From an uncultured Solirubrobacterales bacterium (GTDB taxonomy: Bacteria > Actinomycetota > Thermoleophilia > Solirubrobacterales > 70-9), in NCBI GenBank assembly GCA_963748075.1, contig CAVVHQ010000044.1:14631-78630 (forward strand): a stretch of 64,000 bases of DNA, given 5' to 3'. Below the pieces are notes generated by a model. It was given only the letters and a program-made list of their open reading frames with translations. It searched no databases and was not told the origin of the DNA. Each line of letters opens with the position of its first letter. Positions within the stretch are counted from its first letter, which is position 1. The translations under genes were made by a program, and so were the position numbers. This document shows, one piece after another, positions 1 through 64,000 of this stretch.

Positions 1-1
1 G

Positions 2-190
2 CTCGACGAGGCGCGGCGGCGAGCCGGCGAGATCGTCAATCGGATGCGGCGCGGCGAGATCCGCCGCGACCCGGGCCCCCGCCGCGGCCTGCGCGGCCAC
101 GGCGTCTGCCCGCCGTTCTGCGACTTCGCGCCGATCTGCCGCCGCGACCGGGCGCCGGCCGAGCCGCGCGAGGAAGAGGGCGAGGACTGA
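2..190 (+). CDS. C-terminal end of a RecB/AddB-type helicase-nuclease subunit (5' end cut by the window edge)
   Basis: The frame is open from the window edge to TGA at 188-190. It ends ...GHGVCPPFCDFAPICRRD, a cysteine triad like the Fe-S staple of AddB/Cas4-type PD-(D/E)XK nucleases. The stop overlaps the ATG of the next helicase gene (TGATG), suggesting translational coupling. Confidence 0.5.
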   Translation, partial: LDEARRRAGEIVNRMRRGEIRRDPGPRRGLRGHGVCPPFCDFAPICRRDRAPAEPREEEGED

Positions 191-3100
191 TGGCGGGCCG
201 CACGCCGACCCCCGAGCAGGCGGCGGCGATCGCCGCCGATCAGCGCCGGGTGCTGGTCGAGGCCGGGGCCGGGACCGGCAAGACCGGGACGATGGTCGAC
301 CGCTACTGCCGCCTGGTCTGCGAGGAGGGCGTCTCGCCGGACGCGGTGCTCGCCTTCACCTTCACCGACCGGGCGGCCGCCGAGCTGCGCGAGCGGATCC
401 GCGCCGCGCTGGAGCTGCGCGCCGAGGACGGCTCGGAGCGGGCGCGCGAGCTGCTGGCCGGGATCGGCGCCGCCTGGGTGACGACGATCCACGGCTTCTG
501 CAACCGCCTGCTCGCCGGCCACCCGGTGGCGGCCGGGGTCGACCCCGGCTTCCGGGTGCTGGACGCCCCGGAGGCGACGCGGCTCGCCGACGAGGCCTTC
601 GAGGGGGCGATGGAGGACCTCCTCGCGGCGGGAGACGAGTCGCGGGAGCGAACCGTGGCGGCCTTCGGGATCGGCGGCCTGCGGGCGATGGTCGGCGGCG
701 TCCACGCCGAGCTGCGCAGCCGTGGGACCGCCTCGCCGCGGCTGCCCGAGCCGCCCGAGCCGGACGTCGAGGCGGCGCTGCGCGACGCCGCGGCGGCGGC
801 CGCCGGGGCGCTGGCGGAGCTGAAGCCGGCCAACTCGAACCGCGAGCTGCTCGGACGGGCGATCGAGGTGTTGGAGGGAGACCGCGTCCCCGGCCTCGAC
901 CGCCTGGGGGAGCTGCGGACGAGGAGCACTGCCGGGGCGATGGCCGGATACCGGGAGGCGATCGAGGCGGCGACCGCGCGCGTCGCCGAGGCGGGCGAGG
1001 GTGGCGAGGCCTACCGTCACGTCGCCGAGCTTCTCGAGCTGTTCTCGGCCCGCTTCGCGGCGGCGAAGGTGCGGCGGGCCGGCCTCGACTTCGAGGACCT
1101 CCAGCTGCTCGCCGCCCGGCTGCTGGAGGGGACCGAGGTCGGCGCCGCCTACCAGGCGCGCTTCAGCCACCTGCTGGTCGACGAGTTCCAGGACACCAAC
1201 CGGCTGCAGCTGCGGCTGGTCGAGGCGCTGCGCGGGCCGGATTGCCGCCTGATGGTCGTCGGCGACGAGCTGCAGTCGATCTACGGCTTCCGCCACGCCG
1301 ACCTCGACGTCTTCCGCGAGCAGCGCGCCGCGATCGAGACCGACCCGGGCTCGGGCGCGCTGGCGCTGAGCGGCAACTTCCGCTCCCGCCCCGAGCTGAT
1401 CGGCGCGGTCAACGCGATCGGCGAGCGGCTGCTCGGCGAGACATACCGGCCGCTGCGGGTCGGCGCCCTGCCGGAAAGCAACGGCCCGGCGGGCGAGGGG
1501 CCCGCGGTCGAGCTGCTGCTCACCGGCCGCGAGGGCTGGGACGCGGAGGGGATCGAGCTGCAGCCGGCGGTCGACGCCCGCACCTCGCCCGCCGCCCTGG
1601 CCGAGGCGCGCTTCCTGGCGGCGCGGCTGCGCGAGCTGGCCGACGCGGGGGTGGAGCGCGGGGCGATGGTCGTGCTGCTGCGCGCCTTCCGCAATCTCGA
1701 CGCCTACGAGGACTCGCTGGAGCGGGCCGGGCTGCGGCCCTACGTGGTCGGCGGGCGCGGCTACTGGTCCCAGCAGCAGGTCGCCGACGTCGGCGCGCTG
1801 CTGGCGACGATCGCCAACCCGCTCGACGACCAGGCGCTGTTCGGGGCGCTCGCCTCCCCCGCCTGCGGGGTGACGCCGGATACGCTCTGGCTGCTCCGCG
1901 CCGCCGCCGGCCGGCGCCGCCACGTCTGGCCCGCGGTCGAGCGGCTCGCCGGGCGGGAGGAGGCGGAGCTGGAGGACCCGGGGCGGCTGGAGGCGATCCC
2001 CACCGCAGAGCAAGAGCTGCTGCGCCGCTTCGCGGCGACGATCGCCGCCCTGCGCCGGCGCGCCCCCCGGCTTCCCCTCGCCGAGCTGATCGACGCGACG
2101 GTGGCCGAGACCGGCTACGACCTGGCGGTGCTGATGCGCCCCTCCGGCGAGGCCCGCTTCGCCAACGTGCGCAAGCTGATGCGGCTGGCGGCCGAGTTCG
2201 AGTCGCGCGAGGGCCGCGACCTGCGCGGCCTGCTCGACTTCCTCGCCGCCCGCTCCGAGGCCGACGCCGAGGCCGAGGCCGCCACCGCGCTGGAGGGCCA
2301 CGACGGGGTGCGGATCATGACCGTGCACAGCGCCAAGGGACTCGAGTTCGACGTGGTCGCCGTCCCCGACCTGGCCCGCAGCCTGCTCGCAGGTTCGGCG
2401 AACGCCGCTGCTGACGGTCGGCCGCGAGGCGGAGGACGCCGCGGGTGGGGATGCGCCTGCGCCGCCTCGGCGCCGCCCCGGTCGACCTCTACTCCTACGG
2501 CGAGCTGCGCGAGGAGGGGCGGCGGCGGGACGCCGGGGAGGAGCTGCGACTGTTCCACGTCGCGGCGACGCGGGCGCGGCGGCGGCTGCTGCTGAGCGGC
2601 GTCGTCAAGCCCGAGCCGGAGCGCGAGGCGAGCCCGCGGACGTCGGTGGTCGAGCGGATCGCCGCGGCGCTCGGGGTCGATCGCGAGCGCGACTCCACCG
2701 TCTCGGTGCCGGCGCCGCAGCCGCGCGCCGGCCTGGAGGCGAGCTTCGAGCCCCCGGAGATCGCCGTCCGCGTCAACCTCGCCTCGCCCGAGCGGGCGGC
2801 CGAGCTGTGCGCGCGGCGGGCCGAGCAGGGCGTCGCGCCGCACCTCGGCGAAGGCCCGGCGCCGCTGGTCGAGCGGCAGCCGCCGGCCGTCCCCAACCGC
2901 CCCCTCTCCTATACCGCGATCGGCGCCTACGAGGACTGCGCCTACCGCTTCTACACGGAGCGCGTCCTGGACCTGGGCGACCGCGGTAGAGGTTTGAGTC
3001 GCATACCGGCTCAAACCTCTACCGCGCCGGCCGCCGGGGACAATGGCGTAACGGCCGACAACCGCGCCGATGCGGCGGCGCGGGGGGCGGCGGTCCACTC

Positions 3101-3719
3101 GCTGCTCGAGTGGAGCCAGGCGAACGGATGGGCGGAGCCGGACGGGGAACTGATCCGCCGCCATGCCCTCGCCGCCGGCCTCGAGCTCGGCGACGCAGGA
3201 GCGGTCGAGGGCCTGCTCAACCCGGTCCGCGCCTGGCTGGACTCGGCGCTGTTGCGCGACCGGGTCCGCGCCGCAGGTGTCTCGACGCGGGCCGAGGTCC
3301 CGTTACTGCTCGACGTCTCGGGCACCGTCCTGCGCGGCTCGATCGACCTGCTGGTCGAGCGCGACGGTGAGCCGCCGCTGGTAGTCGACTACAAGACCGA
3401 CCGCCTCGACGGCGCCTCCCCGCAGGAGCGCGCCGCCCGCTACGAGACGCAGCGCGACGTCTACGCGCTGGCCGTCGCCGGGGCGCGCGGCGCGGCCGCG
3501 GTCGAGGTCGCCTACGTCTTCCTCGAGCGACCCGAGGAGCCCGATCTCAGCCGACTCGGCCGGGCCGAGATGGAGGCGGGACGGCGACAGCTTGCAGCGA
3601 CGATCGCGCGGATCTCCGGCGGCGAGTTCCCACCTGCCCCGCCCGAGCAGCGCGGCTGGGCGCTCTGCGAGGGCTGCCCGGCCCTCGGCCGCCTCTGCTC
3701 GGGGCCCGAGGGCGTCTGA
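190..3719 (+). pseudogene. UvrD/AddA-like ATP-dependent helicase with a C-terminal Cas4/AddB-type nuclease domain; reading frame broken near 2395-2445
   Basis: ORF 190-2595 has Walker A (AGAGTGKTG), DEFQD and VHSAKGLEFDVV helicase motifs, then turns into Arg/Gly junk after about 2395. ORF 2445-3719, in another frame, continues with helicase motif VI (LFHVAATRARRRLLLSG). It then has a PD-(D/E)XK domain (DLLVE..VVDYKTD) and the cysteine triad CEGCPALGRLC. The third frame reads RTPLLTVGREAEDAAGG over 2399-2443. Confidence 0.7.
2982..3026. repeat. Perfect 45-bp palindrome (17-bp arms, 11-nt loop) lying in-frame inside the addA-like CDS
   Basis: CGCGGTAGAGGTTTGAG (2982-2998) is the exact reverse complement of CTCAAACCTCTACCGCG (3010-3026). 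The palindrome is exactly 15 codons starting on a codon boundary (RGRGLSRIPAQTSTA). It is full of codons rare for this GC content (aga, ttg, agt, ata, caa, tct). Confidence 0.9.
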
Positions 3720-3811
3720 CCGGCGCATCTCGGCGTCCTCGGTCGCTCACGTAAAGAGCACGCTTCGCTCCCTGCGTCCTTGACCTTCTCGGTTCTCGGT
3801 CAGACGCCCTC
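3708..3811. repeat. Family-C palindromic intergenic element, copy 1
   Basis: TIRs are GAGGGCGTCTGACCG (3708-3722) and CGGTCAGACGCCCTC (3797-3811). The interior blocks CCGGCGCATCTCGGCGTCCTCGGTCGC ... GCTCCCTGCGTCCTTGA are shared with the copies at 5402, 36631, 40497 and 61705. Both TIRs contain the stop codons of the convergent flanking genes. Confidence 0.8.
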
Positions 3812-4033
3812 AGGCGGAGCTTGCTCGAGCTTCGCCGCCAGCTCGTCGAGCCGCAGCTCCTGGAGGCCGGCGCTGACCGCGTCCAGCTCCGCCGCGCAGT
3901 AGGTGACCAGCTCGCGACCCTCGCTGCACAGCTCGAGCGTCTCGCGCAGGCCCGCCTGGCCCGAATCGAGCCGGTCGATGATCTCCTCCAGCCGCTCGAC
4001 CGCGGCCTCGTAGGACTCAGGCTGCTCGCTCAT
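3800..4033 (-). CDS. xseB: Exodeoxyribonuclease VII small subunit
   Basis: 77-aa ORF MSEQPESYEAAVERLEEIIDRLDSGQAGLRETLELCSEG..., typical of the XseB helical hairpin. It overlaps xseA upstream by 4 nt. Confidence 0.85.
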   Translation of the reverse strand: MSEQPESYEAAVERLEEIIDRLDSGQAGLRETLELCSEGRELVTYCAAELDAVSAGLQELRLDELAAKLEQAPPEGV

Positions 4034-5382
4034 TCGCGCTCCCCGTCGGGTTCGATCTCCGCGCCGACCCGGCCGTCGGCGAAGCGCAGTCTGACGCGTC
4101 CGGCGGCGACCGCGGCGGCGGCGCTGGTCACCGGCTCGCCGTCGGCGTCCTCGGCCAGCGCGTAGCCACGTTCCAGGGTGCGCTCGGGGTCGTGAGCGCG
4201 CAGCGCGACGGAAGCGCGGCGCAGGGCGTCGCGCCGGGCACGCAGCGCGGCGCCGGAGGCGCGGTCGATCGTGGTCGAGCGCCGGCGGTTCGCGGTGGCC
4301 TCGGAAGCGGCGCCCTGAACGCCCCGGCGCCTAACCCGGTCGAGGACGACCAGCGCGATGCGGCGCTGGAAGGAGAGCTGCTCGCCAACCCGGCGCTCGG
4401 AGGCGGCGCGCATCTCCCGCGTCCTCTGGTTGAGCACAACGCGCTCGCGCCGCAGCGCCCGCGCCGGGCCCCGCGCCAGGGCGACGAGGTGGCGACTGCG
4501 GACGCCGATCGCGCCCTCCCCGGCCCGCCGCAGCGAGCCGGCGCAGCGCTCCAGCCCGCGCCGCGCCTCGACGCAGTCGAGCGGCACGGCCGCCTCGGCG
4601 GCGTGGGTCGGGGTCGAGCAGGCGACGGCGGCGACGTCGTCGATCAAGGTCGAGTCGCGCTCGTGGCCGACCGCGCTGACCACCGGGACGCGCAGCATCG
4701 CCACGGTGCGGCAGAGGGTCTCGTCGCAGAAGGCCCAGAGGTCGGCGAGGCTGCCGCCGCCCCTGGTGACGACGATCGCCTCGACCTCGGGTCGCGCCGC
4801 CAGGTCCTGGATCGCCGCCGCGATCGCCGGCGCCGCGCGACGGTCCTGCACCGGGGCGAACGCCCAGACGACGCTCCCCGCCCAGCCGCGGCGCCGCAGC
4901 CCGGCGAGCAGGTCGCGCCGCGCCGCCCCCGACTCCGCGGTGACCACGCCGATCGCCCTCGGCAGCAGCGACCGCGGCAGCTGCTTTTGCAGCTCGAACA
5001 GGCCCTCGGCGCGAAGCTGCTTGCGCAGCGCCTCCAGCCGGGCCAGCAGGTCGCCCTCGCCGGCGAGGCGGAGATGGGTGACTCGGAATGAGAAGGCCGG
5101 AGAGGACGTCGCGCTGCCGATGAAGTAGTCCGGCCCACCCGCCGCGACGAATTCGGCTCCGTCCCGCAGCGCGCCGTCCGGGAGCTCGAGGGCGGCCAAT
5201 TCGTCGGCCCAGATCGTGCATGGAACCGCGCCCTCGGCATCGCGTAACTCGAAATAGGTCTGCTTCTGGGTATGCCGCAGGCCGGTGACCTCACCGATCA
5301 GCTGGACCCGCGCCCGCTTGCGCAGCTCGTCGCGAAGGGTCTTCGCATAGCGACCAACCGCAAATGGACCGGGTAGTTCCAC
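4030..5382 (-). CDS. xseA: Exodeoxyribonuclease VII large subunit
   Basis: 450 aa with a GTG start. It has an N-terminal OB-fold region (VQLIGEVTGLRHTQKQTYFELRD) and a central catalytic region (VVTRGGGSLADLWAFCDE). Confidence 0.85.
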   Translation of the reverse strand: MELPGPFAVGRYAKTLRDELRKRARVQLIGEVTGLRHTQKQTYFELRDAEGAVPCTIWADELAALELPDGALRDGAEFVAAGGPDYFIGSATSSPAFSFRVTHLRLAGEGDLLARLEALRKQLRAEGLFELQKQLPRSLLPRAIGVVTAESGAARRDLLAGLRRRGWAGSVVWAFAPVQDRRAAPAIAAAIQDLAARPEVEAIVVTRGGGSLADLWAFCDETLCRTVAMLRVPVVSAVGHERDSTLIDDVAAVACSTPTHAAEAAVPLDCVEARRGLERCAGSLRRAGEGAIGVRSRHLVALARGPARALRRERVVLNQRTREMRAASERRVGEQLSFQRRIALVVLDRVRRRGVQGAASEATANRRRSTTIDRASGAALRARRDALRRASVALRAHDPERTLERGYALAEDADGEPVTSAAAAVAAGRVRLRFADGRVGAEIEPDGERE

Positions 5383-5401
5383 AAGCTCAGGCTATCCGTG
5401 T

Positions 5402-5509
5402 CCGATGACCCGCAAGGCCCAAGCAGATCAAGGATGCAGGGAGCGCCGCGTGCTCTGCACGCAAGCGACCGAAGACGCAGATATGCGCCGGGCATCGCGG
5501 GTCATCCGG
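5402..5509. repeat. Family-C palindromic intergenic element, copy 2
   Basis: TIRs are CCGATGACCCGCAAGGCCC (5402-5420) and GGGCATCGCGGGTCATCCGG (5490-5509). The core GCAGGGAGCG-GCGTGCTCTGCACGC-AAGCGACCGAAGACGCAGATATGCGCCGG is almost identical to the copy at 36631. The hxlR stop (5502-5504) lies in the right TIR. Confidence 0.8.
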
Positions 5510-5840
5510 CGCGCTTCCATTCGCGCGCCCAGGACCTGAGCTCGACGATCGCGGGACGGAGCCCGGTCCCGACCACGGTGAGCGAGTATGTGACCCGGAC
5601 CGGCGAGCCCGCTTCGACCTCGCGCTCGACCAGGCCCTCGTCCTCCAGCTCGCGCAGCCGCTGCGAGAGCAGCCTGTCCGACATCCCCGGCACGGCCTTG
5701 GCCAGCTCGCCGAAGCGCAGCGGACCCTCGGTCAGGGCGCAGACGATCGCCCCGGTCCAGCGCTTGCCGATCAACTCGATCGCGGCGTGGAAGTGGGGGC
5801 AGACGCCCGTCGGATGCTCTGTCGTCGACATCGCCTCCAC
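5502..5840 (-). CDS. HxlR-family winged-helix transcriptional regulator
   Basis: 112 aa with CPHFHAAIELIGKRWTGAIVCAL..FGEL..GMSDRLLSQRLRELEDEGLVER. An alternative ATG start lies at 5831. Confidence 0.8.
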   Translation of the reverse strand: MEAMSTTEHPTGVCPHFHAAIELIGKRWTGAIVCALTEGPLRFGELAKAVPGMSDRLLSQRLRELEDEGLVEREVEAGSPVRVTYSLTVVGTGLRPAIVELRSWAREWKRAG

Positions 5841-5853
5841 GGTCGATCCTGAG

Positions 5854-5868
5854 CTTACTAAACGTAAG
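5854..5868. promoter_or_regulatory. Candidate HxlR operator (inverted repeat CTTAC-TAAAC-GTAAG)
   Basis: This AT-rich dyad is the only one in the 65-nt divergent spacer between hxlR (-) and the MarP-like gene (+). Confidence 0.35.
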
Positions 5869-5905
5869 CGATGGGCCCGCCAGCCTGGCCTGCTTCTATT
5901 CGCCC

Positions 5906-7048
5906 GTGACCGTTCTCGACTGGGCGATCGTCGCCTTCACGCTCGCGCTGGCCCTCTGGGGCTACCGGCAGGGGTTGATAGTCGGCGTCCTCACCCTGCT
6001 CGGCTTCGGCGCCGGGGCGCTGGCCGGCGGCCGGGTCGGGCCGCTGCTGCTCAACGAAGGGTCCGAGTCCCCCTACGCGCCGCTGTTCGCGGCGCTCGGC
6101 GCGCTGCTGATCGGAGCGCTGGCGGCGGTGACCTTCGAGAGCCTGGCGCTGGGGCTGCGGGCGCGGCTGATCCGCGGTCGGGCGCTGCGCTTCGTCGACG
6201 GCGCCGCCGGCGCGGCGCTGATCGCAGCCGTCTCGCTCGGCCTGGCCTGGGTGCTGGGCGCCGTCGCCCTGCACGCGCCGGGCACCGCCCAGCTGCGAGT
6301 CGACGTGCAGCGCTCGCTGATCCTGCGCGGGCTCAACGACGCGCTGCCGCCGTCCGGGCCGATCCTCAACGCGCTCGACCGGGTCGACCCGGCGCCGTCG
6401 ATCGCCGGTCCGACGACGCCCGTCGCCCCGCCGAACGCGGCGATTGCCTCCGACCCCGACGTGCAGCGGGCGGGTCGCTCCGTGGTCAGGGTGCTGGGCA
6501 CCGCCTGCGGCCTCGGCGTCGAGGGCTCGGGCTGGGTCGCCGCCCCGGGAACCGTGGTCACCAACGCACACGTCATCGCCGGCGAGAACGACACCACCGT
6601 CACCACCCAGGACGGCGCCTCGCTGGAAGCGACGCCGGTCCACTACGACCCCGTCAACGACCTGGCACTGCTCCGCGTCGACTCCCGGCTCGCCGCCCTT
6701 CCGATCGCCCCCGACCCGCGGCGCGGCGCGAGCGGCGCCGTGCTCGGCTACCCCGAGAACGGCCCTTACGCGGTCGCCCCGGCCCGCATGGGCGAGATCC
6801 GCTCGGCAGTCAGCGAGGACTCCTACGGCGCCGGCCCGATCCGTCGCACGATCGCCTCCTTGCGCGGCACGGTCCGCAGCGGCGACTCCGGCGGCCCCCT
6901 GGTCGATTCCCGGGGCCGCGTCATGGGCACCGTCTTCGCCGCAACCACCTCCGGCCCGCCCGGCGGCTTCGCCGTCCCCAACGAAGTCATCCGCTCAGCC
7001 CTAACCGAAACGACGGCGCCCGTAGACACCGGCCCCTGCACGGGCTAG
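5906..7048 (+). CDS. CvpA-domain membrane-anchored trypsin-like serine protease (MarP-like)
   Basis: 380 aa with four N-terminal TM helices followed by an S1 domain. The catalytic triad context is TNAHV / DLALL / GDSGGP. Confidence 0.8.
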   Translation: MTVLDWAIVAFTLALALWGYRQGLIVGVLTLLGFGAGALAGGRVGPLLLNEGSESPYAPLFAALGALLIGALAAVTFESLALGLRARLIRGRALRFVDGAAGAALIAAVSLGLAWVLGAVALHAPGTAQLRVDVQRSLILRGLNDALPPSGPILNALDRVDPAPSIAGPTTPVAPPNAAIASDPDVQRAGRSVVRVLGTACGLGVEGSGWVAAPGTVVTNAHVIAGENDTTVTTQDGASLEATPVHYDPVNDLALLRVDSRLAALPIAPDPRRGASGAVLGYPENGPYAVAPARMGEIRSAVSEDSYGAGPIRRTIASLRGTVRSGDSGGPLVDSRGRVMGTVFAATTSGPPGGFAVPNEVIRSALTETTAPVDTGPCTG

Positions 7049-7081
7049 CGAGGTGGAGGACTCCAAGCAACTCTTGACGGA

Positions 7082-7228
7082 GAGGGTAGGGCACCGCTCC
7101 CCGCGGCTTGTACTTTTTCCGCGGCGCGCTCCGCGGACAGCCGCAAACTGTCTTCGGAAAAAGTTGAGCGGGGAGCGGTGCCCCGCCCTCTTCCCACACC
7201 AAAAGTTGAGCGGGGAGTAGTACCCGAC
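7082..7228 (+). repeat. Family-A long-hairpin repeat (about 109-nt hairpin plus a partial tandem duplicate)
   Basis: GGGCACCGCTCCCCGC (7089-7104) pairs perfectly with GCGGGGAGCGGTGCCC (7168-7183). An inner stem is ACTTTTTCCG / CGGAAAAAGT. AAAGTTGAGCGGGGAG is repeated at 7159 and 7201. The element is homologous, in reverse complement, to 45781-45871 plus 46055-46084. Confidence 0.8.
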
Positions 7229-7254
7229 ACCCGCCCCCACTAAGTTTCCGGGCA

Positions 7255-8976
7255 GTGAACCCCCTGCAGCGGCGCCGCCGTCTCGTCACCCGTGCGCTTC
7301 CCCTCGCGATCGTCGCGATAGTCGCCTTCGCGCTCGGCGCCTCGGCCGGGGCGCCGGGCTCGCCGGAGAAGGAAGCGGCCGGGCGCTTCGCCGAAGCCTG
7401 GGCCCACGGAAATCTGACCGCGATGTACGGGGAGCTGAACGCCGCCTCGCGCCGCTCGGTCAGCAAGAAGGAATTCATCGCCAAGTACCGCGAAGCAGCG
7501 GAGGTGGCGACGCTGCGAGAGCTCTCCGCCGGCTCGCCGGACGACGCGGTCGAGGCGGGCGGGCGCAATCTGGTGCCGGTTCCGATCGATGCCGACACGG
7601 TCGCCTTCGGCAGGGTGATCGCCGATCTCGAGCTGCCCTACGCGGACGGAGGCATCGCCTGGGACCCGAGCCTCGTCTTCCCGGGCCTCGAACGGGGCGA
7701 GCACCTCGAGAACCGGGTCGACCTCGCCCCGCGGGCGCCGATCCTCGCCAGGGACGGCACGTCGCTGGCCGCAGGCCCCGCCGACGCCCGCGAACACCCG
7801 CTGGGCAGCGCCGCGATCGACGTGACCGGCGAAATCGGCACGGCGAGCGAAGGAGAAGAGACGGCGCTCGCCCGCCGCGGCTTCCCGCCGCAAACGCCAG
7901 TCGGGATCAGCGGCATCGAGCAGGCGTTCAACGCGAGGCTGGCGGGCAGGCCCGGCGGCTCGCTCCTCGCGGTGGCCGACAAGGGCGGCTCGGCGCGGAT
8001 CATCTCCCAGTCGGAACCGCGAGCCGGCGCCCCGGTGAAGACGACGATCGACCCCGACCTCCAGCAGGTCGCGGTCTCCGGCCTGGCCGGGCGGGCCGGC
8101 GGCGTCGCGGTGCTCGACGCCCGCAACGGCGACGTCCGGGCGCTCGCCGGGCAGGCATTCTCGGCGCCGCAGCCGCCCGGCTCGACCTTCAAGATGGTCA
8201 CCACGACCGCCGCTCTGCAGACGGGCGTCGTCTCGCTCGACGACGAATTCGAACTCACCGACGGAGTCAACGTCGGCGGCCGCTTCATCAGCAACGCCAA
8301 CGGCGAGGTCTGCGGCGGCACCTTCCGCGAAGCGTTTGCCGAGTCGTGCAACGCCGACTTCGCCCCGCTCGGGCCGAAGATCGGCAACGACGACCTGGTC
8401 GCGACCGCCGAACGGTTCGGGTTCAACTCGCCGCCGAAGATCTACGCGTCGGGGATCGTCGAAGCGGTCGACCCGCCCGAGTCGTCGATCCCGACCGAGA
8501 TCGGCGACGAACTCGACCTCGGCGTCAGCGCGATCGGCCAGGGTGAAGTGCTCGCCACGCCCTTGCAGATGGCGATCGTCGCGCAGACGATCAGCAACAA
8601 CGGGGTCCGCGAGCCGACCTCGCTCGTCGCCAACCCCAAGCTGCGGCCCGAGGCGAAGCCGGTGCGGGTGATGTCGAAGAAGATCGCCTCCGAGCTGACC
8701 GAACTGATGGTCGGCGTGGTCACCGGCGGCACCGGCTACGCGGCCGCGATCCCCCAGGCCCAGGTGGCCGGCAAGACCGGCACCGCCGAGCTGGGGCCCA
8801 AGCCGGGCGGCGAAGGCGAAGAAGAACCGGAACAGATCAAGGACGCCTGGTTCGCCGCCTTCGCCCCGGCCGAGAACGCCCGGCTCGCGGTCGGCGTGCT
8901 GCTGATCGAAGCCGAAGCCGCCGGCGGCGAAGTCGCCGCCCCGGTCGCCGGCCAGCTGCTGTCGGCCGGTATCTAA
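7255..8976 (+). CDS. Class B penicillin-binding protein (transpeptidase) with a MecA_N/NTF2-like N-terminal domain
   Basis: 573 aa with a GTG start and an N-terminal TM anchor. Transpeptidase motifs STFK, SNAN and KTGTAE are present. Confidence 0.8.
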   Translation: MNPLQRRRRLVTRALPLAIVAIVAFALGASAGAPGSPEKEAAGRFAEAWAHGNLTAMYGELNAASRRSVSKKEFIAKYREAAEVATLRELSAGSPDDAVEAGGRNLVPVPIDADTVAFGRVIADLELPYADGGIAWDPSLVFPGLERGEHLENRVDLAPRAPILARDGTSLAAGPADAREHPLGSAAIDVTGEIGTASEGEETALARRGFPPQTPVGISGIEQAFNARLAGRPGGSLLAVADKGGSARIISQSEPRAGAPVKTTIDPDLQQVAVSGLAGRAGGVAVLDARNGDVRALAGQAFSAPQPPGSTFKMVTTTAALQTGVVSLDDEFELTDGVNVGGRFISNANGEVCGGTFREAFAESCNADFAPLGPKIGNDDLVATAERFGFNSPPKIYASGIVEAVDPPESSIPTEIGDELDLGVSAIGQGEVLATPLQMAIVAQTISNNGVREPTSLVANPKLRPEAKPVRVMSKKIASELTELMVGVVTGGTGYAAAIPQAQVAGKTGTAELGPKPGGEGEEEPEQIKDAWFAAFAPAENARLAVGVLLIEAEAAGGEVAAPVAGQLLSAGI

Positions 8977-8982
8977 CGACTA

Positions 8983-9534
8983 CTAGAGGTCGAGCGTGAC
9001 CGCGGCCGGCCCCTCGGGCCCGGGAATCGAGAGGATCAGCGGCCGGTTCTCCGAGGCGGCGGCGGGCAGCCGGAAGAGGACCAGCGAGCCCTCGATCGGG
9101 CCCTGCTGGGGAGTCGAGTCGAGCACCGGCACCTGTTCCTGCGGTTCGACTTCGCCGCCGAAGGGCAGCGCGTAGAGGCTTTCGCTGGGGATCGCCTCGA
9201 AGGCCGTCTGGTCGGCATCGGTGATGGCCAGCGAGTCGGGTAGCCGGTGCGGCGATTCGTCCTCGTTCTGGACTTCGAGGAAGACGCCGAAGTAGGCGGA
9301 GCCGGGGGGCGGCGGCGGCTGGCCGGCCAGGTAGGCGGAGTCCTCGTTGTCGTTGGGGTTGAGGAAGCGGGAGAAGACGACGTTGTACTGGAGCTCGCCC
9401 AGCTTCACCGGCTCGCCCTCGGCCACGTCCTTGGAGTCGCTCGACCAGCCGCAGGCGGCGAGCGCGACCGCCGTGACGGCGAGCGCCAGAGCGGCGAGCA
9501 GCGGCAGCGCGAGGTCGGGTCGGCGGCGGCTCAT
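8983..9534 (-). CDS. Lipoprotein of unknown function
   Basis: 183 aa with a signal peptide and lipobox (ALAAC). The mature part looks beta-rich. Confidence 0.6.
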   Translation of the reverse strand: MSRRRPDLALPLLAALALAVTAVALAACGWSSDSKDVAEGEPVKLGELQYNVVFSRFLNPNDNEDSAYLAGQPPPPPGSAYFGVFLEVQNEDESPHRLPDSLAITDADQTAFEAIPSESLYALPFGGEVEPQEQVPVLDSTPQQGPIEGSLVLFRLPAAASENRPLILSIPGPEGPAAVTLDL

Positions 9535-9851
9535 CGGCGGCGTGAGTCTATTGAGACTCGAGCTGGTCGCGCGGCCTGCGCAGTCCTGCGGGAAACCCCC
9601 GATGCCGCAAGTTTGCGAGGAACGATACGATTGCCAGTGCGGAGGGTGCCGGAAGGAGTAGAGCCATCCCCACCAGTCTTACCCCCAGTAGCCCATCCTC
9701 ACCCAGCTACACGACCGGGACGGTTCCCGGTCCCGGAACGTACTTTTGCCTCGACTGCGGATCGCAGCTGTCGCTTCGCGAGAACGACTGTCTGCCTCAG
9801 TGCCCGCGCTGCGAAGGCTCGAGCTTCCGGCTCGACTCGATCTTCGAGTCG

Positions 9852-10241
9852 ATGCAGGAACACGGCGAGACGACAGCCGAGTTCGCGATTCCGGCCGAGC
9901 TGACGACGCCGGGCTGGCTGGACGACGCCCGGGCCGGGCTCGACCCCGGCAGCCGTAGCCTCGTCTGGCGCGACGACGACGGCAAGGTCCGGGTCCTCGA
10001 GGTGAAGCGCGGCTGGACGCGGATCGGCCGCAGCGTCACCGCCGACATGCGCCTCGACGACCCCAGCGTCTCCCGCCGCCACGCGCTGATCGTCTCCGAA
10101 CCGGAAGAGTCGCTGCGTGTCCTCGACGATCGCAGCCTGAACGGCGTCTTCGTCAACGGCGAGCTGATCGAGTGGGGCAAGCTGGAGGACGGAGACGAGC
10201 TGACCGTCGGCCGCTACCACCTCTTCGTTCTCGCGGCCTGA
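9852..10241 (+). CDS. FHA-domain protein; the coding region very probably extends upstream to about 9666 to include a zinc ribbon
   Basis: The FHA signature is RIGRSVTADMRLDDPSVSRRHALI...NGVFVNG. The same frame is open from 9555 and encodes TYFCLDCGSQLSLRENDCLPQCPRCEGSSF (9738-9827). No ATG, GTG or TTG occurs in that frame before 9852. Confidence 0.7.
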   Translation: MQEHGETTAEFAIPAELTTPGWLDDARAGLDPGSRSLVWRDDDGKVRVLEVKRGWTRIGRSVTADMRLDDPSVSRRHALIVSEPEESLRVLDDRSLNGVFVNGELIEWGKLEDGDELTVGRYHLFVLAA

Positions 10242-10339
10242 GGCGCTCCGGTGCGCCTCATGCACCCACAGCGCAGATAGGGCGCACCGGAGCTGGAGCT
10301 GCGCGGGTTCCGGCCACCGGCCCCCGTAGCATTCTCTCC

Positions 10340-10723
10340 GTGGACTCCGCCCACGATCCCTCCGTCGCCGCCGAGCAGGCCCGCGCCCGCCTGCACGAAG
10401 AGATCGAGCGCGTCCGGGTCGGAGTCGAGGACATGCTCGCCGAGCAGGAGAACGGCGACGCCGGTCTGCAACGGGAGCTGGACGCGATCCGCAAGGAGAC
10501 CCGCCGCTACGTCAAGCGCCGTGTCCGCAAGAGTGAGAAGAGAACCGACAAGCGGCTCCGCAGGCTGGACGGTCGCACCGACGAGCTGGAGCGCCGCCTC
10601 GAGGCCTTCGAGCAGGACCGCAAGTACGCCGAGTGGCGCATCCACACCAACATGGAGCAGATGCTTGACGGCCTGCTCGGCGAGGTTCGCGCAATCGCCG
10701 ATCTGCTCACCAGGACCCGATAG
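10340..10723 (+). CDS. Coiled-coil hypothetical protein
   Basis: This is the C-terminal part of ORF 10172-10723 and is Glu/Arg-rich heptad-like sequence (LHEEIERVRVGVEDMLAEQ...). I placed the start at the first GTG beyond the FHA gene; the start is uncertain. Confidence 0.45.
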   Translation: MDSAHDPSVAAEQARARLHEEIERVRVGVEDMLAEQENGDAGLQRELDAIRKETRRYVKRRVRKSEKRTDKRLRRLDGRTDELERRLEAFEQDRKYAEWRIHTNMEQMLDGLLGEVRAIADLLTRTR

Positions 10724-10728
10724 CGCTG

Positions 10729-10832
10729 GGAAGGGGCGGGGCGCCCCTCCTTCGGAACCCGCGCCCGCACTGGGCGAGGGACCGGGGCTTGGCTGCTCAC
10801 AAGTTCCGCTGGAGGGGCGCCCCGCCCCTTCC
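10729..10832. terminator. 104-nt near-perfect long hairpin between convergent genes (probable bidirectional terminator or palindromic element)
   Basis: GGAAGGGGCGGGGCGCCCCTCC (10729-10750) is the exact reverse complement of GGAGGGGCGCCCCGCCCCTTCC (10811-10832). The stem extends through CGGAAC / GTTCCG. Each arm also self-folds (GGGGCG-GGG-CGCCCC). Confidence 0.6.
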
Positions 10833-10836
10833 ACGG

Positions 10837-13800
10837 CTACTCGGTCGAGATGCTCGGGTCCGCCTGGACCTTGTGGGGGACGATCATCAGGAAGCTGTCG
10901 CCGGGGGCGGCGGCGAGCGAGCGAATCCGCGCCGCCTCCTCGGCTTGATCCGTTGCGTCGAGCTCGGTCGCGTAGTGGGAGAGCAGCTCCTCCACGTCGA
11001 GCAGCCCCTCCGGATCGAGGTCCTTCAGCTCCACTTTGGCGCCCTCGCCGAGCCGCTGCTCGATCGCCTCCCGGTCGATGCCGAAGGCGTTGTGGCGGAC
11101 GTAGACGCGGCCCCCGGTCATCCCGGCGCAGGCCCAGGGACCGATGTCCCCGAGCACCACCGCGCGACCCGAGGTCATGTACTCGAAGGCGAACCCCTTG
11201 GCGTTGGCGCGGTCGACCAGGCAGCCGCGGCTGTCGTCGATCGGCGTCTCGGGCTCGCCGCCCAACACCACGTCGGCGCCGGAGAGGCGGATGCAGAATC
11301 GCGAGTCGGCCGAGCCCTGGACGAAGAGGCGGCCACGCTGGGCGCCGTAGGCGAACGACTTGCCGACCGAGCCGTTCAGCCGGCGGCCCCTGGCCCCCTT
11401 GCCCTTCAGCACGGCGACCGTGCCCCCCAGCATCGTCTTGCCGACGCCGTCCTGGGCGCCGCCCTCGACCCGGATCGAGACGCCGTAGGAGTTGAAGGCG
11501 CCGAGGCCCTGACCGGCGACCGAGCCGCCGTTGAACTCGAGGTCGGCGAGCACGTCCTCGCCCGGCTCCGGGCCGTCGTCGAAGATGCGGGCGCGGGCGA
11601 TCGCCCCGGCCAGCTCGGTGCCGAGCACCCGGTCGCCCGCGTCGGTGGCGCGCGGGAACTCGCTGCGCACCGCATGCCCCGAGCAGACCTCGCCGGCCAG
11701 GGCGCCGATCTGGGCCGAGGCGGCCTTGGCCTCCATGCGGATCGGGCGGGCGACGACGAGGCCCGCTTCGGCGCGCTGCTCGGCGATCTCCCCGGTGACC
11801 GGCAGATCGAGCGGCTCGAGGTCGAGGAACTCCTCCAGCGGGGTGATCAACGGCGCCAGGTCGATCCGCTCGTGGTGGGAGATCTGCTCGAGCAGGTCGT
11901 AGCGCCCGACCAGGTCCTGGGCGCGCTCGTAGCCGAGCGAGGCGACGACCTGCTTGACCTCCTCGCCCATCGCCGCGAAGAAGCGGGCGCAGCTCTCCGC
12001 CGCCCGGTCGACCTCCTGCGGGGTGAACTTCTTCAGGCCGTGCTCCTGGGCCTGCTCGGTCGTCTCGATCTGGGTGGCGATGCCGACGTGGCAGGTGTCG
12101 AGCTGGCAGCCGCGGCAGATCGTGCAGCCGAGGCTGACCATCGCCAGGGTGCCGAAGCCGATCCGGTTGGCGCCCAGGCAGTGCAGCTTGACGATGTCGT
12201 GGCCGGTGCGGTAGCCGCCGTCGGCCCAGATCTCGACCCGGTTGCGCAGGCCCGCCTCCATCAGCGCCCGGTGCACGGCCCGGGTGCCGATGTCCGACGG
12301 CAGGCCAACGTGGCGCAGGGCGTGCTGGCGGGCGGCGCCGGTGCCGCCCTCGAAACCCGAGAGGGTGATGATGTCGGCGCCCGCCTTGGCGATGCCGAGG
12401 CCGATCGTGCCGATGTTCGGCACCACCGGCACCTTGACCGAGACCCGCACGTCGGGGTTGACCGTCTTCAGCTCGTCGATCAGCTCGGCCAGGTCCTCGA
12501 TCGAGTAGAGGTCGTGGTTGTTGGAGGGCGAGATCAGGTCGGTGCCGGGCGAGGCGTTACGCGCGGCGGCGACCTTCTCGGAGACCTTCTTGCCGGGCAG
12601 GTGGCCGCCCTCGCCGGGCTTCGCCCCCTGGCCGATCTTGATCTCGGCGACGTAGGAGGAGTTGATCATCTCGGCCGATACGCCGAAGCGACCGGAGGCG
12701 ACCTGCTGGCCGCGCCACTTGCGGTAGTGCCCGTACATGTCGCGGATCTCACCGCCCTCGCCGTTGACACAGAGGACGTTGATCGCCTTCGCCGCCTCCG
12801 CGTAGGCCCGGAAGGCCGGCTCGGACTGCGAGCCGAAGCTCATCGAGGAGATCACCACCGGGTAGTCGTGGTGGCCGACGCCGGCGTCCACCGCCGCCGG
12901 GTCGAGCGGCTCGCGGTCGCCCTTCAGGTCCATGATGTGGCGCATCGAGATCGGGCTCTGGCGCTCCAGGTCGCGCACCTTCTCGGAGTACTCCTCGTAG
13001 GAGCCGGAGCCATTGGCGGTGGCGATCGCCGCCTTGTAGACCTTCGGGTAGAAGCGGAACGTCTTCGCCGGTTTCGCGCCCTCGTCGCCGCTCAGCGCCT
13101 GCGCCCGCTCGTTCGTTTCCTCGTCGAGCGCGTCGAAGCCGACCCCGCCCCGCTCGGAGGCGGCGAAGGCCTCGGTCTGGAAGATCTCGGCCAGCTCGGG
13201 CCGCACGCCGATCGAGGAGAACTGGCGCGCGTAGCCGCGCACCTCGTGGATTCCGATCGTCGAGATCACTTTCTCGATCCCCTTGCCGAGCGCCGCGCAG
13301 AGGTTGGCGATGTCGGCCTGGTAGTCCTCGACGCAGATCACCTCGACCATCGTGTAGGGGCAGACCCCGTTGGCGCCGAGGCCGAGCGCCAGCATCGTGT
13401 CGTGGACGTTGCGGATCGCGGCGGAGCGCAGCACGATGCCGCAGCGGCGGCGCAGGTTCTCCTCGCCCGGCTCGACCCGGAACTGCTTCAGCGCCTGGTC
13501 GACCGCCGAGGTCGCCAGGTGCGGGTCGAGGAAGCGGCGCTCGGCGTCGTAGACGGTGCGGTCGGTCAGCACCAGCAGCTCGGCGCCGTCGCGCACCTTC
13601 TTCACCGCCTCCTGCTTGATCCGTTCGATCGCGCCCCTGTTCGTCTCCGACTCGAGCAGCGAGACGTCGACCGCGCCGGCCCGGCCCCTGAACTCCTCCC
13701 AGAGGTCCTCGAGCAGGTAGGTGCGCTGCTCGCGGGCGATGCGGCGATAGCTCTTGTCGGAGAGCGGCGCCATCCCGTGGTGGCCGCCGAGGATCACCGG

Positions 13801-15504
13801 AAAGGCGGTCTCGACGGTGCCGGTGTCCTCGCCGGCGGCGTCGAGCGAGGGGCGGCGCCCGAACACGGCCCGGGTCGAGAAGTGCTCGACCTCGCGCTCG
13901 CGGTCGATCGCCGGGTTGGTGACCACGGCGACCGTCTCCTTGAAGTAGTCGGCGAGGTTCTGGCGCTCCGGCGAGAGCGCCGCCAGCGGCCCGTCGTAGC
14001 CGAGCGAGCCGATCGGCTCGGCGCCGTTGGAGGCCATCTGCTGGACCAGTTTGACGTCGTCGCGCTGCCAGCCGAAGCCGGCGAGGACGCGGTCGGCGAC
14101 CTTGACCGGCTCTTCCGGGCCGGCGTCGGAGTAGCCGGGCACGTCGCCGCCCTCCAGCGGCCCGCCGGCCTCCAGCCCGCGGTCGTAGGGGGCCGCCTCG
14201 GCGACGCCGTTGCGGGCCAGCCAGCGGTCGCGGACGATGCCGAGCATCTCGTCGTGCGGGCGCAGGGTCGAGCGCCTTGCCCCGCGGTCGATCTCCACCA
14301 GCGCCTTCTCGCCGGGGGCGAGCGGCTTCGGCTCGGCGACCAGCTCGGCGACCGCGACGACGCCGGGCTCGGAGCTGAAGACGTAGTCCTCGCTCGTCTC
14401 GAGCTGCCAGAGGGGGCGCAGCCCGAGCGCGTCGGCGGAGAAGACGCACTCGTCGCTGTGGCGGGCGATCAGCGCCACCGGTCCCTGCGCGAACGGGCCC
14501 ATCGCCTGCCGCAGGTACATGTAGAAGCGGTGCAGCTCCTCGGGCAGGGCGCGGATCTCGTTGACGATCGGCGGCACGACCATCTCCATCGCCTCGGCGA
14601 GGCTGAGCCCGCCGCGGTTGACCAGGGTGTTGATCGTCCGGTTGAGGTCCTGCGAATCCGACGACCCCGGCCGGATCGGCACGCCGAGCATCCGCGCCTC
14701 CTGGCGCAGCTGCTCGATCGTGTTGATCTCGCCGTTGTGGCCGAGCACCGCGAAGGGCTGCACCCGCTTGAAGGAGGGCCAGGTGTTGGTCGAGTAGCGG
14801 TTGTGGCCGAAGCAGCCGATCGTCTCGAAACGATCGTCGCGCAGGTCGGGGTAGTACTCGCCGAGCACCTGCGGCGCCCCCATCACCTTGTAGACGCAGG
14901 TCGTCGCCGAGAGCGACGGGATGTGGACGTCGAGCCTCTCCTCCAACTCGATCAGGAGGTCGAACAGGACGCGGTCGCGGCGCGAGGCGTCGGCGACGAG
15001 GCCGGCGACCTGCCAGAAGTGCGGCTCCTCCTCGCGCGCGGTCGGGCCGAGCGCCGGCGAGTCGACGACGCCGATCCGCTCGGCGAGGATGCGGAAGCCG
15101 CCCCGACCGAGCAGCTCGCGGGCGTCGTGCTGGACGCGCTCGCGATCCTGGGAGCGCTCGATGAAGAAATGAGCGACGGCGAAGGCGTCGTCGAGGGTCA
15201 GCGAGGGGTCGTGTCCGCCGGCGCGGACCTCCTCGGCCCAGATCTTGCGCGGGATGTCGACCAGCACGCCGCAGCCGTCCCCCTCGCCGTCGACGTTGCC
15301 GGCGCGGTGGAGCATCTTCTGCAGCGCCGCGATCGCCCGCTCGAGCGGTTCGTGGCTCGGCGTCGCGTCCTTGCGGACCGACGCGTAGATCGCGCAGGCG
15401 TCCTTGTCCTCGACGCTCGGCGGTGGGACAAGCGGCCGGTAGGGAAGCTCAGGCGAGTAGCGCTTGGCCTTCCCCCGAGGACGTGACTGGTGCAGCTCAG
15501 ACAA
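10837..15504 (-). CDS. gltB: Glutamate synthase large subunit
   Basis: 1555 aa with a TTG start and GGAGG 5 nt upstream. It has an amidotransferase N-terminus (CGVLVDIP), an FMN domain (LSGFEGGTGAARQHALRHVGLP) and a C-terminal GXGXG-type repeat domain. No gltD gene is adjacent. Confidence 0.9.
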   Translation of the reverse strand: MSELHQSRPRGKAKRYSPELPYRPLVPPPSVEDKDACAIYASVRKDATPSHEPLERAIAALQKMLHRAGNVDGEGDGCGVLVDIPRKIWAEEVRAGGHDPSLTLDDAFAVAHFFIERSQDRERVQHDARELLGRGGFRILAERIGVVDSPALGPTAREEEPHFWQVAGLVADASRRDRVLFDLLIELEERLDVHIPSLSATTCVYKVMGAPQVLGEYYPDLRDDRFETIGCFGHNRYSTNTWPSFKRVQPFAVLGHNGEINTIEQLRQEARMLGVPIRPGSSDSQDLNRTINTLVNRGGLSLAEAMEMVVPPIVNEIRALPEELHRFYMYLRQAMGPFAQGPVALIARHSDECVFSADALGLRPLWQLETSEDYVFSSEPGVVAVAELVAEPKPLAPGEKALVEIDRGARRSTLRPHDEMLGIVRDRWLARNGVAEAAPYDRGLEAGGPLEGGDVPGYSDAGPEEPVKVADRVLAGFGWQRDDVKLVQQMASNGAEPIGSLGYDGPLAALSPERQNLADYFKETVAVVTNPAIDREREVEHFSTRAVFGRRPSLDAAGEDTGTVETAFPVILGGHHGMAPLSDKSYRRIAREQRTYLLEDLWEEFRGRAGAVDVSLLESETNRGAIERIKQEAVKKVRDGAELLVLTDRTVYDAERRFLDPHLATSAVDQALKQFRVEPGEENLRRRCGIVLRSAAIRNVHDTMLALGLGANGVCPYTMVEVICVEDYQADIANLCAALGKGIEKVISTIGIHEVRGYARQFSSIGVRPELAEIFQTEAFAASERGGVGFDALDEETNERAQALSGDEGAKPAKTFRFYPKVYKAAIATANGSGSYEEYSEKVRDLERQSPISMRHIMDLKGDREPLDPAAVDAGVGHHDYPVVISSMSFGSQSEPAFRAYAEAAKAINVLCVNGEGGEIRDMYGHYRKWRGQQVASGRFGVSAEMINSSYVAEIKIGQGAKPGEGGHLPGKKVSEKVAAARNASPGTDLISPSNNHDLYSIEDLAELIDELKTVNPDVRVSVKVPVVPNIGTIGLGIAKAGADIITLSGFEGGTGAARQHALRHVGLPSDIGTRAVHRALMEAGLRNRVEIWADGGYRTGHDIVKLHCLGANRIGFGTLAMVSLGCTICRGCQLDTCHVGIATQIETTEQAQEHGLKKFTPQEVDRAAESCARFFAAMGEEVKQVVASLGYERAQDLVGRYDLLEQISHHERIDLAPLITPLEEFLDLEPLDLPVTGEIAEQRAEAGLVVARPIRMEAKAASAQIGALAGEVCSGHAVRSEFPRATDAGDRVLGTELAGAIARARIFDDGPEPGEDVLADLEFNGGSVAGQGLGAFNSYGVSIRVEGGAQDGVGKTMLGGTVAVLKGKGARGRRLNGSVGKSFAYGAQRGRLFVQGSADSRFCIRLSGADVVLGGEPETPIDDSRGCLVDRANAKGFAFEYMTSGRAVVLGDIGPWACAGMTGGRVYVRHNAFGIDREAIEQRLGEGAKVELKDLDPEGLLDVEELLSHYATELDATDQAEEAARIRSLAAAPGDSFLMIVPHKVQADPSISTE

Positions 15505-15566
15505 ATTGACCTCCCGGTTTCCACGCCTTCTCCGAGCGGGCGCGCGACGGGTTGACGAGTCGCCGG

Positions 15567-15595
15567 ATTATAGAGCCGGCCGGCCCGCCGATCCA
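15567..15595 (-). promoter_or_regulatory. Candidate sigma-70-type promoter of gltB
   Basis: On the minus strand TGGATC, 17 nt, then TATAAT (a perfect -10 at 15572-15567). It lies about 65 nt upstream of the gltB start. Confidence 0.4.
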
Positions 15596-15642
15596 GCGAA
15601 TGCACCTTTTGCCCCCATATGCGGGGGTAAAGGGTTCAGCCG

Positions 15643-16018
15643 TCAGGCGAACGAGGCCGGCTCGTATTCGCCGCTCGGGTCGACGCCGATCAGCAGCGCG
15701 GTCACCGGGCTCTCGGAGCGGTTGAGGATCGTCCGGCTGACCTGCGGTTCGATCGAGGCGAAGGTGCCGGCCGGCGCCGGATGATCGCTCGCCGCCGAGC
15801 CGCATCACCGCCTCGCCCTCGAGGATCACGTATAGCTCGACCTGGCCGCTTCCGGACTCGTCGTGCTCGGGGGTCGCCCCGCCCGGACCGATCTCGACCA
15901 GGTTGAAGCCGAAGGCCGAGGTGCCGAGCGCCTTGCGGGCCAGCCGCCAGGTCGAGCTCCCCGACCCCTCCATCGTCTCGAACTCGTCGCGGTGCTTGAT
16001 CGTGTAGCCGGCGATCAT
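15643..16018 (-). pseudogene. Cupin-domain protein with an apparent 1-nt frameshift near 15770-15790
   Basis: The N-terminal frame reads MIAGYTIKHRDEFETMEGSGSSTWRLARKALGTSAFGFNLVEIGPGGATPEHDESGSGQVELYVILEGEAVMRLGGE. The cupin beta-strands continue only in another frame (GTFASIEPQVSRTILNRSESPVTALLIGVDPSGEYEPASFA, stop 15643-15645). The total length of 376 nt is not a multiple of 3. Confidence 0.65.
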
Positions 16019-16022
16019 CGGC

Positions 16023-16316
16023 TCAGGCGGCGATCGGCGCCCCAACCTCGAGCTCGACCACGCGATCGGGCGCGGCGAGGGCTGCCTGCGCGGCAGCGAG
16101 GAGGGCGGCGCCGTCAAGGCCATACCGCTCGGCGGCAACCTCGAGCAGATCTAGATGCCTGGCCGGATAGAGCAGCTCCACGTTGACGGCACGCCCAGTG
16201 ACGATGCCGACATTGCAGTAGTCGTCATCGACCTGCTCTTGGTCGTCAAAGCGCTCGACCCTCCGCAGTTCGATTGAGAGGGCGTCGGCCTCGCTGTCGT
16301 AGTCGGCTCGCATCAT
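16023..16316 (-). CDS. DUF2283-family protein (putative antitoxin partner)
   Basis: 97 aa with a YDSEADALSIEL N-terminal signature. It overlaps the upstream DUF4258 gene by 4 nt. Confidence 0.6.
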   Translation of the reverse strand: MMRADYDSEADALSIELRRVERFDDQEQVDDDYCNVGIVTGRAVNVELLYPARHLDLLEVAAERYGLDGAALLAAAQAALAAPDRVVELEVGAPIAA

Positions 16317-16525
16317 CGTCTCCTTTCGTGGATTGTGACGATCAGGTCCGGCTCGTCAAGCGCGACCACCACGCGCACCCGAACGCCCCGGATCTCCCCG
16401 GTGTATCGCGGCTTTCCCTCTCCGTCGCGATCGACTCGCATTGGACAAGCGATCACCCGTTCCGCGTCGGCGACACTCGCCCCCAGCTGCCGGGCCTGAT
16501 TCTTGGCATGTCGCGTAAAGCGCAC
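16313..16525 (-). CDS. DUF4258-family small protein (putative RNase-type toxin)
   Basis: 70 aa, MRFTRHAKNQARQLGASVADAERVI..., the pattern typical of DUF4258. GC content is locally lower. Confidence 0.55.
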   Translation of the reverse strand: MRFTRHAKNQARQLGASVADAERVIACPMRVDRDGEGKPRYTGEIRGVRVRVVVALDEPDLIVTIHERRR

Positions 16526-16563
16526 GCCATCTCAAGGTCGCGGCGCCGAAAACTCTCCCCCGC

Positions 16564-17634
16564 TCAGCGGCTCCAGTCGGGTTCGAAGGCGTTCTTGGCG
16601 AGGATCTTCTGGCGGCCGCCGCCGTAGGGGATGCGGACCACGTTGTGGCCCGGCTGCGGTTCGAAGCCGCCGGTGGAGCCGAGCACGAACTGGCCGTTCG
16701 CCGAGAGCGCGGTGCCGACGACGCCCTGCTCGGTCGCTTCGACCAGCGGGCGCTGGGCGCCGGTGCGGGCGTTGACCGTGACCGCGTAGGTCAGGTCCTG
16801 GCCCTCGAACTGGGCGAGCAGGCGGCGGCCGTTGGCCGACAGCGCGGTCGGGTAGAGGCCCTGCACCAGGGGGCCAACCTTCGTGTGGGTGAGGCGCCGC
16901 ACGCTATGGCCCGCCGGGTTCATTAGGTACAGCTCGTTCTTCGGGCCGTAGCGCCGCTTCTTGGCGCCGAGCTGCTTGACGAAGACGATCTTGCCGTCCG
17001 GGCCCCAGAGCGGGTTCGTGGAACGGTGGTCCTTGGTGATCCGGGTTGGCGCGCCGCCGCTCACAGCGGCACGGAAGACGTCGCTGCGCGGTGGGTACCT
17101 TTCGCTGCCCGACCTCGCGTAGACGAGCTGCCCACCTTCGGGCGCGAAGCTGAACCCGTAGAAGTGGCCCCTGGCGACGGTGCGCTGAGCGCCGCTCGCA
17201 ACGTCGATCAACACGAGGCGGAGGCTGCCGATGCTCGGACCGCGCAAGGCTGCGATCGTCGTCGAGTCCGGCGACCAGGCGAGGTAGAAGGGTTCGCGCC
17301 AGCCGACCATCAACGTCCGCGGCGCCCCGCCGCCGGCCGACGCCACGAGCAGTTCTTCGCGCGTGCCCTTCGAGTTGCCCGAGCGCCGGAAGGCGACCTG
17401 CTGACCGTCCGGGGAGACGTGGGGGCTACCGCCGGAGGCGAGCCGGTGCGCGCCCTTGCCGTTGTCGGCGGCGACCCAGACCACCGGGTGCAGCGGCTTG
17501 CGGACAAACGTCAGGGTCGCCTCTGCGGTCGCGGGCGCGGTGATCGCCGCAAGCCCGACCACGACGGCAAGAGTCCATCTCCGCGGGAGCCTCACGCCGA
17601 GCATCATAGGACGTGCCGGCGCCTTGAGGCCCAT
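16564..17634 (-). CDS. Secreted TolB-like beta-propeller (PD40 repeat) protein
   Basis: PD40-like motifs repeat (SPDGQQVAFRR, WSPDSTTIAAL, FAPEGGQLVYAR, WGPDGKIVFV). A signal peptide MMLGVRLPRRWTLAVVVGLAAITAPATAEA is present. The start could be 17634, 17607 or 17604. Confidence 0.65.
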   Translation of the reverse strand: MGLKAPARPMMLGVRLPRRWTLAVVVGLAAITAPATAEATLTFVRKPLHPVVWVAADNGKGAHRLASGGSPHVSPDGQQVAFRRSGNSKGTREELLVASAGGGAPRTLMVGWREPFYLAWSPDSTTIAALRGPSIGSLRLVLIDVASGAQRTVARGHFYGFSFAPEGGQLVYARSGSERYPPRSDVFRAAVSGGAPTRITKDHRSTNPLWGPDGKIVFVKQLGAKKRRYGPKNELYLMNPAGHSVRRLTHTKVGPLVQGLYPTALSANGRRLLAQFEGQDLTYAVTVNARTGAQRPLVEATEQGVVGTALSANGQFVLGSTGGFEPQPGHNVVRIPYGGGRQKILAKNAFEPDWSR

Positions 17635-17671
17635 ATGGGCATTGAATCGACGGCACGTACACGCCACGCCG

Positions 17672-18553
17672 TCAAAGCTCCGGCACGTCGGCGCCGTGGG
17701 GGGTGAAGGGCAGCCGACGCACCTCGGCCCAGCCGGCACAGCGGCGCTCCAGCTCCTCGCTGACCTTGCCGGCGTCCTGCCAGGTGGTCCAGACGAGAAC
17801 CGTGGGGCCGGCGCCGGAGATCGTCGCCCCGAGCGCGCCCAGCTCCGAGGCGGCGTCGACCAACTCCATCGAGCGCGGGTAGAGATCGCGGCGGCGGGGC
17901 TGGTGGATCCGGTCGGCGAGCCCGCGGGCGATCAGGCCGAGGTCGGCGCGCTGCAGGCCGAGCACGAGCTGGGAGGCGGCGGCGAGGTTGGCGACCGCGT
18001 CGGATAGGGGGATGGCGTCGGGAATCGCTTCCCGCGCCCGCTCGGTCGAGACCTCCTCGGCCGGGATGGCGACCACGCCCTCGAGCCCGTCGGGCGGCTC
18101 GGAGCGGGCGGCGGTCGGGACGGCGGAGCCGTCGCGGCCGCAGATCACGAAGCCACCGTAGATCGCCGCGGCGACGTTGTCGGGGTGACCCTCCAGCTCC
18201 GTTGCCCGCGCCAGCATCTCCTCCCTGGACAGGGCCAGCTCGTAAAGGTGGTCGGCGGCGAAGAGGCCGGCGACGATCGCCGCCGCGCTGGAGCCGAGCC
18301 CGCGGGCGAGCGGGATCCCGCCCCCGAGCCGGAAGGCGATCCCGTCCGCCGGGTGGAGGCTCTCGAAGGCACGCACGATCAGGTTGTCGCGCCCGGTCGG
18401 CACCGCCATCCCGCCCGGCTCGAGCGAGAACCGCCCCGTCTCCTCGACCTCCAGCTCGAGGAACATCGACAGCGCCGCGGCCATCACGTCGTAGCCGGGC
18501 CCGAGGTTGGCCGAGGAGGCGGGAACGCGAACCAACCGGCGGCGTACGGTCAC
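17672..18553 (-). CDS. thrB: Homoserine kinase
   Basis: 293 aa with GHMP kinase motifs [13 protein letters not shown] and [12 protein letters not shown]. Confidence 0.9.
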
Positions 18554-19581
18554 GCGAACACCGCGCGCTCGACGGCGCTCAGGTCGTTCTCGCAGTTGAC
18601 GACCGGCGGGGCTTTGGAGAGGGCGGTGTCGGGGTCCTTGAGGCCGTGGCCGGTGAGCACGCAGACGACCGACTCGGGCGGCGCGGCGCCCTCGGACCCG
18701 GGCAGGCCGTGGGCAAGCAGGCCGGCGACCGAGGCGGCCGAGGCCGGCTCGCAGAAGACCCCCTCGCCGGCGGCCAGCCAGCGGTAGGCGTCGAGGATCT
18801 GCTCGTCGGAGACCGCGGCGACGCGGCCCCGGGAGGCGGTGAAGGCGGCCATCGCCTCCTCCCAGCGGGCCGGGTTGCCGATCCGGATCGCCGAGGCGAC
18901 CGTCTCCGGGTGGGCGACCGGGGCGCCCCGCACCAGCGGCGCCGCCCCCTCGGCCTGGAAGCCGTAGAGGACCGGGGCCGTACCCAGCTCCTGGAATCCC
19001 TGCCAGTAGGCGGTCACGTTGCCGGCGTTGCCGACCGGGATCGCCAGCGCGCCGGGCGCCTCGCCGAGCTCGTCGACGACCTCGAAGGCCGCCGTCTTCT
19101 GGCCCTCGATCCGGTACTGGTTGACCGAGTTGACCAGCTCGATCGGGTGCCTCTCGGCCAGCTCGCGCACCAATGTCAGCGCCTCGTCGAAATTGGCCTG
19201 CAGGGCGATCACCCGCGCCCCGTGCATCAGCGCCTGCGCCAGCTTGCCGATCGCGATCTTCCCCTCCGGGACGATCACCGCGCCGCGCAGCCCGGCCCGG
19301 GCCGCGTAGGCGGCGGTGCTGGCCGCCGTGTTGCCGGTCGAGGCACAGATGATCGCCTCCGCCCCGCTCCCCTTCGCCCGCGACACCGCGACGGTCATCC
19401 CCCGGTCCTTGAACGACCCGGTCGGATTGGCCCCCTCGAACTTCAGGTAGGCCCGAACCCCCAGCCGCTCCGACAACCGCGGTGCCTCGATCAACGGAGT
19501 GGATCCCTCGTTGAGGGTGACTACGGGGTCGTCTGCCTCCAGCGGAAGCCGATCGCGGTACCGCTCGATCAGCGGCCTCAA
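18550..19581 (-). CDS. thrC: Threonine synthase
   Basis: The PLP-lysine region is [14 protein letters not shown], with STGNTAAS also present. I placed the start at TTG 19581, which overlaps the hom stop (TTGA). The ORF-track start at 19683 would overlap hom by 100 nt. Confidence 0.85.
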
Positions 19582-20801
19582 ACGAACTCCTCCTCGATGA
19601 CGCGGATAAAGCGCGGCGCCGAGCGCAGCTCGCGCAGCGCGGCGATCTCCTCGACCGCGCTCGCGAAGCGCGACTCGAGGCACTCGTGGACGACCATCAC
19701 CAGCCGCGCGTCGTCGCCGATCCCGCGCTGCACGACGCTCTTCACCGAGATCTCGTTCTCGCCCAGCACCCGGGCGATGTTGGCGAGCACGCCGGGTTCG
19801 TCCGCGACCTCGAGGTGCAGGTAGAACGACGAGCTGACGTCGGCGACCAGCGGCAACCGCTCGCGGGTCTCGTGGACCGGAACCTCGCCGGCGAGGATCG
19901 AGACGACGTCGCCGAGCACCGCCGCGGCGGTCTCGACCCCGCCGGCGCCGGGGCCGGACATCGTCACCTCGGTGATCGCCGGCGCCTCGACCATCACCGC
20001 GTTGAACGGCCCGCCGACCGGCGAGAGCGGGTGGCCGCCGTAGAGGAAGCAGGGGAAGACGCGGACGCTGATCCCGCCGACGCGGCGCTCGGCGACGCCG
20101 AGCAGCTTCAGCGAGAGGCCGAGCTCCTTGGCGTAGGCGAGGTCGTCGGGCTTGACCTGCTCGATCCCCTCGAAGGCGACCTCGTCGAGGGTGACCGGAG
20201 TGTGGAACGCGAGCCGGGCGAGGATCGCCATCTTCGCCGCCGCGTCGGCGCCGTTGACGTCGTCGGTCGGATCGGCCTCCGCGTAGCCCAGCTCCTGGGC
20301 GCGGGCGAGCACCTCCTCGTAAGCGGCGCCGGTCGCCGCCATCTCGGAGAGAATGAAGTTGGTGGTGCCGTTGACGATGCCGAAGACCTTGTCGATCTCC
20401 ACTGCCCCGAAGCTCTCCTGGATGGTGCGGACGATCGGGATCACTCCCGCCACCGCCGCCTCGAAGCGCAGCTGCACGCCAGCCTCGCGGGCCACACCGA
20501 ACAGCTCCTCGCCGTGCTGGGCGAGCAGCTGCTTGTTGGCGGTGACGACCGACCGCCCCGCCCGCAGCGCGTCGAGCACGTAGCTGCGCGCCGGGTCGGT
20601 GCCGCCGATCAGCTCGACGATCAGCTCCGACTGCTCGAGGATGACACCGAAGTCGCCCTCCGAGCGGGTCAGCGTCCCGGCCAGCTCCGGCCGCCGCCCG
20701 GTCGCCGCCTCGACCGCCCCGGCGCGCTCGGCGAGCAGCGCGGCAAAGGCGCCGCCGACCGTGCCGCGCCCCAGCAGTCCGATGCGGACGGGCTCAGGCA
20801 T
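19578..20801 (-). CDS. hom: Homoserine dehydrogenase
   Basis: It has an NAD-binding N-terminus ([13 protein letters not shown]), a catalytic domain and a C-terminal ACT domain. The ATG at 20801 overlaps the lysA end by 8 nt. Confidence 0.85.
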
Positions 20802-22098
20802 CGCGGGCGGTGAGGTCCTCGTAGGTCTCGCGTCGCACCACGACGCGCGCCTCGCCGTCGCGGCAGAAGACGACCGGTGGGCGCGGCACGCCGTTGTAGT
20901 TGCTGGCCGTCGCGTAGCCATAGGCGCCGGTCGCCGGGGTGACCAGCACGTCGCCGACCGCGGGGGCGGCGAGCATCGCGTCGCGGATCAGCACGTCGCC
21001 CGACTCGCAGTGCATGCCGGCGACCGTCGCCGGGGTGTCGGGGACGGCGCCCGCCCGGTCGGCGATCAGCGCTTCGTAGCGCGAGCCGTAGAGCATCGGC
21101 CGCAGGTTGTCCGACATTCCGCCGTCGACCGCGACGTAGGTGCGCACGCCGGGGATCTCCTTCACCGTGCCGACCCGGTAGGCGGTGACGGCGGCGTTGC
21201 CGACCAGCGAGCGTCCCGGCTCGACCAGGACCCGGACCCCCTCGCCGAACACCTCGGCGACGCCGCGCACCTTGACGTCGACGTAGGCGTCGATCGAGGG
21301 CGGCTCGTCCTCGGCGGTGTAGGCGATGCCGAGCCCACCGCCGACGTTGACGGTCCGGCACCAGTCGCCGGCCAGCCCGCCGATCGCCTCGATCGCCAGC
21401 CGGTAGGGCTCCAGCTCGAAGATCTGCGAGCCGATGTGGGCGTGCAGGCCGACCAGCTCGAGCGCGTCGCTGGCCAGCACCCGCTCGATCGCCCGCGCGG
21501 CCAGGCCGTCCTCGAGGCCGAAGCCGAACTTCGAGTCGAGCTGGCCGGTCTGCACGTAGTCGTGGGTGGAGGGCTTGATCCCCGGGGTGACGCGGATCAG
21601 CACCGGCTGGGGCTCATCGAGCAGCCGCTCGCAGCGCTCGATCTCGTCGAAGGAGTCGAGGATCAGGTGGCCGACCCCGGCTCGCGATGCGAAGAGGATC
21701 TCCTCGTCGCTCTTGTTGTTGCCGTGCATGTGGATCCGCGCAGGGTCGAAGCCGGCGCGCAGCGCCATGTGCAGCTCGCCGCCCGAGGCGACATCGACCG
21801 AGAGCCCCTCCTCGGCGAACAGCCGGTAGGCGGCGGTGCAGGGGAACGCCTTGCTGGCGAACAGCACCTCGAAGTCGTCGGTGCGCCGCTCGAACGCCTC
21901 GCGGTAGGCGCGCGCCCGGCCGCGCATGTCGTCTTCCGCGTAGAGGTAGGCGGGGGTTCCCAGCTCGGCGGCCAGCTCGACCACGTCGCAGCCGCCTATC
22001 TCGAGCCGTCCCAGCTCGTTGACGCGGCTACCGGCCGGGAAGACCGCTGAGCCCGCGATCGGGTCGGCGACCGCACCCGCCTGTCCGCGCTCCGTCAT
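20794..22098 (-). CDS. lysA: Diaminopimelate decarboxylase
   Basis: 434 aa with the PLP-lysine context FASKAFP, plus GGGLGIAY and the CESGD motif. It is first in a lysA-hom-thrC-thrB operon. Confidence 0.9.
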   Translation of the reverse strand: MTERGQAGAVADPIAGSAVFPAGSRVNELGRLEIGGCDVVELAAELGTPAYLYAEDDMRGRARAYREAFERRTDDFEVLFASKAFPCTAAYRLFAEEGLSVDVASGGELHMALRAGFDPARIHMHGNNKSDEEILFASRAGVGHLILDSFDEIERCERLLDEPQPVLIRVTPGIKPSTHDYVQTGQLDSKFGFGLEDGLAARAIERVLASDALELVGLHAHIGSQIFELEPYRLAIEAIGGLAGDWCRTVNVGGGLGIAYTAEDEPPSIDAYVDVKVRGVAEVFGEGVRVLVEPGRSLVGNAAVTAYRVGTVKEIPGVRTYVAVDGGMSDNLRPMLYGSRYEALIADRAGAVPDTPATVAGMHCESGDVLIRDAMLAAPAVGDVLVTPATGAYGYATASNYNGVPRPPVVFCRDGEARVVVRRETYEDLTARDA

Positions 22099-22168
22099 CG
22101 GACCGCATTGTGACTGGAAATCCGCGGGCCACGGTCACTGGCCGCCGCCGAGCAAGCCGCCGACCGCT

Positions 22169-23365
22169 CTACAGGTAGCCCATCGGGTCGGTGGACGCGC
22201 CGTCGACCCGCACCTCGAAATGGACGTGCGGGCCGAAGCAGTGCCCGGTGCAGTCGCTGTAGCCGATCACCTGGCCCTGGGAGACCCCCTGCCCGGGAGA
22301 GACGGCGAACGACGCCTGGTGCGCGTAGCAGGTCGAGAGCCCGCCGCCGTGCTCGATGCAGGTGAAGTTGCCGTAGCCACCGCTGCTCGCCTCCGACTCG
22401 GTGAAGATCACCGTGCCCGCCGCGGCGGCGCGGATCGGCGTGCCGCTCGGCACCGCGATGTCGATCCCCTCGTGGAACTCGCCGCCGCCGAAGCGGGGCC
22501 CGAAGCCGGAGACGACCGGCCCGTCGACCGGCCAGATCAGGCCGCTGCCGTTGCCCCCGCGGATCGGACCGGCGGGGAGCGGGGCCGATCCCGTCCCTGC
22601 CAGCCTCGCGGCGAGCTTGGCCTGGATCGAGGCGACGTCGCCGTCCAGGTTCTGCTCGGTCTCTTCGATCTTCGTCAGCGCCCGCTCGCGACCGCGGCGC
22701 GCCGCGACCAGCTGGGCCTGGCGGCTCTGGACGGCCGCCCTGGCGCTCGCCAGGGCCTGCTCTTCGGCGGCGATCGCGTCGCGGGCGGATTCGATCCTGT
22801 CCTTGGCGGCGCGCAGCCGGGCGACGGTGCGCTTCACCTGGTCGCGCAGCTCGCGCACCCGGCTGACCACCGCTTCGTCGAGCCCGTGGATGCGGTTCAG
22901 GTACTCGGTTCGATTGACCAGCTCCTCGTAGCCGCCGGCCTCGACGATCACGCTGAGCAGGTCGGGGGTGCCGGCCTCGTACATCGCCACCAGCCGCTCG
23001 CGGAGCGCCACCAGCGCCCGCTTGAGCCGCGCCCTGACCACCGCCAGGTGCTTCCTGGCGACGTCGAGCTCGGCGACCGCGCGGTTCAGCTCGGCCTGCT
23101 TGGCTCGCAGCCGAGCCCGCACCGCCACCTCGCGCGAGCGCAGCGCCGCCACCTCGCCGGTCAGCCGTTCGATCCGCTCGCGGTAGCGCGAGATCGTCGT
23201 GGTCAGCACGCCCTTGCGTTGCCGAACCTTCGAGAGCTTCGCTTCCTTCGCGTCGAGCTTCGACTGGAGATCCTTGGCCGGCGCCACGGCGCTGCAAAGC
23301 AGCAGCACGACGAGCGCCGCCACGGCAGCGAGCAGAGCCGCCGGGGCACGGCGAGTCTCAAGCAT
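22169..23365 (-). CDS. M23-family metallopeptidase with an N-terminal coiled coil (EnvC-like)
   Basis: It has a signal/anchor sequence MLETRRAPAALLAAVAALVVLLL and a long coiled coil. The C-terminal LytM domain carries HEGIDIA ... HVHFEV. Confidence 0.8.
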   Translation of the reverse strand: MLETRRAPAALLAAVAALVVLLLCSAVAPAKDLQSKLDAKEAKLSKVRQRKGVLTTTISRYRERIERLTGEVAALRSREVAVRARLRAKQAELNRAVAELDVARKHLAVVRARLKRALVALRERLVAMYEAGTPDLLSVIVEAGGYEELVNRTEYLNRIHGLDEAVVSRVRELRDQVKRTVARLRAAKDRIESARDAIAAEEQALASARAAVQSRQAQLVAARRGRERALTKIEETEQNLDGDVASIQAKLAARLAGTGSAPLPAGPIRGGNGSGLIWPVDGPVVSGFGPRFGGGEFHEGIDIAVPSGTPIRAAAAGTVIFTESEASSGGYGNFTCIEHGGGLSTCYAHQASFAVSPGQGVSQGQVIGYSDCTGHCFGPHVHFEVRVDGASTDPMGYL

Positions 23366-23435
23366 GGCGATGCAGGCTAGCGATGCTTCGGTGCGGTCAC
23401 GAAACAACATCCAGATGCTGCAACCCCGCTTGCGA

Positions 23436-23596
23436 AGGCCACCCCCGGCTTTGCCTGGAAGGTCGCCTCCGATCAAAGCAGCGACGCGGCGGGCTGAGGC
23501 TCCGATTCAGCCGACTGGGACTTTTACCCCCGTTATTGGGGGTCAAAGTCCCAGTCGAGCGCACGGCGATCGGGTTGGAGCCAACCCGGTACGCAC
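23436..23596 (-). mobile_element. Family-B MITE, second copy (one TIR missing or degenerate)
   Basis: By eye there are about 6 mismatches over about 160 nt against the reverse complement of 45872-46038. The right TIR GGAGCCAACCCGGTACGCAC (23577-23596) is retained, and its last base is the first base of the acyl-CoA dehydrogenase stop codon. Confidence 0.8.
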
Positions 23597-24861
23597 TACG
23601 CAGCTACCGGCTCCGGCTTCTCCTTGGTCGCCTCCGCAGCCACTTCGGCGGCGTACCCGAGCCGCTCGCCGTATTCGCGCGCCTGCATGCGGGAGATCAC
23701 CATCCGCTGGATCTCCGCCGTTCCCTCGAACAGCTGGTAGATCTTCGCGTCGCGGAAGAACTTCTCCAGCGGCGACTCGGTGCTCCAGGCGTCGGGGCCG
23801 ACCAGCTCCATCAGCGTCGTCGTCGCCCACATCGTCACGTCGCCGGCCTTCAGCTTCGACATCGAGCCCTGGCCGCCGCGCATCGGGATGCCGTTGCGCC
23901 CCATCCAGGCGGCGCGCTGGACCAGCAGCCGCGCCGCCTCGATCTCGGTCGCGACATCGGCGAGCGTCTGCTGGATGCGCTGCGTCTGCAACAGCGGCGT
24001 GCCGCCCTCGGAGCGGCCGTCGAGGTACTCGAGGGTCCACTCGTAGGCGGCCTGCGCGATGCCGAGCGCCGAGGCGCCGACGATCGGCCTGGTGATCTCG
24101 AAGGTGGCGAGCGCATCGGCGCCGCGCGACTTCTTGCCTTCTCGGCCGCGCTGCAGCTTGCGCTCCAGCTTCTCCTCGCCGCCGAGCAGGTTCTCGGCCG
24201 GGACGCGGCAGTCCTCGAGGATCACCTCAGCGGTGTGGGAGGCACGGATGCCCAGCTTCGACTCCTTCTTGCCCTGACCGAGGCCCGGCGTCCCCTTGGG
24301 GATCACGAAGGACGCCTGGCCGCGGGTGCCCAGGGCCGGGTCGACGGTGGCGACGACGACGTGGACGTCGGCGATGCCGCCGTTGGTGATGAAGACCTTG
24401 GTCCCGTTCAGCACCCACTCGTCGCCGTCGCGCTTCGCGGTCGTCTTCAGGCTCTTCACGTCGGAGCCCGCCTGCGGCTCGGTGACCGCGTAGGCGCCGA
24501 GCTTGACCTCGTCGCCGGTCCCGAAGCACTCGGGGACCCAGCGGGCGATCTGCTCGGGGGTGCCGGAGGACGCGACCCCGGCGGCGGCCAGGCCGGAGCC
24601 GCTGATCGCCAGGGCGATGCCGGCGCAGCCCCAGTGGAACTCTTCGGCGGAGATCACCTGCATCTGGCCATCGGCATCGCTGGCCGAGCGCTGGATCGCC
24701 TCGAGCCCCTGGAAGCCCTGCACCCGCGCCTCTCTTATTACTTCCCAGGGGGTGCTCTCCTCTGCGTCGTGCTTGCGCGCCGCCGGGCGGATCACGTCGC
24801 GGGCGAAGGCCCGGCAACTGTCCTTGAACTCCTGCTGCTCCTCGTTTAGCGCGAAATCCAT
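23596..24861 (-). CDS. Acyl-CoA dehydrogenase
   Basis: 421 aa, MDFALNEEQQEFKDSCRAFARDVIRPAARKHD... The layout matches the ACAD N, middle and C domains. Confidence 0.85.
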   Translation of the reverse strand: MDFALNEEQQEFKDSCRAFARDVIRPAARKHDAEESTPWEVIREARVQGFQGLEAIQRSASDADGQMQVISAEEFHWGCAGIALAISGSGLAAAGVASSGTPEQIARWVPECFGTGDEVKLGAYAVTEPQAGSDVKSLKTTAKRDGDEWVLNGTKVFITNGGIADVHVVVATVDPALGTRGQASFVIPKGTPGLGQGKKESKLGIRASHTAEVILEDCRVPAENLLGGEEKLERKLQRGREGKKSRGADALATFEITRPIVGASALGIAQAAYEWTLEYLDGRSEGGTPLLQTQRIQQTLADVATEIEAARLLVQRAAWMGRNGIPMRGGQGSMSKLKAGDVTMWATTTLMELVGPDAWSTESPLEKFFRDAKIYQLFEGTAEIQRMVISRMQAREYGERLGYAAEVAAEATKEKPEPVAA

Positions 24862-24890
24862 GCGACCCCCTTGCGACGACGCCTTCGTTG

Positions 24891-24911
24891 ATTGACTGGT
24901 CAGTCAACCAG
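24891..24911. promoter_or_regulatory. Operator-like 21-nt motif ATTGACTGGTCAGTCAACCAG (site 1)
   Basis: It contains the dyad TTGACTG-GT-CAGTCAA overlapping GACTGGT-N6-ACCAGTC. It lies about 30 nt upstream of the ACAD start. It matches 37977-37997 at 20 of 21 positions. Confidence 0.55.
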
Positions 24912-24964
24912 TCCTCCACAGCTTAGCTGACCGACCAGCCAGGACTGCGCGGTAGCTTTTCCAC

Positions 24965-26272
24965 GTGGCGGGCGAGCGACCGATCAACGCCGACATGCCG
25001 GTAGCGGGGCCGCGCGAGGCCCCCGCGCCCGCTCCGCGGAAGCCGCGGCGCAGGCCGATCCCGGGCGCGCTGAAGGTGATCGCCGGGCTGTTCGTGCTCG
25101 CCGTCGCCTTCATCGTCGCGGCGATCGTCGGCGGCAACTCGGGGGGCGGCGAACCGACCTCGAGCGCGCCGGCCCCGCCGCCGGCCGAGAGCGGCGGCGG
25201 CGCGCCGGCCGAAACGCCTCCCTCCCGGCCGGCAAGCGAGCTCGGCTACCCGGAGTTCGCGACCGCCAACACGACCAGGGTCGGCGGGAGCGATCCGGCC
25301 TCCAACGCGGCCGCCGCAGCCCTCGCCGCCTACCCGTCGACCGAGCCGGCGCAGCGGCCCGGCGCCGTCGCCCTGGCCGACGCGTCGGACTGGCGCGGCG
25401 CGATCGCCGCCTCCGTGCTGATGGCCCCGCCGCTAGGGGCGCCGCTCCTGGTCTCCGAAGCGGGCGGGTTGCCTGAGGCGAGCGCGCAGGCGCTCGACGC
25501 GCTCGATCCGCAGGGCAGACGGGACACGCGGGGCACCCAGGCGTTCGTCCTAGGAGGGGCGGCGGCGCCCGAAGACGCGAAGACGACCGACGTCGGGGCC
25601 ACGGGCATCGCCGGCGCCGCGGCGATCGCGGCGCTGCGCGACAGGCTGTTCGGCTCGCCGCCGAAGCACGTCGTCGTCGCCCCCGCGGAAGAGCCCGCCT
25701 TCGCGATGCCCGCCGCCGCCTGGGCGGCGCGCTCCGGAGATCCGGTCCTGTTCAGCAACGCCGGGGCGCTGCCCAAGGCGACCGCAGCGGCGTTGAAGCG
25801 CCACCCACACGCGCCCGTCTACGTGCTCGGCCCCTCCACGGCGATCTCCTCGCGGGTGGTCCGCGAAATCGCCAAGCTCGCCGGCAGCGTGCACCGGGTC
25901 GCCGGCGAGGATCCGGTCGCCAACGCGATCGAACTGGCCCGTTACGCAAGGGGCGGCTTCGGCTGGAACGTCAACGACCCGGGCCACGGCTTCGTCGTCG
26001 CGCGCTCCGAGGAGCCGCTCGCCGCGGCCGCGGCCGCGGCGCTCTCGGCCTCCGGCGCCTGGGGGCCGCTGCTGCTCACCGACGACGCCGCTAGGCTTCC
26101 CGGTGCGGTGCGCGGCTACCTGCTCGACGTCAAGCCGGGCTACACCACCGACCCGACGCGCGCCTTCTACAACCACGTCTGGGTGATCGGAGACCAGGAG
26201 GAAATCGAGGTGACCGAGCAGGGCGAAATCGACGAGCTGGCCGCGCTGGCCAAGATCGGAGGGGGACGGTGA
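24965..26272 (+). CDS. Membrane-anchored protein with putative cell-wall-binding (CWB2-like) repeats
   Basis: 435 aa with an N-terminal TM helix and a Pro/Ser/Gly linker. Three repeats follow of the type ...A.A.A.....PLLL....LP..T...L (e.g. APLLVSEAGGLPEASAQAL, DPVLFSNAGALPKATAAAL, GPLLLTDDAARLPGAVRGYL). Confidence 0.5.
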   Translation: MAGERPINADMPVAGPREAPAPAPRKPRRRPIPGALKVIAGLFVLAVAFIVAAIVGGNSGGGEPTSSAPAPPPAESGGGAPAETPPSRPASELGYPEFATANTTRVGGSDPASNAAAAALAAYPSTEPAQRPGAVALADASDWRGAIAASVLMAPPLGAPLLVSEAGGLPEASAQALDALDPQGRRDTRGTQAFVLGGAAAPEDAKTTDVGATGIAGAAAIAALRDRLFGSPPKHVVVAPAEEPAFAMPAAAWAARSGDPVLFSNAGALPKATAAALKRHPHAPVYVLGPSTAISSRVVREIAKLAGSVHRVAGEDPVANAIELARYARGGFGWNVNDPGHGFVVARSEEPLAAAAAAALSASGAWGPLLLTDDAARLPGAVRGYLLDVKPGYTTDPTRAFYNHVWVIGDQEEIEVTEQGEIDELAALAKIGGGR

Positions 26273-26520
26273 GCGAGGCGGAGAGCCCGGCGCTGCTGGG
26301 CGACGCGCACGAGGTGACCGCCGAGGACGTCCGCGCCCTCGCCGGCCCGTCCACCCCTCACTTCGCGCTGCAGGTGCGCAACCGCATCCGGCGGCTGATC
26401 GAGCCGCTTCCGGCCCACCACCCCGCTCGGGTCGAAGGGGAACGGAAGATCGCCGAGCTGGAGGACCTCGCCGAGCACAGCGGCGACCCGCGCGGCACGA
26501 TGGGCATCGGCCAGCGATGA
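26269..26520 (+). CDS. Hypothetical small protein
   Basis: 83 aa. It overlaps both neighbouring genes by 4 nt and has high GC3. Confidence 0.45.
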   Translation: MSEAESPALLGDAHEVTAEDVRALAGPSTPHFALQVRNRIRRLIEPLPAHHPARVEGERKIAELEDLAEHSGDPRGTMGIGQR

Positions 26521-27185
26521 AGGGGCTGGCGCCGGGCGTCTGGCGCCTCAAGGAGCTGCCGACCCCGACGATCAACGTCTACCTCGCCGAGGACGTGCTG
26601 ATCGACGCCGGCCGCCGCTGGGACCGGCGCCGCGTCTTCGCCGAGCTGGAGTGCCGCGAGCTGTCGATGGTCGCGCTGACCCACGTCCATCCCGACCACC
26701 AGGGCGTCGCCAAGGACATCTGCGAGGCGCGCGGCGTCCCGCTCGCCTGCCACGCCGACGACGTCGACGCGATGGAGGGCCGCCGGCCGGTCCAGGAGGC
26801 GCACCGCGGCCATCCCGTCAACCGGGTGATCAAGGCCCTCTGGGAGGGGCCGCCCTACCGGGTCGAGCGGGTGCTGAACGATGGCGACGAAGTCGCCGGC
26901 TTCCGGGTCGTGCACGCGCCGGGCCACGCCCGCGGCGAGGTGATCTTCTTCCGCGAGTCCGACCGGGTGGCGATCTGCGGCGACGTGATCCGCAACATGA
27001 GCTACGCGACCGCGCTGCCGGGGATCAAGGAGCCGCCGAAGATCTTCACCTACGACCCGGCCGAGAACCGCCGCTCGATCCGCAAGCTCGCCGACCTCAA
27101 CCCGACGATCATCCTCCCCGGCCACGGCCCGGCGGTGACCGACATGGCGAAGTTCGAGCGCTTCGTCGCCGCGCTACCCGCCTGA
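26517..27185 (+). CDS. MBL-fold metallo-hydrolase
   Basis: 222 aa with the THVHPDHQG motif (HxHxDH) and downstream His/Asp ligands (HAPGHARGE). Confidence 0.8.
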   Translation: MKGLAPGVWRLKELPTPTINVYLAEDVLIDAGRRWDRRRVFAELECRELSMVALTHVHPDHQGVAKDICEARGVPLACHADDVDAMEGRRPVQEAHRGHPVNRVIKALWEGPPYRVERVLNDGDEVAGFRVVHAPGHARGEVIFFRESDRVAICGDVIRNMSYATALPGIKEPPKIFTYDPAENRRSIRKLADLNPTIILPGHGPAVTDMAKFERFVAALPA

Positions 27186-27857
27186 CGGCGTCACCCGCGG
27201 CTCCCTGACCAGCGTCGCTCCCATTGCCAGCAGCCAGACGATGAAGCCGAGGAAGGCGATCACGCCCAGCGCCCCGTCCGAGGGCGAGAAGGCCCCGGTC
27301 TCGCTGAACGTGCCGACCACCCCGACCACGAACGCGTAGACGGCGACGATCACGCTGTAGACGCAGACCAGGCCCGGAACCGCCTTGGCGCGAATCCCGA
27401 GCGCCCCGGTCGCCGCCGTCAGCACGGTGAGTCCGACGAGGAAGAACAGGTAGCCGAACAGGCTCACGTCCCAGAGGCCGAGGGTGATGTCGGCTCCCAG
27501 CGTCCCGGCGTGATAGCTCGCTGCCGCACCGGCGGCGCTGCCGACCAGGCCGCCGACCGCGACGAGCACGCCGCCGACCAGGGCCACGGCCGAGAGCCGC
27601 GCCGCCGTCTCTGCCCCGCGCAGGCGGTAGAAGACGCTGCCCAGGAACCAGGCGAAGGCGACGATCGCCGCGAATTGGAAGGCGATCGCGGCCTGGATGC
27701 CGCCGTGGTTGTCGAGCACGTAGGACTGCACTTCGGCCGCGCTCTCGTCGAAGCCGGGCGGGCTGCCACTGGGACCGAAGACGAAAGAGAGGATGAGCAG
27801 GACGGCGGCGGCGATCCCCATCGACGCCCCGACCTTCGGCCAGGAATCCTCAGACAT
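27174..27857 (-). CDS. Integral membrane protein (about 6 TM helices), function unknown
   Basis: The start is ATG 27857, preceded by GGAGGTG. Hydrophobic helices run throughout. Confidence 0.6.
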   Translation of the reverse strand: MSEDSWPKVGASMGIAAAVLLILSFVFGPSGSPPGFDESAAEVQSYVLDNHGGIQAAIAFQFAAIVAFAWFLGSVFYRLRGAETAARLSAVALVGGVLVAVGGLVGSAAGAAASYHAGTLGADITLGLWDVSLFGYLFFLVGLTVLTAATGALGIRAKAVPGLVCVYSVIVAVYAFVVGVVGTFSETGAFSPSDGALGVIAFLGFIVWLLAMGATLVREPRVTPSGG

Positions 27858-27944
27858 ATCTACACCTCCAGAGGAGAAGACGGACGAATCGATCCTAACT
27901 CTAGTTGCAATGCGCACGCAACCGCCGGCCGTTACGCTTCAGCC

Positions 27945-28163
27945 GTGACCAGGCAGGGAGAGGACGCGATCGAGCACGGCTTCAAGGAGGGCGACAAGGT
28001 CTGGGTGGAGGACGGCGAAGGTCGCCACCATCCAGGGGTCTTCGTCGGCAACAACGAAGCCTCCGGCTGGTTCGGCGGCGGTCCCAGCGCCTACGTCGTC
28101 CACCCCGAGGCGCATCAGGCCGAGGTCGTCTCGACCTTCCGCATCACCCCGCGCGAGGAGTAG
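27945..28163 (+). CDS. Hypothetical small protein
   Basis: 72-aa tail of ORF 27510-28163 with a GTG start. The sequence looks globular (DKVWVEDGEGRHHPGVFVGNNE...AYVVHPE). Confidence 0.35.
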   Translation: MTRQGEDAIEHGFKEGDKVWVEDGEGRHHPGVFVGNNEASGWFGGGPSAYVVHPEAHQAEVVSTFRITPREE

Positions 28164-28199
28164 TCACACGCCCCCATATCGGTTAGGCTCGCCTGACCG

Positions 28200-29438
28200 T
28201 TGGGGAAGATCGTCGACCTGCATGCCCACTATCCGATGCACCTGTTCCCGCGAGGCAGGCTGCGGGTCTGGCGGCTGCTCCACTCGCGCCGCGAGCGCCT
28301 GCGCCTGCGCGATCGGGTCGGCGCGATCCTGATCGACCTGATCGCCAGCCCCGTCGCCAACTACCGGTCGCTGTTCTCCGGCGAGCGGGTGCGGATCGGC
28401 TACATGCGGGAGGGCGGGGTCGGGGTCGCGCTGTCGGTCCTCTACTCGTTCTTCGACGAGGCAGACGCCCTCGCCGACCCGTTGCCCCGGCCCGACTACA
28501 TCCAGACCGTCCTGGACCAGATCGACACCGTACGCAGGGACATCGAGGACAACCACCCGAGCGAGGCCCTCGTCGCGACCAACCCTGCGGACCTCGGCTC
28601 GGCGGAGGAGGGCCGGGTCGCCCTGGTCCACTGCGTCGAGGGCGGCTTTCACCTCGGGCGGACCCCGGAAGCCGTGAGTGAGGCCGTGCAGCTGCTCGCC
28701 GGGCGCGGCGTCGCCTACGTCACCCTGGCGCATCTGATCTGGCGGGGGGTCGCGACCGACGCGCCGGCGCTCCCGTTCATGACCGACGAGCAGTACCGCA
28801 GCTGGCTGCCGCAGCCCGACGAGGGCCTCTCCCGGCTCGGGCGAGCCGCGGTCGAAGCGATGCACCGCGAACGCGTGCTGATCGATTTCTCGCACATGAG
28901 CGAGCGCTCCCTGCACGAGACGCTCGACCTGCTGGACGAGCTTGATCGGGACCGACCCGACGGGGCTGACCGGTCGCGCCCGACCCCCGTCCTCGCGACG
29001 CACACCGGCTACCGCTTCGGCAGCCAGGAATACCTGCTCGACCAAGCGGCGATCGAGAGGATCGCCGAGCGCGACGGCGTGATCGGCCTGATCTTCGCCC
29101 GCCACCAGCTCGAAGACGGTCCGCCGCCGACCTCGCGCCGCCGCATGCCGCGACTGTCGAAGCAAAAGCGCTTCGAGGACTCCTTCGCAACGCTCCGCGC
29201 CCACATCGACAGGATCTGCGAGATCACCGGAGAGCACCGCCACGTCGCGATCGGGTCCGACCTCGACGGCTTCATCAAGCCGACCCTCGCCGGCCTCGAG
29301 GACATGCGCGACATGGCGCGCCTCGAGCGGGCGCTCGTCGCACACTACGGCGAGGCGACCGCCAGGGCGATCTGCTCCGAGAACGCGCTGCGCCCGCTCA
29401 CCACCTACTGGCGCGGCAGCCCCGACGGGTCGGCGTGA
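28200..29438 (+). CDS. Membrane dipeptidase (peptidase M19 / renal dipeptidase) family protein, cytoplasmic type
   Basis: 412 aa with a TTG start. Motifs seen are DLHAHYPMHL, VHCVEGG, IDFSHMS, ATHTGYRF and AIGSDLDGF. Confidence 0.6.
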   Translation: MGKIVDLHAHYPMHLFPRGRLRVWRLLHSRRERLRLRDRVGAILIDLIASPVANYRSLFSGERVRIGYMREGGVGVALSVLYSFFDEADALADPLPRPDYIQTVLDQIDTVRRDIEDNHPSEALVATNPADLGSAEEGRVALVHCVEGGFHLGRTPEAVSEAVQLLAGRGVAYVTLAHLIWRGVATDAPALPFMTDEQYRSWLPQPDEGLSRLGRAAVEAMHRERVLIDFSHMSERSLHETLDLLDELDRDRPDGADRSRPTPVLATHTGYRFGSQEYLLDQAAIERIAERDGVIGLIFARHQLEDGPPPTSRRRMPRLSKQKRFEDSFATLRAHIDRICEITGEHRHVAIGSDLDGFIKPTLAGLEDMRDMARLERALVAHYGEATARAICSENALRPLTTYWRGSPDGSA

Positions 29439-30676
29439 TCGGCGGCGCCGGCAGCGCCGCCCTGCTCGAGCGGTTCCAGCCCTGCCTGCGCTACGACTCG
29501 GCGGAGGGCTACTTCGCCGACTCGGCCGAACAGTGGACCGCGAACCCGCACAACAGCCTGCGCACCGCCGGCGGCGAGGTGATCGCCAGCGCCGAGGACG
29601 ACCTCTCCCTCGACTTCCTGCGAGCCGGCAGCTACCCCGGCGGCCGCGCCGTCGCGCCGGACGACAGGATCGAAGCGGCAAGCGACGACTACAGCGATCA
29701 GTACCTGAGGCTGAGGCAGGCGAAGCCCGACCTCCGCAACGTGATCTACGGCCACGCGGTGCGGCGCCACCAGCGGCTCTGGCTCCAGTACTGGTTCTTC
29801 TACTTCCTCAACGACTACCAGCTCGCCTGGGGCATCGACGTCCACGAGGGGGACTGGGAGATGGTCCAGCTCAGGCTCGACGAGAGCGAGTCGGCGCCGG
29901 AGATCGCCGTCTACGCGCAGCATGCCTTCTGCGAAGTGCGGGCGTGGGACGACGTCACACGCCTCGCCGAAGAGAAGGAAGCGGAAGGGCTGGCGCCCGA
30001 GGAGGCAGACCGGGACCGCCCGGCCGTCTACGTCGGCCGTGGCTCCCACGCGTCCTTCTTCGAGCCCGGCTACCACCCGACCGACTTCTACGACGTCACC
30101 GATGGGAAGCGCCGGCCGAAAACCGACGTGCGGCTGGAGGTCGTCGGCGACGGCAGCCCGGGCTGGGTCGCCTGGCCGGGGCGCTGGGGAGGCTCTCGCA
30201 CCGGCTACCCCGGCCCGACCGCTCCCTACGCCCACGACCAGTGGGACAACCCCGAGAAGCTGATCGAGCACCGGGCCGTCGTCCCCGAGGACGCGCCGGA
30301 GCCGGACGAGCCGAGGCTGTGGGCGCGGCGGCGGCGCAACCGCTTGCTGATCGAGTTCGACTTCTCGCCGATGCCGGCGCCGCCGAAGCGGCTGGTCGCC
30401 ACCGTGAACTCCCAGGACGAGCGCACCGTTCCGCCCCGCGTCCACCGGTTCGCGCTGCGCACCGTCGTCCTCGGCAGCCTGCAGACCCGGGTCGAGCTGG
30501 ACCCGGAGAAGCACTACGACGTCTCGCTCGCGGTCGTCGACTCTGAAGACAAACCGACCGCCGCCGAGGTCTTCGTCTTTGCCCCCAGCGCCGGCTTTCG
30601 CGGCGTGATCCGCCGCCTCGGGGCCGCCGCCGGGAGGCTGGTCCACTTCTGGCGGATGGCCTTCGGCCGCGCCTGA
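29435..30676 (+). CDS. Vps62/DUF946-like protein
   Basis: 413 aa. WLQYWFFYFLNDY......VHEGDWEMVQLRLD is the hallmark of the Vps62 family. The start overlaps the stop of the M19 gene (GTGA). Confidence 0.5.
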   Translation: MIGGAGSAALLERFQPCLRYDSAEGYFADSAEQWTANPHNSLRTAGGEVIASAEDDLSLDFLRAGSYPGGRAVAPDDRIEAASDDYSDQYLRLRQAKPDLRNVIYGHAVRRHQRLWLQYWFFYFLNDYQLAWGIDVHEGDWEMVQLRLDESESAPEIAVYAQHAFCEVRAWDDVTRLAEEKEAEGLAPEEADRDRPAVYVGRGSHASFFEPGYHPTDFYDVTDGKRRPKTDVRLEVVGDGSPGWVAWPGRWGGSRTGYPGPTAPYAHDQWDNPEKLIEHRAVVPEDAPEPDEPRLWARRRRNRLLIEFDFSPMPAPPKRLVATVNSQDERTVPPRVHRFALRTVVLGSLQTRVELDPEKHYDVSLAVVDSEDKPTAAEVFVFAPSAGFRGVIRRLGAAAGRLVHFWRMAFGRA

Positions 30677-30679
30677 GGG

Positions 30680-31711
30680 TCAGGGCCCCCCGGGGCCGAA
30701 GGCGTCGATCAGGCGGCTCTGGTACTCGGTCAGCTCCTCGGGGGAGATGAAGTAGGTCGGCGGGGTGAGGAAGAGGCCGTCGGCCCGTTCGGCGGTCGCC
30801 TCGACCCGGGCGCGAACCTTGTCGAGGGGACCGGCGGCGCAGTAGACGTCGACCATCTCGTCGCTGATCGCCGCCGGGACGGCGGCCAGGTCGCCGCGGC
30901 GGAAGGCCTCGCCCGCGGCGACGGCGTTGTCGGCGAAGCCGTGCATCTCCCAGAGCGGCATGTAGGTCCTCACGGTGGCGTAGAAGGCGATCGTGCGGCG
31001 GGCCAGGTCGACCGCCCGCGCCTCGTCGTCGTCGATCGCGCAGCAGACGGTCGGCAGGTAGTCGAAGTCCCCGCGCTCGCGGCCGGAGCGGCGCAGCCCC
31101 TGCTCGAAGGAGGCGACGACCACCTCGTCGATCCAGCGCAGGCTCTGGATCGGGTGGCCGATCAGACCGTCGGCGACGTCCCCCGCCATCCGGCACATGC
31201 CTCCCTGCACGCCGGCGGTGTAGATCGGCACCACCTCGCGCGGCGCCGGGTGGGGCCGCACCCAGCCCTTGATGTCGATGTCGTAGTACTCGCCCGCGAA
31301 GCGGATCGGCTCCCCGGCCCCGGCCTGGTGCATGATCAGCCGCGTCGCCTCGACCGCCTCGCGGAGGTGCGGCGCCGGGCGGCCGTAGGAGGCGTTGTGC
31401 CAGGTTTCGTTGAGGCGCTTGACCCCGGAGCCGAGGCCGAGGCGGAAGCGCCCACCCGACATCTCGTCGACGTCGAGCGCCGAGACGGCGAGGATGAAGG
31501 GGCTGCGGGTGAAGGCCCAGGCGATCCCGGTGGCGATGCCGATCCTCTCGGTCCGCCCTGCTAGGTAGGCGGCCTGGGTCATCGAGGAGCGGAACAGCTC
31601 CGGCGCCCAGACGCACTCGACGCCGGCCGCCTCTGCCCGCTCCGCCTCCGCCTCGAGGTCGGCGACCGTCATGCCGATCGCGGCGACCGAGATGCGGTCG
31701 AGTGCGCCCAT
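30680..31711 (-). CDS. LLM-class (luciferase-like) F420- or flavin-dependent oxidoreductase
   Basis: Motifs seen are AEAAGVECVWAPELF and GRFRLGLGSG. The start is ATG 31711, downstream of the ACAD stop. Confidence 0.7.
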   Translation of the reverse strand: MGALDRISVAAIGMTVADLEAEAERAEAAGVECVWAPELFRSSMTQAAYLAGRTERIGIATGIAWAFTRSPFILAVSALDVDEMSGGRFRLGLGSGVKRLNETWHNASYGRPAPHLREAVEATRLIMHQAGAGEPIRFAGEYYDIDIKGWVRPHPAPREVVPIYTAGVQGGMCRMAGDVADGLIGHPIQSLRWIDEVVVASFEQGLRRSGRERGDFDYLPTVCCAIDDDEARAVDLARRTIAFYATVRTYMPLWEMHGFADNAVAAGEAFRRGDLAAVPAAISDEMVDVYCAAGPLDKVRARVEATAERADGLFLTPPTYFISPEELTEYQSRLIDAFGPGGP

Positions 31712-31733
31712 CGCCCGGCCGATGCCTCCCGCC

Positions 31734-32858
31734 TCAGGCGGGAACCGGCGCACCCGCCTCGGCGAGGACGAGGTCGGCGACCCGCTCGCGGTGCCAGCGG
31801 GCGTCGCCGAAGGTTGCCGCGTTCGCCTTGCCGCGCTTCAGGAAGAAGTGGAGGTCGTGCTCCCAGGTGAAGCCGATCCCGCCGTGCACCTGGATCGAAG
31901 CGTCGGGGACGCGCCAGCCGGCGTCGGAGGCGTAGGCCTTCGCCATCGAGGCGGCCAGCGGCAGCGACTCCGGCTCGGCGTCGGCGGCCCAGGCGGCACC
32001 GTAGACGGCCGAGCGCGAGTTCTCGGTCTCGAGCAGCATCTGCGCGCAGCGGTGGGAGACCGCCTGGTAGGCGCCGATCGGCCGACCGAACTGCTGGCGG
32101 TCCTTGGCGTACTCCACCGCCATCTCCATCGTCCGCTGGGCGACGCCGGTCGACTCGGCGGCGACCGCCGTGCAGGCCCGCCAGAGCACCGGCAGGTACT
32201 CCTCCTGCACGCCGTCGAGCGTCGCCTCGGGGCCGACCCGGACGCCGTCGAAGCTGACCGAGTAGAGGCGGCGAGTGGGGTCGATCGACTTCTCGGCACT
32301 GACGCTGAGCCCGGCGGCCCCGCGCTCGACCACGTGGCGACGGCCGTCGGCGGTGGCGACGAGGAGGAAGTCGGCAGCGGCTGCGTCCATCACCAGCACC
32401 TTCTCGCCGTCGAGGACGACTCCGTCCCCGTCGGCCCTGGCCTGCATCTCGAAGCCGCCGATAGAGGCGGTGGTGCCGGCGTCGAAGAGGGCCGGCGTGC
32501 CGCGCGCCTCTCCACCGGCCAGCGGGCGCAGCCAGCGCTCGCGCTGCTCGTCGCTGCCGTTCGCGGCCAGCGCCAGACCGGCAACGGTGGTCGAAAGCAG
32601 CGGCGAGGGCGCCAGCGCGAAGCCCATCTCCTCGAAGAGGACGGCGAGGTCGACGATGCCGAGCCCCTGTCCTCCCCACTCCTCCGGCAGCGCCAGGCCC
32701 GGCCAGCCGAGCTCGGCCATCTCCTCCCAATCGGACTGCTCGAAGCCGTGCTCGCTCTCGGCCAGCTCGCGGATCCGCTCCGACTTGTAGCGGGCGGCGA
32801 GGAACTCGCGCGCGGTCGAGCGGATCGCCTGCTGCTCGTCGGTCAAGTCGAAGTACAT
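31734..32858 (-). CDS. Acyl-CoA dehydrogenase family protein
   Basis: 374 aa, MYFDLTDEQQAIRSTAREFL... It pairs with the upstream ACAD and may form a heteromeric FadE-type pair. Confidence 0.8.
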   Translation of the reverse strand: MYFDLTDEQQAIRSTAREFLAARYKSERIRELAESEHGFEQSDWEEMAELGWPGLALPEEWGGQGLGIVDLAVLFEEMGFALAPSPLLSTTVAGLALAANGSDEQRERWLRPLAGGEARGTPALFDAGTTASIGGFEMQARADGDGVVLDGEKVLVMDAAAADFLLVATADGRRHVVERGAAGLSVSAEKSIDPTRRLYSVSFDGVRVGPEATLDGVQEEYLPVLWRACTAVAAESTGVAQRTMEMAVEYAKDRQQFGRPIGAYQAVSHRCAQMLLETENSRSAVYGAAWAADAEPESLPLAASMAKAYASDAGWRVPDASIQVHGGIGFTWEHDLHFFLKRGKANAATFGDARWHRERVADLVLAEAGAPVPA

Positions 32859-32870
32859 GGGCGAGGGTCC

Positions 32871-34046
32871 CTAACGCAGCCTCGGCAGGCCGAGCACCCG
32901 CTCGGCGATGATGTTCCTGAGGATGTCGGTGGTGCCGCCCTCGATCGAGTTGGCGCGGGAGCGCAGGAAGCCGTACTGCCAGGCGCCGCCCGCGACGGCG
33001 TGCTCGGCGCCGCGATCGAGCGGCGCGTAGGCGCCCTCGATGTCGAGCGCCAGCTCGGCGATCCGCTGGTTGATGTCGGCCCACTGCCACTTGCCCAGCG
33101 AGCCCTCCGGTCCCGGGACGCCCGACTGCATCGTCTTGGTCAGGCCGCGGTAGGCGTTGAGTCGCATCGTCTCCGCCTCGATCTGCAGCTGGGCGATTCG
33201 CTGCCGATAGACAGGGTCCTCGGCCGCCGTGCCGCCGTCGATGCGGGTCTCGCCGGCCAGCTCGCCGAGCCGCTTGAGGCCGTTGGCGATCTGCGAGATC
33301 GCGCCGAAGGCGAGGCCGGCGCGCTCGTTCATCAACGTCGTTATCGCGACCGACCAGCCGTTGCCGACGCCGCCGACCACGTTCGCGTCGGGGATCCGCG
33401 CCTCCTCGATGAAGACCTCGTTGAACTCGCCCTCGCCGGTGATCTGGACCAGCGGCTTGGCCTCCACGCCCGGCTGCTCCATGTCCATCAGGAAGTAGGT
33501 AAGCCCCTGGTGCTTGGGGGCGTCGGGGTCGGTGCGAGCGACCAGCATGCACCACTTGGCGTACTGGGCGAAGGTGGTCCAGACCTTCTGCCCGGTGACC
33601 ACCCATTCGTCGCCGTCCTTGACCGCCTTCGTCTTCAGCGAGGCGAGGTCGGAGCCCGACTCGGGCTCGGAGAAGCCCTGGCACCAGATCTCCTCGGCAG
33701 TGAGGATCGGCTCCAGGTAGCGCTGCTTCTGCTCGTCCGTGCCGTGGGCGATCACGACCGGGCCGCCCATCGCCAGGCCGAGCACGTTGGCCGGGCTCGG
33801 CGCCTCCTGGCGCGCCGCCTCGCCGACGAAGATCGCCTGCTCGATCAGCGTCGCGCCGCGGCCGCCGTACTCCTTCGGCCACGAGATCCCCGCCCATCCC
33901 GCCTCGTGCAGCTTGCGCTGCCACTCGCGGCGGAAGGCCATCACCTCCTCCAGGCCCTCCGGCTCGGGCCCCGGATGGTTCTCCTCCAGCCAGGCGCGGA
34001 CCTCGTCGCGGAACTCGCGCTCGGCGGGAGAGAGGCTGAGGTCCAT
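32871..34046 (-). CDS. Acyl-CoA dehydrogenase family protein
   Basis: The start is ATG 34046 (MDLSLSPAEREFRDEVRAWLEENHPG...). Middle-domain motifs CQGFSEPESGSD are present. Confidence 0.8.
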   Translation of the reverse strand: MDLSLSPAEREFRDEVRAWLEENHPGPEPEGLEEVMAFRREWQRKLHEAGWAGISWPKEYGGRGATLIEQAIFVGEAARQEAPSPANVLGLAMGGPVVIAHGTDEQKQRYLEPILTAEEIWCQGFSEPESGSDLASLKTKAVKDGDEWVVTGQKVWTTFAQYAKWCMLVARTDPDAPKHQGLTYFLMDMEQPGVEAKPLVQITGEGEFNEVFIEEARIPDANVVGGVGNGWSVAITTLMNERAGLAFGAISQIANGLKRLGELAGETRIDGGTAAEDPVYRQRIAQLQIEAETMRLNAYRGLTKTMQSGVPGPEGSLGKWQWADINQRIAELALDIEGAYAPLDRGAEHAVAGGAWQYGFLRSRANSIEGGTTDILRNIIAERVLGLPRLR

Positions 34047-34066
34047 CGGAAGCGCAGCATAGCGGC

Positions 34067-34086
34067 AGACTGGCCAGGCAGCCAGG
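34067..34086. promoter_or_regulatory. Degenerate third copy of the operator-like motif (AGACTGGCCAGGCAGCCAGG)
   Basis: 17 of 20 positions are identical to 37978-37997. It lies 20 nt upstream of the ACAD start at 34046. Confidence 0.4.
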
Positions 34087-34794
34087 CGTGCCTGAGGGCT
34101 CGGCGCCGTCAGGCTTTGAGAGACCGCTGGCAATCTGGTCAGCTTCTGCGACGGCGCCGCCTATTCCGGCGACCGTGGTGATGCAGCGCGAATTCCGATC
34201 AGGCGGGCTGCGTTTCGATGCCCTCGTCGGCAGGCGCCCTTCTCGAACGCGAGCGAGGATCTGGGCATCGGCCTGGTGCGAATAGCAAGGCGCCGCGTGA
34301 GGAGGATGCTGAGCTGCTACAAGCCAGCCGTGCGTTGCGAGTGCGAAGCTCACGGCTACGTCATGCCTTCAGCGCTTAGAGAGCAGTTGCTCTCGCCGCT
34401 CACGACGGCGATCGTGATAACGAACATGTGGATTGTGCGTATCACCGCCATTTGAGGCCGGGAGATCGCGAAACTCGCACACTGCTCGGGACCTTTTCGC
34501 AGATCGCGATCTGCCCTTCTTGAAAAAACTCGGCCACGGTCAGCAGGCGGGATCTACCTGAGCGCCGCTGGTTGCCGAAGCACGTCGAGACCAATCCGAT
34601 GCGCTCAGGACTATGCGAGTGCAGTATCGCGATTTGCGCGCCCGATCAGATTCGCTCTATTAAGATTCCTAGTCGCTTGAGGCTGCTCGCAGCAGCACAT
34701 CGTATAGTCAAATCGAGTCTGCGAGTCAAAGCAGCTCCATCTCGATACAGCAGGGCTCATGGCGACAGGCGGGCACGTCCCGCGCGGTGGAGGT

Positions 34795-35568
34795 TCAGCC
34801 GGCGCGATCGAGGGCGCGCCAGGGGCCGGTCTTCAGCGCCGGGCCGAAGCCGGCGTCGAACAGGGCGCCGGCGCGGCAGCCGCGGACCCGCCGCCCGTGC
34901 GTGCGCAGCAGCGTTTCGCCGCGAATCGTGAACCCGTGCCGTGGATGGCGCTCGAAGGTGCGCCGGATGCCGGCGTGGTCGAGCTCCCAGCCGCGCAGGC
35001 CGAGCACGTCGACCAGGATGCCGTCGTGGGCGAGGTGCTGGACGGCGCCGCGCTCGGGCGGAACCGTGGGGTTGAGATGCAGGGTGATCGCGTCGAGGAC
35101 GTCGTGGCGCGTCGCCTCCGGAAGCGGCGAGCCGTCGAGCACCTGCGCGGCCGTCTCCGCCCCGGCGACCGTGAAGCAGCGATCGCTGAGCGCCTCCATC
35201 GTCGGGAAGGCGATGTCATGGAGCATGGTCGCCGCGAAGAGCGCCTCCTCGTCGCACTCGAGCCCCTCGACCTCGCCGAGGGCGCGGGCGAAGATGTAGG
35301 AGCGGTAGCTGTGCTCGAGGACGGTCGGCTCCAGCTCGGCGCAGGCCTCGACCACCTCGCGGGCGAAGGGCGTGTCGGGCGGGGTGAGCCGCGAGGGGTC
35401 GGGGCCAGAGCCCCTCAGACCTGCCCGGCCCGCCAGCAGCCGCGGCAGCGCCCGCGTCGTCGTCAACACGACAGCGGCGATGAACCGCGCTCGCTCGCCG
35501 CGGCCGAGGATCCCGTTGGTCCGCCGGCTCCACTCGATCGTCCCGATCTCACCGAGCAGAGCGCTCAT
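34795..35568 (-). CDS. HD-domain protein
   Basis: 258 aa from ATG 35568, which forms an ATGA overlap with glxA. The metal-binding context is ATMLHDIAF. Confidence 0.6.
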   Translation of the reverse strand: MSALLGEIGTIEWSRRTNGILGRGERARFIAAVVLTTTRALPRLLAGRAGLRGSGPDPSRLTPPDTPFAREVVEACAELEPTVLEHSYRSYIFARALGEVEGLECDEEALFAATMLHDIAFPTMEALSDRCFTVAGAETAAQVLDGSPLPEATRHDVLDAITLHLNPTVPPERGAVQHLAHDGILVDVLGLRGWELDHAGIRRTFERHPRHGFTIRGETLLRTHGRRVRGCRAGALFDAGFGPALKTGPWRALDRAG

Positions 35569-36560
35569 GCTGCCTCCGTCATCACGTCGACCGCGGCGGC
35601 GCCGAAGCGCTGCCGGTACTCGCCCGGGCCGATCCCGAGCACGCGCCGGAAGGCGCGGCGCATCGTCTCGGCGCTGCCGAAGCCGCAAAGCTCGGCCACG
35701 GCGTCGACCGAGGAGCGGCCGCTCTCGAGCAGGTCGCGCGCCGCCTCGACCCGGACCCGCTCGACGAAGCGGGCGGGCGTCGTGCGAGCCTCGCGACCGA
35801 AGAGCCGCGTCACCTGGCGCTCCGAGAGCGCTGCACGCTCGGCCAGCGCCGGAACGCGATGGTCGCCGGCCGGGTCGGCGACGATGCCGTCGACGAGAGC
35901 CCGGATCGGCGACTCGGCCGGGACCGGCGCGCCGAGCCGCTGCGAGAACTGCGACTGGCCGCCCGGGCGCTGGAGGAAGACGACGAGCCAGCGGGCGACG
36001 GTGCGCGCGACCTCGGGCCCGTGGTCCTCCTCGACGAGGGCGAGGGCGAGGTCGATCCCGGCGGTGACGCCGGCGGAGGTGATCACGGAGCCGTCGCGGA
36101 CGAAGATCCGGTCGGGCTCGACGCTCAGCGCCGGGAAGCGCCGGGCAAGGTCATCGCACCCGGCCCAGTGGGTGGTGACGCGTCGCCCGTCGAGCAGGCC
36201 GGCCGCGGCGAGCAGGAAGGCGCCGCCGCAGACCGAGCCGAAGCGGCGCGCGCCGGCGGCGACCCGCGGCAGCTCGGCGACGAGCTCGGAATCCTCGAGG
36301 GCCACCCGCCCGCGCCCGCCCGGGACCAGCAGCGTGTCGATGCCGTTCGGGTCGAGCTCGGCGAGGTCGGCGTCCGGCTCGATCCCCATCCCCGAGGAGG
36401 CGCGCACCCGGCCGCCCCCCGCGCTGGCGATCGTCAGCGCGTAGCCGGGTCCCCCGTCACCGGCGGCGACGACGCGCGACGCCGCGTCGAAGACGTCGGC
36501 CGGGCCGGCGATGTCGAGCAGCTGCAAGCCCTCGAAGGCACCCAAGACCATCTGTCGCAT
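35565..36560 (-). CDS. GlxA-family transcriptional regulator (DJ-1/PfpI domain plus AraC HTH)
   Basis: 331 aa. The DJ-1 nucleophile-elbow context is GSVCGGAFLLAAAG, and the C-terminal AraC-type double HTH is AVAELCGFGSAETMRRAFRR. Confidence 0.8.
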   Translation of the reverse strand: MRQMVLGAFEGLQLLDIAGPADVFDAASRVVAAGDGGPGYALTIASAGGGRVRASSGMGIEPDADLAELDPNGIDTLLVPGGRGRVALEDSELVAELPRVAAGARRFGSVCGGAFLLAAAGLLDGRRVTTHWAGCDDLARRFPALSVEPDRIFVRDGSVITSAGVTAGIDLALALVEEDHGPEVARTVARWLVVFLQRPGGQSQFSQRLGAPVPAESPIRALVDGIVADPAGDHRVPALAERAALSERQVTRLFGREARTTPARFVERVRVEAARDLLESGRSSVDAVAELCGFGSAETMRRAFRRVLGIGPGEYRQRFGAAAVDVMTEAA

Positions 36561-36585
36561 GCCGCGATTCTGGTCGGTCGCAGCA

Positions 36586-36624
36586 ATGTCTGCAAGGACA
36601 TATACCCCACAAATTCAGACATAT
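36586..36624. promoter_or_regulatory. Repeat cluster in the glxA promoter region
   Basis: The dyad ATGTC-N6-GACAT lies at 36586-36601. GACATAT is directly repeated at 36597 and 36618, 21 nt apart. The stretch is AT-rich and lies 26-64 nt upstream of the glxA start. Confidence 0.3.
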
Positions 36625-36630
36625 TCCGAT

Positions 36631-36727
36631 CTGAGGTCGCCTGGCCATGCAGATCAAGGAAGCAGGGAGCGTGGCGTGCTCCGCACGCGAGCGACCGATG
36701 ACGCAGATATGCGCCGGCCAGGCGGCC

Positions 36728-36731
<4 letters not shown>
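36631..36731. repeat. Family-C palindromic intergenic element, copy 3
   Basis: TIRs are CTGAGGTCGCCTGGCC (36631-36646) and GGCCAGGCGGCCTCAG (36716-36731), complementary at 15 of 16 positions. The core is nearly identical to copy 2. The thiolase stop codon (36728-36730) lies in the right TIR. Confidence 0.85.
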
Positions 36732-37912
<1,181 letters not shown>

Positions 37913-37976
37913 CGAAAGCCTCCGTTCGTCTCGTATCCGCCGGATGCGGTCGCGCCGTTCCACTTCAAGATAGCCG

Positions 37977-37997
37977 ATTGACTGGTCAGTCAGCCAG
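37977..37997. promoter_or_regulatory. Operator-like 21-nt motif ATTGACTGGTCAGTCAGCCAG (site 2)
   Basis: It lies in the divergent spacer between the thiolase (-) and 3-hydroxyacyl-CoA dehydrogenase (+) genes. It matches site 1 at 20 of 21 positions. Confidence 0.55.
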
Positions 37998-38043
37998 GGA
38001 TGCCGCACCGCACGAGCAGCCGAGGGATTGATAGGAACCCGTC

Positions 38044-38868
38044 TTGATGAGCGGGAAGGGATACGAGAGTCCCGGCGTCGCCGGCAGTGGCGCGATCGCC
38101 ACCGGGCTGGCGGCGGTGTCGACGACCACCGCCGACACGATCCTGCTGGCCCGCAGCGAGGCCTCGGCCTGGCGAGCGGAGGAGAAAGTGGTCGCCGCCT
38201 GCGCCAAGATCGAGGGCGCCGAGCCGTCGCGGCTGCGGGTGACCACCGACCCGAAGGACCTCGCCGACTGCGACGTGGTGGTCGAGGCGGTGATCGAGGA
38301 AGTCGAGCCGAAGGGCGAGGTGCTGAGCGCCGTCGCCGAAGCCTGCCCGAGCGCCGACCTGGCGACCACGACCTCTTCGCTGAGCATCGCCGAAATCTCC
38401 GCCGCGGCGAAGATCCCCGGCCGCCTCTTCGGCCTCCACGTCTTCAACCCGGTGCCGAAAATGAAGCTGGTCGAGGTCTGCTTCCCCGACGTCGGCGAGG
38501 AGACGCGCGAGAAGGCGCTCGCCTGGTGCGCGGCGCTGGGCAAGACGGCGGTCGAGGTGCCCGACCAGGCCGGCTTCGTCGTCAACCGCCTGCTCTTCCC
38601 CTACCTCTTCGACGCGGTGCGGATGGTCGAGCGCACCGGCATGGAGGCGGGCGAGGTGGACGCCTGCATGAAGCTCGGCGCCGGCCACCCGATGGGTCCG
38701 CTCGCCCTGCTCGACTTCATCGGCCTCGACGTCGCCGAGGCGATCGGCGACGCCCTCTACGCCGACTCCTCCGAGCCCGCCCACAAACCGCCCGGCCTGA
38801 TGGTCGAGCTGATCGGCGAGGAGAAGATGGGACGCAAGTCCGGCGCCGGCTTCTACAGCTACGACTAG
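38044..38868 (+). CDS. 3-hydroxyacyl-CoA (3-hydroxybutyryl-CoA) dehydrogenase
   Basis: 274 aa with an NAD-binding N-terminus, FGLHVFNPVPKMKLVE and GFVVNRLLFPY motifs, and a GAGHPMGPLALLDFIGLD C-terminal domain. Confidence 0.85.
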   Translation: MMSGKGYESPGVAGSGAIATGLAAVSTTTADTILLARSEASAWRAEEKVVAACAKIEGAEPSRLRVTTDPKDLADCDVVVEAVIEEVEPKGEVLSAVAEACPSADLATTTSSLSIAEISAAAKIPGRLFGLHVFNPVPKMKLVEVCFPDVGEETREKALAWCAALGKTAVEVPDQAGFVVNRLLFPYLFDAVRMVERTGMEAGEVDACMKLGAGHPMGPLALLDFIGLDVAEAIGDALYADSSEPAHKPPGLMVELIGEEKMGRKSGAGFYSYD

Positions 38869-39096
38869 CTATCTCTTGCCGGCGATGTCCCAGATGACAT
38901 CAGCCGGCGAGATGCCCTGACGGCGGGCGATTGCCTCGACCTCGTCCCAGGGAAGCTCGGCCTCCGGCAGATCGTCCCAGCGGGCCAGGTCGAGTGCCTC
39001 GACCGTCCCTTTCAGTGCCGGGCCGAGATGCTCCTCGGAGCGCAGCAACGCCCTCAGGACCTCGAGCTGCTTGTCGCTCAAGCGCACAACCCACAT
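38869..39096 (-). CDS. Hypothetical small protein
   Basis: 75 aa, acidic, with no recognisable motif. Its stop abuts the stop of the convergent dehydrogenase gene. Confidence 0.4.
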   Translation of the reverse strand: MWVVRLSDKQLEVLRALLRSEEHLGPALKGTVEALDLARWDDLPEAELPWDEVEAIARRQGISPADVIWDIAGKR

Positions 39097-39140
39097 GCGA
39101 TACCTCCAGGGTTAGGCGGGACGCAGGTTGCCCGGGGAAC

Positions 39141-40448
39141 CTAGGCAGCGGACCGGACGGAATCGCCGCCACCGCTGATCCGCACCGCCTCGACCCGATT
39201 CTCGCGCACCGCCTCGACCCGGATCGTGTAGCCGTCGGAGACGATCGTGTCGCCCCGCTTCGGCAGCCGCCCCAGCTCGCCGAACACGTAGCCGCCGATC
39301 GAGTTGTAGGCGTCGCTGTCGACCGACAGCTCGATCCCGGCGTCGGCCAGGTCGCCGAGCGAGACGTGGCCGCGCACGAACCACTCGCCGCCGGCCAGCC
39401 GCCGCAGCGCCGCCGCGCGCGGGTCGGTCTCGTCCTCGATCTCGCCCACCACCTCCTCGAGGATGTCCTCGACCGCGACGATCCCCACCGTCCGCCCGTA
39501 CTCGTCGACGACCACCGAGAGCGAGGTGCGCTGCACCTGCAGGTCGTGGAGCAGGTCGTCGAGCGGGCGGGTCTCGGGGATGATCACCGCGTCGCGGACC
39601 ACCGGCTCGATCCCCGCCTCGGGCCCGTCGCTCATGTAGAGGCGGGCGAGGCTGTTGTTGTGGACGATGCCCTTGACCCGGTCGGGGTTGTCTTCCTCGA
39701 TCACCACCAAGCGGGTGTGGCCGGAGGCGACGCAACTGCGCAGCGCCGTCTCGACCGTCTCGGAGGCGTCGACCGTGACCACCGCCGGGATCGGCGTCAT
39801 CACCTCGCGGGCCTGCTGCTCGTGCAGGTGGAAGACGCCGCCCAGCATCCCCGCCTCGCCGGGGTCGAGCGTGCCGCCGATCCTCGAGCTGTCGATGATC
39901 TGCTTCAGGTCCTCGGCCGTGTGGTGCTCTTCGATGTCGGTCGGGTCGACGCCGAAGAGGCGGACGATCGCGTTGGAGATCGCGCTCAGCCCCTTCGTCA
40001 CCGGCGCGGTCGCGGCGTGGAACCAGTCGAGCGGGCGGGAGACCCGGCGGGCGGTGCGCTCGGCGTCGTTGATCGCCAGCATCTTCGGCACCTGCTCGCC
40101 GATGCTGATGTGTATCGCGGTGACGAGAGTGAAGGCGATCGCCACCGAGACGCCGACCGCCACCCCGTGCGAGAAGCCGCCGAACAGCGGCTCGAACAGC
40201 TTGGCCAGCGACGGCTCGCCGAGGAAGCCGATGCCGATCGACGCCATCGTGATCCCGACCTGGCAGGCGGAGAGCGATTCGTCGATCCGGTCGAGCTGCC
40301 GGATCACCGACTCGGCGCCGCTCTCGCCTTGTTCGGCGAGCTGCACGAACTTGCCGCGCCGGCTGCGCACCAGGGCGAACTCCGCAGCGACGAAGAAGCC
40401 GTTGACGGCGACCAGCAGGAGCAGCAGGGCGAGCAGCAGGACGCTCAT
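39141..40448 (-). CDS. CNNM/TlyC-family membrane protein (DUF21-CBS pair-CorC_HlyC)
   Basis: The start is ATG 40448 (MSVLLLALLLLLVAVNGFFVAAEFALV). CBS-pair and C-terminal CorC domains follow. Confidence 0.8.
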   Translation of the reverse strand: MSVLLLALLLLLVAVNGFFVAAEFALVRSRRGKFVQLAEQGESGAESVIRQLDRIDESLSACQVGITMASIGIGFLGEPSLAKLFEPLFGGFSHGVAVGVSVAIAFTLVTAIHISIGEQVPKMLAINDAERTARRVSRPLDWFHAATAPVTKGLSAISNAIVRLFGVDPTDIEEHHTAEDLKQIIDSSRIGGTLDPGEAGMLGGVFHLHEQQAREVMTPIPAVVTVDASETVETALRSCVASGHTRLVVIEEDNPDRVKGIVHNNSLARLYMSDGPEAGIEPVVRDAVIIPETRPLDDLLHDLQVQRTSLSVVVDEYGRTVGIVAVEDILEEVVGEIEDETDPRAAALRRLAGGEWFVRGHVSLGDLADAGIELSVDSDAYNSIGGYVFGELGRLPKRGDTIVSDGYTIRVEAVRENRVEAVRISGGGDSVRSAA

Positions 40449-40496
40449 CGGCTTGGAGCCTGCCGCGAGGTCCCCCGCGCACACCTGGCGGCGGCG

Positions 40497-40575
40497 GACC
40501 GGCGCGGTGCGGCGTCCTCGGTCGGCCAAATAGCGCTGCTATTCGGCCTCCCTGCGTCCTTGCCCCGCTTGGTCC
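40497..40575. repeat. Family-C palindromic intergenic element, copy 4 (weak TIRs, different central hairpin)
   Basis: GACCGGCGC..GGCGTCCTCGGTCGG - GGCCAAATAGC-GCT-GCTATTCGGCC - CTCCCTGCGTCCTTG. The flanking blocks match copy 1 almost base for base, while the hairpin sequence is unrelated. Confidence 0.65.
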
Positions 40576-40717
40576 GGCGCGCGCCAGTCGCACACGCGGA
40601 ACCTCGCGGCAGGCTCTGTGGCCCGGTACTTCGGGGGAGGTCTTCTTCGACCATTCGGCGTTACGCAATATAGCTGTCCGGCCCGCGGCAACTGCGAGAC
40701 TGCCATATTGGGCGCCC

Positions 40718-41626
40718 ATGCGCATCGCGAGCCTGGTTCCATCCGCCACGGAGATGCTGTTTGCCCTCGGTCTCGGTGACAGCGTGGTCGCGGTCACGCA
40801 CGAGTGCGACTTCCCGCCACGGGCTCGTGCGCTCCCCCACCTGACCCGCACGGTGCTGCCGGCCGGCCTCGACGCCGGGCAGATCGACACCGCGGTGAAG
40901 GCGACGGTCGGCGAGGGCCGGGCGCTGTACGAGCTGGACGAGGAGCGGCTCGCCGCGCTCGCCCCCGACCTGATCGTCACCCAGGCGGTCTGCGAGGTCT
41001 GCGCGGTCTCCTACGAGGACGTGCTCGCGGTCGCGGCGCGGCTGCCGAGCCGGCCCCGCGTCGTGCAGCAGGACCCCAGCACGCTCGGCGAGATGCTCGA
41101 GGACGTGGTCCGGCTCGGCGAGGTGACCGGGAAGGCGGCAGACGCCCACGAGCTGCGCGGCGAGCTGGAGGGCCGACTGGCGGCGGTTCGCGGCGCCGTC
41201 TCCGGGGCCGCGGCGCCCCGGGTGGTCGCCCTCGAGTGGCTCGACCCCCCCTTCGTCGGCGGCCACTGGATCCCGGAGATGATCTCGATCGCCGGCGGCG
41301 AAGACGTCGCCGGCCCGCCCGGCCTGCGCTCGCCCGAGGTCCGCTGGGGCGAGCTGTCCGGTCTGAGGCCCGACGTGGTGATCGCGATGCCCTGCGGCAT
41401 GGACGTCGAGGAGGCGCGCGCCCAGGCGGTCGAGCACTGGGGGCGGATCGCGACCTTGGGCGCCGGGCGGGTCCATGCGGTCGACGCGGCGTCAACGTTC
41501 TCCAGGCCGGGGCCGCGGTTGGTCGACGGCGTCGAGCTGCTCGGCCACGTCCTCCATCCGGACCTGGTCGACCCGCCCGGCAACATCGGCTTCGCCGAGG
41601 TGCGGGCGCCGGTCAGGCGACGCTGA
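40718..41626 (+). CDS. BtuF-like periplasmic-binding-protein-fold (cobalamin/siderophore type) protein without a signal peptide
   Basis: 302 aa, MRIASLVPSATEMLFALGLGDSVVAVTHECDFP ... LAPDLIVTQ, typical of the Peripla_BP_2 family. Confidence 0.6.
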   Translation: MRIASLVPSATEMLFALGLGDSVVAVTHECDFPPRARALPHLTRTVLPAGLDAGQIDTAVKATVGEGRALYELDEERLAALAPDLIVTQAVCEVCAVSYEDVLAVAARLPSRPRVVQQDPSTLGEMLEDVVRLGEVTGKAADAHELRGELEGRLAAVRGAVSGAAAPRVVALEWLDPPFVGGHWIPEMISIAGGEDVAGPPGLRSPEVRWGELSGLRPDVVIAMPCGMDVEEARAQAVEHWGRIATLGAGRVHAVDAASTFSRPGPRLVDGVELLGHVLHPDLVDPPGNIGFAEVRAPVRRR

Positions 41627-42437
41627 GGGCGCCGACGATCGAGAGGACGCCGATCGCGGTCATCACCAGCAGCTCGGCCGGCAGCCGCCGCGAGCCCAGC
41701 GCCCCCCGCTCGCCGGCGATGATCACCAGAGCGCAGAGCAAGCCGCCTGCGAGGCCGCCGAGATGGCCGCCGATGCTGATCCCGCGGATGCCGAAGGTCA
41801 GCGCCAGGTTGATCACGAGCAGGAAGCCGAGCTCGGAGGCGATCGTGTTGAGGCCGCGGCCGCGGGCGATCACGAAGGCGGCGCCGAACAGGCCGAAGAT
41901 CGCCCCGGAGGCCCCCACCGTGAGCTGCGCCGGGTCGGTCAGCGCCAGGGCGCCGAAGGCGCCGGCGAACAGCGAGGCGAAGTAGAGGGCGAGGAAGCGC
42001 GGCGTGCCGATCGCCGGCTCGAGCAGGCGGCCGAGGATGAAGAGGGCGAACATGTTGAAGCCGATGTGGAAGAGGCCGGCGTGGAGGAAGCCGCCGGTCA
42101 GCAGCCGGTACCACTCGCCATCCGCGACCGAGGCGCCCCGCAGGCCGAAGTCGGAGATCACCGAGCTGCTGGTCGCGGAGCTGAGGCCGCCGGCGCCGCC
42201 GGCGATCTCGGCCAGGTAGGCGAGCACGTTGAGCCCGATCAGCACGTAGGTCGCCGGGGTGTCGTAGCGGCCGGGGCCGAGCGCGCCGCGCGTCACCCGG
42301 GTCCGCTGCCGGGCGCACTCCGGACAGCGCATCCCGACCGGGGTCGGCGTCATGCACTCGGGGCAGATCGGCCGCCCGCAGGAGGAGCAGGAGACGCGGG
42401 TCTCGCGGTCCGGGTGTCGGTAGCAGGTCTGCGCCAT
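41613..42437 (-). CDS. Rhomboid-family intramembrane serine protease with an N-terminal zinc ribbon
   Basis: 274 aa. The zinc ribbon is CYRHPDRETRVSCSSCGRPICPEC..CPEC. The rhomboid core has GASGAIFG (Ser) and a downstream His. Confidence 0.8.
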   Translation of the reverse strand: MAQTCYRHPDRETRVSCSSCGRPICPECMTPTPVGMRCPECARQRTRVTRGALGPGRYDTPATYVLIGLNVLAYLAEIAGGAGGLSSATSSSVISDFGLRGASVADGEWYRLLTGGFLHAGLFHIGFNMFALFILGRLLEPAIGTPRFLALYFASLFAGAFGALALTDPAQLTVGASGAIFGLFGAAFVIARGRGLNTIASELGFLLVINLALTFGIRGISIGGHLGGLAGGLLCALVIIAGERGALGSRRLPAELLVMTAIGVLSIVGALSVA

Positions 42438-42467
42438 CGGCAGGCGCGGAGCCTACAATCGTCGCCG

Positions 42468-42890
42468 ATGGAGCGAGCAAGCCCGGCCAGGCTCTACGCG
42501 ACGCTGGTCGGCGCCCTGCTCCTCGTCGGGGGGATCGTCGGCTTCTTCTACAGCGCCTCGTTCGGCGCGCCCGGTGTGGTGAAGGAGATGCTCGGCGCCT
42601 TCGCGGTGAACGGCTGGCTGAACGGCCTTCGCGTGCTCAGCGGCGCGCTCGGCCTGCTGGTTGCCGGCTTCGCGGCGCGCCCGTATTCCCTCTGGCTCGG
42701 CGCCCTCTACGTCGCCCTCGCCGTCTGGGGATTCGCGGTCGGCGACGGCGGAACGATCCTCGGCCTGCTCCCGGTCGACACCGGCGACAACGTCCTCCAC
42801 CTGGTCCTCGGCGCGCTCGGGATCGCCGCGGCCGCCTCCACCGAACGCGGGACTGAGCTACGGCCCGACCCGGCGGGCCAGCGAACGTAG
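42468..42890 (+). CDS. DUF4383-like small membrane protein
   Basis: 140 aa from ATG 42468 with four TM helices and the ending TGDNVLHLVLGALG. Confidence 0.55.
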   Translation: MERASPARLYATLVGALLLVGGIVGFFYSASFGAPGVVKEMLGAFAVNGWLNGLRVLSGALGLLVAGFAARPYSLWLGALYVALAVWGFAVGDGGTILGLLPVDTGDNVLHLVLGALGIAAAASTERGTELRPDPAGQRT

Positions 42891-43205
42891 GCGCCCGCCG
42901 GCCCGCTGGCGGCTGCGGCGGCGCAGCTCGAGCAGCACGAGGGCGCCCGTGGCGGCACCGCCGGCGCCCACCGCGACCACCGGGCGGACCCAGTTGCGCG
43001 GGTCGCGCAGCGCCCGCAGTTCGCTCTCCGACAGCTCCTCCGCCCAGTCGGAGAGCTCCTCGGCGGCCGCCTGGGTGACGGCCGAGAGGGTGTCCTCGAG
43101 CCGCCCGGAAAGCCGCTCGGGCGGCTCGATCGGACGCAGCGCGTCGCCGAGCAGCCGCTCGACGTCCCAGGTGCTCGTTGTCAGCCTCTCGCTCCCCTCA
43201 CTCAT
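42858..43205 (-). CDS. Membrane-anchored hypothetical protein, possible anti-sigma factor
   Basis: 115 aa. It overlaps the end of the upstream ECF sigma gene by 8 nt and has a single C-terminal TM helix. No zf-HC2 motif is present. Confidence 0.4.
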   Translation of the reverse strand: MSEGSERLTTSTWDVERLLGDALRPIEPPERLSGRLEDTLSAVTQAAAEELSDWAEELSESELRALRDPRNWVRPVVAVGAGGAATGALVLLELRRRSRQRAGGRLRSLARRVGP

Positions 43206-43755
43206 CCTTCATCTCCTCCTCGAGCTGCTTGATCGCGCGATGGATCAGGACCTTGGTGGCGCCGTCGCTGCGACCCAGCGCGCGGGCGATCTCGCGGTTG
43301 TCCATGCCGAGCGCGAAGCGCATGATCAGTGCGTCGCGGCGGTCGTCCGGGAGGTGCTGGAGCCTGTCCATCACCTGCCGCAGCTCCTCGCGTCCCTCGG
43401 CGATCGCCTCGGTGCCGTGCCGCGCGGCAAGCGGTTCGGCGCTGTCGAGCGGCGTCTGCGGACGGCGCGATCGGTCCCGATAGTAGTTGAGCGCCAGGTT
43501 GTGGGCGATGCGGATCAGCCACGGCCGCAGCGGCCGGCCGGCCGACTCGCGCCGCGCCCGGTCGAAGTGGCGGTAGGCCTGAAGGAAGGCCTGCTCGGTC
43601 AGGTCCTCGGCGTCGTGCTGGTTGCCGACCCTGTAGTAGGCGTAAGAATAGACGTCGCGGAGGTGGTCCCGGTACAGCTCTTCGAAGGCGCGGTCGAGCT
43701 CCGCCTTCGCCGCCGGGTCGAGGCTCGCCGGATCGACGCTCTCCTGGTCGCTCAC
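43198..43755 (-). CDS. ECF-type RNA polymerase sigma factor
   Basis: 185 aa with a GTG start. Region 2 reads DAEDLTEQAFLQAY...WLIRIAHNLALNYYR, and region 4 reads LPDDRRDALIMRFALGMDNREIARALGRSDGATKVLIHRA. Confidence 0.85.
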   Translation of the reverse strand: MSDQESVDPASLDPAAKAELDRAFEELYRDHLRDVYSYAYYRVGNQHDAEDLTEQAFLQAYRHFDRARRESAGRPLRPWLIRIAHNLALNYYRDRSRRPQTPLDSAEPLAARHGTEAIAEGREELRQVMDRLQHLPDDRRDALIMRFALGMDNREIARALGRSDGATKVLIHRAIKQLEEEMKDE

Positions 43756-43773
43756 CCGGCAAGCCTAGTGCCA

Positions 43774-45438
43774 TCAGGCGGCCCTTTTTCGCCGCTCGAC
43801 CCGGCGCAGGCTCGCGAGCCATGCCTCGGTGTCGATCTCGCCGCGGATCAGCGCCGCCAGGCCGCTGAGCGCCTCGGCCGGGCTGCCCGAGGCGGCGATC
43901 GCCTCGGCGAGCAGCGGCACGGCGTCCAGCCCCTCGGAGGCCTGCCCGATCAGGGCCGGGATCTCCTCGGCGGGAGTGCCGCGGCCGAGCAGCTCGCCGG
44001 CGCGCCGGTTCCGCCCGGAAGGGGCGAGCACGGTCGCGGTCAGGTCGCCGACCCCGGCGAGGCCGGAGAAGGTCTCCAGCTCGGCGCCGCGCTCGATCGC
44101 GTAGGAGATGCACTCGCGCCAGACCTGGGCGGCGGCGATCCCCGCCGCGTTGAGCCCGTGCGACTCGCTCGCCGCGGCGGCGAGCGCGGCGGCGTTCTTG
44201 GCGGCGCCGGCCATCTCCACCCCGGTGACGTCGCGCGAGCGCTCGCAGACCAGGCCGGCGCGGTCGAAGACCTCGCCGAGCTGGTCGCGCAGGTCGGCGT
44301 CGCCCGAGCCGAGCACCAGCGCGGCGGAGCCGGAGACCGCCTCGCGGGCGTGGGCGGGACCGCCGAGGGAGGCGGTCGCCCGAGCGCGGATCCTTTCGCC
44401 CACGTACTCGGCCGGCAGCTGGCCGAGCGGGGCGATCAGGCCCTTGGTCAGCAGCAGCACCGAGGAGCGGTCGCTGACCCGGTCGGCGATCGCGCCGACG
44501 GCCTGCGGCAGCGAGCCGGAGGGAATCGCCAGGCAGAGAAGGTCGAGGCCGGCCAGCTCGATCTCGGAGGCGGGGCGGACCAGCAGCGAGTCGGGAAGCT
44601 CGACCCCCTCCAGATAGCGCCTGTTCTCGCCCGCCTCCGACATCTCCGCCGCCTGCTCCGCGGTGCGGGCGCCGAGCTGGACTTCGAGCCCGCCGCGGGC
44701 GAGCAGCACGGCGACCGCGGTGCCCCAGCTCCCGGCGCCGATCACCGCGGCGCGGCGCATCGGCGGCAGGCCACCCATCTCTTCCCACTGGAGCAGGACG
44801 TTGGGCCAGATCCGCGCCGTCACCGATTCGGCCAGCGGCGGCGAGGGATGCTCGACGCGCGGGAAGGTCATCGCCCGCCCCAGCCGGACCCGCACCTTGC
44901 GCGGCCGGATCCGCCAGCCGCGCCGCACCCGCTCACTGCCGAACACCGCGGTGGGCACGACGGGGACGCCGGTCTGCAGCGCCAGCCGCCCGACGCCGCG
45001 CTTCGGCGCCGCCAGGGTGCCGCGGCGAATCCGCGTCCCCTCCGGGAAGATGCAGACCGTGCCGCCCCGCTCGACGGCGAGTCGCGCCGTCTCCATCGCC
45101 AGCTCGTCCGATCCGCCGCGGCGAATCGGGAACGCCCCGAGCCGCGAGAGCAGCCAGCCCTGCCAGCGCCGCTCGAACAGCTCGACCTTGGCGACGTAGT
45201 TCATCGGTCGCCGCCAGGGCAGCGTGGCGCCGATCACGAACGGGTCGAGGAAGCTGCGGTGGTTGGCGGCGACGATCAGGCCGCCCCTGACGCGGCTGTG
45301 GTCGCGGCCGGTGCGGCTGAGGCGGAAGTAGACCAGGAAGAACGGGATCATGAAGACCCTGGCCAGCAGGTACAGCGGCCAGTTGACACCGCGGCGGCGC
45401 GTGTACTCGTGGTACCGGAGGAGTCGCTCTTCGCTCAC
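43774..45438 (-). CDS. Fusion protein: 1-acyl-sn-glycerol-3-phosphate acyltransferase (PlsC) domain plus NAD(P)H-dependent glycerol-3-phosphate dehydrogenase (GpsA) domain
   Basis: 554 aa. The N-terminal half has ANHRSFLDP and IFPEGTR acyltransferase motifs. From about codon 223 (ATG 44770) a full GpsA follows (AVIGAGSWGTAVA ... GLKDP-type C-terminal domain) with no intervening stop. Confidence 0.8.
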   Translation of the reverse strand: MSEERLLRYHEYTRRRGVNWPLYLLARVFMIPFFLVYFRLSRTGRDHSRVRGGLIVAANHRSFLDPFVIGATLPWRRPMNYVAKVELFERRWQGWLLSRLGAFPIRRGGSDELAMETARLAVERGGTVCIFPEGTRIRRGTLAAPKRGVGRLALQTGVPVVPTAVFGSERVRRGWRIRPRKVRVRLGRAMTFPRVEHPSPPLAESVTARIWPNVLLQWEEMGGLPPMRRAAVIGAGSWGTAVAVLLARGGLEVQLGARTAEQAAEMSEAGENRRYLEGVELPDSLLVRPASEIELAGLDLLCLAIPSGSLPQAVGAIADRVSDRSSVLLLTKGLIAPLGQLPAEYVGERIRARATASLGGPAHAREAVSGSAALVLGSGDADLRDQLGEVFDRAGLVCERSRDVTGVEMAGAAKNAAALAAAASESHGLNAAGIAAAQVWRECISYAIERGAELETFSGLAGVGDLTATVLAPSGRNRRAGELLGRGTPAEEIPALIGQASEGLDAVPLLAEAIAASGSPAEALSGLAALIRGEIDTEAWLASLRRVERRKRAA

Positions 45439-45468
45439 GAAGAGCGCTACACGGGCGCGGCGGAGCGG

Positions 45469-45690
45469 TTACCGCTCGGAAACCGCTTTCTGGAGACGTG
45501 CCGAGCGTTCCGCGATGACCTCGGCGATCCGGTCGAGCACCGGGCGGTCCTGGAAAGCGGCGGGGAGGGAGTGGCGCGCGTCTTCCGAGGCGGCGAGGAC
45601 GCGTTCGACCATCGCCACGGCGCGACGCTCGACCAGGGTTGGTTTGACCTCGAGTTCGCCGCCGAGACGACGGATGTGCCGGCGGCGCAC
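45469..45690 (-). CDS. Hypothetical small protein
   Basis: 73 aa with a GTG start, about 80% GC3 and no motif. Confidence 0.4.
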   Translation of the reverse strand: MRRRHIRRLGGELEVKPTLVERRAVAMVERVLAASEDARHSLPAAFQDRPVLDRIAEVIAERSARLQKAVSER

Positions 45691-45756
45691 CGTTACCCCG
45701 TTCGGGCAAAACCTTGCATTGCGCAGAGCCCGTTTTCAACGATTTGCCCGTTCGGG

Positions 45757-45777
45757 AAAAGGCAAGTGCGGCTTGCC
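45757..45777 (-). terminator. Intrinsic terminator candidate
   Basis: On the minus strand GGCAAG-CCGCA-CTTGCC is followed by TTTT. It lies downstream of the maleylacetate reductase gene and the repeat cluster. Confidence 0.45.
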
Positions 45778-45780
45778 GGG

Positions 45781-46084
45781 GCGAGGGTCGGGTGCCCTTC
45801 ACGCTCAACTTTTTCCGAAGACAGCCAGTGGCCGTCCGCGAGCCGCCCTTCGGAAAAAGTACAAGCCGCTTGGTGCGTACCGGGTTGGCTCCAACCCGAT
45901 CACCGTGCGCTCGATTGGGACTTTGACCCCCAATAACGGGGGTAAAAGTCCCAATCGGCTGAATCGGAGCCTCAGCCCGCCGCGTCGCTGCTTTGATCGG
46001 AGGCGACCTCCCAGGCGGAGCCGGGGGTGGCCTGGAGCCAACCCGGTACGCAGTAGCCGCTTAGAGGGGCACCCGGCCCCTCGC
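45781..46084 (-). repeat. Family-A long-hairpin repeat, copy 2, split by the MITE insertion
   Basis: 45781-45871 plus 46055-46084 are homologous to the reverse complement of 7082-7190 (CGCTCAACTTTTTCCGAAGACAG ... CTTCGGAAAAAGTACAAGCCGC). The outer stem CGGGTGCCC (45789) / GGGCACCCG (46067) is separated by the insertion. Confidence 0.75.
45872..46054 (+). mobile_element. Family-B MITE (183 bp) with 21-bp TIRs and an 8-bp target-site duplication
   Basis: TIRs are GGTGCGTACCGGGTTGGCTCC (45872-45892) and GGAGCCAACCCGGTACGCAGT (46034-46054), complementary at 19 of 21 positions. Direct repeats AGCCGCTT lie at 45864-45871 and 46055-46062. An internal hairpin is GGGACTTTGACCCCC-AATAAC-GGGGGTAAAAGTCCC. 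No ORF is present. Confidence 0.85.
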
Positions 46085-47088
46085 TACCAAGCCTGCTCGA
46101 TCAGCCCCTCGAGGTCGGAGCGGGTGGGGGGTTCCGGGGTGAAAGCCAGCTCCGGCCGCAACAGCATCGACTCGAGGGCTTGGTCCAGCTTGCCGCGGTC
46201 GGCGCCGAGGTCGCCGAGGGCGGTCGGGTTGCCGCCGAGGGCGAGGAGTCGCGCTTCTATCTCTTCGGGGTCGGTGGAGAGGGATTCGGCGAGGGACGCA
46301 AGTCGATCTGGGGCCCGGGGGGCCAGGAAGGACATCGATCGGGGGAGGATCGCGGCGTTGGTCTCGGCGTGCGGCGTGCCGCAGATGCGGACCAGGGTCT
46401 GGCAGATCACGTGGTGCGCGCCGAACAGGGCGGAGTCGATCGCGTACCCGCAGAGGAGGGAGCCCTGGGCGAGGGCGGCGCGGTTGCGCACGGCGCGGTC
46501 TTCGTCGAGGGAGGTCGCGATCAGCTCGGCGCCGCGCAGCGCGGTCATCTGGGAGACCGGGTTGGCGAAGGGGGTGTGGAGGGAGTCGGCGCCGTGAGCG
46601 AGGCTGTTCATCGCGCTGGCCCGCAGCGCCCGCTCGGCCAGGCCGGTCATCGCCTCCGGATCGGCGATCGCCAGCTCCGGGCGCACCATCGCCCGGACCC
46701 GGTCCTCGGCGCCGGCCGGCAGGCGGTGGATCGCGGTCATCTCCGCGCCCGAGAGGGTGGTCGGGATCGCCGCGACGCGAGCGCCGCTCACCGAGGCGAC
46801 CGCCTTCGCGGTGTCGATCGCACGGCCGCCCCCGAGGGCGACGAGGCGCTCCGTGCCGACCCGGTCGAGCAGGCCGGCGGCGAGCTCAGGCACCGGGCCG
46901 CTGCCGACCGCATGGACCGCGTCGGCCGCCGCCTCCAGCTCGGGCGCGCCGAGCAGGGCGCGCGGCGTGGTCAGCAGCTCGAAGCCGGCGAAGCCGTGCT
47001 CGCCCAGCAGCTTCGGCGCCTGCTCGACCCCACCGACCCGCTGGACGACGACTCGCCCGGCATCCCTCCAGACGAAGTTCCCATTCAC
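46084..47088 (-). CDS. Iron-containing alcohol dehydrogenase family protein, maleylacetate reductase-like
   Basis: 334 aa from GTG 47088, which forms a GTGA overlap with the upstream dioxygenase gene. Motifs seen are LVALGGGRAIDTAKAV and AMNSLAHGADSL. Confidence 0.7.
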   Translation of the reverse strand: MNGNFVWRDAGRVVVQRVGGVEQAPKLLGEHGFAGFELLTTPRALLGAPELEAAADAVHAVGSGPVPELAAGLLDRVGTERLVALGGGRAIDTAKAVASVSGARVAAIPTTLSGAEMTAIHRLPAGAEDRVRAMVRPELAIADPEAMTGLAERALRASAMNSLAHGADSLHTPFANPVSQMTALRGAELIATSLDEDRAVRNRAALAQGSLLCGYAIDSALFGAHHVICQTLVRICGTPHAETNAAILPRSMSFLAPRAPDRLASLAESLSTDPEEIEARLLALGGNPTALGDLGADRGKLDQALESMLLRPELAFTPEPPTRSDLEGLIEQAW

Positions 47089-48020
47089 CCGGTCCGGGTG
47101 TCGCGTGGGTTGGCGACCGGGCGGAGCTGCGGCTCGACCTCGGCGCGCAGGTGCTCGAAGTCGGGCGGCAGGGAGAGCTTCTCGCCGAGGTGCTCGAGCG
47201 GCTCGTCGACCGTGAACCCCGGCCCGAGCGTGGCGATCTCGAAGAGCACGCCGCTCGGCTCGCGGAAGTAGATCGAGCGGAAGTAGAAGCGATCGATCAC
47301 CGGGGTCGGCTGGGCGCCGGCCGAGATCGCCCGCTCCCGCCACCGCTCGTGCTCCTCGATCGTCGAGGCCCAGGCGACGTGGTGGATGCTGCCGGCGCCC
47401 TGCAGCGGCCGCTCGGCGGGTGGCTCGTCGTAGAGGTAGAAGCCGCCGCGCCGCTGGCCACGGGCCTCCCAACCGTCCCCGGAGCGCTCGAACTCGAGCG
47501 CCTCGAGCAGGCGCCGGCTCGCCTCGGGGGCGCCGCCGTAGGCGCGCACGGCGTGGAAACCCTGCAGGGCCAGCTCGGCCGGCACCTCGGGGTGGTCGGC
47601 GATCAACGGCTCGTCGTCGACCGCGGACACCAGCAGCTCCTGCTCGAGCCCCTCCGGGTCGGAGAAGCGCAGGCTCTCCCCCGCCCGCTGCGTGTCGATG
47701 CCGCAGGCGCCGAGCCGCTCCGCCCAGAAGTCGAGCGAGTCGGTCGAGCCGACCCGCCAGACGATCCGGTGCACGTCGCCGGCGCCGGCCCGCCCGGGCG
47801 GCACGCCCGGGAACTCGAAGAAGGTCAGGTCGGAGCCGGCGCTGCCCCGCTGATCGGCGAAGAAGAGGTGATAGACGGTGGGGTTGTCCTGGTTGACCGT
47901 CTTCTTCACCAGGCGGAGGCCCAGCACCCCGGCGTAGAAGTCGACGTTCGCCTGCGCGTCGGCGGTGATCGCCGTAATGTGGTGGATGCCCTCCAGCTTC
48001 ATCGATTCCACGTATAGCAT
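47085..48020 (-). CDS. Ring-cleaving dioxygenase of the VOC (glyoxalase/extradiol) superfamily, hydroquinone-type
   Basis: 311 aa. IHHITAIT...NVDFYAGVLGLRLVKKTVN plus a second VOC module (IHHVAWAS...YFREPSGVLFEIAT). An alternative start lies at 48002. Confidence 0.7.
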   Translation of the reverse strand: MLYVESMKLEGIHHITAITADAQANVDFYAGVLGLRLVKKTVNQDNPTVYHLFFADQRGSAGSDLTFFEFPGVPPGRAGAGDVHRIVWRVGSTDSLDFWAERLGACGIDTQRAGESLRFSDPEGLEQELLVSAVDDEPLIADHPEVPAELALQGFHAVRAYGGAPEASRRLLEALEFERSGDGWEARGQRRGGFYLYDEPPAERPLQGAGSIHHVAWASTIEEHERWRERAISAGAQPTPVIDRFYFRSIYFREPSGVLFEIATLGPGFTVDEPLEHLGEKLSLPPDFEHLRAEVEPQLRPVANPRDTRTG

Positions 48021-48028
48021 TCCCGGGG

Positions 48029-49399
48029 ATGAGCCGCGCCCGGCGACGCACGGTCAAAGCCCTGGTGGTGCTCGGCTCGGTCCTGGTCTTCCTCAGCGTC
48101 TTCGCGATCTGGATCGAGCGCCAGGCGCTCAACACGAACGACTGGGTCGACACCAGCGGGCGCTTGATCCAGAACGAAGAGATCCGCGCCGCGGTCGGCG
48201 AATACCTGGTCGAACAGCTCTACGACAACGTCGACGTCGAAAAGGAACTGGAAGGCATCCTGCCAGGGGAAACCAAGGAGCTGGCCGGGCCGGTGTCGGG
48301 CGGGCTGCGCCAGGTCGCCGGCAGCGGCGCCGAAGAGGTGCTGAAGACTTCGGCCGCGCAGGAACTGTGGAAGGACGCCAACCGGGCCGCGCACGAACAG
48401 CTGCTGGCGGTGCTGGAAAACAAGAAAGAAGCGGTCTCGACCGCGAACGGCGAGGTGACCCTCAACCTGGGGAGCCTGGTCACCAACCTCGCCGAGCAGG
48501 TGGGGATCGGGGTGCAGCTGGCCGAAAAGCTGCCACCCGATGCCGGCCAGGTGACGATCCTCCGCTCCGACCAGCTGAAGACCGCGCAGGACATCGTCGT
48601 CGGCATCAAAGGCCTCGCCCTGGTGCTCTCGCTGCTCACCCTGCTCAGCTTCGGCCTGGCGATCTACCTCTCCCGCGACGGTCGCTGGGTGACGGTCCTG
48701 CTCTGCGGCGTCGGCCTGGTCGCCGCCGGCTTCGCCGCGATCGTCTTCCGCCAGGTCGCCGGCGGGATCGTTGTCGACCAGCTGGTCAAGGAAGAAAGCG
48801 TCAAGTCCGCGGCCGAAGCGGCCTGGTCGATCTCCACCTCGCTGATGGTCAGCATCGCGACGACCCTGATCGTCTTCGGCTTCCTTTTCGGGATAGCCGG
48901 CTGGCTGGGCTCGCCGACCGGCTCGGCTCGCTCGACGCGCCGCTTCATGGCGCCTGCCCTGCGCGACTACCCCGTCTACGTCTACACCGGCTGGGTGCTC
49001 GTCGTCTGCATCTACTTCCTCTCCTCGTCGATCCAGAACCTGCGCTCCTTCCTCACCACCCTGATCGCCGCCGGCTTCGTCGCCGTCGGCATCCACGAGC
49101 TGCGCAAACAGAGCAACGAGGAATTCCCCGACGTGCAGTTCGCCGACTACTTCGGCGGCGCCAAGGCGCGCGTCGCCGACGCCGTGAAGAGCGCCAACAT
49201 CGGCGATCGGGCCTCGAAACTGCGCCTGCCGGAGATGCGCAAGCCGGCTGCCGGCCGGCCCTCAGAGAGCGCCGGGGACGAGGAGGACAACCGCCTGCGC
49301 CGCCTCGAGCGCCTCGCCGAACTGCGCGACAAGGGCGTGCTCAGCGAGGAGGAGTTCGCCGCGGAGAAGGCCCGGATGCTGGGCGGCGAGGCGCCGTGA
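48029..49399 (+). CDS. Integral membrane protein with a C-terminal SHOCT domain
   Basis: 456 aa with an N-terminal TM helix, a helical ectodomain and a TM bundle. The C-terminal LERLAELRDKGVLSEEEFAAEKARML is a SHOCT motif. Confidence 0.65.
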   Translation: MSRARRRTVKALVVLGSVLVFLSVFAIWIERQALNTNDWVDTSGRLIQNEEIRAAVGEYLVEQLYDNVDVEKELEGILPGETKELAGPVSGGLRQVAGSGAEEVLKTSAAQELWKDANRAAHEQLLAVLENKKEAVSTANGEVTLNLGSLVTNLAEQVGIGVQLAEKLPPDAGQVTILRSDQLKTAQDIVVGIKGLALVLSLLTLLSFGLAIYLSRDGRWVTVLLCGVGLVAAGFAAIVFRQVAGGIVVDQLVKEESVKSAAEAAWSISTSLMVSIATTLIVFGFLFGIAGWLGSPTGSARSTRRFMAPALRDYPVYVYTGWVLVVCIYFLSSSIQNLRSFLTTLIAAGFVAVGIHELRKQSNEEFPDVQFADYFGGAKARVADAVKSANIGDRASKLRLPEMRKPAAGRPSESAGDEEDNRLRRLERLAELRDKGVLSEEEFAAEKARMLGGEAP

Positions 49400-49405
49400 C
49401 GCTAG

Positions 49406-49478
49406 AGCCCGCCCCCGGACTTGAACCGGGACAACCTTCCTTACAAGGGAAGCGCTCTGCCAATTGAGCTAGGCGGGC
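49406..49478 (-). tRNA. tRNA-Thr (anticodon TGT)
   Basis: The 73-nt cloverleaf was read by hand. Acceptor GCCCGCC/GGCGGGC, D arm GCTC-AATTGGCA-GAGC, anticodon arm CTTCC-CTTGTAA-GGAAG. Variable loop GTTGT, T arm CCCGG-TTCAAGT-CCGGG, discriminator T. CCA is not encoded. Confidence 0.9.
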
Positions 49479-49499
49479 GCGGTGCTGAATATAGAGAGC

Positions 49500-50510
49500 A
49501 TGACCGATGGCTCCGACACGGGTGAGGTCTCTTTCCGGTACCTATTACCCAGCGAGGGGCACCTGGTTAGCGAGGCGATCCGGATCGCCTACGGGGACAG
49601 CTACGACGTTCGCTGGGTCTACGACCCCGACGAGGTCTCGGCGCGGCTCGCGGCGGGGACCTACGTCTCCTTCGTCGCCGAGTCGGCGGCGGGGGAGCTG
49701 CTCTGCCACGAGGGGATGAGCCTCGCGGCCGCCGGCGACGCGGTCGGGCACTCCGGGCAGGCGGTGACGATGCCGGCCGCCCGCGGCCGGCACATCTTCA
49801 CCCGCACCAAGCGTCACCTGATGGACTGGGCGGCGCAGCGCGGCCTTGCCGGGATGTACAGCGAGGCGACCGCCGCCCACCCCTACAGCGAGCGGGCCAA
49901 CCTCGAGCTGGGCGCGCACGAGACGGGCTTCCTGCTCGGCTGGATCCCGGCCTCGGTCTCGAACGACGCGGCCGCCGAGCGGCGGCCCCGCCGCCAGTCC
50001 GCCGCCCTCTTCTACGCGAAGCTGAACGATCGGCAGGAGTGCGAGGTCTACGCCCCCGAGCGCCACCGCGAGATCGTCCACCGGACGTTGGAGCTGTGCG
50101 AGCTGCGCGGCACGCTGGCCGATCCGCCCGCCGACGCGAGGCTGCCGGCGCGGACCGAGCTGCACGTCGAGATCGACACCGACCACAACCTCGCGCTGAT
50201 CACCGCGCACGCGCCCGGGGCCGACCTCGAGACCGCCGTGGCCGCCGAGCGCCACCATCTCTTCCATCGCATGAACCTCGACGCCGTCTACCTCGACCTC
50301 CCCCTGGAGAACCCGGCGATCGCCCTACTCGCCGACCACCTCGAGCGCCTCGGCGTCTCCTACGCCGGCGTCTTCCCCAACAACCGCGCCGCAGGCGACG
50401 TCCTGCGCATGCAGTCCCTGCATCGAGCCCGCATCACCGCCGACGACATAGCCGTCGCCTCCGACCACGGCCGCGAGCTGCTCGACTACGTGCTCGGCGA
50501 TCTGCGCTGA
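49500..50510 (+). CDS. GNAT-family N-acetyltransferase with a C-terminal extension
   Basis: The acetyl-CoA-binding context is AVTMPAARGRHIFTRTKRHLMDWA. The ORF opens at GTG 49482, only 4 nt from the tRNA, so ATG 49500 is the more likely start. Confidence 0.55.
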   Translation: MTDGSDTGEVSFRYLLPSEGHLVSEAIRIAYGDSYDVRWVYDPDEVSARLAAGTYVSFVAESAAGELLCHEGMSLAAAGDAVGHSGQAVTMPAARGRHIFTRTKRHLMDWAAQRGLAGMYSEATAAHPYSERANLELGAHETGFLLGWIPASVSNDAAAERRPRRQSAALFYAKLNDRQECEVYAPERHREIVHRTLELCELRGTLADPPADARLPARTELHVEIDTDHNLALITAHAPGADLETAVAAERHHLFHRMNLDAVYLDLPLENPAIALLADHLERLGVSYAGVFPNNRAAGDVLRMQSLHRARITADDIAVASDHGRELLDYVLGDLR

Positions 50511-50649
50511 TGTCACACCTGATTGCGCCGATCCGTCCAATCCGGGTGAAGGTGCGAACGAAATGGCTCGAACGCGTCGGCCTGGCGCTTTCCTCTCGCA
50601 TAGCGAGAACAAGGCGCCACGCAGCCGGCGAAGGCGGAGGTGATGGCTC

Positions 50650-51429
50650 TTGAGGGTTGCGGTGATTGGCGGAACCGGGGTGCTTGGGAGGTCGGTCGTG
50701 ACCGAGCTGACGGCGCGAGGCGACGAGGTGCGGGTGCTGAGCCGCTCGCCGGGTGCGGCGCTCCCCGACGGGATCCTTCACCGGCGCGCCGACCTCGCCA
50801 CCGGCGAGGGGCTGGGCGAGGGGCTGAACGGGGTCGAGGTCGTGGTCGACGCCTCGAATGCGCTCAAGGAGGCGCAGGAGGTGCTGGTCGAGGGCTCGCG
50901 CCGGCTGCTGCTTGCCGAGCGGGAAGCGGGCGTGGGGCACCATGTAACCGTGTCGATCGTCGGTTGCGACCGGGTGCCGATGGCCTACTACCGGGCCAAG
51001 GTCGCCCAGGAGAGGGTGGTCGAGTCGGGGCCCGTTCCGTGGAGCCTGCTGCGCGCGACGCAGTTCCACTCGCTGCTCGACTGGGCGTTCGAAAGGGTCG
51101 CCCGGTTTCGCGTCCTCCCCACCGGCGCCGCCCGATTGCAGCCGGTCGAGTCCGCGATCGTCGCCACCCGCCTCGCCGACGCGGCGCACGGGGGCCCGAG
51201 CGGTCGCCTGCCCGACGTCGCGGGTCCCGAGGTGCGGGCCCTGACCGAGCTGGCCAGGGCCTGGCGGCGCGCCCGCGGACGCAGACTGCTGCCGTTGCGC
51301 ATCCCGATGGTCGGCAAGGTCGGCCGCGCGGTCCGCGACGGCGGGCTGTGCGAGCCGGACGCGGCGGTGGACGGCCTCACGTTCGGGGAGTGGCTCGCGG
51401 CCCGACACGTCCCGGCGCCAGGCCGGTGA
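50650..51429 (+). CDS. NAD(P)H-binding NmrA/SDR-like protein
   Basis: 259 aa with a TTG start. The Rossmann N-terminus reads MRVAVIGGTGVLGRSVVTEL. Confidence 0.7.
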   Translation: MRVAVIGGTGVLGRSVVTELTARGDEVRVLSRSPGAALPDGILHRRADLATGEGLGEGLNGVEVVVDASNALKEAQEVLVEGSRRLLLAEREAGVGHHVTVSIVGCDRVPMAYYRAKVAQERVVESGPVPWSLLRATQFHSLLDWAFERVARFRVLPTGAARLQPVESAIVATRLADAAHGGPSGRLPDVAGPEVRALTELARAWRRARGRRLLPLRIPMVGKVGRAVRDGGLCEPDAAVDGLTFGEWLAARHVPAPGR

Positions 51430-51845
51430 GATCGCCCGTGAGCGCCCGGGCGGCGCTGGCGATCCTCTGCCTGGCCGCGGCTTCGATCGGCATCCCCGCC
51501 ACGTTGGCCCCGCACACCTTCTACGCGGACTTCCCCTTCTACGCCCACTGGGTCGAGCTGCTCCCTCCCTACAACGAGCACCTCGTCACCGACGTCGGTG
51601 GCCTCTATCTCGGCTTCGCCGTCCTCTTCGCCTGGGCGACCTGGACCGTGCAGCCGACCCTCGTCCGCGCCGCATCGACGGCCTGGCTGCTCACCGCCGC
51701 CATCCACCTCGCCTTCCACGCCACCCACCTCGACGACTTCGGCGCCGCCGACGCGATCGGCGAGCTGACCTCCCTCGCCGTGCTGCTGGCGCCACCGGCG
51801 GTGGCGATCTGGGCCGTCGGCGAGCCGGCGAGGGGTCTGGACTAG
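51426..51845 (+). CDS. Small integral membrane protein
   Basis: 139 aa from GTG 51426, which forms a GTGA overlap with the upstream gene. It has four hydrophobic helices. Confidence 0.5.
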   Translation: MRSPVSARAALAILCLAAASIGIPATLAPHTFYADFPFYAHWVELLPPYNEHLVTDVGGLYLGFAVLFAWATWTVQPTLVRAASTAWLLTAAIHLAFHATHLDDFGAADAIGELTSLAVLLAPPAVAIWAVGEPARGLD

Positions 51846-52549
51846 AGCGGCACCTCGCGGGAGTCCAGGTGGGCGGCCACCTTGCGCTTGACTCGCTGCA
51901 GGGCGTTGTCGACCGTCTTCGTGTCGCACTCGAGCCGCTCCGCCGTCGCCTCGTACGAATGGCCGTCGAGGTAGAGGGAGAGGACGCGGCTCTCCAGGTC
52001 CGAGAGGACGCCGGTGGTGCCCGCAAGGCAGGAGACGAGGCTCTCCAGCTCCTCGCTGGCGATCACCTGGTTGACCGGGTCGGAGACCGAGGGCCCCGGG
52101 AGGATCTCGTCGAGGGTGGTGTCAGAGTCGCCCGGCGCGGCCGGCGTCTGGCTGAACGAGACGTACTGGTTGAGCGGCGTGTGCTTGTTGCGGGTCGCCG
52201 TCTTCACCGCGGTGATGATCTGGCGGGTTATGCAGAGCTCGGCGAAGCTGCGAAAGCTCGACTCGCGGTCGCTGCGGTAGTCGCGAATCGCCTTGTAGAG
52301 GCCGAGCAGGCCTTCCTGGATCAGGTCGTCGCTCTCCCCGCCGAGCAGGAAGTAGGACGAGGCCTTCAGCCGGACGAAGCCCCGGTAGCGACGGATGATC
52401 GCTTCGTGGGCATCGGTCCGCCCCTGCTTGGCGAGGGAGACCAGGTAGTGGTCATCAGGCTCAGGTTGAGAGTTAAGATTGTTGCGGGCCGAACCGTTGA
52501 GGCGTCCGGCGGGGAGTCGCAACTCCTGCGTAGGCGTCGATAGAGCCAC
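51842..52549 (-). CDS. sigH: Sigma-H (Spo0H-type) RNA polymerase sigma factor
   Basis: 235 aa. SYFLLGGESDDLIQEGLLGLYKAIRDY, FRSFAELCITRQIITAVKTATRNKHTPLN, LSLYLDGHSYEA and DNALQRVKRK align almost residue for residue with the B. subtilis SigH sequence as I remember it. It sits after cysS-rlmB, as in Bacillus. Confidence 0.85.
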   Translation of the reverse strand: MALSTPTQELRLPAGRLNGSARNNLNSQPEPDDHYLVSLAKQGRTDAHEAIIRRYRGFVRLKASSYFLLGGESDDLIQEGLLGLYKAIRDYRSDRESSFRSFAELCITRQIITAVKTATRNKHTPLNQYVSFSQTPAAPGDSDTTLDEILPGPSVSDPVNQVIASEELESLVSCLAGTTGVLSDLESRVLSLYLDGHSYEATAERLECDTKTVDNALQRVKRKVAAHLDSREVPL

Positions 52550-52663
52550 AGATCCTTCTCCTTTGGAACGAAGGGTCGTGGCGCCGCTTACCTCCCCCGA
52601 GGCGCCCTTCTTTTTGATCGGGATACCTCAGACTCAAGCTGAGGTTCACCCTTTCGGCCGCAA

Positions 52664-52691
52664 GTCTTACCTCCGGGCGGAGTTCTGTCAA
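52664..52691 (-). promoter_or_regulatory. Candidate sigma-70-type promoter for sigH
   Basis: On the minus strand TTGACA (52691-52686), 16-17 nt, then TAAGACT. This leaves a structured leader of about 110 nt that ends in AAGGAGAAGG before the GTG start. Confidence 0.35.
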
Positions 52692-52739
52692 CCCCGAACT
52701 GAGGTTCGTGCAACCGCCGTTGCAGTTGCTAAGCGTGCC

Positions 52740-53390
52740 CTATCGGCGGCGGACGGCCTCGAAGAGCAGCGCGGTCGCCGCCGCGGAGACGTTCAGCGAC
52801 TCGACCTCGCCCCGTCGCGGCAGCGCGACCAGGCCGTCGCAGGCCGAGGCGACGCGGGGCCGGATGCCTTTCCCCTCGCCGCCGAGGACGAGGACGATCG
52901 GGCCGCTCAAGTCGACCTCCCACGGCGCCTGCATCGCCGCGACGTCGGCGCCCCAGATCCAGAAGCCGGCCGCCTTGGCCTCGCCGAGCCAGTCGGCGAG
53001 GTTGCGCACCCGGGCCACCTCGAGATGCTCGACGGCCCCTGCCGACGCCTTGCAGGCAACCGCGGTCACCGTGGCCGAGCGACGCTCGGGGATGACGACG
53101 GCGGCGGCGCCGGCGAACTCGGCGGAGCGGCAGATCGCGCCGAGGTTGCGCGGATCCTGGACCTGGTCGAGCGCGACGATCAGCGCGTTCTCCCCGTCCA
53201 GCAGCGCATCGGGATCCGCATAGGGATATGGATCGGCCTCGGCCACCACCCCCTGGTGGTCCGGCGACCCGCAGAGCCGCTCCAGCTCTTCGGCCGGCGT
53301 ATCGGGGACGCGCCAGATCCGCTGGACGCGGCGCTTCCCCCGCTCCGCCTCCTCGACCGGGCGGCGTCCGTAGATCTTCTGACTCGCCAT
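52740..53390 (-). CDS. rlmB: TrmH/SpoU-family 23S rRNA 2'-O-methyltransferase (RlmB-like)
   Basis: 216 aa with SpoU motifs DQVQDPRNLGAICRSA, LVLGGEGKG and ESLNVSAA. Confidence 0.8.
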   Translation of the reverse strand: MASQKIYGRRPVEEAERGKRRVQRIWRVPDTPAEELERLCGSPDHQGVVAEADPYPYADPDALLDGENALIVALDQVQDPRNLGAICRSAEFAGAAAVVIPERRSATVTAVACKASAGAVEHLEVARVRNLADWLGEAKAAGFWIWGADVAAMQAPWEVDLSGPIVLVLGGEGKGIRPRVASACDGLVALPRRGEVESLNVSAAATALLFEAVRRR

Positions 53391-54805
53391 CAGCCCCTGG
53401 GAACCAGCTTGGCTCCGTCGGGCGAGTCCCTGACCTCCCAGCCGAGATCGGCAAGCCGCTCGCGGATCTCGTCGGCGCGGGCGAAGTCCTTGGCGGCGCG
53501 AGCCTCCTGTCGCTCGGCCAGGAGCGCCGCCGCCTCGGCCCCGGCCCCCTGCTCTGCCGCCGCAAGCGACTCGAGCCCGAGCAGCTCCAACATCTCAAGC
53601 AGCGCTTCGGGCGCTCCCGGTACGTCTTCCCTATTCGCTTCGGCCACCAGCTCAAAAGCCTCGGCCATCGCCCGCGGCGTGTTGAAGTCGTCGGCAAGAG
53701 CCTCGCGAAACGCCTCGATCCGAGAGCCGGGGGGTCCTCCGATGGGAACTTGTGAGCCGGCGAGGCCGGAACCCGCGCCCGACGACTCGACGCGGGTTCC
53801 CAGCGGGGGACCCCCCGGCTCTCCCACCGGGTGCTCCCGAAAGAAGTTCCGCAACCGCTCGACCCGCGCGACCGCCTGCTCCATCCGCTCGGCGCCAAAG
53901 GCGAGCGGATGGCGGTAATGGCCGGAGACCAGGAAGTCGACAACCGCCTCGCGCCCGTAGCGGTCGAGCGCCTCCGAGAGCTGGAAGATGTTCCCCTCCG
54001 ACTTCGACATCTTCGCCGCGTCGGTCTCGATCATCCCGTTGTGCATCCAAGCCCGCGCGAACGGCCGCCCGGCGGCCTCGGACTGGGCGATCTCGTTCTC
54101 GTGATGGGGAAAGACCAGGTCCGACCCCCCGCCATGGATCGCAAACGACGGTCCCAGCTCCTCCTCCGCCATCACCGAGCACTCGATGTGCCAGGCCGGA
54201 CGACCGGGACCCCAGGGCGAGTCCCAGGAAGTGTCCTCGCCCTCCTTGTGCGCTTTCCAGAGCGCGAAGTCGAGCGGATCCTCCTTCAGCGACTCCGACC
54301 CGGCCTCCTCGCCCTGGTCCATGTCCTCCGGCTTGCGGTTTGAGAGCTCCCCGTAGCCGTCGAAGCTCCGTACCCGGAAGTAGACGTCTCCGCCGGACTC
54401 ATAGGCGTGCCCGGACTCGATCAGCTCCGAGGTCAACCCGACGATCCCGTCGATCGTCTCGGTTGCCAGCGGCTCCGCGTCGGGCCGCCCCAAGCCAAGC
54501 CGATCGGTGTCCTCGAAATAGGCCCGGGTCATCCGCTCCGCGAACCCCGCCGAGGGCTCCCCCGCCTCGCGCGCCGCCTCGTAGATCTTGTCGTTGATGT
54601 CGGTGACGTTGATCACCAGCTTCACCCTGTACCCCTCCGTCCTGAGGAAGCGGGCAAGCAGGGAGAAGACGACAAACGGCCTGGCGTTGCCGATGTGGAT
54701 CCGGCTGTAAACGGTCGGCCCGCAGGCATATATCCCCACCTCCTCGTCAGAGGAGAGGGTGCGCAGCTCCCCGCTCAGCGTGTCCCGTATCCGGACCTCC
54801 CGCAT
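53390..54805 (-). CDS. cysS: Cysteine--tRNA ligase
   Basis: 471 aa with HIGN (HIGH) and KMSKS motifs and DDFNTP in the anticodon-binding domain. It contains an insertion of about 33 codons encoded by the palindrome at 53724-53821. Confidence 0.9.
   Translation of the reverse strand: MREVRIRDTLSGELRTLSSDEEVGIYACGPTVYSRIHIGNARPFVVFSLLARFLRTEGYRVKLVINVTDINDKIYEAAREAGEPSAGFAERMTRAYFEDTDRLGLGRPDAEPLATETIDGIVGLTSELIESGHAYESGGDVYFRVRSFDGYGELSNRKPEDMDQGEEAGSESLKEDPLDFALWKAHKEGEDTSWDSPWGPGRPAWHIECSVMAEEELGPSFAIHGGGSDLVFPHHENEIAQSEAAGRPFARAWMHNGMIETDAAKMSKSEGNIFQLSEALDRYGREAVVDFLVSGHYRHPLAFGAERMEQAVARVERLRNFFREHPVGEPGGPPLGTRVESSGAGSGLAGSQVPIGGPPGSRIEAFREALADDFNTPRAMAEAFELVAEANREDVPGAPEALLEMLELLGLESLAAAEQGAGAEAAALLAERQEARAAKDFARADEIRERLADLGWEVRDSPDGAKLVPRG
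53724..53821. repeat. 98-bp nested palindromic element translated in-frame within cysS
   Basis: Outer perfect 14-bp inverted repeat GAGCCGGGGGGTCC / GGACCCCCCGGCTC. Second tier CCGATGGGAAC / GTTCCCAGCGG (10 of 11). Inner hairpin GGAACCCGCG-N13-CGCGGGTTCC. Confidence 0.85.
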
Positions 54806-54849
54806 AGGTGCCGGATGCTAATGGGGAGTCGGGTACCGCTCCCCTCCCC

Positions 54850-55764
54850 CTAGAACGTCCGGTACCCGGCCCCGGAAGCGCCCGACGCTTCCCTGCGCGC
54901 CCAGTCCGGCGCGGTCTCCTCGGCCGCCGCCAGCACCTCGCGCCGCGCCCGCTTGGCGCTCGCCTCGACCTCCTCCTCGGCGGCGTGGCGCAAGCGCTCC
55001 TCGCGCTGCTCGGCCTGACCGCGAATCCGCGCCGACTCGGCCTGCAGCTGCTGCTCGGCGCGCGCCCGCGCCTTCTCCTCGGCCTCGCCTTCCACCCTCT
55101 CGACCAGCTTGCGGACCCGCTCCTCAGCCTCGCGACGGACGTCCTCGGTGCCCTGCATGACCCGCTCCTCGATCTCCGCCTCGAGCCGCACCGCTATCTC
55201 GTGCGCCTCCGCCGCCCTCGCCTCGGCCTCGGCGGCGCGCTGCTCGGCAGCGGCAACCCGGCGGTCGGCCTCCTCCTGGGCCTTCTCGAGCACCTCGCGG
55301 GTGCGCTGGGAGGCCTGCTCTTCGACTCGCTTGACCGCGCCATCGAGCGCCTGGTCGGAGCGCGCCTTGCTGGCGGTCATCTGCGTGGCGAGCGCCTCGC
55401 GGTCGGCCTCGGCCCTGTTCTGGGCGCGTTCGAAGGCCTGCTCGGAGCGCAGCTTGCCCTCCTCGGCGCGCGCCGCGCGCAGCTCCGCCTCCCGCCGCTT
55501 CGCACGTTCGGCCGCGATCCGCTCGCGCCCTTCCTCGCCCAGCTTGCGCACTGCCGCCAAGGCGCGTTCCTTCACCTCGGTCCGACCGGCCTCGGCGCGC
55601 TGCTCCGCCGCAGCGGCCCGCTCCCCCGCCTCGGCGGCCCGCTGCTCGGCCGCAGTAACCCGCGCCTCGCTCAGCCGCACCCACTCGAGTGCTTGCTTGG
55701 CGACGCCGCGTAGCTCCTCGGTCGCCTCCCCAACCGCGCTCAACTGGACTGCGGGCTCGGCCAT
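54850..55764 (-). CDS. Glu/Ala/Arg-rich coiled-coil protein of unknown function
   Basis: About 304 aa from ATG 55764, with continuous heptad-like AEQRAAEAE repeats. Confidence 0.5.
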   Translation of the reverse strand: MAEPAVQLSAVGEATEELRGVAKQALEWVRLSEARVTAAEQRAAEAGERAAAAEQRAEAGRTEVKERALAAVRKLGEEGRERIAAERAKRREAELRAARAEEGKLRSEQAFERAQNRAEADREALATQMTASKARSDQALDGAVKRVEEQASQRTREVLEKAQEEADRRVAAAEQRAAEAEARAAEAHEIAVRLEAEIEERVMQGTEDVRREAEERVRKLVERVEGEAEEKARARAEQQLQAESARIRGQAEQREERLRHAAEEEVEASAKRARREVLAAAEETAPDWARREASGASGAGYRTF

Positions 55765-55843
55765 CCGTGGCAAACCTACTACGAGGCGCGGAAGACCCGC
55801 CACCCGCGGCACTGGCAAACGTCCGCAAATAGCGAGAGACCGT

Positions 55844-57493
55844 CTAGGCCTGCCTCTCGGCCTCCAGCGCGTGCAGCTCCCGCTTCAGGATCTTGCCGGT
55901 CGCGTTGCGGGGCAGCTCGTCGATGAACTCGACCTCGCGTGGCGCCTTGTATGCGGCAAGGTTGGCCTTGACGTAGGCCTTCAGCTCCTCGGCGGAAACC
56001 TCGGCGCCGCTGGAGGCGACCACGAACGCCTTCAACCGCTCTCCGAACTCCTCGTCCTCGATGCCGATCACCGCCACCTCGACCACCGCCTCGTGGCCGG
56101 CGAGCAGATCCTCCACCTCGCGTGGGAAGACGTTCTCGCCCCCGGAGACGATCATCTCGTCGTCGCGGCCGTCGACGAAGAGGTGCCCGTCCGCATCGAA
56201 GTGCCCGACGTCGCCGCTGCAGAGCAGCCCGTCGATCACCTCTTTGCCGCCGCCACCGGTATATCCCTCGAAGGACATTTCGTTGCCGACGAAGATCCGC
56301 CCCACCTCTCCCCGCGGCACCTCACGCCCCCGCTCGTCGTAGAGGCGGATCACCGTGCCGCGCGGCGGCAAGCCGGCGGTGCCGGGCGCCGCGCGCAGGT
56401 CCTGCGGCGTGGCGACGGTCGCGTAGGCGACCTCGGTCGAGCCGTAGAGGTTGTAGACCGTGTCGCCGAAGCGGTCCATCCACTCGCGCGCCATATCGCC
56501 GGGCAGCGCCGAGCCCGAGAGCGCGGTGATCCGCAGCGAGGAGAGATCGCGGGAGGCGAGGGCCTCCTCCGGCAGCCGCAGGATGCGCTGGAGCATCACC
56601 GGCACCACGGCCAGCACCTGGGCGCCGTGCTCCTGCACCGCCTGCAGCGTTCCCTCCGGGTCGAAGCGACGGCGCAGTACGATCGTCGAGGCGGTCGGCA
56701 GGCCGATCACGAAGTGGAAGAAGCCCCATGAATGGAAGAGCGGCGCGGCGATCATCATCGTCTCGCGGCTGCGGTAGGGGATCCGGTCGAGCACCGCCGC
56801 CACCGCGAGCAGACCGGACGGACTGGAGCGCTGGGCGCCCTTCGGCGTTCCCGTGGTTCCCGAGGTGAGGATCACGAACCGCGCTTTGTCGGGCGGGGGC
56901 TTCAGATCGGAGTCGGGGGCGGAGGCGATCAGCGAGTCCAGGGTCGGCTCGTCGGTCTCGCCGTCGGTCCAGCCGACGATCCGCTGGACGTCGCCGCCGA
57001 CCCCCTCGAGCAGCTCGGTGAACTCCTCGTCGTAGACCAGGGCCTTTGGTTCCTCGCGGCGCGTCACCTCGACGAGCTGGGGGCCGGCGAACATCGTGTT
57101 GAGGTAGAGGGCGCTGGCGCCCAGCTTCGCCGCGGCCAGGGTGGCCTCGATGAAGCCGCGGTGGTTGCGGCACATGACGCCGACCCCATCCCCGTAGCCG
57201 ATCCCGATCCGCTCGAAGGCGTGGGCGAGCGCGTTGGAGCGGCGGTGGAGCTGCTCGAAGCTGAGTGTGCCGCGCTCGTCGATCAGCGCCGGCTCGTCGG
57301 GGTGGTGGATCGCAGCAGTGGCGATCCCGGTGGCCGGCGAGGCGCCCCAGCGCAGGAAGGCGGCGCCCATCTTCGCCGCCTTGTCGGGTCGGACCAGCCC
57401 GAGGATCCCCGCTTCGCGCAGCACCCTCGCCTCGAAGGCCGCGTCGGCGGCCGACTGGCGCGCGCTTGTCGCTATCGAGCCGAGTCTGCTCAT
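55844..57493 (-). CDS. AMP-dependent acyl-CoA synthetase/ligase (FadD-like)
   Basis: 549 aa with the AMP-binding motif ILTSGTTGTPKGA, YGSTE and the C-terminal GKILKREL. Confidence 0.85.
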   Translation of the reverse strand: MSRLGSIATSARQSAADAAFEARVLREAGILGLVRPDKAAKMGAAFLRWGASPATGIATAAIHHPDEPALIDERGTLSFEQLHRRSNALAHAFERIGIGYGDGVGVMCRNHRGFIEATLAAAKLGASALYLNTMFAGPQLVEVTRREEPKALVYDEEFTELLEGVGGDVQRIVGWTDGETDEPTLDSLIASAPDSDLKPPPDKARFVILTSGTTGTPKGAQRSSPSGLLAVAAVLDRIPYRSRETMMIAAPLFHSWGFFHFVIGLPTASTIVLRRRFDPEGTLQAVQEHGAQVLAVVPVMLQRILRLPEEALASRDLSSLRITALSGSALPGDMAREWMDRFGDTVYNLYGSTEVAYATVATPQDLRAAPGTAGLPPRGTVIRLYDERGREVPRGEVGRIFVGNEMSFEGYTGGGGKEVIDGLLCSGDVGHFDADGHLFVDGRDDEMIVSGGENVFPREVEDLLAGHEAVVEVAVIGIEDEEFGERLKAFVVASSGAEVSAEELKAYVKANLAAYKAPREVEFIDELPRNATGKILKRELHALEAERQA

Positions 57494-57506
57494 CGCCCTG
57501 CGAAGC

Positions 57507-57965
57507 CTATTCGCTCTCCACCGATGCCACCGCTATGCAGGCGATTCCCTCGCCGCGACCGATCCAGCCCATCCCCTCGTTGGTGGTCGCCTTGACGCTG
57601 GTCCGGGCCGAGGTGGCCTCAGCGAGGATGCGCTCCATCTCGCTGCGGTAGGGGGCCAGCCGCGGCTCCTCGCAGACGACGGTCACGTCGACGTTGACGA
57701 TCCGGCCGCCGATCGTGCCGACCACGGTGCGCAGCAGATCGATCGAGTCGGCGTCGTGCCAGCGCGCCTCGTCGTCGGGAAAGAGGGTGCCGACGTCGCC
57801 GCTCCCCGCAGCACCGAGCAGCGCGTCGATCGTCGCGTGGACGACCACGTCGGCGTCGGAGTGGCCGGCGAGGCCGCGCTCGTGCTCAATCTGGACACCG
57901 CCGAGAACCAGCCGGCGGCCCGCGACGAAGCGGTGGCTATCGTATCCGATCCCTACCGGGCTCAT
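57507..57965 (-). CDS. ispF: 2-C-methyl-D-erythritol 2,4-cyclodiphosphate synthase
   Basis: 152 aa with GIGYDSHRF and HSDADVVVHA motifs. Confidence 0.9.
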   Translation of the reverse strand: MSPVGIGYDSHRFVAGRRLVLGGVQIEHERGLAGHSDADVVVHATIDALLGAAGSGDVGTLFPDDEARWHDADSIDLLRTVVGTIGGRIVNVDVTVVCEEPRLAPYRSEMERILAEATSARTSVKATTNEGMGWIGRGEGIACIAVASVESE

Positions 57966-58029
57966 CGCACAGCCTCGCGCTTCGCTCCCGGCGCGAAGAA
58001 CCAGATATGCACGCTTGGTCGCTCCGCAC

Positions 58030-58881
58030 TCATTGCGGTGGATTCTCGCCGACCGCGGCGCCGAGTGGCGTCAGACGACGCTGGCGTCCTTCGAAGACGC
58101 AGATCTCCCCCACCCCGAGCCGCTCGAGCAGCTCGATCGCCCGCCCGTAGCCGAAGCCGACCTGCTCGGGCAGGTGGGCGTCGGAGGAGAGCGCGAAGGG
58201 AGCGCCCGCCTCAACGCACAGCTCGGCGAAGGCCGGCGCCGGGTACAGCTCGCCGACCGGCTTGCGCAGGCCGGCGGTCGACAGCTCGACCGCGATGCCG
58301 CTCGCCGCGATCGCTTCCACCGCGGGTTCGTAGAAGAAGCGCAGGTCGCGCCTGGGCAGCGGCCGGCCACGGCCCCAGACCTTGACCAGGTCCGGGTGGG
58401 CGAGGATGTCGAAGAGGCCCGAGCGGGCGCAGCGGGCGAGCGCCTCGAAGTAGCGGCGCCAGACCTCGTCGGCGTCGCCGCCCCCCTCCCAGGCGTCCCA
58501 GCCCTCGTGGTCGACCGCCCGCTCCCCGACGAAGTGGACCGAGCCGACCACGTAGTCGAACTCGCGAGCCTCGAGCAGCGCCGCGGTTCGCTCCTCGGCG
58601 CCCGGTACGAAGTCGCACTCGACTCCCACCCTCAGCCCTGCGCCGCGGACGAAGTCGCAGTAGAGGTCGAGGTCGTCGAGGGCCTGTTCCCGCCAGAAAG
58701 GGTGGCGCCACAGGTCGAGCGCCTGAGTGAACCGATAGACGTGCTCCGAGACCCCCAGCTCGTCGATCCCGGCAGCCGCCGCCGCCTGCCGGTAGCGCTC
58801 GACGTTCTCGGCCGTGAAGTAGCGCTCCGGCGGGGTTTCGGGCTCGTCGGGGCGCAGGTGCAGGTGGTAGTCGGTGAGCAT
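58030..58881 (-). CDS. PHP-family histidinol-phosphatase (HisJ-type)
   Basis: 283 aa. MLTDYHLHL, GVSEHV, GSVHF, ILAHPD and SSDAH are the metal-ligand motifs. Confidence 0.75.
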   Translation of the reverse strand: MLTDYHLHLRPDEPETPPERYFTAENVERYRQAAAAAGIDELGVSEHVYRFTQALDLWRHPFWREQALDDLDLYCDFVRGAGLRVGVECDFVPGAEERTAALLEAREFDYVVGSVHFVGERAVDHEGWDAWEGGGDADEVWRRYFEALARCARSGLFDILAHPDLVKVWGRGRPLPRRDLRFFYEPAVEAIAASGIAVELSTAGLRKPVGELYPAPAFAELCVEAGAPFALSSDAHLPEQVGFGYGRAIELLERLGVGEICVFEGRQRRLTPLGAAVGENPPQ

Positions 58882-58984
58882 CGGCGCCCCACGTTACGAC
58901 CCCGCGGGACGTGCCGGGAGCTGGATACCGATCTGGGCACTCGATCACCGGCGTGCCGCCGACGAAGCCTAGACTTGCGGCCCG

Positions 58985-59131
58985 ATGGCTCGCCAACTCC
59001 TCCTGCTCAGCGCCGCCTTCGCCGGCGGCGCACTGGTCGCCGAGGCGCTCGGCGCCGTCAACCTCGGCACGGCGCTGGGGGTCGGCCAGCTCTGCTTCGC
59101 CGCCGCGCTCGTGTTCCTGCTTCTCCGCTGA
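58985..59131 (+). CDS. Candidate 48-aa two-helix membrane peptide (below the ORF-track length cutoff)
   Basis: MARQLLLLSAAFAGGALVAEALGAVNLGTALGVGQLCFAAALVFLLLR. GC3 is above 90% in this frame. It lies in the otherwise empty 277-nt gap between the PHP gene and ispD. The SD is weak. Confidence 0.3.
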   Translation: MARQLLLLSAAFAGGALVAEALGAVNLGTALGVGQLCFAAALVFLLLR

Positions 59132-59158
59132 GGAGGAGCCGCGCGGGTCGGCAGATGC

Positions 59159-59857
59159 CTAGCGCTCGGCGAGCAGCAGCTCGGCCAGCTTCAGGTCCGT
59201 CGGCGTCGTCACCTTGAGGTTCTCGGGCGGGGCGGGATGGATCAGCACCCTCCCCCCTGCCGCCTCGACCAGCGTCGCCTCGTCGGTTGCCGCTTCGACC
59301 AAGGCTGGATCGGCGGCAAGCGCCCGCCGCAACGCCTCGACGCGGAACGCCTGCGGCGTCTGCGCCGCCCAGAGGCGGCCACGATCCACCGTTGTCTCCA
59401 CCTCGATGGGAGGGTTTTGGCCCCCATAGGTGGCAGAATCCTCCCGCGAGCCCTCTCCGGGGGCGGAGGCGGCGCGCTTGATCGTGTCGGCGACCGGCGC
59501 GGCGGCGATCGCACCGACGGCCTCGGGGTCGGCGGCCAGGGTCGCGACCACCGCCTCGACCAGCTGCGGCGTCAGCAGCGGCCGCGCCGCGTCGTGGATC
59601 GCGACCAGCTCGGTCCCGACCGCCTCCATGGCGTTGGCGACCGACTGCGAGCGGGTCGCGCCGCCCTCGACCACGCCGAGGTCTCCCCCACCGAGCTCGT
59701 GGACGTGACCGGGCGGGCAGGCGACGACGATCGAGCGCACGCCGGCCGCCCCCCGCAGGGCGGCGATCGACCACTCGACCATCGGCCTGCCGGCCAGCCG
59801 GACGAAGGCCTTCGGGCCGCCGGCTCCGAGCCTCTCCCCGGAGCCGGCGGCCGCCAC
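59159..59857 (-). CDS. ispD: 2-C-methyl-D-erythritol 4-phosphate cytidylyltransferase
   Basis: Motifs AAAGSGERLG..PKAF, VHDAARP and QTPQAF are present. The only canonical start (GTG 59857) removes the first beta-strand, although FVTAVV is encoded in-frame just upstream. Confidence 0.8.
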   Translation of the reverse strand: MAAAGSGERLGAGGPKAFVRLAGRPMVEWSIAALRGAAGVRSIVVACPPGHVHELGGGDLGVVEGGATRSQSVANAMEAVGTELVAIHDAARPLLTPQLVEAVVATLAADPEAVGAIAAAPVADTIKRAASAPGEGSREDSATYGGQNPPIEVETTVDRGRLWAAQTPQAFRVEALRRALAADPALVEAATDEATLVEAAGGRVLIHPAPPENLKVTTPTDLKLAELLLAER

Positions 59858-59882
59858 GACCGCGGTGACGAACGCGGTGGGG

Positions 59883-60440
59883 CTACGCCGTGGCGGCGAA
59901 GCGTTCCTCCAACAGCCCGTCCAGGTACCCCTCCGCGCCTTCCTCGTCCTTGTCGAGCGCGTACATGAACTCCGACGCGAGGATCTTCTTGGCCCGCGTG
60001 TACATCTGCTTCTCGCCGGTGGAGAGGCCCTTCTCCATCTCGCGAATCGCCAGGTTGCGAACCACCTCGGCCAGCTCGAACACGTCGCCGGTCTTGATCT
60101 TCTCGCGGTTGTACTTGAAACGCCGGTTCCAGTTCTTCGGCATCTCCGAGACGTCGTCCGTGAGAACGTCTGTGACCTTCTTGATTTCCACCTCGTCGAT
60201 CACGCGGCGCAAACCAGCCTTGCCCGCGTTCTCGCAGGGGACCATCACCGTGAGCTCGTTGTGGAGGATTTTGATCGTCAGGTATTCACGCTCCTCACCC
60301 ATCAGCTCGCGGCTCTCTTTCTTCAGCACCAGGCCCGCGCCGTGGTGGGGGTAGACGACCTTGTCGCCCTCCTCGAAGTCACAGACGTACGGGACGTCCT
60401 GCTCAGCGCTTGCCTCTATGGCCTCCTCTAGCTGGGGAAT
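59883..60440 (-). CDS. carD: CarD/CdnL-family RNA-polymerase-binding transcription regulator; start proposed at ATT 60440
   Basis: The ORF-track ORF (59883-60329, GTG) begins inside the conserved RNAP-interaction domain. The frame is open back to a TGA at 60444-60446 and encodes FEEGDKVVYPHHGAGLV upstream of 60329. AAGGAG lies at 60452-60447, 6 nt before ATT. Confidence 0.7.
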   Translation of the reverse strand: MPQLEEAIEASAEQDVPYVCDFEEGDKVVYPHHGAGLVLKKESRELMGEEREYLTIKILHNELTVMVPCENAGKAGLRRVIDEVEIKKVTDVLTDDVSEMPKNWNRRFKYNREKIKTGDVFELAEVVRNLAIREMEKGLSTGEKQMYTRAKKILASEFMYALDKDEEGAEGYLDGLLEERFAATA

Positions 60441-60478
60441 CGCTCACTCCTTTCGGTTCGCGACGGCGCCATTCGCCG

Positions 60479-61591
60479 TCAACTCTGCAAGTACCGGTCG
60501 ACCAGGTCTACCTCCTGGAGCCGCCGTAGGCCCTCGCGAATGTCCTTGGCCCTGGTCGGGCCGACTCCGTCCACCGCCTCCAGATCGTCGTCGGAGGCCG
60601 CGAGCACCTCCTCGAGGCCGCCCAGCTCGTGGACGATCTTCTGGACGACCAGCTTGGGGATGCGGGGGATGCGACCCATCACGCGGTAGCCGCGGGGCGC
60701 GATCGGGAAGTCGAGGGTGTTCAGCTTGCGGTCGTAGCCGAGCAGCTCGGCGAGGCGGCCGAAGTCGAGCACATCCTCGTGCGGCATCCGCGTCAGCGAG
60801 TGCAACACGGTCGCGAGGTTCTGCTCGGAGTCCTCGACCGAGTAGTCGCGGATCAGCGCCGTCTTTTCGGCGCCGACGCCGACCATCGTCTCCTCCAGCT
60901 GCATCTCGATCAGCCGGCCCTCGGTGCCCAGCTCGACGATGTAGCGCTCCACCTCGACTGCCATCCGGGTGACCAACTCGGCTCGCTGCAGGACGGTGAG
61001 GGCGTCGTAGAGGACGCCGCCGCCCTCGAACTCGAGGACGGTGAGACGGGTCGAGACCCCCTCGAGCCGCTCCCTGTACTTCTCCAGGGTCGCCAGGCCC
61101 TGGTTCGCCTTGGCGAGCACCGCCGGGATCTCCTGAAGGATGTACTTGGTGCCCTCGACGTAGAGGCTGACGACGTCGCGGCGCTGTGAGATCGCGATCA
61201 CCAGCGCCTCGGTCTGTTTGGAAACGCGCTCGGCGGTCCGGTGGCGGGTGCCGGTCTCGGTCGAGAGGATGGTCGGGTCCGGCATCAGCTGGACGTTGGC
61301 CCAGATGATCTTCGTAGCCTCGGGGTTGAGGACGATCGCGCCGTCCATCTTCGCCACCTGGTAGAGCATCGCCGGCGTGTAGTCGGTGTCGAGCCTGATC
61401 CCGCCGGAGAGCAGGTGGGATATGCCACCCGGATCGCCAACCACGATCAGGCCGCCGGTGCTGGCGTGGACTATGTTGTCGAGGCCCTCGCGCAGCGAGC
61501 CGCCCGGGGCGACCACGTCAAGAGCCCTCAACAGCCGGGGATCCTGCCGTTCCGCTAGCTCGTGAAGCTCATCCCCGGGCAGCGCAGACAT
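60479..61591 (-). CDS. disA: DNA integrity scanning protein DisA (diadenylate cyclase)
   Basis: 370 aa. The DAC domain has DGAIVL and TRHRTAER, followed by a linker and a C-terminal HhH domain (GVGPTRAKDI). Confidence 0.9.
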   Translation of the reverse strand: MSALPGDELHELAERQDPRLLRALDVVAPGGSLREGLDNIVHASTGGLIVVGDPGGISHLLSGGIRLDTDYTPAMLYQVAKMDGAIVLNPEATKIIWANVQLMPDPTILSTETGTRHRTAERVSKQTEALVIAISQRRDVVSLYVEGTKYILQEIPAVLAKANQGLATLEKYRERLEGVSTRLTVLEFEGGGVLYDALTVLQRAELVTRMAVEVERYIVELGTEGRLIEMQLEETMVGVGAEKTALIRDYSVEDSEQNLATVLHSLTRMPHEDVLDFGRLAELLGYDRKLNTLDFPIAPRGYRVMGRIPRIPKLVVQKIVHELGGLEEVLAASDDDLEAVDGVGPTRAKDIREGLRRLQEVDLVDRYLQS

Positions 61592-61704
61592 CGGTTGAAG
61601 GATGTCAAATTTCGCTCTGCAATGCGGTCTGGCTAAAACCTAGTGGACAGGTCGGAATGGACGTTGTCAAGGCAATCGGTCACTCAGACCCCGGGTTTTG
61701 GGTA

Positions 61705-61833
61705 CTGACTCGCGTCAGGGATCGCCAGGCAAAGCCGCAGGGAGGCCCGCAAAGGGGGGCGCACATAACAAGTGCGTGACCCCCGCAGCGGGCCGACCGA
61801 GGGCGCCGCATGGCGGCACCTGACACGCGTCAG
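61705..61833. repeat. Family-C palindromic intergenic element, copy 5 (long central hairpin)
   Basis: TIRs are CTGACTCGCGTCAGG (61705-61719) and CCTGACACGCGTCAG (61819-61833). The blocks GCAGGGAGG and CGACCGAGGGCGC flank a hairpin of about 48 nt (GCCCGC..GGGGGGCGCAC-ATAACAA-GTGCGTGACCCCC..GCGGGC). The MFS stop codon (61830-61832) lies in the right TIR. Confidence 0.7.
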
Positions 61834-63278
61834 AGGTGGAGGCGCCGGTGGTGCGCGTGGTGGTGGAGCTGCTCGGGGGGCGGTTCGCCGGCCACCGCCG
61901 GATCCGGACCGCGCCGCTCCGGGTCGCGCACGAATCCCCAGCTGAGCGCGGTGCCGATCGCGCAGAGCGCGACGATGACCCAGGTCGAGCCGGCGATCGC
62001 CGCGGCGAAGCCGTCGCCGCCCGCCTGCAGAGCGTGGAAGGCGGCGCCCACCGCCGCCAGGGCCAGCGCGCCGGCGACGATCCTGTCCATCGCCAGCACG
62101 CCTGAGGCGATGCCGACTTTCTCGCGCGGCATCGCCGCCATCGCCGCGGTGGACATCGGCGCGTAGACGAGGCCGAGCGCGATCCCGAACAGCAGGTAGC
62201 CGACCAGCAGCAGACCATAGGCGCTGTGCGACCCGACCTGCGTCAGCACGACCAGCCCGGCGGTTCCGCACGCCATCCCCGCCGTCATCAGCCCGCGCGA
62301 GCCGAAACGCGCGATCAACGGCCCCGAGAAGGGAGAGACGAAGACCGTCGGCGCGGTCACCGGGAGGATCAGCAGGCCGCTCTCGATCGCCGAGTGGCCG
62401 CGCGCGTCCTGGAGGTACTGCGGCTGGAAGAACATCACCGACCAGTAGGCGCCGACCAGGCAGAAGGCGGCGGCGCTGGCGCCGAAGTAGGGGCCGTTGC
62501 GGAACAGCGCGAATTCGACGATCGGCTCGCGCACCCGGTGCTCGATCCACCAGAAGGCGACCAGCACGGCGACTCCGAGCCCGGCCATCGAGACGATCGC
62601 CGCGACGTCCCAGGCGCTCGCCTGGATCATCGCCAGGACGACGGCGGAGAGGCCGATCGTCAGAGCGAGCAGGCCGGGCAGGTCGACCCGGGTGCCGGCG
62701 CCCGGGTCGGTCGACTCCGGCGCCGCCGCGACGATGGTCGCCACCCCGAGCGCAACGATCGGCAGGTTGATCCAGAAGATCACCCGCCAGTCGATCGCGA
62801 TCAGGAGGCCGCCGACCACCGGCCCGATCGCCAGCGCGATCGCCGAGACCCCTGCCCAGATGCCGAGCGCCCGCGGTTGCTCGGCCTTCGGGAAGACGTT
62901 GCAGACGATCGCCAGCGAGAGGGTGAGCACCGGCGCCGCCCCCACCCCCTGCAGGATGCGGCCGCCGATCAGCATCTGCGGGCCCTGGGCGGCGCCGGAG
63001 AGGATCGAGCCGGCGCCGAAGACCAGCAGGCCGGCGACGAACACCCGCTTGCGCCCGAACATGTCGCCGAGACGGCCGGCGGTGACGACGAGCACCGCGA
63101 TCGTCAGCAGGTAGCCGTTCATCACCCACTGCAGCTGCTCCGAGGTGGCGCCGACGTCGGCGCGGATCGAGGAGAGCGCGAGCGCGACGACGGTCGAGTC
63201 GAGCATCAGGATGAACAGGCCGAAGCAGGCCCCGGCCAGCGTCCACCAAGGTCTGTTCGCCTCGTTGATCCCCAGCAC
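61830..63278 (-). CDS. MFS transporter, DHA2 (14-TMS, EmrB/QacA-like) family
   Basis: 482 aa with a GTG start and the motif LGDMFGRKRVF after TM2. There are about 14 hydrophobic segments. Confidence 0.8.
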   Translation of the reverse strand: MLGINEANRPWWTLAGACFGLFILMLDSTVVALALSSIRADVGATSEQLQWVMNGYLLTIAVLVVTAGRLGDMFGRKRVFVAGLLVFGAGSILSGAAQGPQMLIGGRILQGVGAAPVLTLSLAIVCNVFPKAEQPRALGIWAGVSAIALAIGPVVGGLLIAIDWRVIFWINLPIVALGVATIVAAAPESTDPGAGTRVDLPGLLALTIGLSAVVLAMIQASAWDVAAIVSMAGLGVAVLVAFWWIEHRVREPIVEFALFRNGPYFGASAAAFCLVGAYWSVMFFQPQYLQDARGHSAIESGLLILPVTAPTVFVSPFSGPLIARFGSRGLMTAGMACGTAGLVVLTQVGSHSAYGLLLVGYLLFGIALGLVYAPMSTAAMAAMPREKVGIASGVLAMDRIVAGALALAAVGAAFHALQAGGDGFAAAIAGSTWVIVALCAIGTALSWGFVRDPERRGPDPAVAGEPPPEQLHHHAHHRRLHL

Positions 63279-63364
63279 GCCGCGACCCTACAGGGACGTG
63301 CGTCGCTTCGGTGTCCATATGGGCGCCGGGATGGACGGTCCCGCTGTGCGGGGGCTGGGCCGGG

Positions 63365-64000
63365 TCAGGCGCTTGCGGCGGCGAGGTCGCGCACGGGGTC
63401 GATGCCCCAGCGCCCCCCGACCTCGACCAGAGCCTCGCTCACGGCCCAGCCGTCGGGGCGCTCCTCGCCCTCGTGGTCGGGGCTGGCGCCCTTCAGCGCC
63501 ATGCAGCCGCTGTTGTCGCCGACGGCGCGGATCGCGGCGAGGTCCGCCTCGCTCAGCCGCTGCTCGGCCGGCATCCGCCCCAGTTCCACCTTCTTGGCCT
63601 CGATCGGGCAGGCCTCCGGGGCCGCCTCTTGGACCAACGTCGGCGCCACGCACTCGACCGCCGGGTGGGCGAGGTTCCACTGGCAAGCGAGCTGGATCGG
63701 CGTCAGCCGCGCCCGTTCGGCGATCGGCAGCACGCGCTCCAGCTTCTCCAGGCCGGCCTCGATCCAGCCCGGCGGCCGGAAGGCGCGGTGGTCGTGGGGC
63801 GCCAGCTCGGCATCGGGCCGCAGGTCGCCCCAGAAGATCCCGCCGTAGTCGACGACGCGGGTCAGCACCTTGACCTCGTGGCGCGCCGCAGCCTCGAGGC
63901 AAAGCTCGCCGGGCCAGGGCTCGAACGGGTTGAGGATGATCATCGCCCAGTCGATCCGCTTGCCGAAGCGCTCCAGGCAATCGATCAGGTCGAGGGTGAA
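63365..64000 (-). CDS. Aldo/keto reductase family protein (N-terminus beyond the window edge)
   Basis: The frame is open to the window end (…FTLDLIDCLERFGKRIDWAMIILNPFEPW…). The C-terminal part reads LTPIQLACQWNLAHPAVECVAPTL. Confidence 0.55.
   Translation of the reverse strand, partial: FTLDLIDCLERFGKRIDWAMIILNPFEPWPGELCLEAAARHEVKVLTRVVDYGGIFWGDLRPDAELAPHDHRAFRPPGWIEAGLEKLERVLPIAERARLTPIQLACQWNLAHPAVECVAPTLVQEAAPEACPIEAKKVELGRMPAEQRLSEADLAAIRAVGDNSGCMALKGASPDHEGEERPDGWAVSEALVEVGGRWGIDPVRDLAAASA

Follow-up and report, generated by a model that had tools for sequence, protein, structure and literature searches.

The two convergent genes at the start of the DNA analysed here, a helicase-nuclease ORF and xseB, encode proteins that both end in PEGV, and the stop codons of both lie in the arms of a single palindrome. 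The question raised by this locus is what kind of element supplies the ends of the genes around it, and by what route it came there. The whole stretch of 64,000 nucleotides, called the window below, comes from an uncultured Solirubrobacterales bacterium of the Thermoleophilia, a group of Actinomycetota that is abundant in soil and has seen hardly any molecular genetics, and the element belongs to a previously unannotated feature found in more than 100 Thermoleophilia genomes.

Copies in the window and the stop codons in their stems

The search of the window with a covariance model (CM) of 115 family members, run with the filters off, gave exactly five matches, the same five that the initial annotation had reported, and the next score of 15.8 bits was noise. 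The identities of the flanking genes were checked with Pfam, and the stops were established by ORF listing and translation. The limits first proposed for c2, c3 and c5 were kept, while c4 turned out to be a copy of the long type with the limits given in Table 1 instead of 40497-40575. The two conserved blocks quoted at that time match with zero to two mismatches, the chance expectation being 0 and 1.15 matches, respectively. Of the shared architecture, the centre is the conserved part; the arms described as TIRs differ in sequence from copy to copy and are not conserved TIRs of the transposase type, and c5 represents a separate subfamily, whose apical-hairpin subtype recurs in the loci L038, L119 and L165. 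The spacing between the copies is 1.6-21 kb, amid housekeeping genes, and their density is one copy per 13 kb, whereas in related genomes additional copies occur at roughly one in every 60 kb. No orphan half-sites were found in the window.

Table 1. Copies of the repeat in the window, their parts and the stop codons associated with them
Feature	Position (strand)	Details
Copy c1, short type	3707-3811 (+)	CM match 3713-3798(+), 69 bits; stem arms GAGGGCGTCTGACCG / CGGTCAGACGCCCTC; convergent helicase-nuclease ORF and xseB on either side
TGA in c1 5' arm	3717-3719 (+)	ends PD-(D/E)XK nuclease ORF 2445-3719, protein ...LCSGPEGV
TGA (TCA on + strand) in c1 3' arm	3800-3802 (-)	ends xseB 3800-4033, protein ...APPEGV
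Copy c2, short type	5402-5509 (-)	CM match 5412-5498(-), 83 bits; HxlR-like gene on one side, xseA on the other
HxlR stop TGA in c2 5' arm	5502-5504 (-)
Ancestral HxlR stop TAG (5392-5394) and 11-nt remnant tcggacacgga	5392-5405 (-)	downstream of c2
Copy c3, short type	36631-36731 (-)	CM match 36638-36724(-), 85 bits; closest to family consensus; downstream of thiolase gene
c3 5' arm	36716-36731 (-)
c3 block 1	36691-36717 (-)
c3 apical hairpin	~36671-36690 (-)
c3 block 2	36654-36670 (-)
c3 3' arm	36631-36646 (-)
TGA in c3 5' arm	36728-36730 (-)	thiolase stop, at native stop position
Copy c4, long type, ~162 nt	~40456-40617 (+)	CM match 40492-40579(+), 70 bits; outer arms GAGCCTGCCGCGAGG / CCTCGCGGCAGGCTC; divergent region, CNNM/CorC-like gene (-) vs Peripla_BP_2 gene (+); no stop codon supplied
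Copy c5, variant with 49-nt apical hairpin	61705-61833 (-)	CM match 61714-61824(-), 35.5 bits, E 6e-7; MFS transporter and disA on either side
MFS stop TGA in c5 5' arm	61830-61832 (-)

Working stops were found within the outer stem in four copies, as had been claimed, serving both genes at c1, the HxlR-like gene at c2, the thiolase gene at c3 and the MFS gene at c5, and translation confirmed the common PEGV ending of the nuclease ORF and xseB. Triplets of the form T(G/A)(A/G) occur at fixed offsets in both stem arms, so that a gene entering from either side terminates within the stem. The 5' arm contains a stop triplet in 54 of 77 short copies but in only 10 of 77 control windows, and the stop positions cluster at -32 to -35, -22 and -64 to -69.

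Relatives without the element were used to read the ancestral ends of the c1 genes. There, XseB ends in APAEG and the helicase in LCSGPRAA or LCSGPL, so PEGV is not the ending of element-free relatives, the finding that by the initial annotation would have refuted its interpretation; XseB tails were compiled for 120 homologues. The helicase of L129 keeps ...PEGV because one arm of the element is retained there. The locus is a clear natural example of an inserted repeat that rewrites the last codons of two genes together. For annotation, the family accounts for odd C-termini, for identical tails of convergent genes and for gene ends that vary between close relatives. At c3 the protein end is unchanged: all 120 of the thiolase homologues among the matches listed have the same last position, ...LI(E/Q)R(I/V), and locus L218 carries TAG at the position of the c3 thiolase stop. 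A short hairpin whose loop contains CTAG is found in the same locus, along with some 12 nt similar to the c3 arm, and may represent either a target or a footprint.

Conserved core and pairing of the stems

The elements are 100-170 bp long and take the form of a rod-like hairpin. From the base upwards, this has an outer stem that varies, a 7-bp stem that covaries, a strongly conserved asymmetric core and an apical hairpin, which again is variable. In the core, the 5' strand GCGTCC-TCGGTCG lies opposite the 3' strand CTCCCTGCGTCCTTG, the two being joined by a small number of G-C and G-T pairs interspersed with pyrimidine mismatches, and the two conserved blocks show no complementarity to each other. 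The repeat is much more conserved at its centre than at its ends: about 45 nt of the centre are near-invariant throughout Thermoleophilia, whereas the outer stem is particular to each copy or subfamily, and the outermost 12 nt or so are wholly unlike between copies, even inside one subfamily.

The extents of the stems were taken from anchored arm alignment, as MFE folds reach the window edge in DNA of 70% G+C and were unusable for this purpose. Covariation is strong, and in the 7-bp stem, for example, pair 16-86 occurs as AU (37), GC (32), CG (29) and UA (7). In the set retrieved via XseA, and not by the core pattern, 85.9% of the pairing cells were complementary, against 74.4% after shuffling and 26-48% in slid registers. 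Covariation extends into the core, where columns 29-76 exchange C-G, A-T and T-A, and where GG/CC are swapped in L139 and partially swapped in L158. The G-U and A-C counts in three stems were 88/88, 8/20 and 53/57. This balance indicates that complementarity is maintained at the DNA level and argues against selection on one RNA strand; the assignment of an RNA strand from these counts was dropped, as they show no asymmetry.

The comparison with known RNAs gave no family to which the repeat could be assigned. With Rfam 15 (4227 families), the matches at the gathering score in the window and 18 loci were limited to tRNA and RNase P, and with c3 as the query at E up to 10 a spurious miRNA match was the only result. 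The reverse strand of c3 resembles E. coli 4.5S RNA (AAGGAAGCAG...GAUGACGC). The identification as 4.5S RNA was rejected because the likeness rests on variants of a covarying pair that are specific to c3, the two differ in topology and the SRP model gave no match. Stop codon read-through or recoding of the SECIS-like kind was rejected as well since, in our reading, the frame of the core relative to the stop differs between c1 and c3.

Range, gene context and orthologous sites

The pattern scan of genomes revealed at least 120 loci, nearly all of them in Thermoleophilia MAGs, and we estimate that a Thermoleophilia genome carries tens to hundreds of copies. That the repeat is a real dispersed family with a sequence of its own, as first suggested, was upheld. 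Variants were found in Desulfobacterales and Nitrospirota, with the same core occurring in three phyla on unrelated stems. Several subfamilies occur together in a single genome, and the Desulfobacterales copies at unrelated loci have TATAGAC...GTCTATA arms in common. Searches of plasmids, phages and viral contigs gave no useful match, the consensus having no blastn match in plasmids and phages, and the literature search found no published description of the family.

The bias towards gene 3' ends and towards one orientation, noticed earlier in the window, was also present in 115 copies from other genomes: the 5' side adjoins a gene end in 62 cases and a gene start in 9, and tandem-forward copies (17) exceed tandem-reverse ones (5), with 19 copies convergent and one divergent. 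Some copies are internal to operons. The hxlR-xseA gap measures 10-33 nt in relatives without the element, and a Desulfobacteraceae copy immediately follows rpsR within the rpsF-rpsR-rplI cluster. The copy in L089 lies directly 3' of an RNA gene, rnpB. Canonical promoter and terminator scans gave no terminator-like site or sigma-70 promoter at any element, and a T-run was absent from the element flanks inspected. Of the 3'-end function put forward in the initial annotation, the placement at gene ends stands, but neither a U-tract terminator nor an RNA-specific G-U excess in the stems accompanies it.

Orthologous loci show that the copies arrived by discrete insertion, at gene ends or within a few codons of them, and presence/absence polymorphism was found at the c1, c2 and c4 sites. 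The closest relative, L129, has the c2 site exactly empty; relative to it, the inserted block comprises 110 nt (5395-5504), the ancestral TAG survives in the window 11 nt downstream of c2, and the junction contains a possible (C)GGA duplication together with seven unexplained nucleotides. Neither L123 nor L125 has a copy at the c1 site. Copy c4 is absent from L213-L216, where the empty orthologous sites read catcggcTAtgtgg; it lies at a TA, where no clear target duplication was found. An origin of the outer stems as an inverted target duplication or a pre-existing hairpin was rejected at c4, as the empty site has neither arm; at c3, in view of the L218 hairpin, such an origin may apply.

The same loci show that the copies were inherited vertically over long periods and lost repeatedly. 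Of 88 related loci, about 16 have a copy at one of two orthologous sites and about 12 at the other, in a patchy distribution; occupancy was taken from CM matches, since the mapping of a relaxed regex onto the XseA tree produced too many false positives and was dropped. Orthologous copies mostly keep the same position, site-specific arms and a near-invariant core, XseA itself being just 70-80% identical. The history read from these loci comprises, besides old vertical insertions and the one exact loss, an inversion of the core (the c1 core in the window is inverted relative to other copies at this site, and L126 and L127 have the arms of c1 and carry the core the other way round), solo arms in L128 and L129, the loss of the core in L174, and the extension of a stem in L183, where the arm runs on into native xseB codons. 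By such extension the palindrome copies coding DNA onto the opposite strand.

TA dinucleotides stand at the insertion points, namely gga/TAG at c2, C/TA/G at c1 and cggc/TA/tgtgg at c4. Of 42 long copies, 20 have a TA no more than 7 nt from each end, against a background of about 6% per end; in the retrieved loci of 60% G+C or more, TA is rare (1.05%). For most copies of the long type and of the Desulfobacterales the boundaries are TA...TA, and the short type ends in TGA...TCA instead. Judging by the three resolvable sites, insertion beside TA dinucleotides would be a better explanation than the insertion targeted to stop codons that had been considered at first.

Relation to known repeats and possible origin

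The family resembles REP, ERIC and MITE repeats in kind but departs from them in several defining features. ERIC (IRU) elements are imperfect palindromes of about 127 bp in transcribed intergenic regions, including those within operons, and are conserved across genera with a patchy presence at orthologous sites; we know of no transposase for them. The present family is similar in size, in being an imperfect palindrome over its full length, in its intergenic and operon siting, in its strong conservation between genera, in its patchy orthologous copies and in having no known transposase. It occurs, however, in a different phylum, and is set apart from the ERIC description by an asymmetric internal core that is conserved while the outer stems are free, by stops at fixed offsets in both arms and by several subfamilies with one core.

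With Correia/NEMIS, RUP and other TA-duplicating MITEs related to IS630, the family has in common the non-autonomous nature, a size of about 100-150 bp, inverted ends, filled/empty polymorphism, TA at the insertion points, hairpins that here would likewise be co-transcribed, and the ability to alter gene ends. In MITEs, however, the TIRs are conserved and the interior is variable; here the conserved part is internal, and the short type has no clean TA duplication. No parent IS is known for this family. Integron attC sites are imperfect palindromes of 57-141 bp, conserved in structure above sequence and recognised as a folded single strand. Like attC, the repeats directly follow an ORF in a fixed orientation to it, but the aligned sequences contain no RYYYAAC/GTTRRRY boxes, the copies are scattered and not arranged in cassette arrays, and no integrase was found near the copies in the window. 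MIRU are mycobacterial tandem direct repeats that encode small peptides and are not hairpins; they are likewise actinobacterial intergenic repeats in operons, with ends overlapping flanking stop and start codons, whereas the present repeat forms a hairpin and has no sequence similarity to them.

REP, BIME and REPIN are similar in their siting, being extragenic palindromes with long-lived copies that lie 3' of genes and between the genes of operons and mostly avoid promoters. No gene for the RAYT transposase that goes with them was seen among the genes looked at. A REP has 20-40 nt and a head of the GTAG type, and a REPIN is a symmetric doublet, whereas here there is a single asymmetric unit of 100-170 nt whose blocks are not mutually complementary; moreover, the stop codon lies near the palindrome in REPs and inside the stem here. 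REPs located 15 nt or less from the stop codon stall ribosomes and lower the expression of the upstream gene (PMC12306157), which provides a precedent for the action of a stop-proximal hairpin.

The explanation that we favour, and consider somewhat better than an even chance, is an old dispersed non-autonomous palindromic repeat of mobile origin that forms a co-transcribed gene-end hairpin, with a core that binds a putative trans factor. Insertion would take place beside TA dinucleotides, which are scarce in high-G+C DNA and of which stop codons would be one tolerated occurrence; this would explain the link to stop codons with no need for a mechanism that senses stops. The complementarity of the stems would be upheld by intrastrand templated repair, which at times would also carry it into the coding DNA alongside. 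From its position, the repeat would be part of the transcript of the upstream gene and act as a hairpin, either 3' or intercistronic, that affects the protection or processing of the mRNA 3' end or has termination-coupled effects, and the conserved core is a candidate binding site for the trans factor. Part of the core conservation could be due to gene conversion among copies instead of selection. Several observations weigh against this explanation. The resolved sites include no unambiguous target-site duplication, no transposase or parent element was found, and conservation is lowest at the termini, which in the short type are TGA...TCA in place of TA; in ordinary MITEs it is the other way round. 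Single copies are dispensable, as shown by the patchy distribution and by c2, which is exactly lost in L129, and this weakens the case for a host function of every copy.

We consider it rather unlikely that the repeat is a purely selfish MITE with no host function, mobilised in trans by a transposase that targets TA (IS630/Tc1-mariner-like) or recognises hairpins. Gene ends would then be tolerated places of insertion in a compact high-G+C genome, and the core would be the transposase binding site. The filled and empty orthologous sites, the repeated loss, solo arms and decay, the TA at insertion points and long-type ends, the arms common to Desulfobacterales copies, the coexistence of subfamilies in one genome and the pairing upheld at the DNA level are all consistent with such an element. 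However, no parent element or transposase was seen in the loci examined, variable termini around a conserved centre are the reverse of known MITEs, and the tandem orientation bias of 17:5 is unexpected from tolerance alone. Furthermore, the core is almost invariant at orthologous sites where neighbouring proteins are 70-80% identical, and immobile junk should have decayed there.

The conserved core with its covarying helices and compensatory changes, its recurrence in three phyla on unrelated stems and the position of copies directly 3' of genes, including rnpB, with their orientation bias, could also point to a structured RNA or single-stranded DNA module in which the conserved internal loop is biochemically active or interacts with a specific partner and every copy is functional. 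The candidates are a new ribozyme, a gene-end signal interacting with Rho or the ribosome, and a recombination site that, like attC, is read as a strand in its folded form. YC dimers are abundant in the core strands, as are CCUC/UCCU runs that we interpret as anti-Shine-Dalgarno-like. We nevertheless judge a module of this kind to be improbable, as neither strand has a G-U excess, copies are lost without replacement, one copy lies in a divergent promoter region and another is inverted at the same site, and none of 4227 Rfam families was matched at E up to 10.

Equally doubtful, in our estimation, is a new gene-end module in which the core of about 45 nt is kept in Actinomycetota, Nitrospirota and Desulfobacterota as a functional folded RNA or ssDNA site with a dedicated partner. 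This partner may be a mobilising recombinase or nuclease, or else a factor active at stop codons, namely Rho, the ribosome or an RNase. The stops in the arms may then be there by design, making the repeat a portable cassette of a stop plus a 3' end that works in either direction and leaves the protein unchanged, as at the thiolase gene. High-G+C bacteria, as far as we know, largely lack canonical terminators, and a partner of the core would point to an unrecognised gene-end process in these organisms.

Finally, ordinary intrinsic terminators or look-alike chance palindromes can be dismissed with near certainty, for although the hairpins lie downstream of genes, they are not followed by the U-tract that accompanies the G+C-rich hairpin of a terminator, the chance expectation of the 27-nt block is 0.00, the CM E-values are 1e-15 to 1e-20, and the same core is present in more than 100 genomes.

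Copies in the window and their structure

A covariance model built from 115 members of the hairpin repeat family and applied to the entire window without filters gave exactly five matches, in agreement with the five copies (c1–c5) claimed in the initial annotation, and beyond them no match in the window exceeded 15.8 bits. The architecture proposed there is visible on reading all five stretches, and the two conserved blocks are present at c1–c3 with 0–2 mismatches, where 0.00 and 1.15 matches are expected by chance. As also claimed, a stop codon lies inside the 5' arm at c1, c2, c3 and c5 and, at c1, inside the 3' arm as well, and both c1 proteins share the PEGV tail. The arm stop codons of these four copies terminate long ORFs of high GC3. 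The PD-(D/E)XK nuclease (the C-terminal part of a UvrD-type helicase-nuclease), the thiolase and the MFS transporter were assigned with Pfam, and the identity of XseB and the HxlR-like gene was taken from context. The extent of c4, formerly placed at about 40497–40575, had to be corrected, as it is really a long-type copy; it supplies no stop codon. By subfamily, the window alone holds three short copies, one c4-type copy and one c5-type copy with an apical hairpin of 49 nt.

Coordinates of the hairpin repeats and accompanying features in the window and in loci of other genomes (L followed by a number)
Feature	Position	Strand	Context	Score (bits)
Window, c1	3707–3811	+	between helicase-nuclease ORF and xseB	69
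Window, c2	5402–5509	-	between HxlR-like gene and xseA	83
Window, c3	36631–36731	-	after thiolase gene	85
Window, c4	about 40456–40617	+	between divergently transcribed genes	70
Window, c5	61705–61833	-	after MFS transporter gene	35.5 (E 6e-7)
Window, helicase/nuclease region	190–3719	+	overlapping ORFs 190–2595 and 2445–3719	
Window, extra interval	34047–36630		between thiolase and dehydrogenase genes	
Window, regulator gene	35565–36614		DJ-1/PfpI-AraC	
Window, solo arm-like sequence	about 34060–34100		directly upstream of dehydrogenase gene	
Window, tRNA gene	49406–49478	-	no other Rfam family reaches the gathering threshold here	62.9
L218, short hairpin	2686–2712		'empty' thiolase 3' end	
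L218, interval	2686–2720		thiolase to acyl-CoA dehydrogenase gene	
L126, copy with insert or replacement in core	1131–1260			
L159, copy with insert or replacement in core	2345–2471			
L045, copy with insert or replacement in core	6401–6486	-		
L034, tandem copies	3535–3720		14 nt between copies	
L045, copies flanking an ORF	6013–6486		same orientation, single small ORF	
L004, copies flanking an ORF	5214–5855		same orientation, single small ORF	
L089, Nitrospirota MAG	1881–2411		near RNase P RNA gene	
L120, Desulfobacteraceae MAG	1421–1800		after rpsR	
L211, viral-classed contig	560–720		long-type copy	

From the outside inwards, the repeat consists of the outer stem P1, a small internal loop (5' CGGCGC opposite 3' GCTTGG in the commonest subfamily), the 7-bp stem P2, the conserved core (5' (N)GCGTCC-TCGGTCG opposite 3' CTCCCTGCGTCCTTG) and the apical hairpin P3, which varies in sequence and length. 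The short type measures ~103 nt, with arms ~34 and ~25 nt from the core, and the long type ~166 nt, with arms ~65 and ~55 nt from it. One genome can hold several subfamilies with a common core. Members of a subfamily have a conserved inner arm, even in different species and at unrelated loci. Each copy has its own outermost ~12 nt, which still show near-perfect self-complementarity. Both arms carry inward-reading stop triplets, the stems are kept complementary and the centre is kept constant. In some copies (three loci), a second small insert or replacement around GCGAGCGC(A/G)NAGCGCGAGTTCC lies inside the GCGTCC part of the core or takes its place; a nested element and a variant core are both possible.

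Covariation is strong in P2, e.g., at pair 16–86 (AU 37, GC 32, CG 29, UA 7). In the core, the final C of GCGTCC forms a pair with the G in CTGC-G-TCC (C-G 105, A-T 8, T-A 1), and the GG of TCGGTCG pairs with the CC of CTCCCTGC; the GG/CC pair is swapped on both sides in L139 and partially in L158 (TCCCTCG with CTCAGTGC). Since the pattern-derived set imposes an invariant core, core conservation was argued only from copies retrieved through the neighbouring XseA protein. Pairing was tested in 33 distinct copies obtained in this way, a set therefore unbiased by the core pattern. In this set, 85.9% of cells were paired, compared with 74.4% in shuffles and 26–48% in slid registers, and double changes occurred at 8/8 P1 pairs.

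Insertion, inheritance and loss at gene ends

The repeat is a discrete unit inserted at gene ends, where it has been inherited, inverted, truncated and lost. Contigs were found via XseB homologues, and 80 loci were fetched via XseA. The hxlR/xseA junction is 10–33 nt long in many relatives and holds a 110-nt block in the window, where the ancestral hxlR TAG persists 11 nt past the right arm. Of 88 loci, about 16 have the repeat at the c2 site and about 12 at the c1 site, between xseB and the helicase gene. In most copies the position is constant, the arms are site-specific (TGACGCGCCTGGAC-like vs. TGAGGCCGCCTGACC-like) and the core is almost invariant, with XseA identity of only 70–80%, which indicates old, vertically inherited insertions that were repeatedly lost.

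In the closest relative, L129 (XseA 91% identical), c2 is exactly removed and the right arm alone is retained at c1, which is why its helicase still ends in PEGV and its XseB in APP. A solo arm remains in L128, where the helicase stop is gone, and L174 has kept the TGA...TCA arms and lost the core. The c1 core of the window is inverted between the same arms, whereas in the other copies at this site (about 12 loci) it is forward relative to xseB. In L183, the stem extends into native xseB codons (XseB ends in ARLESEAP, the helicase in LCSGPRLESEVD), which is direct evidence of one arm copied from the other; such copying explains the common C-terminus on two convergent genes. Relatives with no trace of the repeat do not have the PEGV tails that would speak against the initial annotation, as XseB ends there in APAEG and the helicase in LCSGPRAA or LCSGPL.

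At c3, the thiolase of the window and 120/120 of its homologues have the same last residue; the TGA of c3 thus coincides exactly with the native stop and leaves the protein unaltered. At the c4 site, three related species have catcggcTAtgtgg and the window a 162-nt element, and neither c4 arm was found at the empty site, so the unique outer arms arrive with the element, at least at c4.

Several further observations concern these sites. The short hairpin of L218, GGCTGG-TCTA-GCAGCC, has CTAG in its loop and its first ~12 nt resemble the left arm of c3; it could be the native hairpin that served as target, or a footprint left by excision. The c1 site of L187 has a comparable short palindrome, GTCAGCTGAC. 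In relatives, the acyl-CoA dehydrogenase gene follows the thiolase gene after 35 nt; the same interval in the window has ~2.5 kb extra, made up of c3 and the regulator gene, and the solo arm-like sequence is CTCAGGCACGCCTGGCTGCCTGGCCAG. A rearrangement breakpoint may be marked by c3. The helicase-nuclease ORFs of the window lie in different frames, and a single gene of 1155–1183 aa is called in relatives and in ENA ERZ25039549 contig_87814, which encodes an XseA identical to that of the window; the split points to a frameshift, a misassembly or a pseudogene.

Occurrence in other genomes and placement relative to genes

A scan of 185,579 species-representative genomes with an exact pattern (TCGGTCG, a gap of 20–50 nt, CTCCCTGCNNCYTTG) found at least 120 loci. 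Among the matches listed, almost all were MAGs of Thermoleophilia (Solirubrobacterales, Gaiellales, Thermoleophilaceae, Miltoncostaeaceae), with a few Desulfobacterales and Nitrospirota copies whose stems are A+T-rich. The repeat had no match in Rfam 15, the plasmid and phage collections or the literature searched. A contig classified as viral (IMG/VR UViG_3300026300_000009) carries one genuine copy of the long type; the other two pattern matches on viral contigs look like chance because they are without the upstream GCGTCC.

Contexts were counted for 115 copies in high-G+C loci, with genes called by ORF heuristics filtered by codon-position GC, not by annotations. The 5' side adjoins a co-oriented gene end in 62 copies and a gene start in 9. 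On the 3' side, 39 copies adjoin the end of a convergent gene and 28 the start of a downstream one. The contexts were tandem-forward in 17, tandem-reverse in 5, convergent in 19 and divergent in 1, which bears out the proposed orientation bias. The stops of co-oriented genes fall at sharply fixed distances from the core, -32 to -35 and -22 for short copies and -64 to -69 for long ones; those of convergent genes lie at -23 and -55. A stop triplet was present in the 5' arm of 54/77 short copies vs. 10/77 control windows, and TGA, TAA and TAG interchange at one position, with the opposite arm changing to match.

In other phyla, the placement rule is the end of the transcription unit, not the stop codon as such. 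In L089, a Nitrospirota copy with A+T-rich stems follows the 3' end of the RNase P RNA gene after ~20 nt and is oriented like it. The Desulfobacteraceae copy of L120 starts directly after the rpsR stop codon within an rpsF-rpsR-(membrane protein)-rplI cluster. The arms TATAGACTTTCAGAAAA and TTTTCTGAAAGTCTATA are common to Desulfobacterales copies at unrelated loci. The copies flanking small ORFs in L045 and L004 superficially resemble gene cassettes.

Probable insertion target and stem maintenance, and possible function

The initial annotation had raised stop-codon-targeted insertion, of which the association with stops stands; the targeting is probably better explained by insertion at TA. All three resolvable insertion points are at TA (gga|TAG, C|TA|G and cggc|TA|tgtgg), the second being common to two overlapping stops, and no clean target-site duplication was seen. 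In 20/42 long-type copies, both ends have a TA no more than 7 nt away, where about 6% is expected per end. TA constitutes 1.05% of dinucleotides in fetched loci with at least 60% G+C. In our view, the link with stop codons is a side effect of TA targeting combined with tolerance, because TA is scarce in high-G+C loci and a stop codon is among the places where it is tolerated. Insertion would target TA, and the flanking gene would maintain a stop retained in the arm.

The stems would be maintained by templated correction of the quasipalindrome type, through template switching. The G-U and A-C counts in three helices (88/88, 8/20 and 53/57), regarded as equal, together with the L183 extension, point to correction at the DNA level rather than selection on one RNA strand.

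The behaviour of the repeat matches ERIC/IRU and REP/BIME systems most; in its insertion polymorphism it is like MITEs such as Correia. However, it lacks the conserved termini of MITEs, the size and GTAG head of REP, the boxes and cassette arrays of attC and the U-tract of intrinsic terminators, and no Rfam model matches it. It is an intergenic palindromic repeat, unusual in its inverted conservation (centre above ends), a single core across several subfamilies and three phyla, stop codons built into both arms, and a stem demonstrably growing into coding DNA.

The earlier suggestion of a terminator fails in its canonical form, since terminator and promoter scans of the elements found neither a U-tract nor a sigma-70 promoter. 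The near-avoidance of divergent regions, the 17:5 bias and residence in tight operons are arguments that it matters which strand is transcribed and that the repeat would be read as part of the upstream mRNA. In E. coli, REP hairpins close to a stop codon cause terminating ribosomes to stall and reduce expression, as summarised in PMC12306157. A REP-like effect of this kind, or 3'-end protection, would be the most economical guess. The conservation of the core across orders and phyla amid changing surroundings calls for a putative trans-acting partner, which the core would bind.

Follow-up and report, generated by a model that had tools for sequence, protein, structure and literature searches.

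The cysS gene in the window (the whole stretch of 64,000 nucleotides that was analyzed) raises the question of why the coding sequence of an essential aminoacyl-tRNA synthetase should contain a nested, nearly perfect DNA palindrome. The original prediction described this sequence as a 98-bp mobile or repeat element, translated in frame in the manner of the Rickettsia palindromic elements (RPEs). The features that bear on the question are as follows.

53390..54805, - strand: cysS (cysteinyl-tRNA synthetase, 471 aa), the host gene, assigned from the ORF and homology.
53722..53823, - strand: complete type A hairpin repeat within cysS, 102 nt or 34 codons, defined by the inverted repeat, fold z-scores, and family model.
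53801..53823, - strand: 5' outer arm on the coding strand, GAGAGCCGGGGGGTCCCCCGCTG, which fits the family arm profile.
53745..53800, - strand: 56-nt core, GGAACCCGCG...GCTCACAAGTTCC, an exact pattern match.
53796-53800, 53750-53756, and 53745-53749, - strand: the GGAAC, CTCACAA, and GTTCC parts of the core, with CTCACAA forming a bulge between two helices.
53722..53744, - strand: 3' outer arm on the coding strand, CATCGGAGGACCCCCCGGCTCTC, identified by the inverted repeat.
10729..10832, + strand: second type A copy, intergenic, identified by the inverted repeat, alignment, and a score of 94.8 bits with family model R1.

The nested palindrome is real. Its two arms of 28 nt (53722-53749 and 53796-53823) are 93% complementary and separated by 46 nt, and the outer 14-nt repeat GAGCCGGGGGGTCC is exact on both (53724-53737 on the + strand and 53808-53821 on the - strand). 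The palindrome does occupy the predicted 98 bp (53724-53821), but the full element extends over 102 bp (53722-53823). The 14-mer on its own is unremarkable, with two matches found at up to two mismatches versus 4.1 expected by chance; the whole nested structure is remarkable. When folded as DNA, the palindrome yielded -47.3 kcal/mol compared to -28.4 ± 2.6 for shuffled sequences (z = -7.2, with none of 200 shuffles as good), and the coding strand folded as RNA gave -82.3 versus -59.3 ± 4.1 (z = -5.7). The inner hairpin that had been emphasized earlier, GGAACCCGCG-N13-CGCGGGTTCC at 53768-53777 / 53791-53800, is present; however, it is peculiar to the cysS copy, where it arises because of a second GTTCC within the apex, whereas what the family as a whole conserves is the outer GGAAC...GTTCC helix around the entire apex. 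As claimed, the element is in frame within the ORF and encodes ...EPGGPPLGTRVESSGAGSGLAGSQVPIGGPPGS..., the complete 102-nt repeat reading ...GEPGGPPLGTRVESSGAGSGLAGSQVPIGGPPGSR..., and VESSGAGSGLAGSQVPIGGPPGSR is part of the peptide predicted from the insert. A 16-nt inverted repeat (53606-53621 / 53826-53841) also flanks the element and was judged to be a chance occurrence in G+C-rich sequence.

Related copies exist, as the original prediction implied. Family model R1 scored the cysS copy at 81.3 bits (E = 1.7e-15) and recognized only one other copy in the window, at 10729-10832, whose core (10754-10807) is common to both copies by alignment. This second copy fills the spacer between the stops of an ORF at 10172..10723 (+) and a gltB-like ORF at 10837..15504 (-), lying 5 nt and 4 nt from the two convergent stop codons, and it belongs to a 22-copy orthologous group across genomes. 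R1 detected ∼20 additional copies in 750 kb of flanking sequence, a density of about one copy per 30-40 kb, and the genome scan yielded more than 130 copies in at least 120 loci. Among the matches listed, every copy came from Solirubrobacterales or related MAGs, with Solirubrobacterales MAGs making up nearly all of the loci. No Rfam 15 family matched the element at the gathering threshold, the sole match in the window being a tRNA, and relaxing the cutoff to E ≤ 10 gave only spurious microRNA-like matches for the element. The family is an abundant hairpin repeat of soil Solirubrobacterales that was previously undescribed.

Type A copies span 102-112 nt (typically ∼105 nt) and comprise a ∼25-bp outer stem, the GGAAC/GTTCC helix, the CTCACAA bulge, and a variable apex. 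The 116 well-formed copies among the matches listed possess stems with a mean of 24.9 bp that are 92% paired and retain a G-N-C internal loop, and their lengths are evenly spread modulo 3 (35/42/39), with no bias to multiples of three. The arms follow a family profile, a GA-rich stretch leading to CGGG and then CCCCTCC, and one arm type was found with different interiors. From copy to copy, the outer arms share only ∼55% identity, yet pairing holds in 95.1% of the outer-stem cells; compensated cells numbered 781 versus 213 after shuffling (none of 500 shuffles equal), and a control with slid partners gave 42-57% pairing. That GGAACCCG and CTCACAAGTTCC never vary in alignment A2 is a product of the search pattern. 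For the 46-nt type A apex, we obtained no consistent fold beyond a 3-bp CCG/YGG helix, which leaves CTCACAA bulged.

The copies are concentrated at gene ends. Using crude GC3-based gene calls around the matches listed, the neighboring genes are convergent for 40 copies, tandem for 39, and divergent for 15, and a further 10 copies were placed within a gene. Copies lie a median of 12 nt past the stop codon, a quarter of them being within 2 nt, and in tandem contexts 27 copies are sense and 12 antisense to the upstream gene. All 11 back-to-back doublets read (+,-). A T-tract within 12 nt past the stem was observed for one of 114 copies in one orientation and for none of 114 in the other, so the intergenic copies are not canonical intrinsic terminators. 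Their most likely role is that of a factor-recognized terminator or a 3'-end-protecting hairpin, a terminator-like function that we infer. Copies within ORFs are rare, at two loci in ∼100: cysS and the linker of a double-ABC ATPase (locus L112), the second gene with an in-frame copy.

The element is one copy of a repeat, and the family may also be mobile, as suggested by its copy number and by one filled site (L042:2131-2242) for which the orthologous sites in the window and in L121-L124 are empty and without a hairpin. No target-site duplication of ≥3 bp exceeded the shuffled-partner control, the only signal being a weak 2-bp excess (58 vs 35), and the loci inspected had no transposase or related autonomous insertion sequence next to the copies or between them; where inverted pairs are 1-1.6 kb apart, the intervening DNA holds housekeeping genes only (HD-domain protein, NadC, flavin monooxygenase). 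The viral contigs and plasmids searched contained zero copies. A candidate REP/RAYT signature was rejected: GTAG is 3.5-fold enriched in the 5' flank, but its position is diffuse and most occurrences are TAG stop codons. Flip counts across orthologous intergenic loci were unusable because back-to-back doublets place one element in the flanks of the other, and the accepted inversions are those in L123 and L201 only. As a general rule, insertion of the core into hairpins already present in the host was also discarded, given that the family consensus of the arms is tied to core orientation and that the empty orthologous site has no hairpin.

The identity of the host protein is well supported by 120 homologues of 78-90% identity that are named cysteine--tRNA ligase and bear the Pfam domains tRNA-synt_1e, DALR_2, and CysS_C, and by PDB matches to 3tqo (Coxiella) and 1li5 (Escherichia coli). 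The insert lies between the helix ...VERLRNFF and the DDFNTP helix. Both solved structures are without the segment, as anticipated, residues ∼327-359 aligning with just 7-8 residues, so that the ∼30 fewer residues originally attributed to canonical CysS become a net difference of ∼26. The segment is also short and without a palindrome in the most divergent cysS sequences of the clade (L196, L203, L204, L178, and others). The insert is lineage-specific. Across 134 distant CysS proteins, the corresponding linker has a median length of 42 residues (range 19-90), and 43 of these proteins have ≥45 residues in this stretch; a long segment in distant orthologues, which the original prediction regarded as contrary evidence, does therefore occur, but these segments are unrelated in sequence and thus show no more than tolerance of insertions at the site. 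Alignment to the solved structures and the variable linker length support the insert being a surface loop of CysRS, with the caveat that the structure prediction, for which the input alignment comprised close homologues only, gave a mean pLDDT of 46 and was too poor for use. The reading frame is open through the insert, as predicted, in every one of the 84 cysS DNAs retained by the motif filter, in 6 hand-rechecked cases, and in 120 protein orthologues (∼200 in total). The insert is old and orthologously conserved; this, its continuing constraint as a hairpin, and the choice of apical modules found at the site went unnoticed in the original prediction.

The state of the insert varies among the cysS orthologues, which include type A, type A with an inverted apex (L123), type B, type B with an inverted loop (L201), doubles, and remnants (L121, L122, L131). 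Type B is a simpler hairpin than type A, with stems of 26-29 bp, and is located at the same cysS site in other lineages. The inverted apex of L123 changes the insert peptide to CEPARPGPEPRASAR, which together with types A and B makes for wholly different insert peptides tolerated in CysS. The apex is deleted in L121, L122, L131, P0074, and P0105, all otherwise ordinary cysS genes. The closest parent type differs among these short forms, which indicates independent deletions, and what L121, L122, L131, and L104 hold is a short hairpin better explained as the remnant of a deletion. That an apex entered a type B-like hairpin within cysS is possible; the CysS tree is star-like and yields no order for the A, B, and short states.

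We used the cysS orthologues (∼50, type B) as an unbiased series for covariation. Pairing in this series is 92.7% compared to 72.8% after shuffling; double changes occurred at 22 of 26 pairs, and 196 compensated cells were observed versus 54 for shuffled sequences, with none of 500 shuffles equal. The arm peptides diverge while base pairing stays. The arms are 57% identical among cysS copies, whereas the type B loop is 93% identical, A-ending codons included, and this conservation persists despite saturated synonymous divergence. The rare A/T-ending codons CAA, GGA, TCA, and GTT are retained in the insert of a gene with a GC3 of 0.87. These comparisons indicate that selection on the cysS insert acts at the nucleic-acid level.

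We consider it likely that the cysS palindrome is a copy of a dispersed gene-end hairpin family that is tolerated in the CysRS linker and constrained as nucleic acid. The usual site of the family would be the transcript 3' end, directly past the stop codon and co-directional with the gene, where it would serve a TRIT- or REP-like role (see below), with the loop and the mismatch recognized by a putative factor. One copy would have entered the length-variable CysRS linker that joins the catalytic/stem-contact part to the anticodon-binding helices, and the frame stayed open because the insert length is a multiple of three and because no stop codon interrupts five of its six frames, as holds for 73-84% of the copies. 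The element would now be translated as a Gly/Pro/Ser-rich loop extending ∼26 residues beyond the ancestral linker. The protein would merely tolerate this loop, the constraint residing in the nucleic acid: the arms co-evolve through compensating changes and the apex is frozen even at synonymous sites, and depending on the lineage it has been inverted, swapped between A and B, duplicated, or deleted with the frame always kept.

The alternative that survives best overlaps with this explanation and adds a host function, namely that selection keeps the cysS hairpin as a cis-acting element of its transcript, one that would tune CysRS through RNase III-type processing, pausing or attenuation, or protein binding and would thus be more than a tolerated passenger; we view this as possible but somewhat doubtful. 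The synonymous-site conservation of the loop fits such a role, as do the compensated 26-29-bp stems over ∼50 orthologues and a conserved mismatch, type B position 7 from the loop being unpaired in 41 of 49 copies. RNase III needs ∼22 bp of double-stranded RNA, and the narrow stem lengths of both types (type A averages 24.9 bp, and type B has 26-29 bp) reach at least this size. A type B hairpin also overlaps the trpB stop ahead of trpA, with the stop codon inside an arm, and sense orientation predominates among the intergenic copies. On the other hand, the inverted (L123, L201), replaced (A vs B), or deleted apices in ordinary cysS genes mean that no single version is essential. The mRNA strand of cysS, moreover, has 35 G.U versus 43 A.C combinations and hence no G.U preference, so that a DNA-level or mechanistic symmetry fits better than a function in RNA only.

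A more speculative extension, which we regard as rather unlikely, is a "chassis plus cargo" arrangement. Here, a putative factor would recognize the invariant foot (G-N-C followed by GGARC) of a conserved stem type with a single obligatory mismatch. Apical modules, namely the type A core, the type B loop, and three or more further ones, would be swapped, inverted, or removed specifically at the apices.

The symmetry could, at the DNA level, also be passive, generated by quasi-palindrome template switching at replication with no selection and no function in cysS or elsewhere. Strict Watson-Crick pairing is in keeping with this mechanism: G.U intermediates occur in only 0-2 of 116 type A copies at most stem columns, and G.U and A.C are about equal in cysS. 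Orthologous intergenic pairs exhibit 1899 compensated versus 697 one-sided changes, and unstable palindromes characteristically undergo inversions and symmetric apex deletions of the kind seen here. Mismatches should disappear under template switching, however, yet position 7 of type B and the G-N-C internal loop of type A persist. This mechanism also leaves unexplained the 93% loop conservation at saturated synonymous divergence and the placement at stop codons with an orientation bias; a DNA-level or mechanistic symmetry sits uneasily with such a bias relative to transcription. We judge this passive origin to be improbable.

Ordinary lineage-specific expansion of a low-complexity linker, with selection on the protein and incidental symmetry, would accord with the wide variation in CysRS linker length and with the Gly-, Pro-, and Ser-rich peptide. 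This reading is refuted by family membership and covariation, the same sequence being intergenic at 10729-10832 and recurring at over 100 further loci and the arms keeping their pairing as their peptides diverge; the tolerance of wholly different peptides and the conservation of rare codons also speak against it, and we assign it very little weight. An assembly or chimera artefact of the window was rejected as scarcely credible, since the same insert occurs at the same site in independent JGI, ENA, and NCBI assemblies, long-read MAG chromosomes among them.

The preferred reading, a gene-end hairpin tolerated in CysRS, shares features with several known systems. REP sequences are 20-40 nt in length with a conserved GTAG foot recognized by RAYT. 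REP/BIME elements and REPINs of enterobacteria and Pseudomonas are palindromes downstream of genes, present in hundreds of copies, with inverted doublets, effects on mRNA 3'-end stability, and no target-site duplications. The Solirubrobacterales family is similarly composed of extragenic palindromes located just past genes in many copies, with inverted doublets and no target-site duplications; it differs in its ∼105-nt unit, its GTAG without a fixed position, and the lack of a RAYT in the loci inspected. A terminator-like repeat family at gene ends in another phylum is placed similarly but has a different sequence, and the Solirubrobacterales copies have no T-tract. Bacterial MITEs (Correia/NEMIS, ERIC, QMITE1/2, and Nezha; PMC10969869, PMC5896051) are, like the present family, small, non-coding, multi-copy elements with occasional in-frame ORF fusions. 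They resemble the present family in having terminal inverted repeats (here the ∼25-bp arms) around a variable interior, multiple copies, and positions conserved between strains. In contrast to MITEs, neither a target-site duplication nor a parent insertion sequence was found in the loci inspected, and whereas the terminal repeats of MITEs are conserved, the Solirubrobacterales arms vary between copies and are paired within each.

TRIT (Gardner et al. 2011, PMC3152330) is a hairpin at gene termini, reported only from Mycobacterium, with ∼150 copies per genome, for which an extra factor was proposed. Like TRIT, the family described here is actinobacterial, abundant, palindromic, conserved in sequence and structure, and tightly placed at stop codons. 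TRIT sits around -8 of the stop codon, with no in-frame internal copies reported in PMC3152330, and its description sets it apart from the ∼105-nt Solirubrobacterales element with its long variable stem and modular apex.

The comparison with RPEs was the one drawn originally, and it is supported by the related copies, the lineage specificity, the open frames, and the second in-frame copy in the ABC ATPase. As summarized in PMC10969869, RPEs (Ogata et al. 2000) are ∼100-150-bp palindromic repeats inserted in frame in unrelated housekeeping genes, with 44 insertions reported for R. conorii. The likeness encompasses the size class of the palindrome, the many copies, the occurrence of both in-frame and intergenic copies, and an intact host protein that gains a peptide. 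The host here, however, belongs to a ∼70% G+C actinobacterial order, in-ORF copies are rare, and the cysS copy displays compensated hairpin evolution, synonymous-site conservation, and apex swapping and inversion. We would not regard the two as homologous, because the G+C content and consensus appear unrelated to AT-rich Rickettsia DNA. In-frame palindromic elements have been described for Rickettsia, Coxiella, enterobacteria, pneumococcus, and Anabaena, and a 2024 review includes no actinobacterial example. RPEs and QMITEs are thus precedents for the in-frame insert, as TRIT is for the hairpins at stop codons.

These results add an abundant structured repeat family, absent from Rfam, to the genomes of widespread and largely uncultured soil actinobacteria, and knowledge of this family would allow better annotation of gene ends with fewer repeats mis-called as coding sequence. 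The cysS case represents a natural overlap of two constraints, in which ∼100 nt of an essential aminoacyl-tRNA synthetase gene are governed by pairing and a conserved loop. The ∼200 orthologues record apex inversion, swapping, duplication, and deletion without a break in the frame, a richer picture than that of the classical RPEs, and the route from palindromic repeat to protein segment becomes testable by comparison. The conserved loop, obligatory mismatch, narrow range of stem lengths, and placement at stop codons without a T-tract hint at a putative hairpin-recognizing protein, as was proposed for TRIT. If true, the exchange of modules on a common stem would represent a new structure-targeted mobile module, or a factor-dependent marking of transcript ends that also operates inside an essential ORF.

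The palindrome lies within the following gene, which remains open throughout.

53390..54805, minus strand: open reading frame for cysteinyl-tRNA synthetase (CysS), 471 aa

The inverted repeat comprises 28-nt arms (53722-53749 and 53796-53823) with 93% complementarity and a 46-nt spacer. Each strand contains an exact match to the 14-mer GAGCCGGGGGGTCC, and there is an inner hairpin GGAACCCGCG-N13-CGCGGGTTCC, confirming both the palindromic tiers and the in-frame location described in the original prediction. Conceptual translation yields EPGGPPLGTRVESSGAGSGLAGSQVPIGGPPGS, a peptide that is presumably present in the protein. The 14-mer by itself is unremarkable in G+C-rich DNA, but the complete element folds remarkably well: -47.3 kcal/mol as DNA versus -28.4 ± 2.6 for shuffled sequences (z = -7.2), and -82.3 versus -59.3 ± 4.1 kcal/mol for the coding strand as RNA (z = -5.7).

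When the entire window was searched for long inverted repeats, a near-twin was identified at 10729-10832. The two copies share the core GGAACCCGCG...(31-33 nt)...GCTCACAAGTTCC (cysS coding strand); their outer arms differ in sequence, and both sets are paired. When a gapped pattern derived from this core was used to scan one genome per species, at least 120 loci were recovered, nearly throughout from Solirubrobacterales metagenome-assembled genomes and often several per genome, so further copies, for which a search had been proposed, exist both in the window and elsewhere. We refer to this hairpin repeat as type A. A covariance model trained on the recovered copies (R1) matched exactly two copies in the window (94.8 and 81.3 bits, all else below 29 bits), and in 750 kb of flanks it detected about 20 more that had diverged. 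As both counts give approximately 1 copy per 30-40 kb, a genome would contain roughly 100 or more. The viral contigs and plasmids searched contained no type A copy, and Rfam held no family matching the element; its sole match in the window was as follows.

49406-49478, minus strand: tRNA gene

The outermost 5' arm of type A is purine-rich and continues with CGGG, two variable bases, and CCCCTCC. Inward of the arm are a small internal loop with G-N-C opposite G-N-C and the GGAAC/GTTCC helix; the 3' strand then bulges out over 7 nt (CTCACAA) before a 3-bp helix, CCG/YGG. No consistent fold was found for the variable apex. Among the matches listed, the median total length was 106 nt, and the outer stem reached at least 15 bp in 116 of 134 (mean 24.9 bp, 92% Watson-Crick). 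Arm identity between copies was only ∼53%, and 95.1% of outer-stem cells in the alignment were paired, compared with 42-57% for slid partners; compensated cells numbered 781 versus 213 in shuffles, with none of 500 shuffles as high. Hardly any G.U pairs occurred, with 0-2 of 116 at most columns. That GGAACCCG and CTCACAAGTTCC are invariant is a product of the search pattern. In the alignment of type A copies (A2), read in core-sense orientation, the non-Watson-Crick cells of the outer stem were mostly C.A/A.C (∼51) and rarely G.U (∼12), and clustered in the CCCCTCC/GGAGGGG segment; junction column 26/96 held 28 G.U pairs. This pattern may reflect mutational bias or strand-specific selection.

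Crude, GC3-based gene calls placed the copies among the matches listed in these contexts.

Between convergent genes: 40 copies
Between tandem genes: 39 copies
Between divergent genes: 15 copies
Called inside a gene: 10 copies

These matches lay a median of 12 nt past the upstream stop codon, a distance that was 2 nt or less in a quarter of cases; the copy at 10729-10832 fills the spacer between two convergent stops, with gaps of 5 and 4 nt to them. In tandem contexts, 27 of the listed copies had the orientation of the upstream gene and 12 had the opposite one. All 11 back-to-back doublets among them read (+,-), mostly between convergent genes, and thus each member is sense to the gene ending beside it; because several doublets are orthologous, they represent about 5-6 independent loci. 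A T-tract followed the stem in only 1 of 114 type A copies. We infer that the intergenic copies act at transcript 3' ends.

True in-ORF copies among the matches listed were confined to the cysS series and one further case, the remaining "inside" calls being 5'-UTR positions.

L112 (a related locus), 6375-6479, minus strand: type A copy in frame within an ABC ATPase, in the linker joining its two ABC_tran domains

This copy is read in a different frame (…GTRVESPARALASPAHKFRQGDP…) from that of cysS. Type A lengths among the matches listed showed no preference for multiples of three (35/42/39). Five of the six frames were stop-free in 73-84% of element copies, which explains how an ORF can accommodate a copy whose length is a multiple of three.

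Orthologous intergenic sites vary between genomes. Downstream of gltB, the locus orthologous to 10729-10832 carries two back-to-back copies (+,-) in many genomes (L015:7133-7357, L109:292-526, L041:1773-2012, L086, L100, L047, and others); the window has a single copy there. The SpoU-sigma70 spacer, two genes downstream of cysS, contains a diverged type A copy in L042 (2131-2242), whereas the same site has no hairpin at all in the window (about 52550-52740) or in L121-L124; therefore, the whole hairpin, arms included, is the unit gained or lost. The site holds a remnant in L104 and an unrelated insert of ∼190 nt in L095. Across genomes, the arms of orthologous intergenic copies differ yet are paired, with 1899 compensated versus 697 one-sided changes in pairs that are not independent. 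The family probably spread through transposition-like events. Simple mechanisms are disfavored: no target-site duplication or RAYT-type GTAG foot was found, no transposase was seen between or beside copies in the loci examined, and T-tracts are all but missing.

The solved CysRS structures of Coxiella and Escherichia coli align with the query through ...ERLRNFFREHP and resume at SRIEAF...DDFNTP, leaving 7-8 residues versus 34 in the query; canonical CysS is indeed shorter at this point, as had been proposed. The linker stretch spans 19-90 residues (median 42, versus 54 in the query) in 134 distant CysS representatives, with unrelated sequences, and is therefore permissive. Of 120 close orthologues (78-90% identity), ∼74 had a type A insert and ∼40 a shorter insert, ...PGEVPSEQQRGGSAGTSPGS..., sometimes doubled, encoded by a simpler hairpin with a different loop (type B). 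One orthologue (P0112) had the type A apex read from the opposite strand, and four were ∼25 residues shorter. The short forms L121 and L122 retain only the outermost stem, GAGAGCTGGGGGG-A-CCCCCCGACTCTC, inside which the type B locus L124 has a 27-bp stem and 12-nt loop; L123 has identical arms around an inverted type A core, with the reading frame preserved. A further 80 cysS loci, taken from metagenomes (72-84% identity), were all open through the insert; nearly all had a 26-29-bp stem with the loop AACAGCGGGGAG (inverted in L201), a few had larger loops containing CTCACAA, and three were short remnants. The most divergent genes (L196, L203, L204, L178, L197, L165, L176, L180, and L128) have a short segment without a palindrome, and this distribution, together with the absence from the Coxiella and E. 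coli enzymes, bears out the predicted lineage specificity.

Short form P0074 shares 95.6% identity with type B sequences, and the nearest relative of P0096 and P0119 is a type A sequence; the short forms are therefore independent deletions rather than the ancestral state. CysS identity is 0.847 within type A, 0.853 within type B, and 0.842 between them, a scarce separation in a star-like tree from which the number and order of switches are not resolvable. All type A cores in cysS are of one sub-type with shared arms, a pattern consistent with a single origin.

A common foot, ...G-N-C-GGARC[apex]GYTCC-G-N-C..., is present in types A and B, which represent one architecture with different apices. 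Other apices occur on similar stems.

L039: minimal type A core
L038, L071, L072: GAAGGCCGTCGCGCAGCTGG...CCCTTGAGCCTTC module
L016, L090: TTTTTCGC...GCGAAAAA module, on a type-A-like stem
L086: larger module

Type B is not specific to cysS, as one other site, the trpB stop, was found; there the hairpin has a 27-28-bp stem and the loop AACAGCG[G/T]GGAG.

L034:∼5851-5919, L040:∼4796-4864, and L038 (minus strand): type B hairpin over the last codons and TGA stop of trpB, ahead of trpA

The cysS series was gathered via the protein and is thus unbiased as to the hairpin. In 40 type B hairpins from cysS, 92.7% of cells were paired; the corresponding values were 72.8% for shuffled sequences and 40-60% for slid partners. 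Both sides had changed in 22 of 26 pairs, and compensated cells numbered 196 versus 54 expected (0 of 500 shuffles as high). Identity between copies was 93% in the loop and 57% in the arms. Position 7 from the loop was unpaired in 41 of 49 copies regardless of the bases, and on the mRNA strand G.U (35) was no commoner than A.C (43). The loop codons C|AA CAG CGG GGA G| include A-ending CAA and GGA that are frozen in a gene with a GC3 of 0.87; the type A codons TCA CAA GTT are likewise frozen. The peptides tolerated at the site differ widely (RVESSGAGSGLAGSQ, CEPARPGPEPRASAR, and SEQQRGGS). The pairing, frozen loop and codons, and divergent peptides therefore place the constraint on nucleic acid, not protein. 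We consider family membership, the usual gene-end position, lineage-specific presence in a permissive linker, conservation of frame, and nucleic-acid constraint to be established, as is the fact that the apex has been inverted, swapped, duplicated, and deleted. A trans-acting factor probably reads the loop, mismatch, and stem. Pairing that is strictly Watson-Crick, with no wobble, favors symmetry at the DNA level or a copying mechanism. In tension with this, the conserved mismatch, loop, and transcription-orientation bias favor selection on one particular single strand in its folded form; both readings stand.

The window contains additional palindromic repeats. A second family, with a layout like that of type A, has two copies in opposite orientation (3704-3815 and 5400-5510), with cores of ∼87 nt that are about 80% identical (…CGCTCCCTGCGTCCTTGA…) and perfectly paired outer arms of 19-21 bp particular to each copy. 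A third family (7081-7191 and ∼45790-45880, opposite orientation) has two copies whose cores, GGCTTGTACTTTTTCCG…CTTCGGAAAAAGTTGAGCG, are about 85% identical; the copy at 7081 has a 24-bp outer stem, followed by the direct repeat AAAAGTTGAGCGGGGAG at 7161 and 7203. The apex of L016 and L090 resembles this core. Hairpins at 23505-23565 and 45905-45965 are identical at 58 of 60 nt in opposite orientation, with the 46-nt sequence CGAyTGGGACTTTkACCCCC-N6-GGGGGTmAAAGTCCCArTCG and common flanks ATTCAGCCGA…CGAGCGCAC. A nest of ∼290 nt (45780-46070) combines a family D copy with a family E hairpin, the latter enclosed by a perfect 20-nt inverted repeat, TGCGTACCGGGTTGGCTCCA (45874-45893 and 46033-46052). 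An isolated strong hairpin at 2982-3026, CGCGGTAGAGGTTTGAGTCG-CATAC-CGGCTCAAACCTCTACCGCG, has a loop of 5 nt on a 20-bp stem that is 95% paired.

The placement of type A at gene ends is similar to that of TRIT of Mycobacterium, a palindromic, sequence-conserved element present in 147 copies at stop codons, for which its discoverers proposed an extra factor (PMC3152330). As a whole, the family resembles TRIT and REP as an abundant conserved hairpin at gene ends; the cysS copy behaves like RPE, palindromic repeats that are translated as in-frame parts of housekeeping genes (PMC10969869), which supports the RPE-like behavior originally proposed. Type A probably belongs to none of these families. 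What is new about it is the host group, the size together with the modular apex, and the depth of the orthologous series, as well as the demonstration that a segment of an essential gene, in all likelihood translated, evolves under the constraints of a hairpin.
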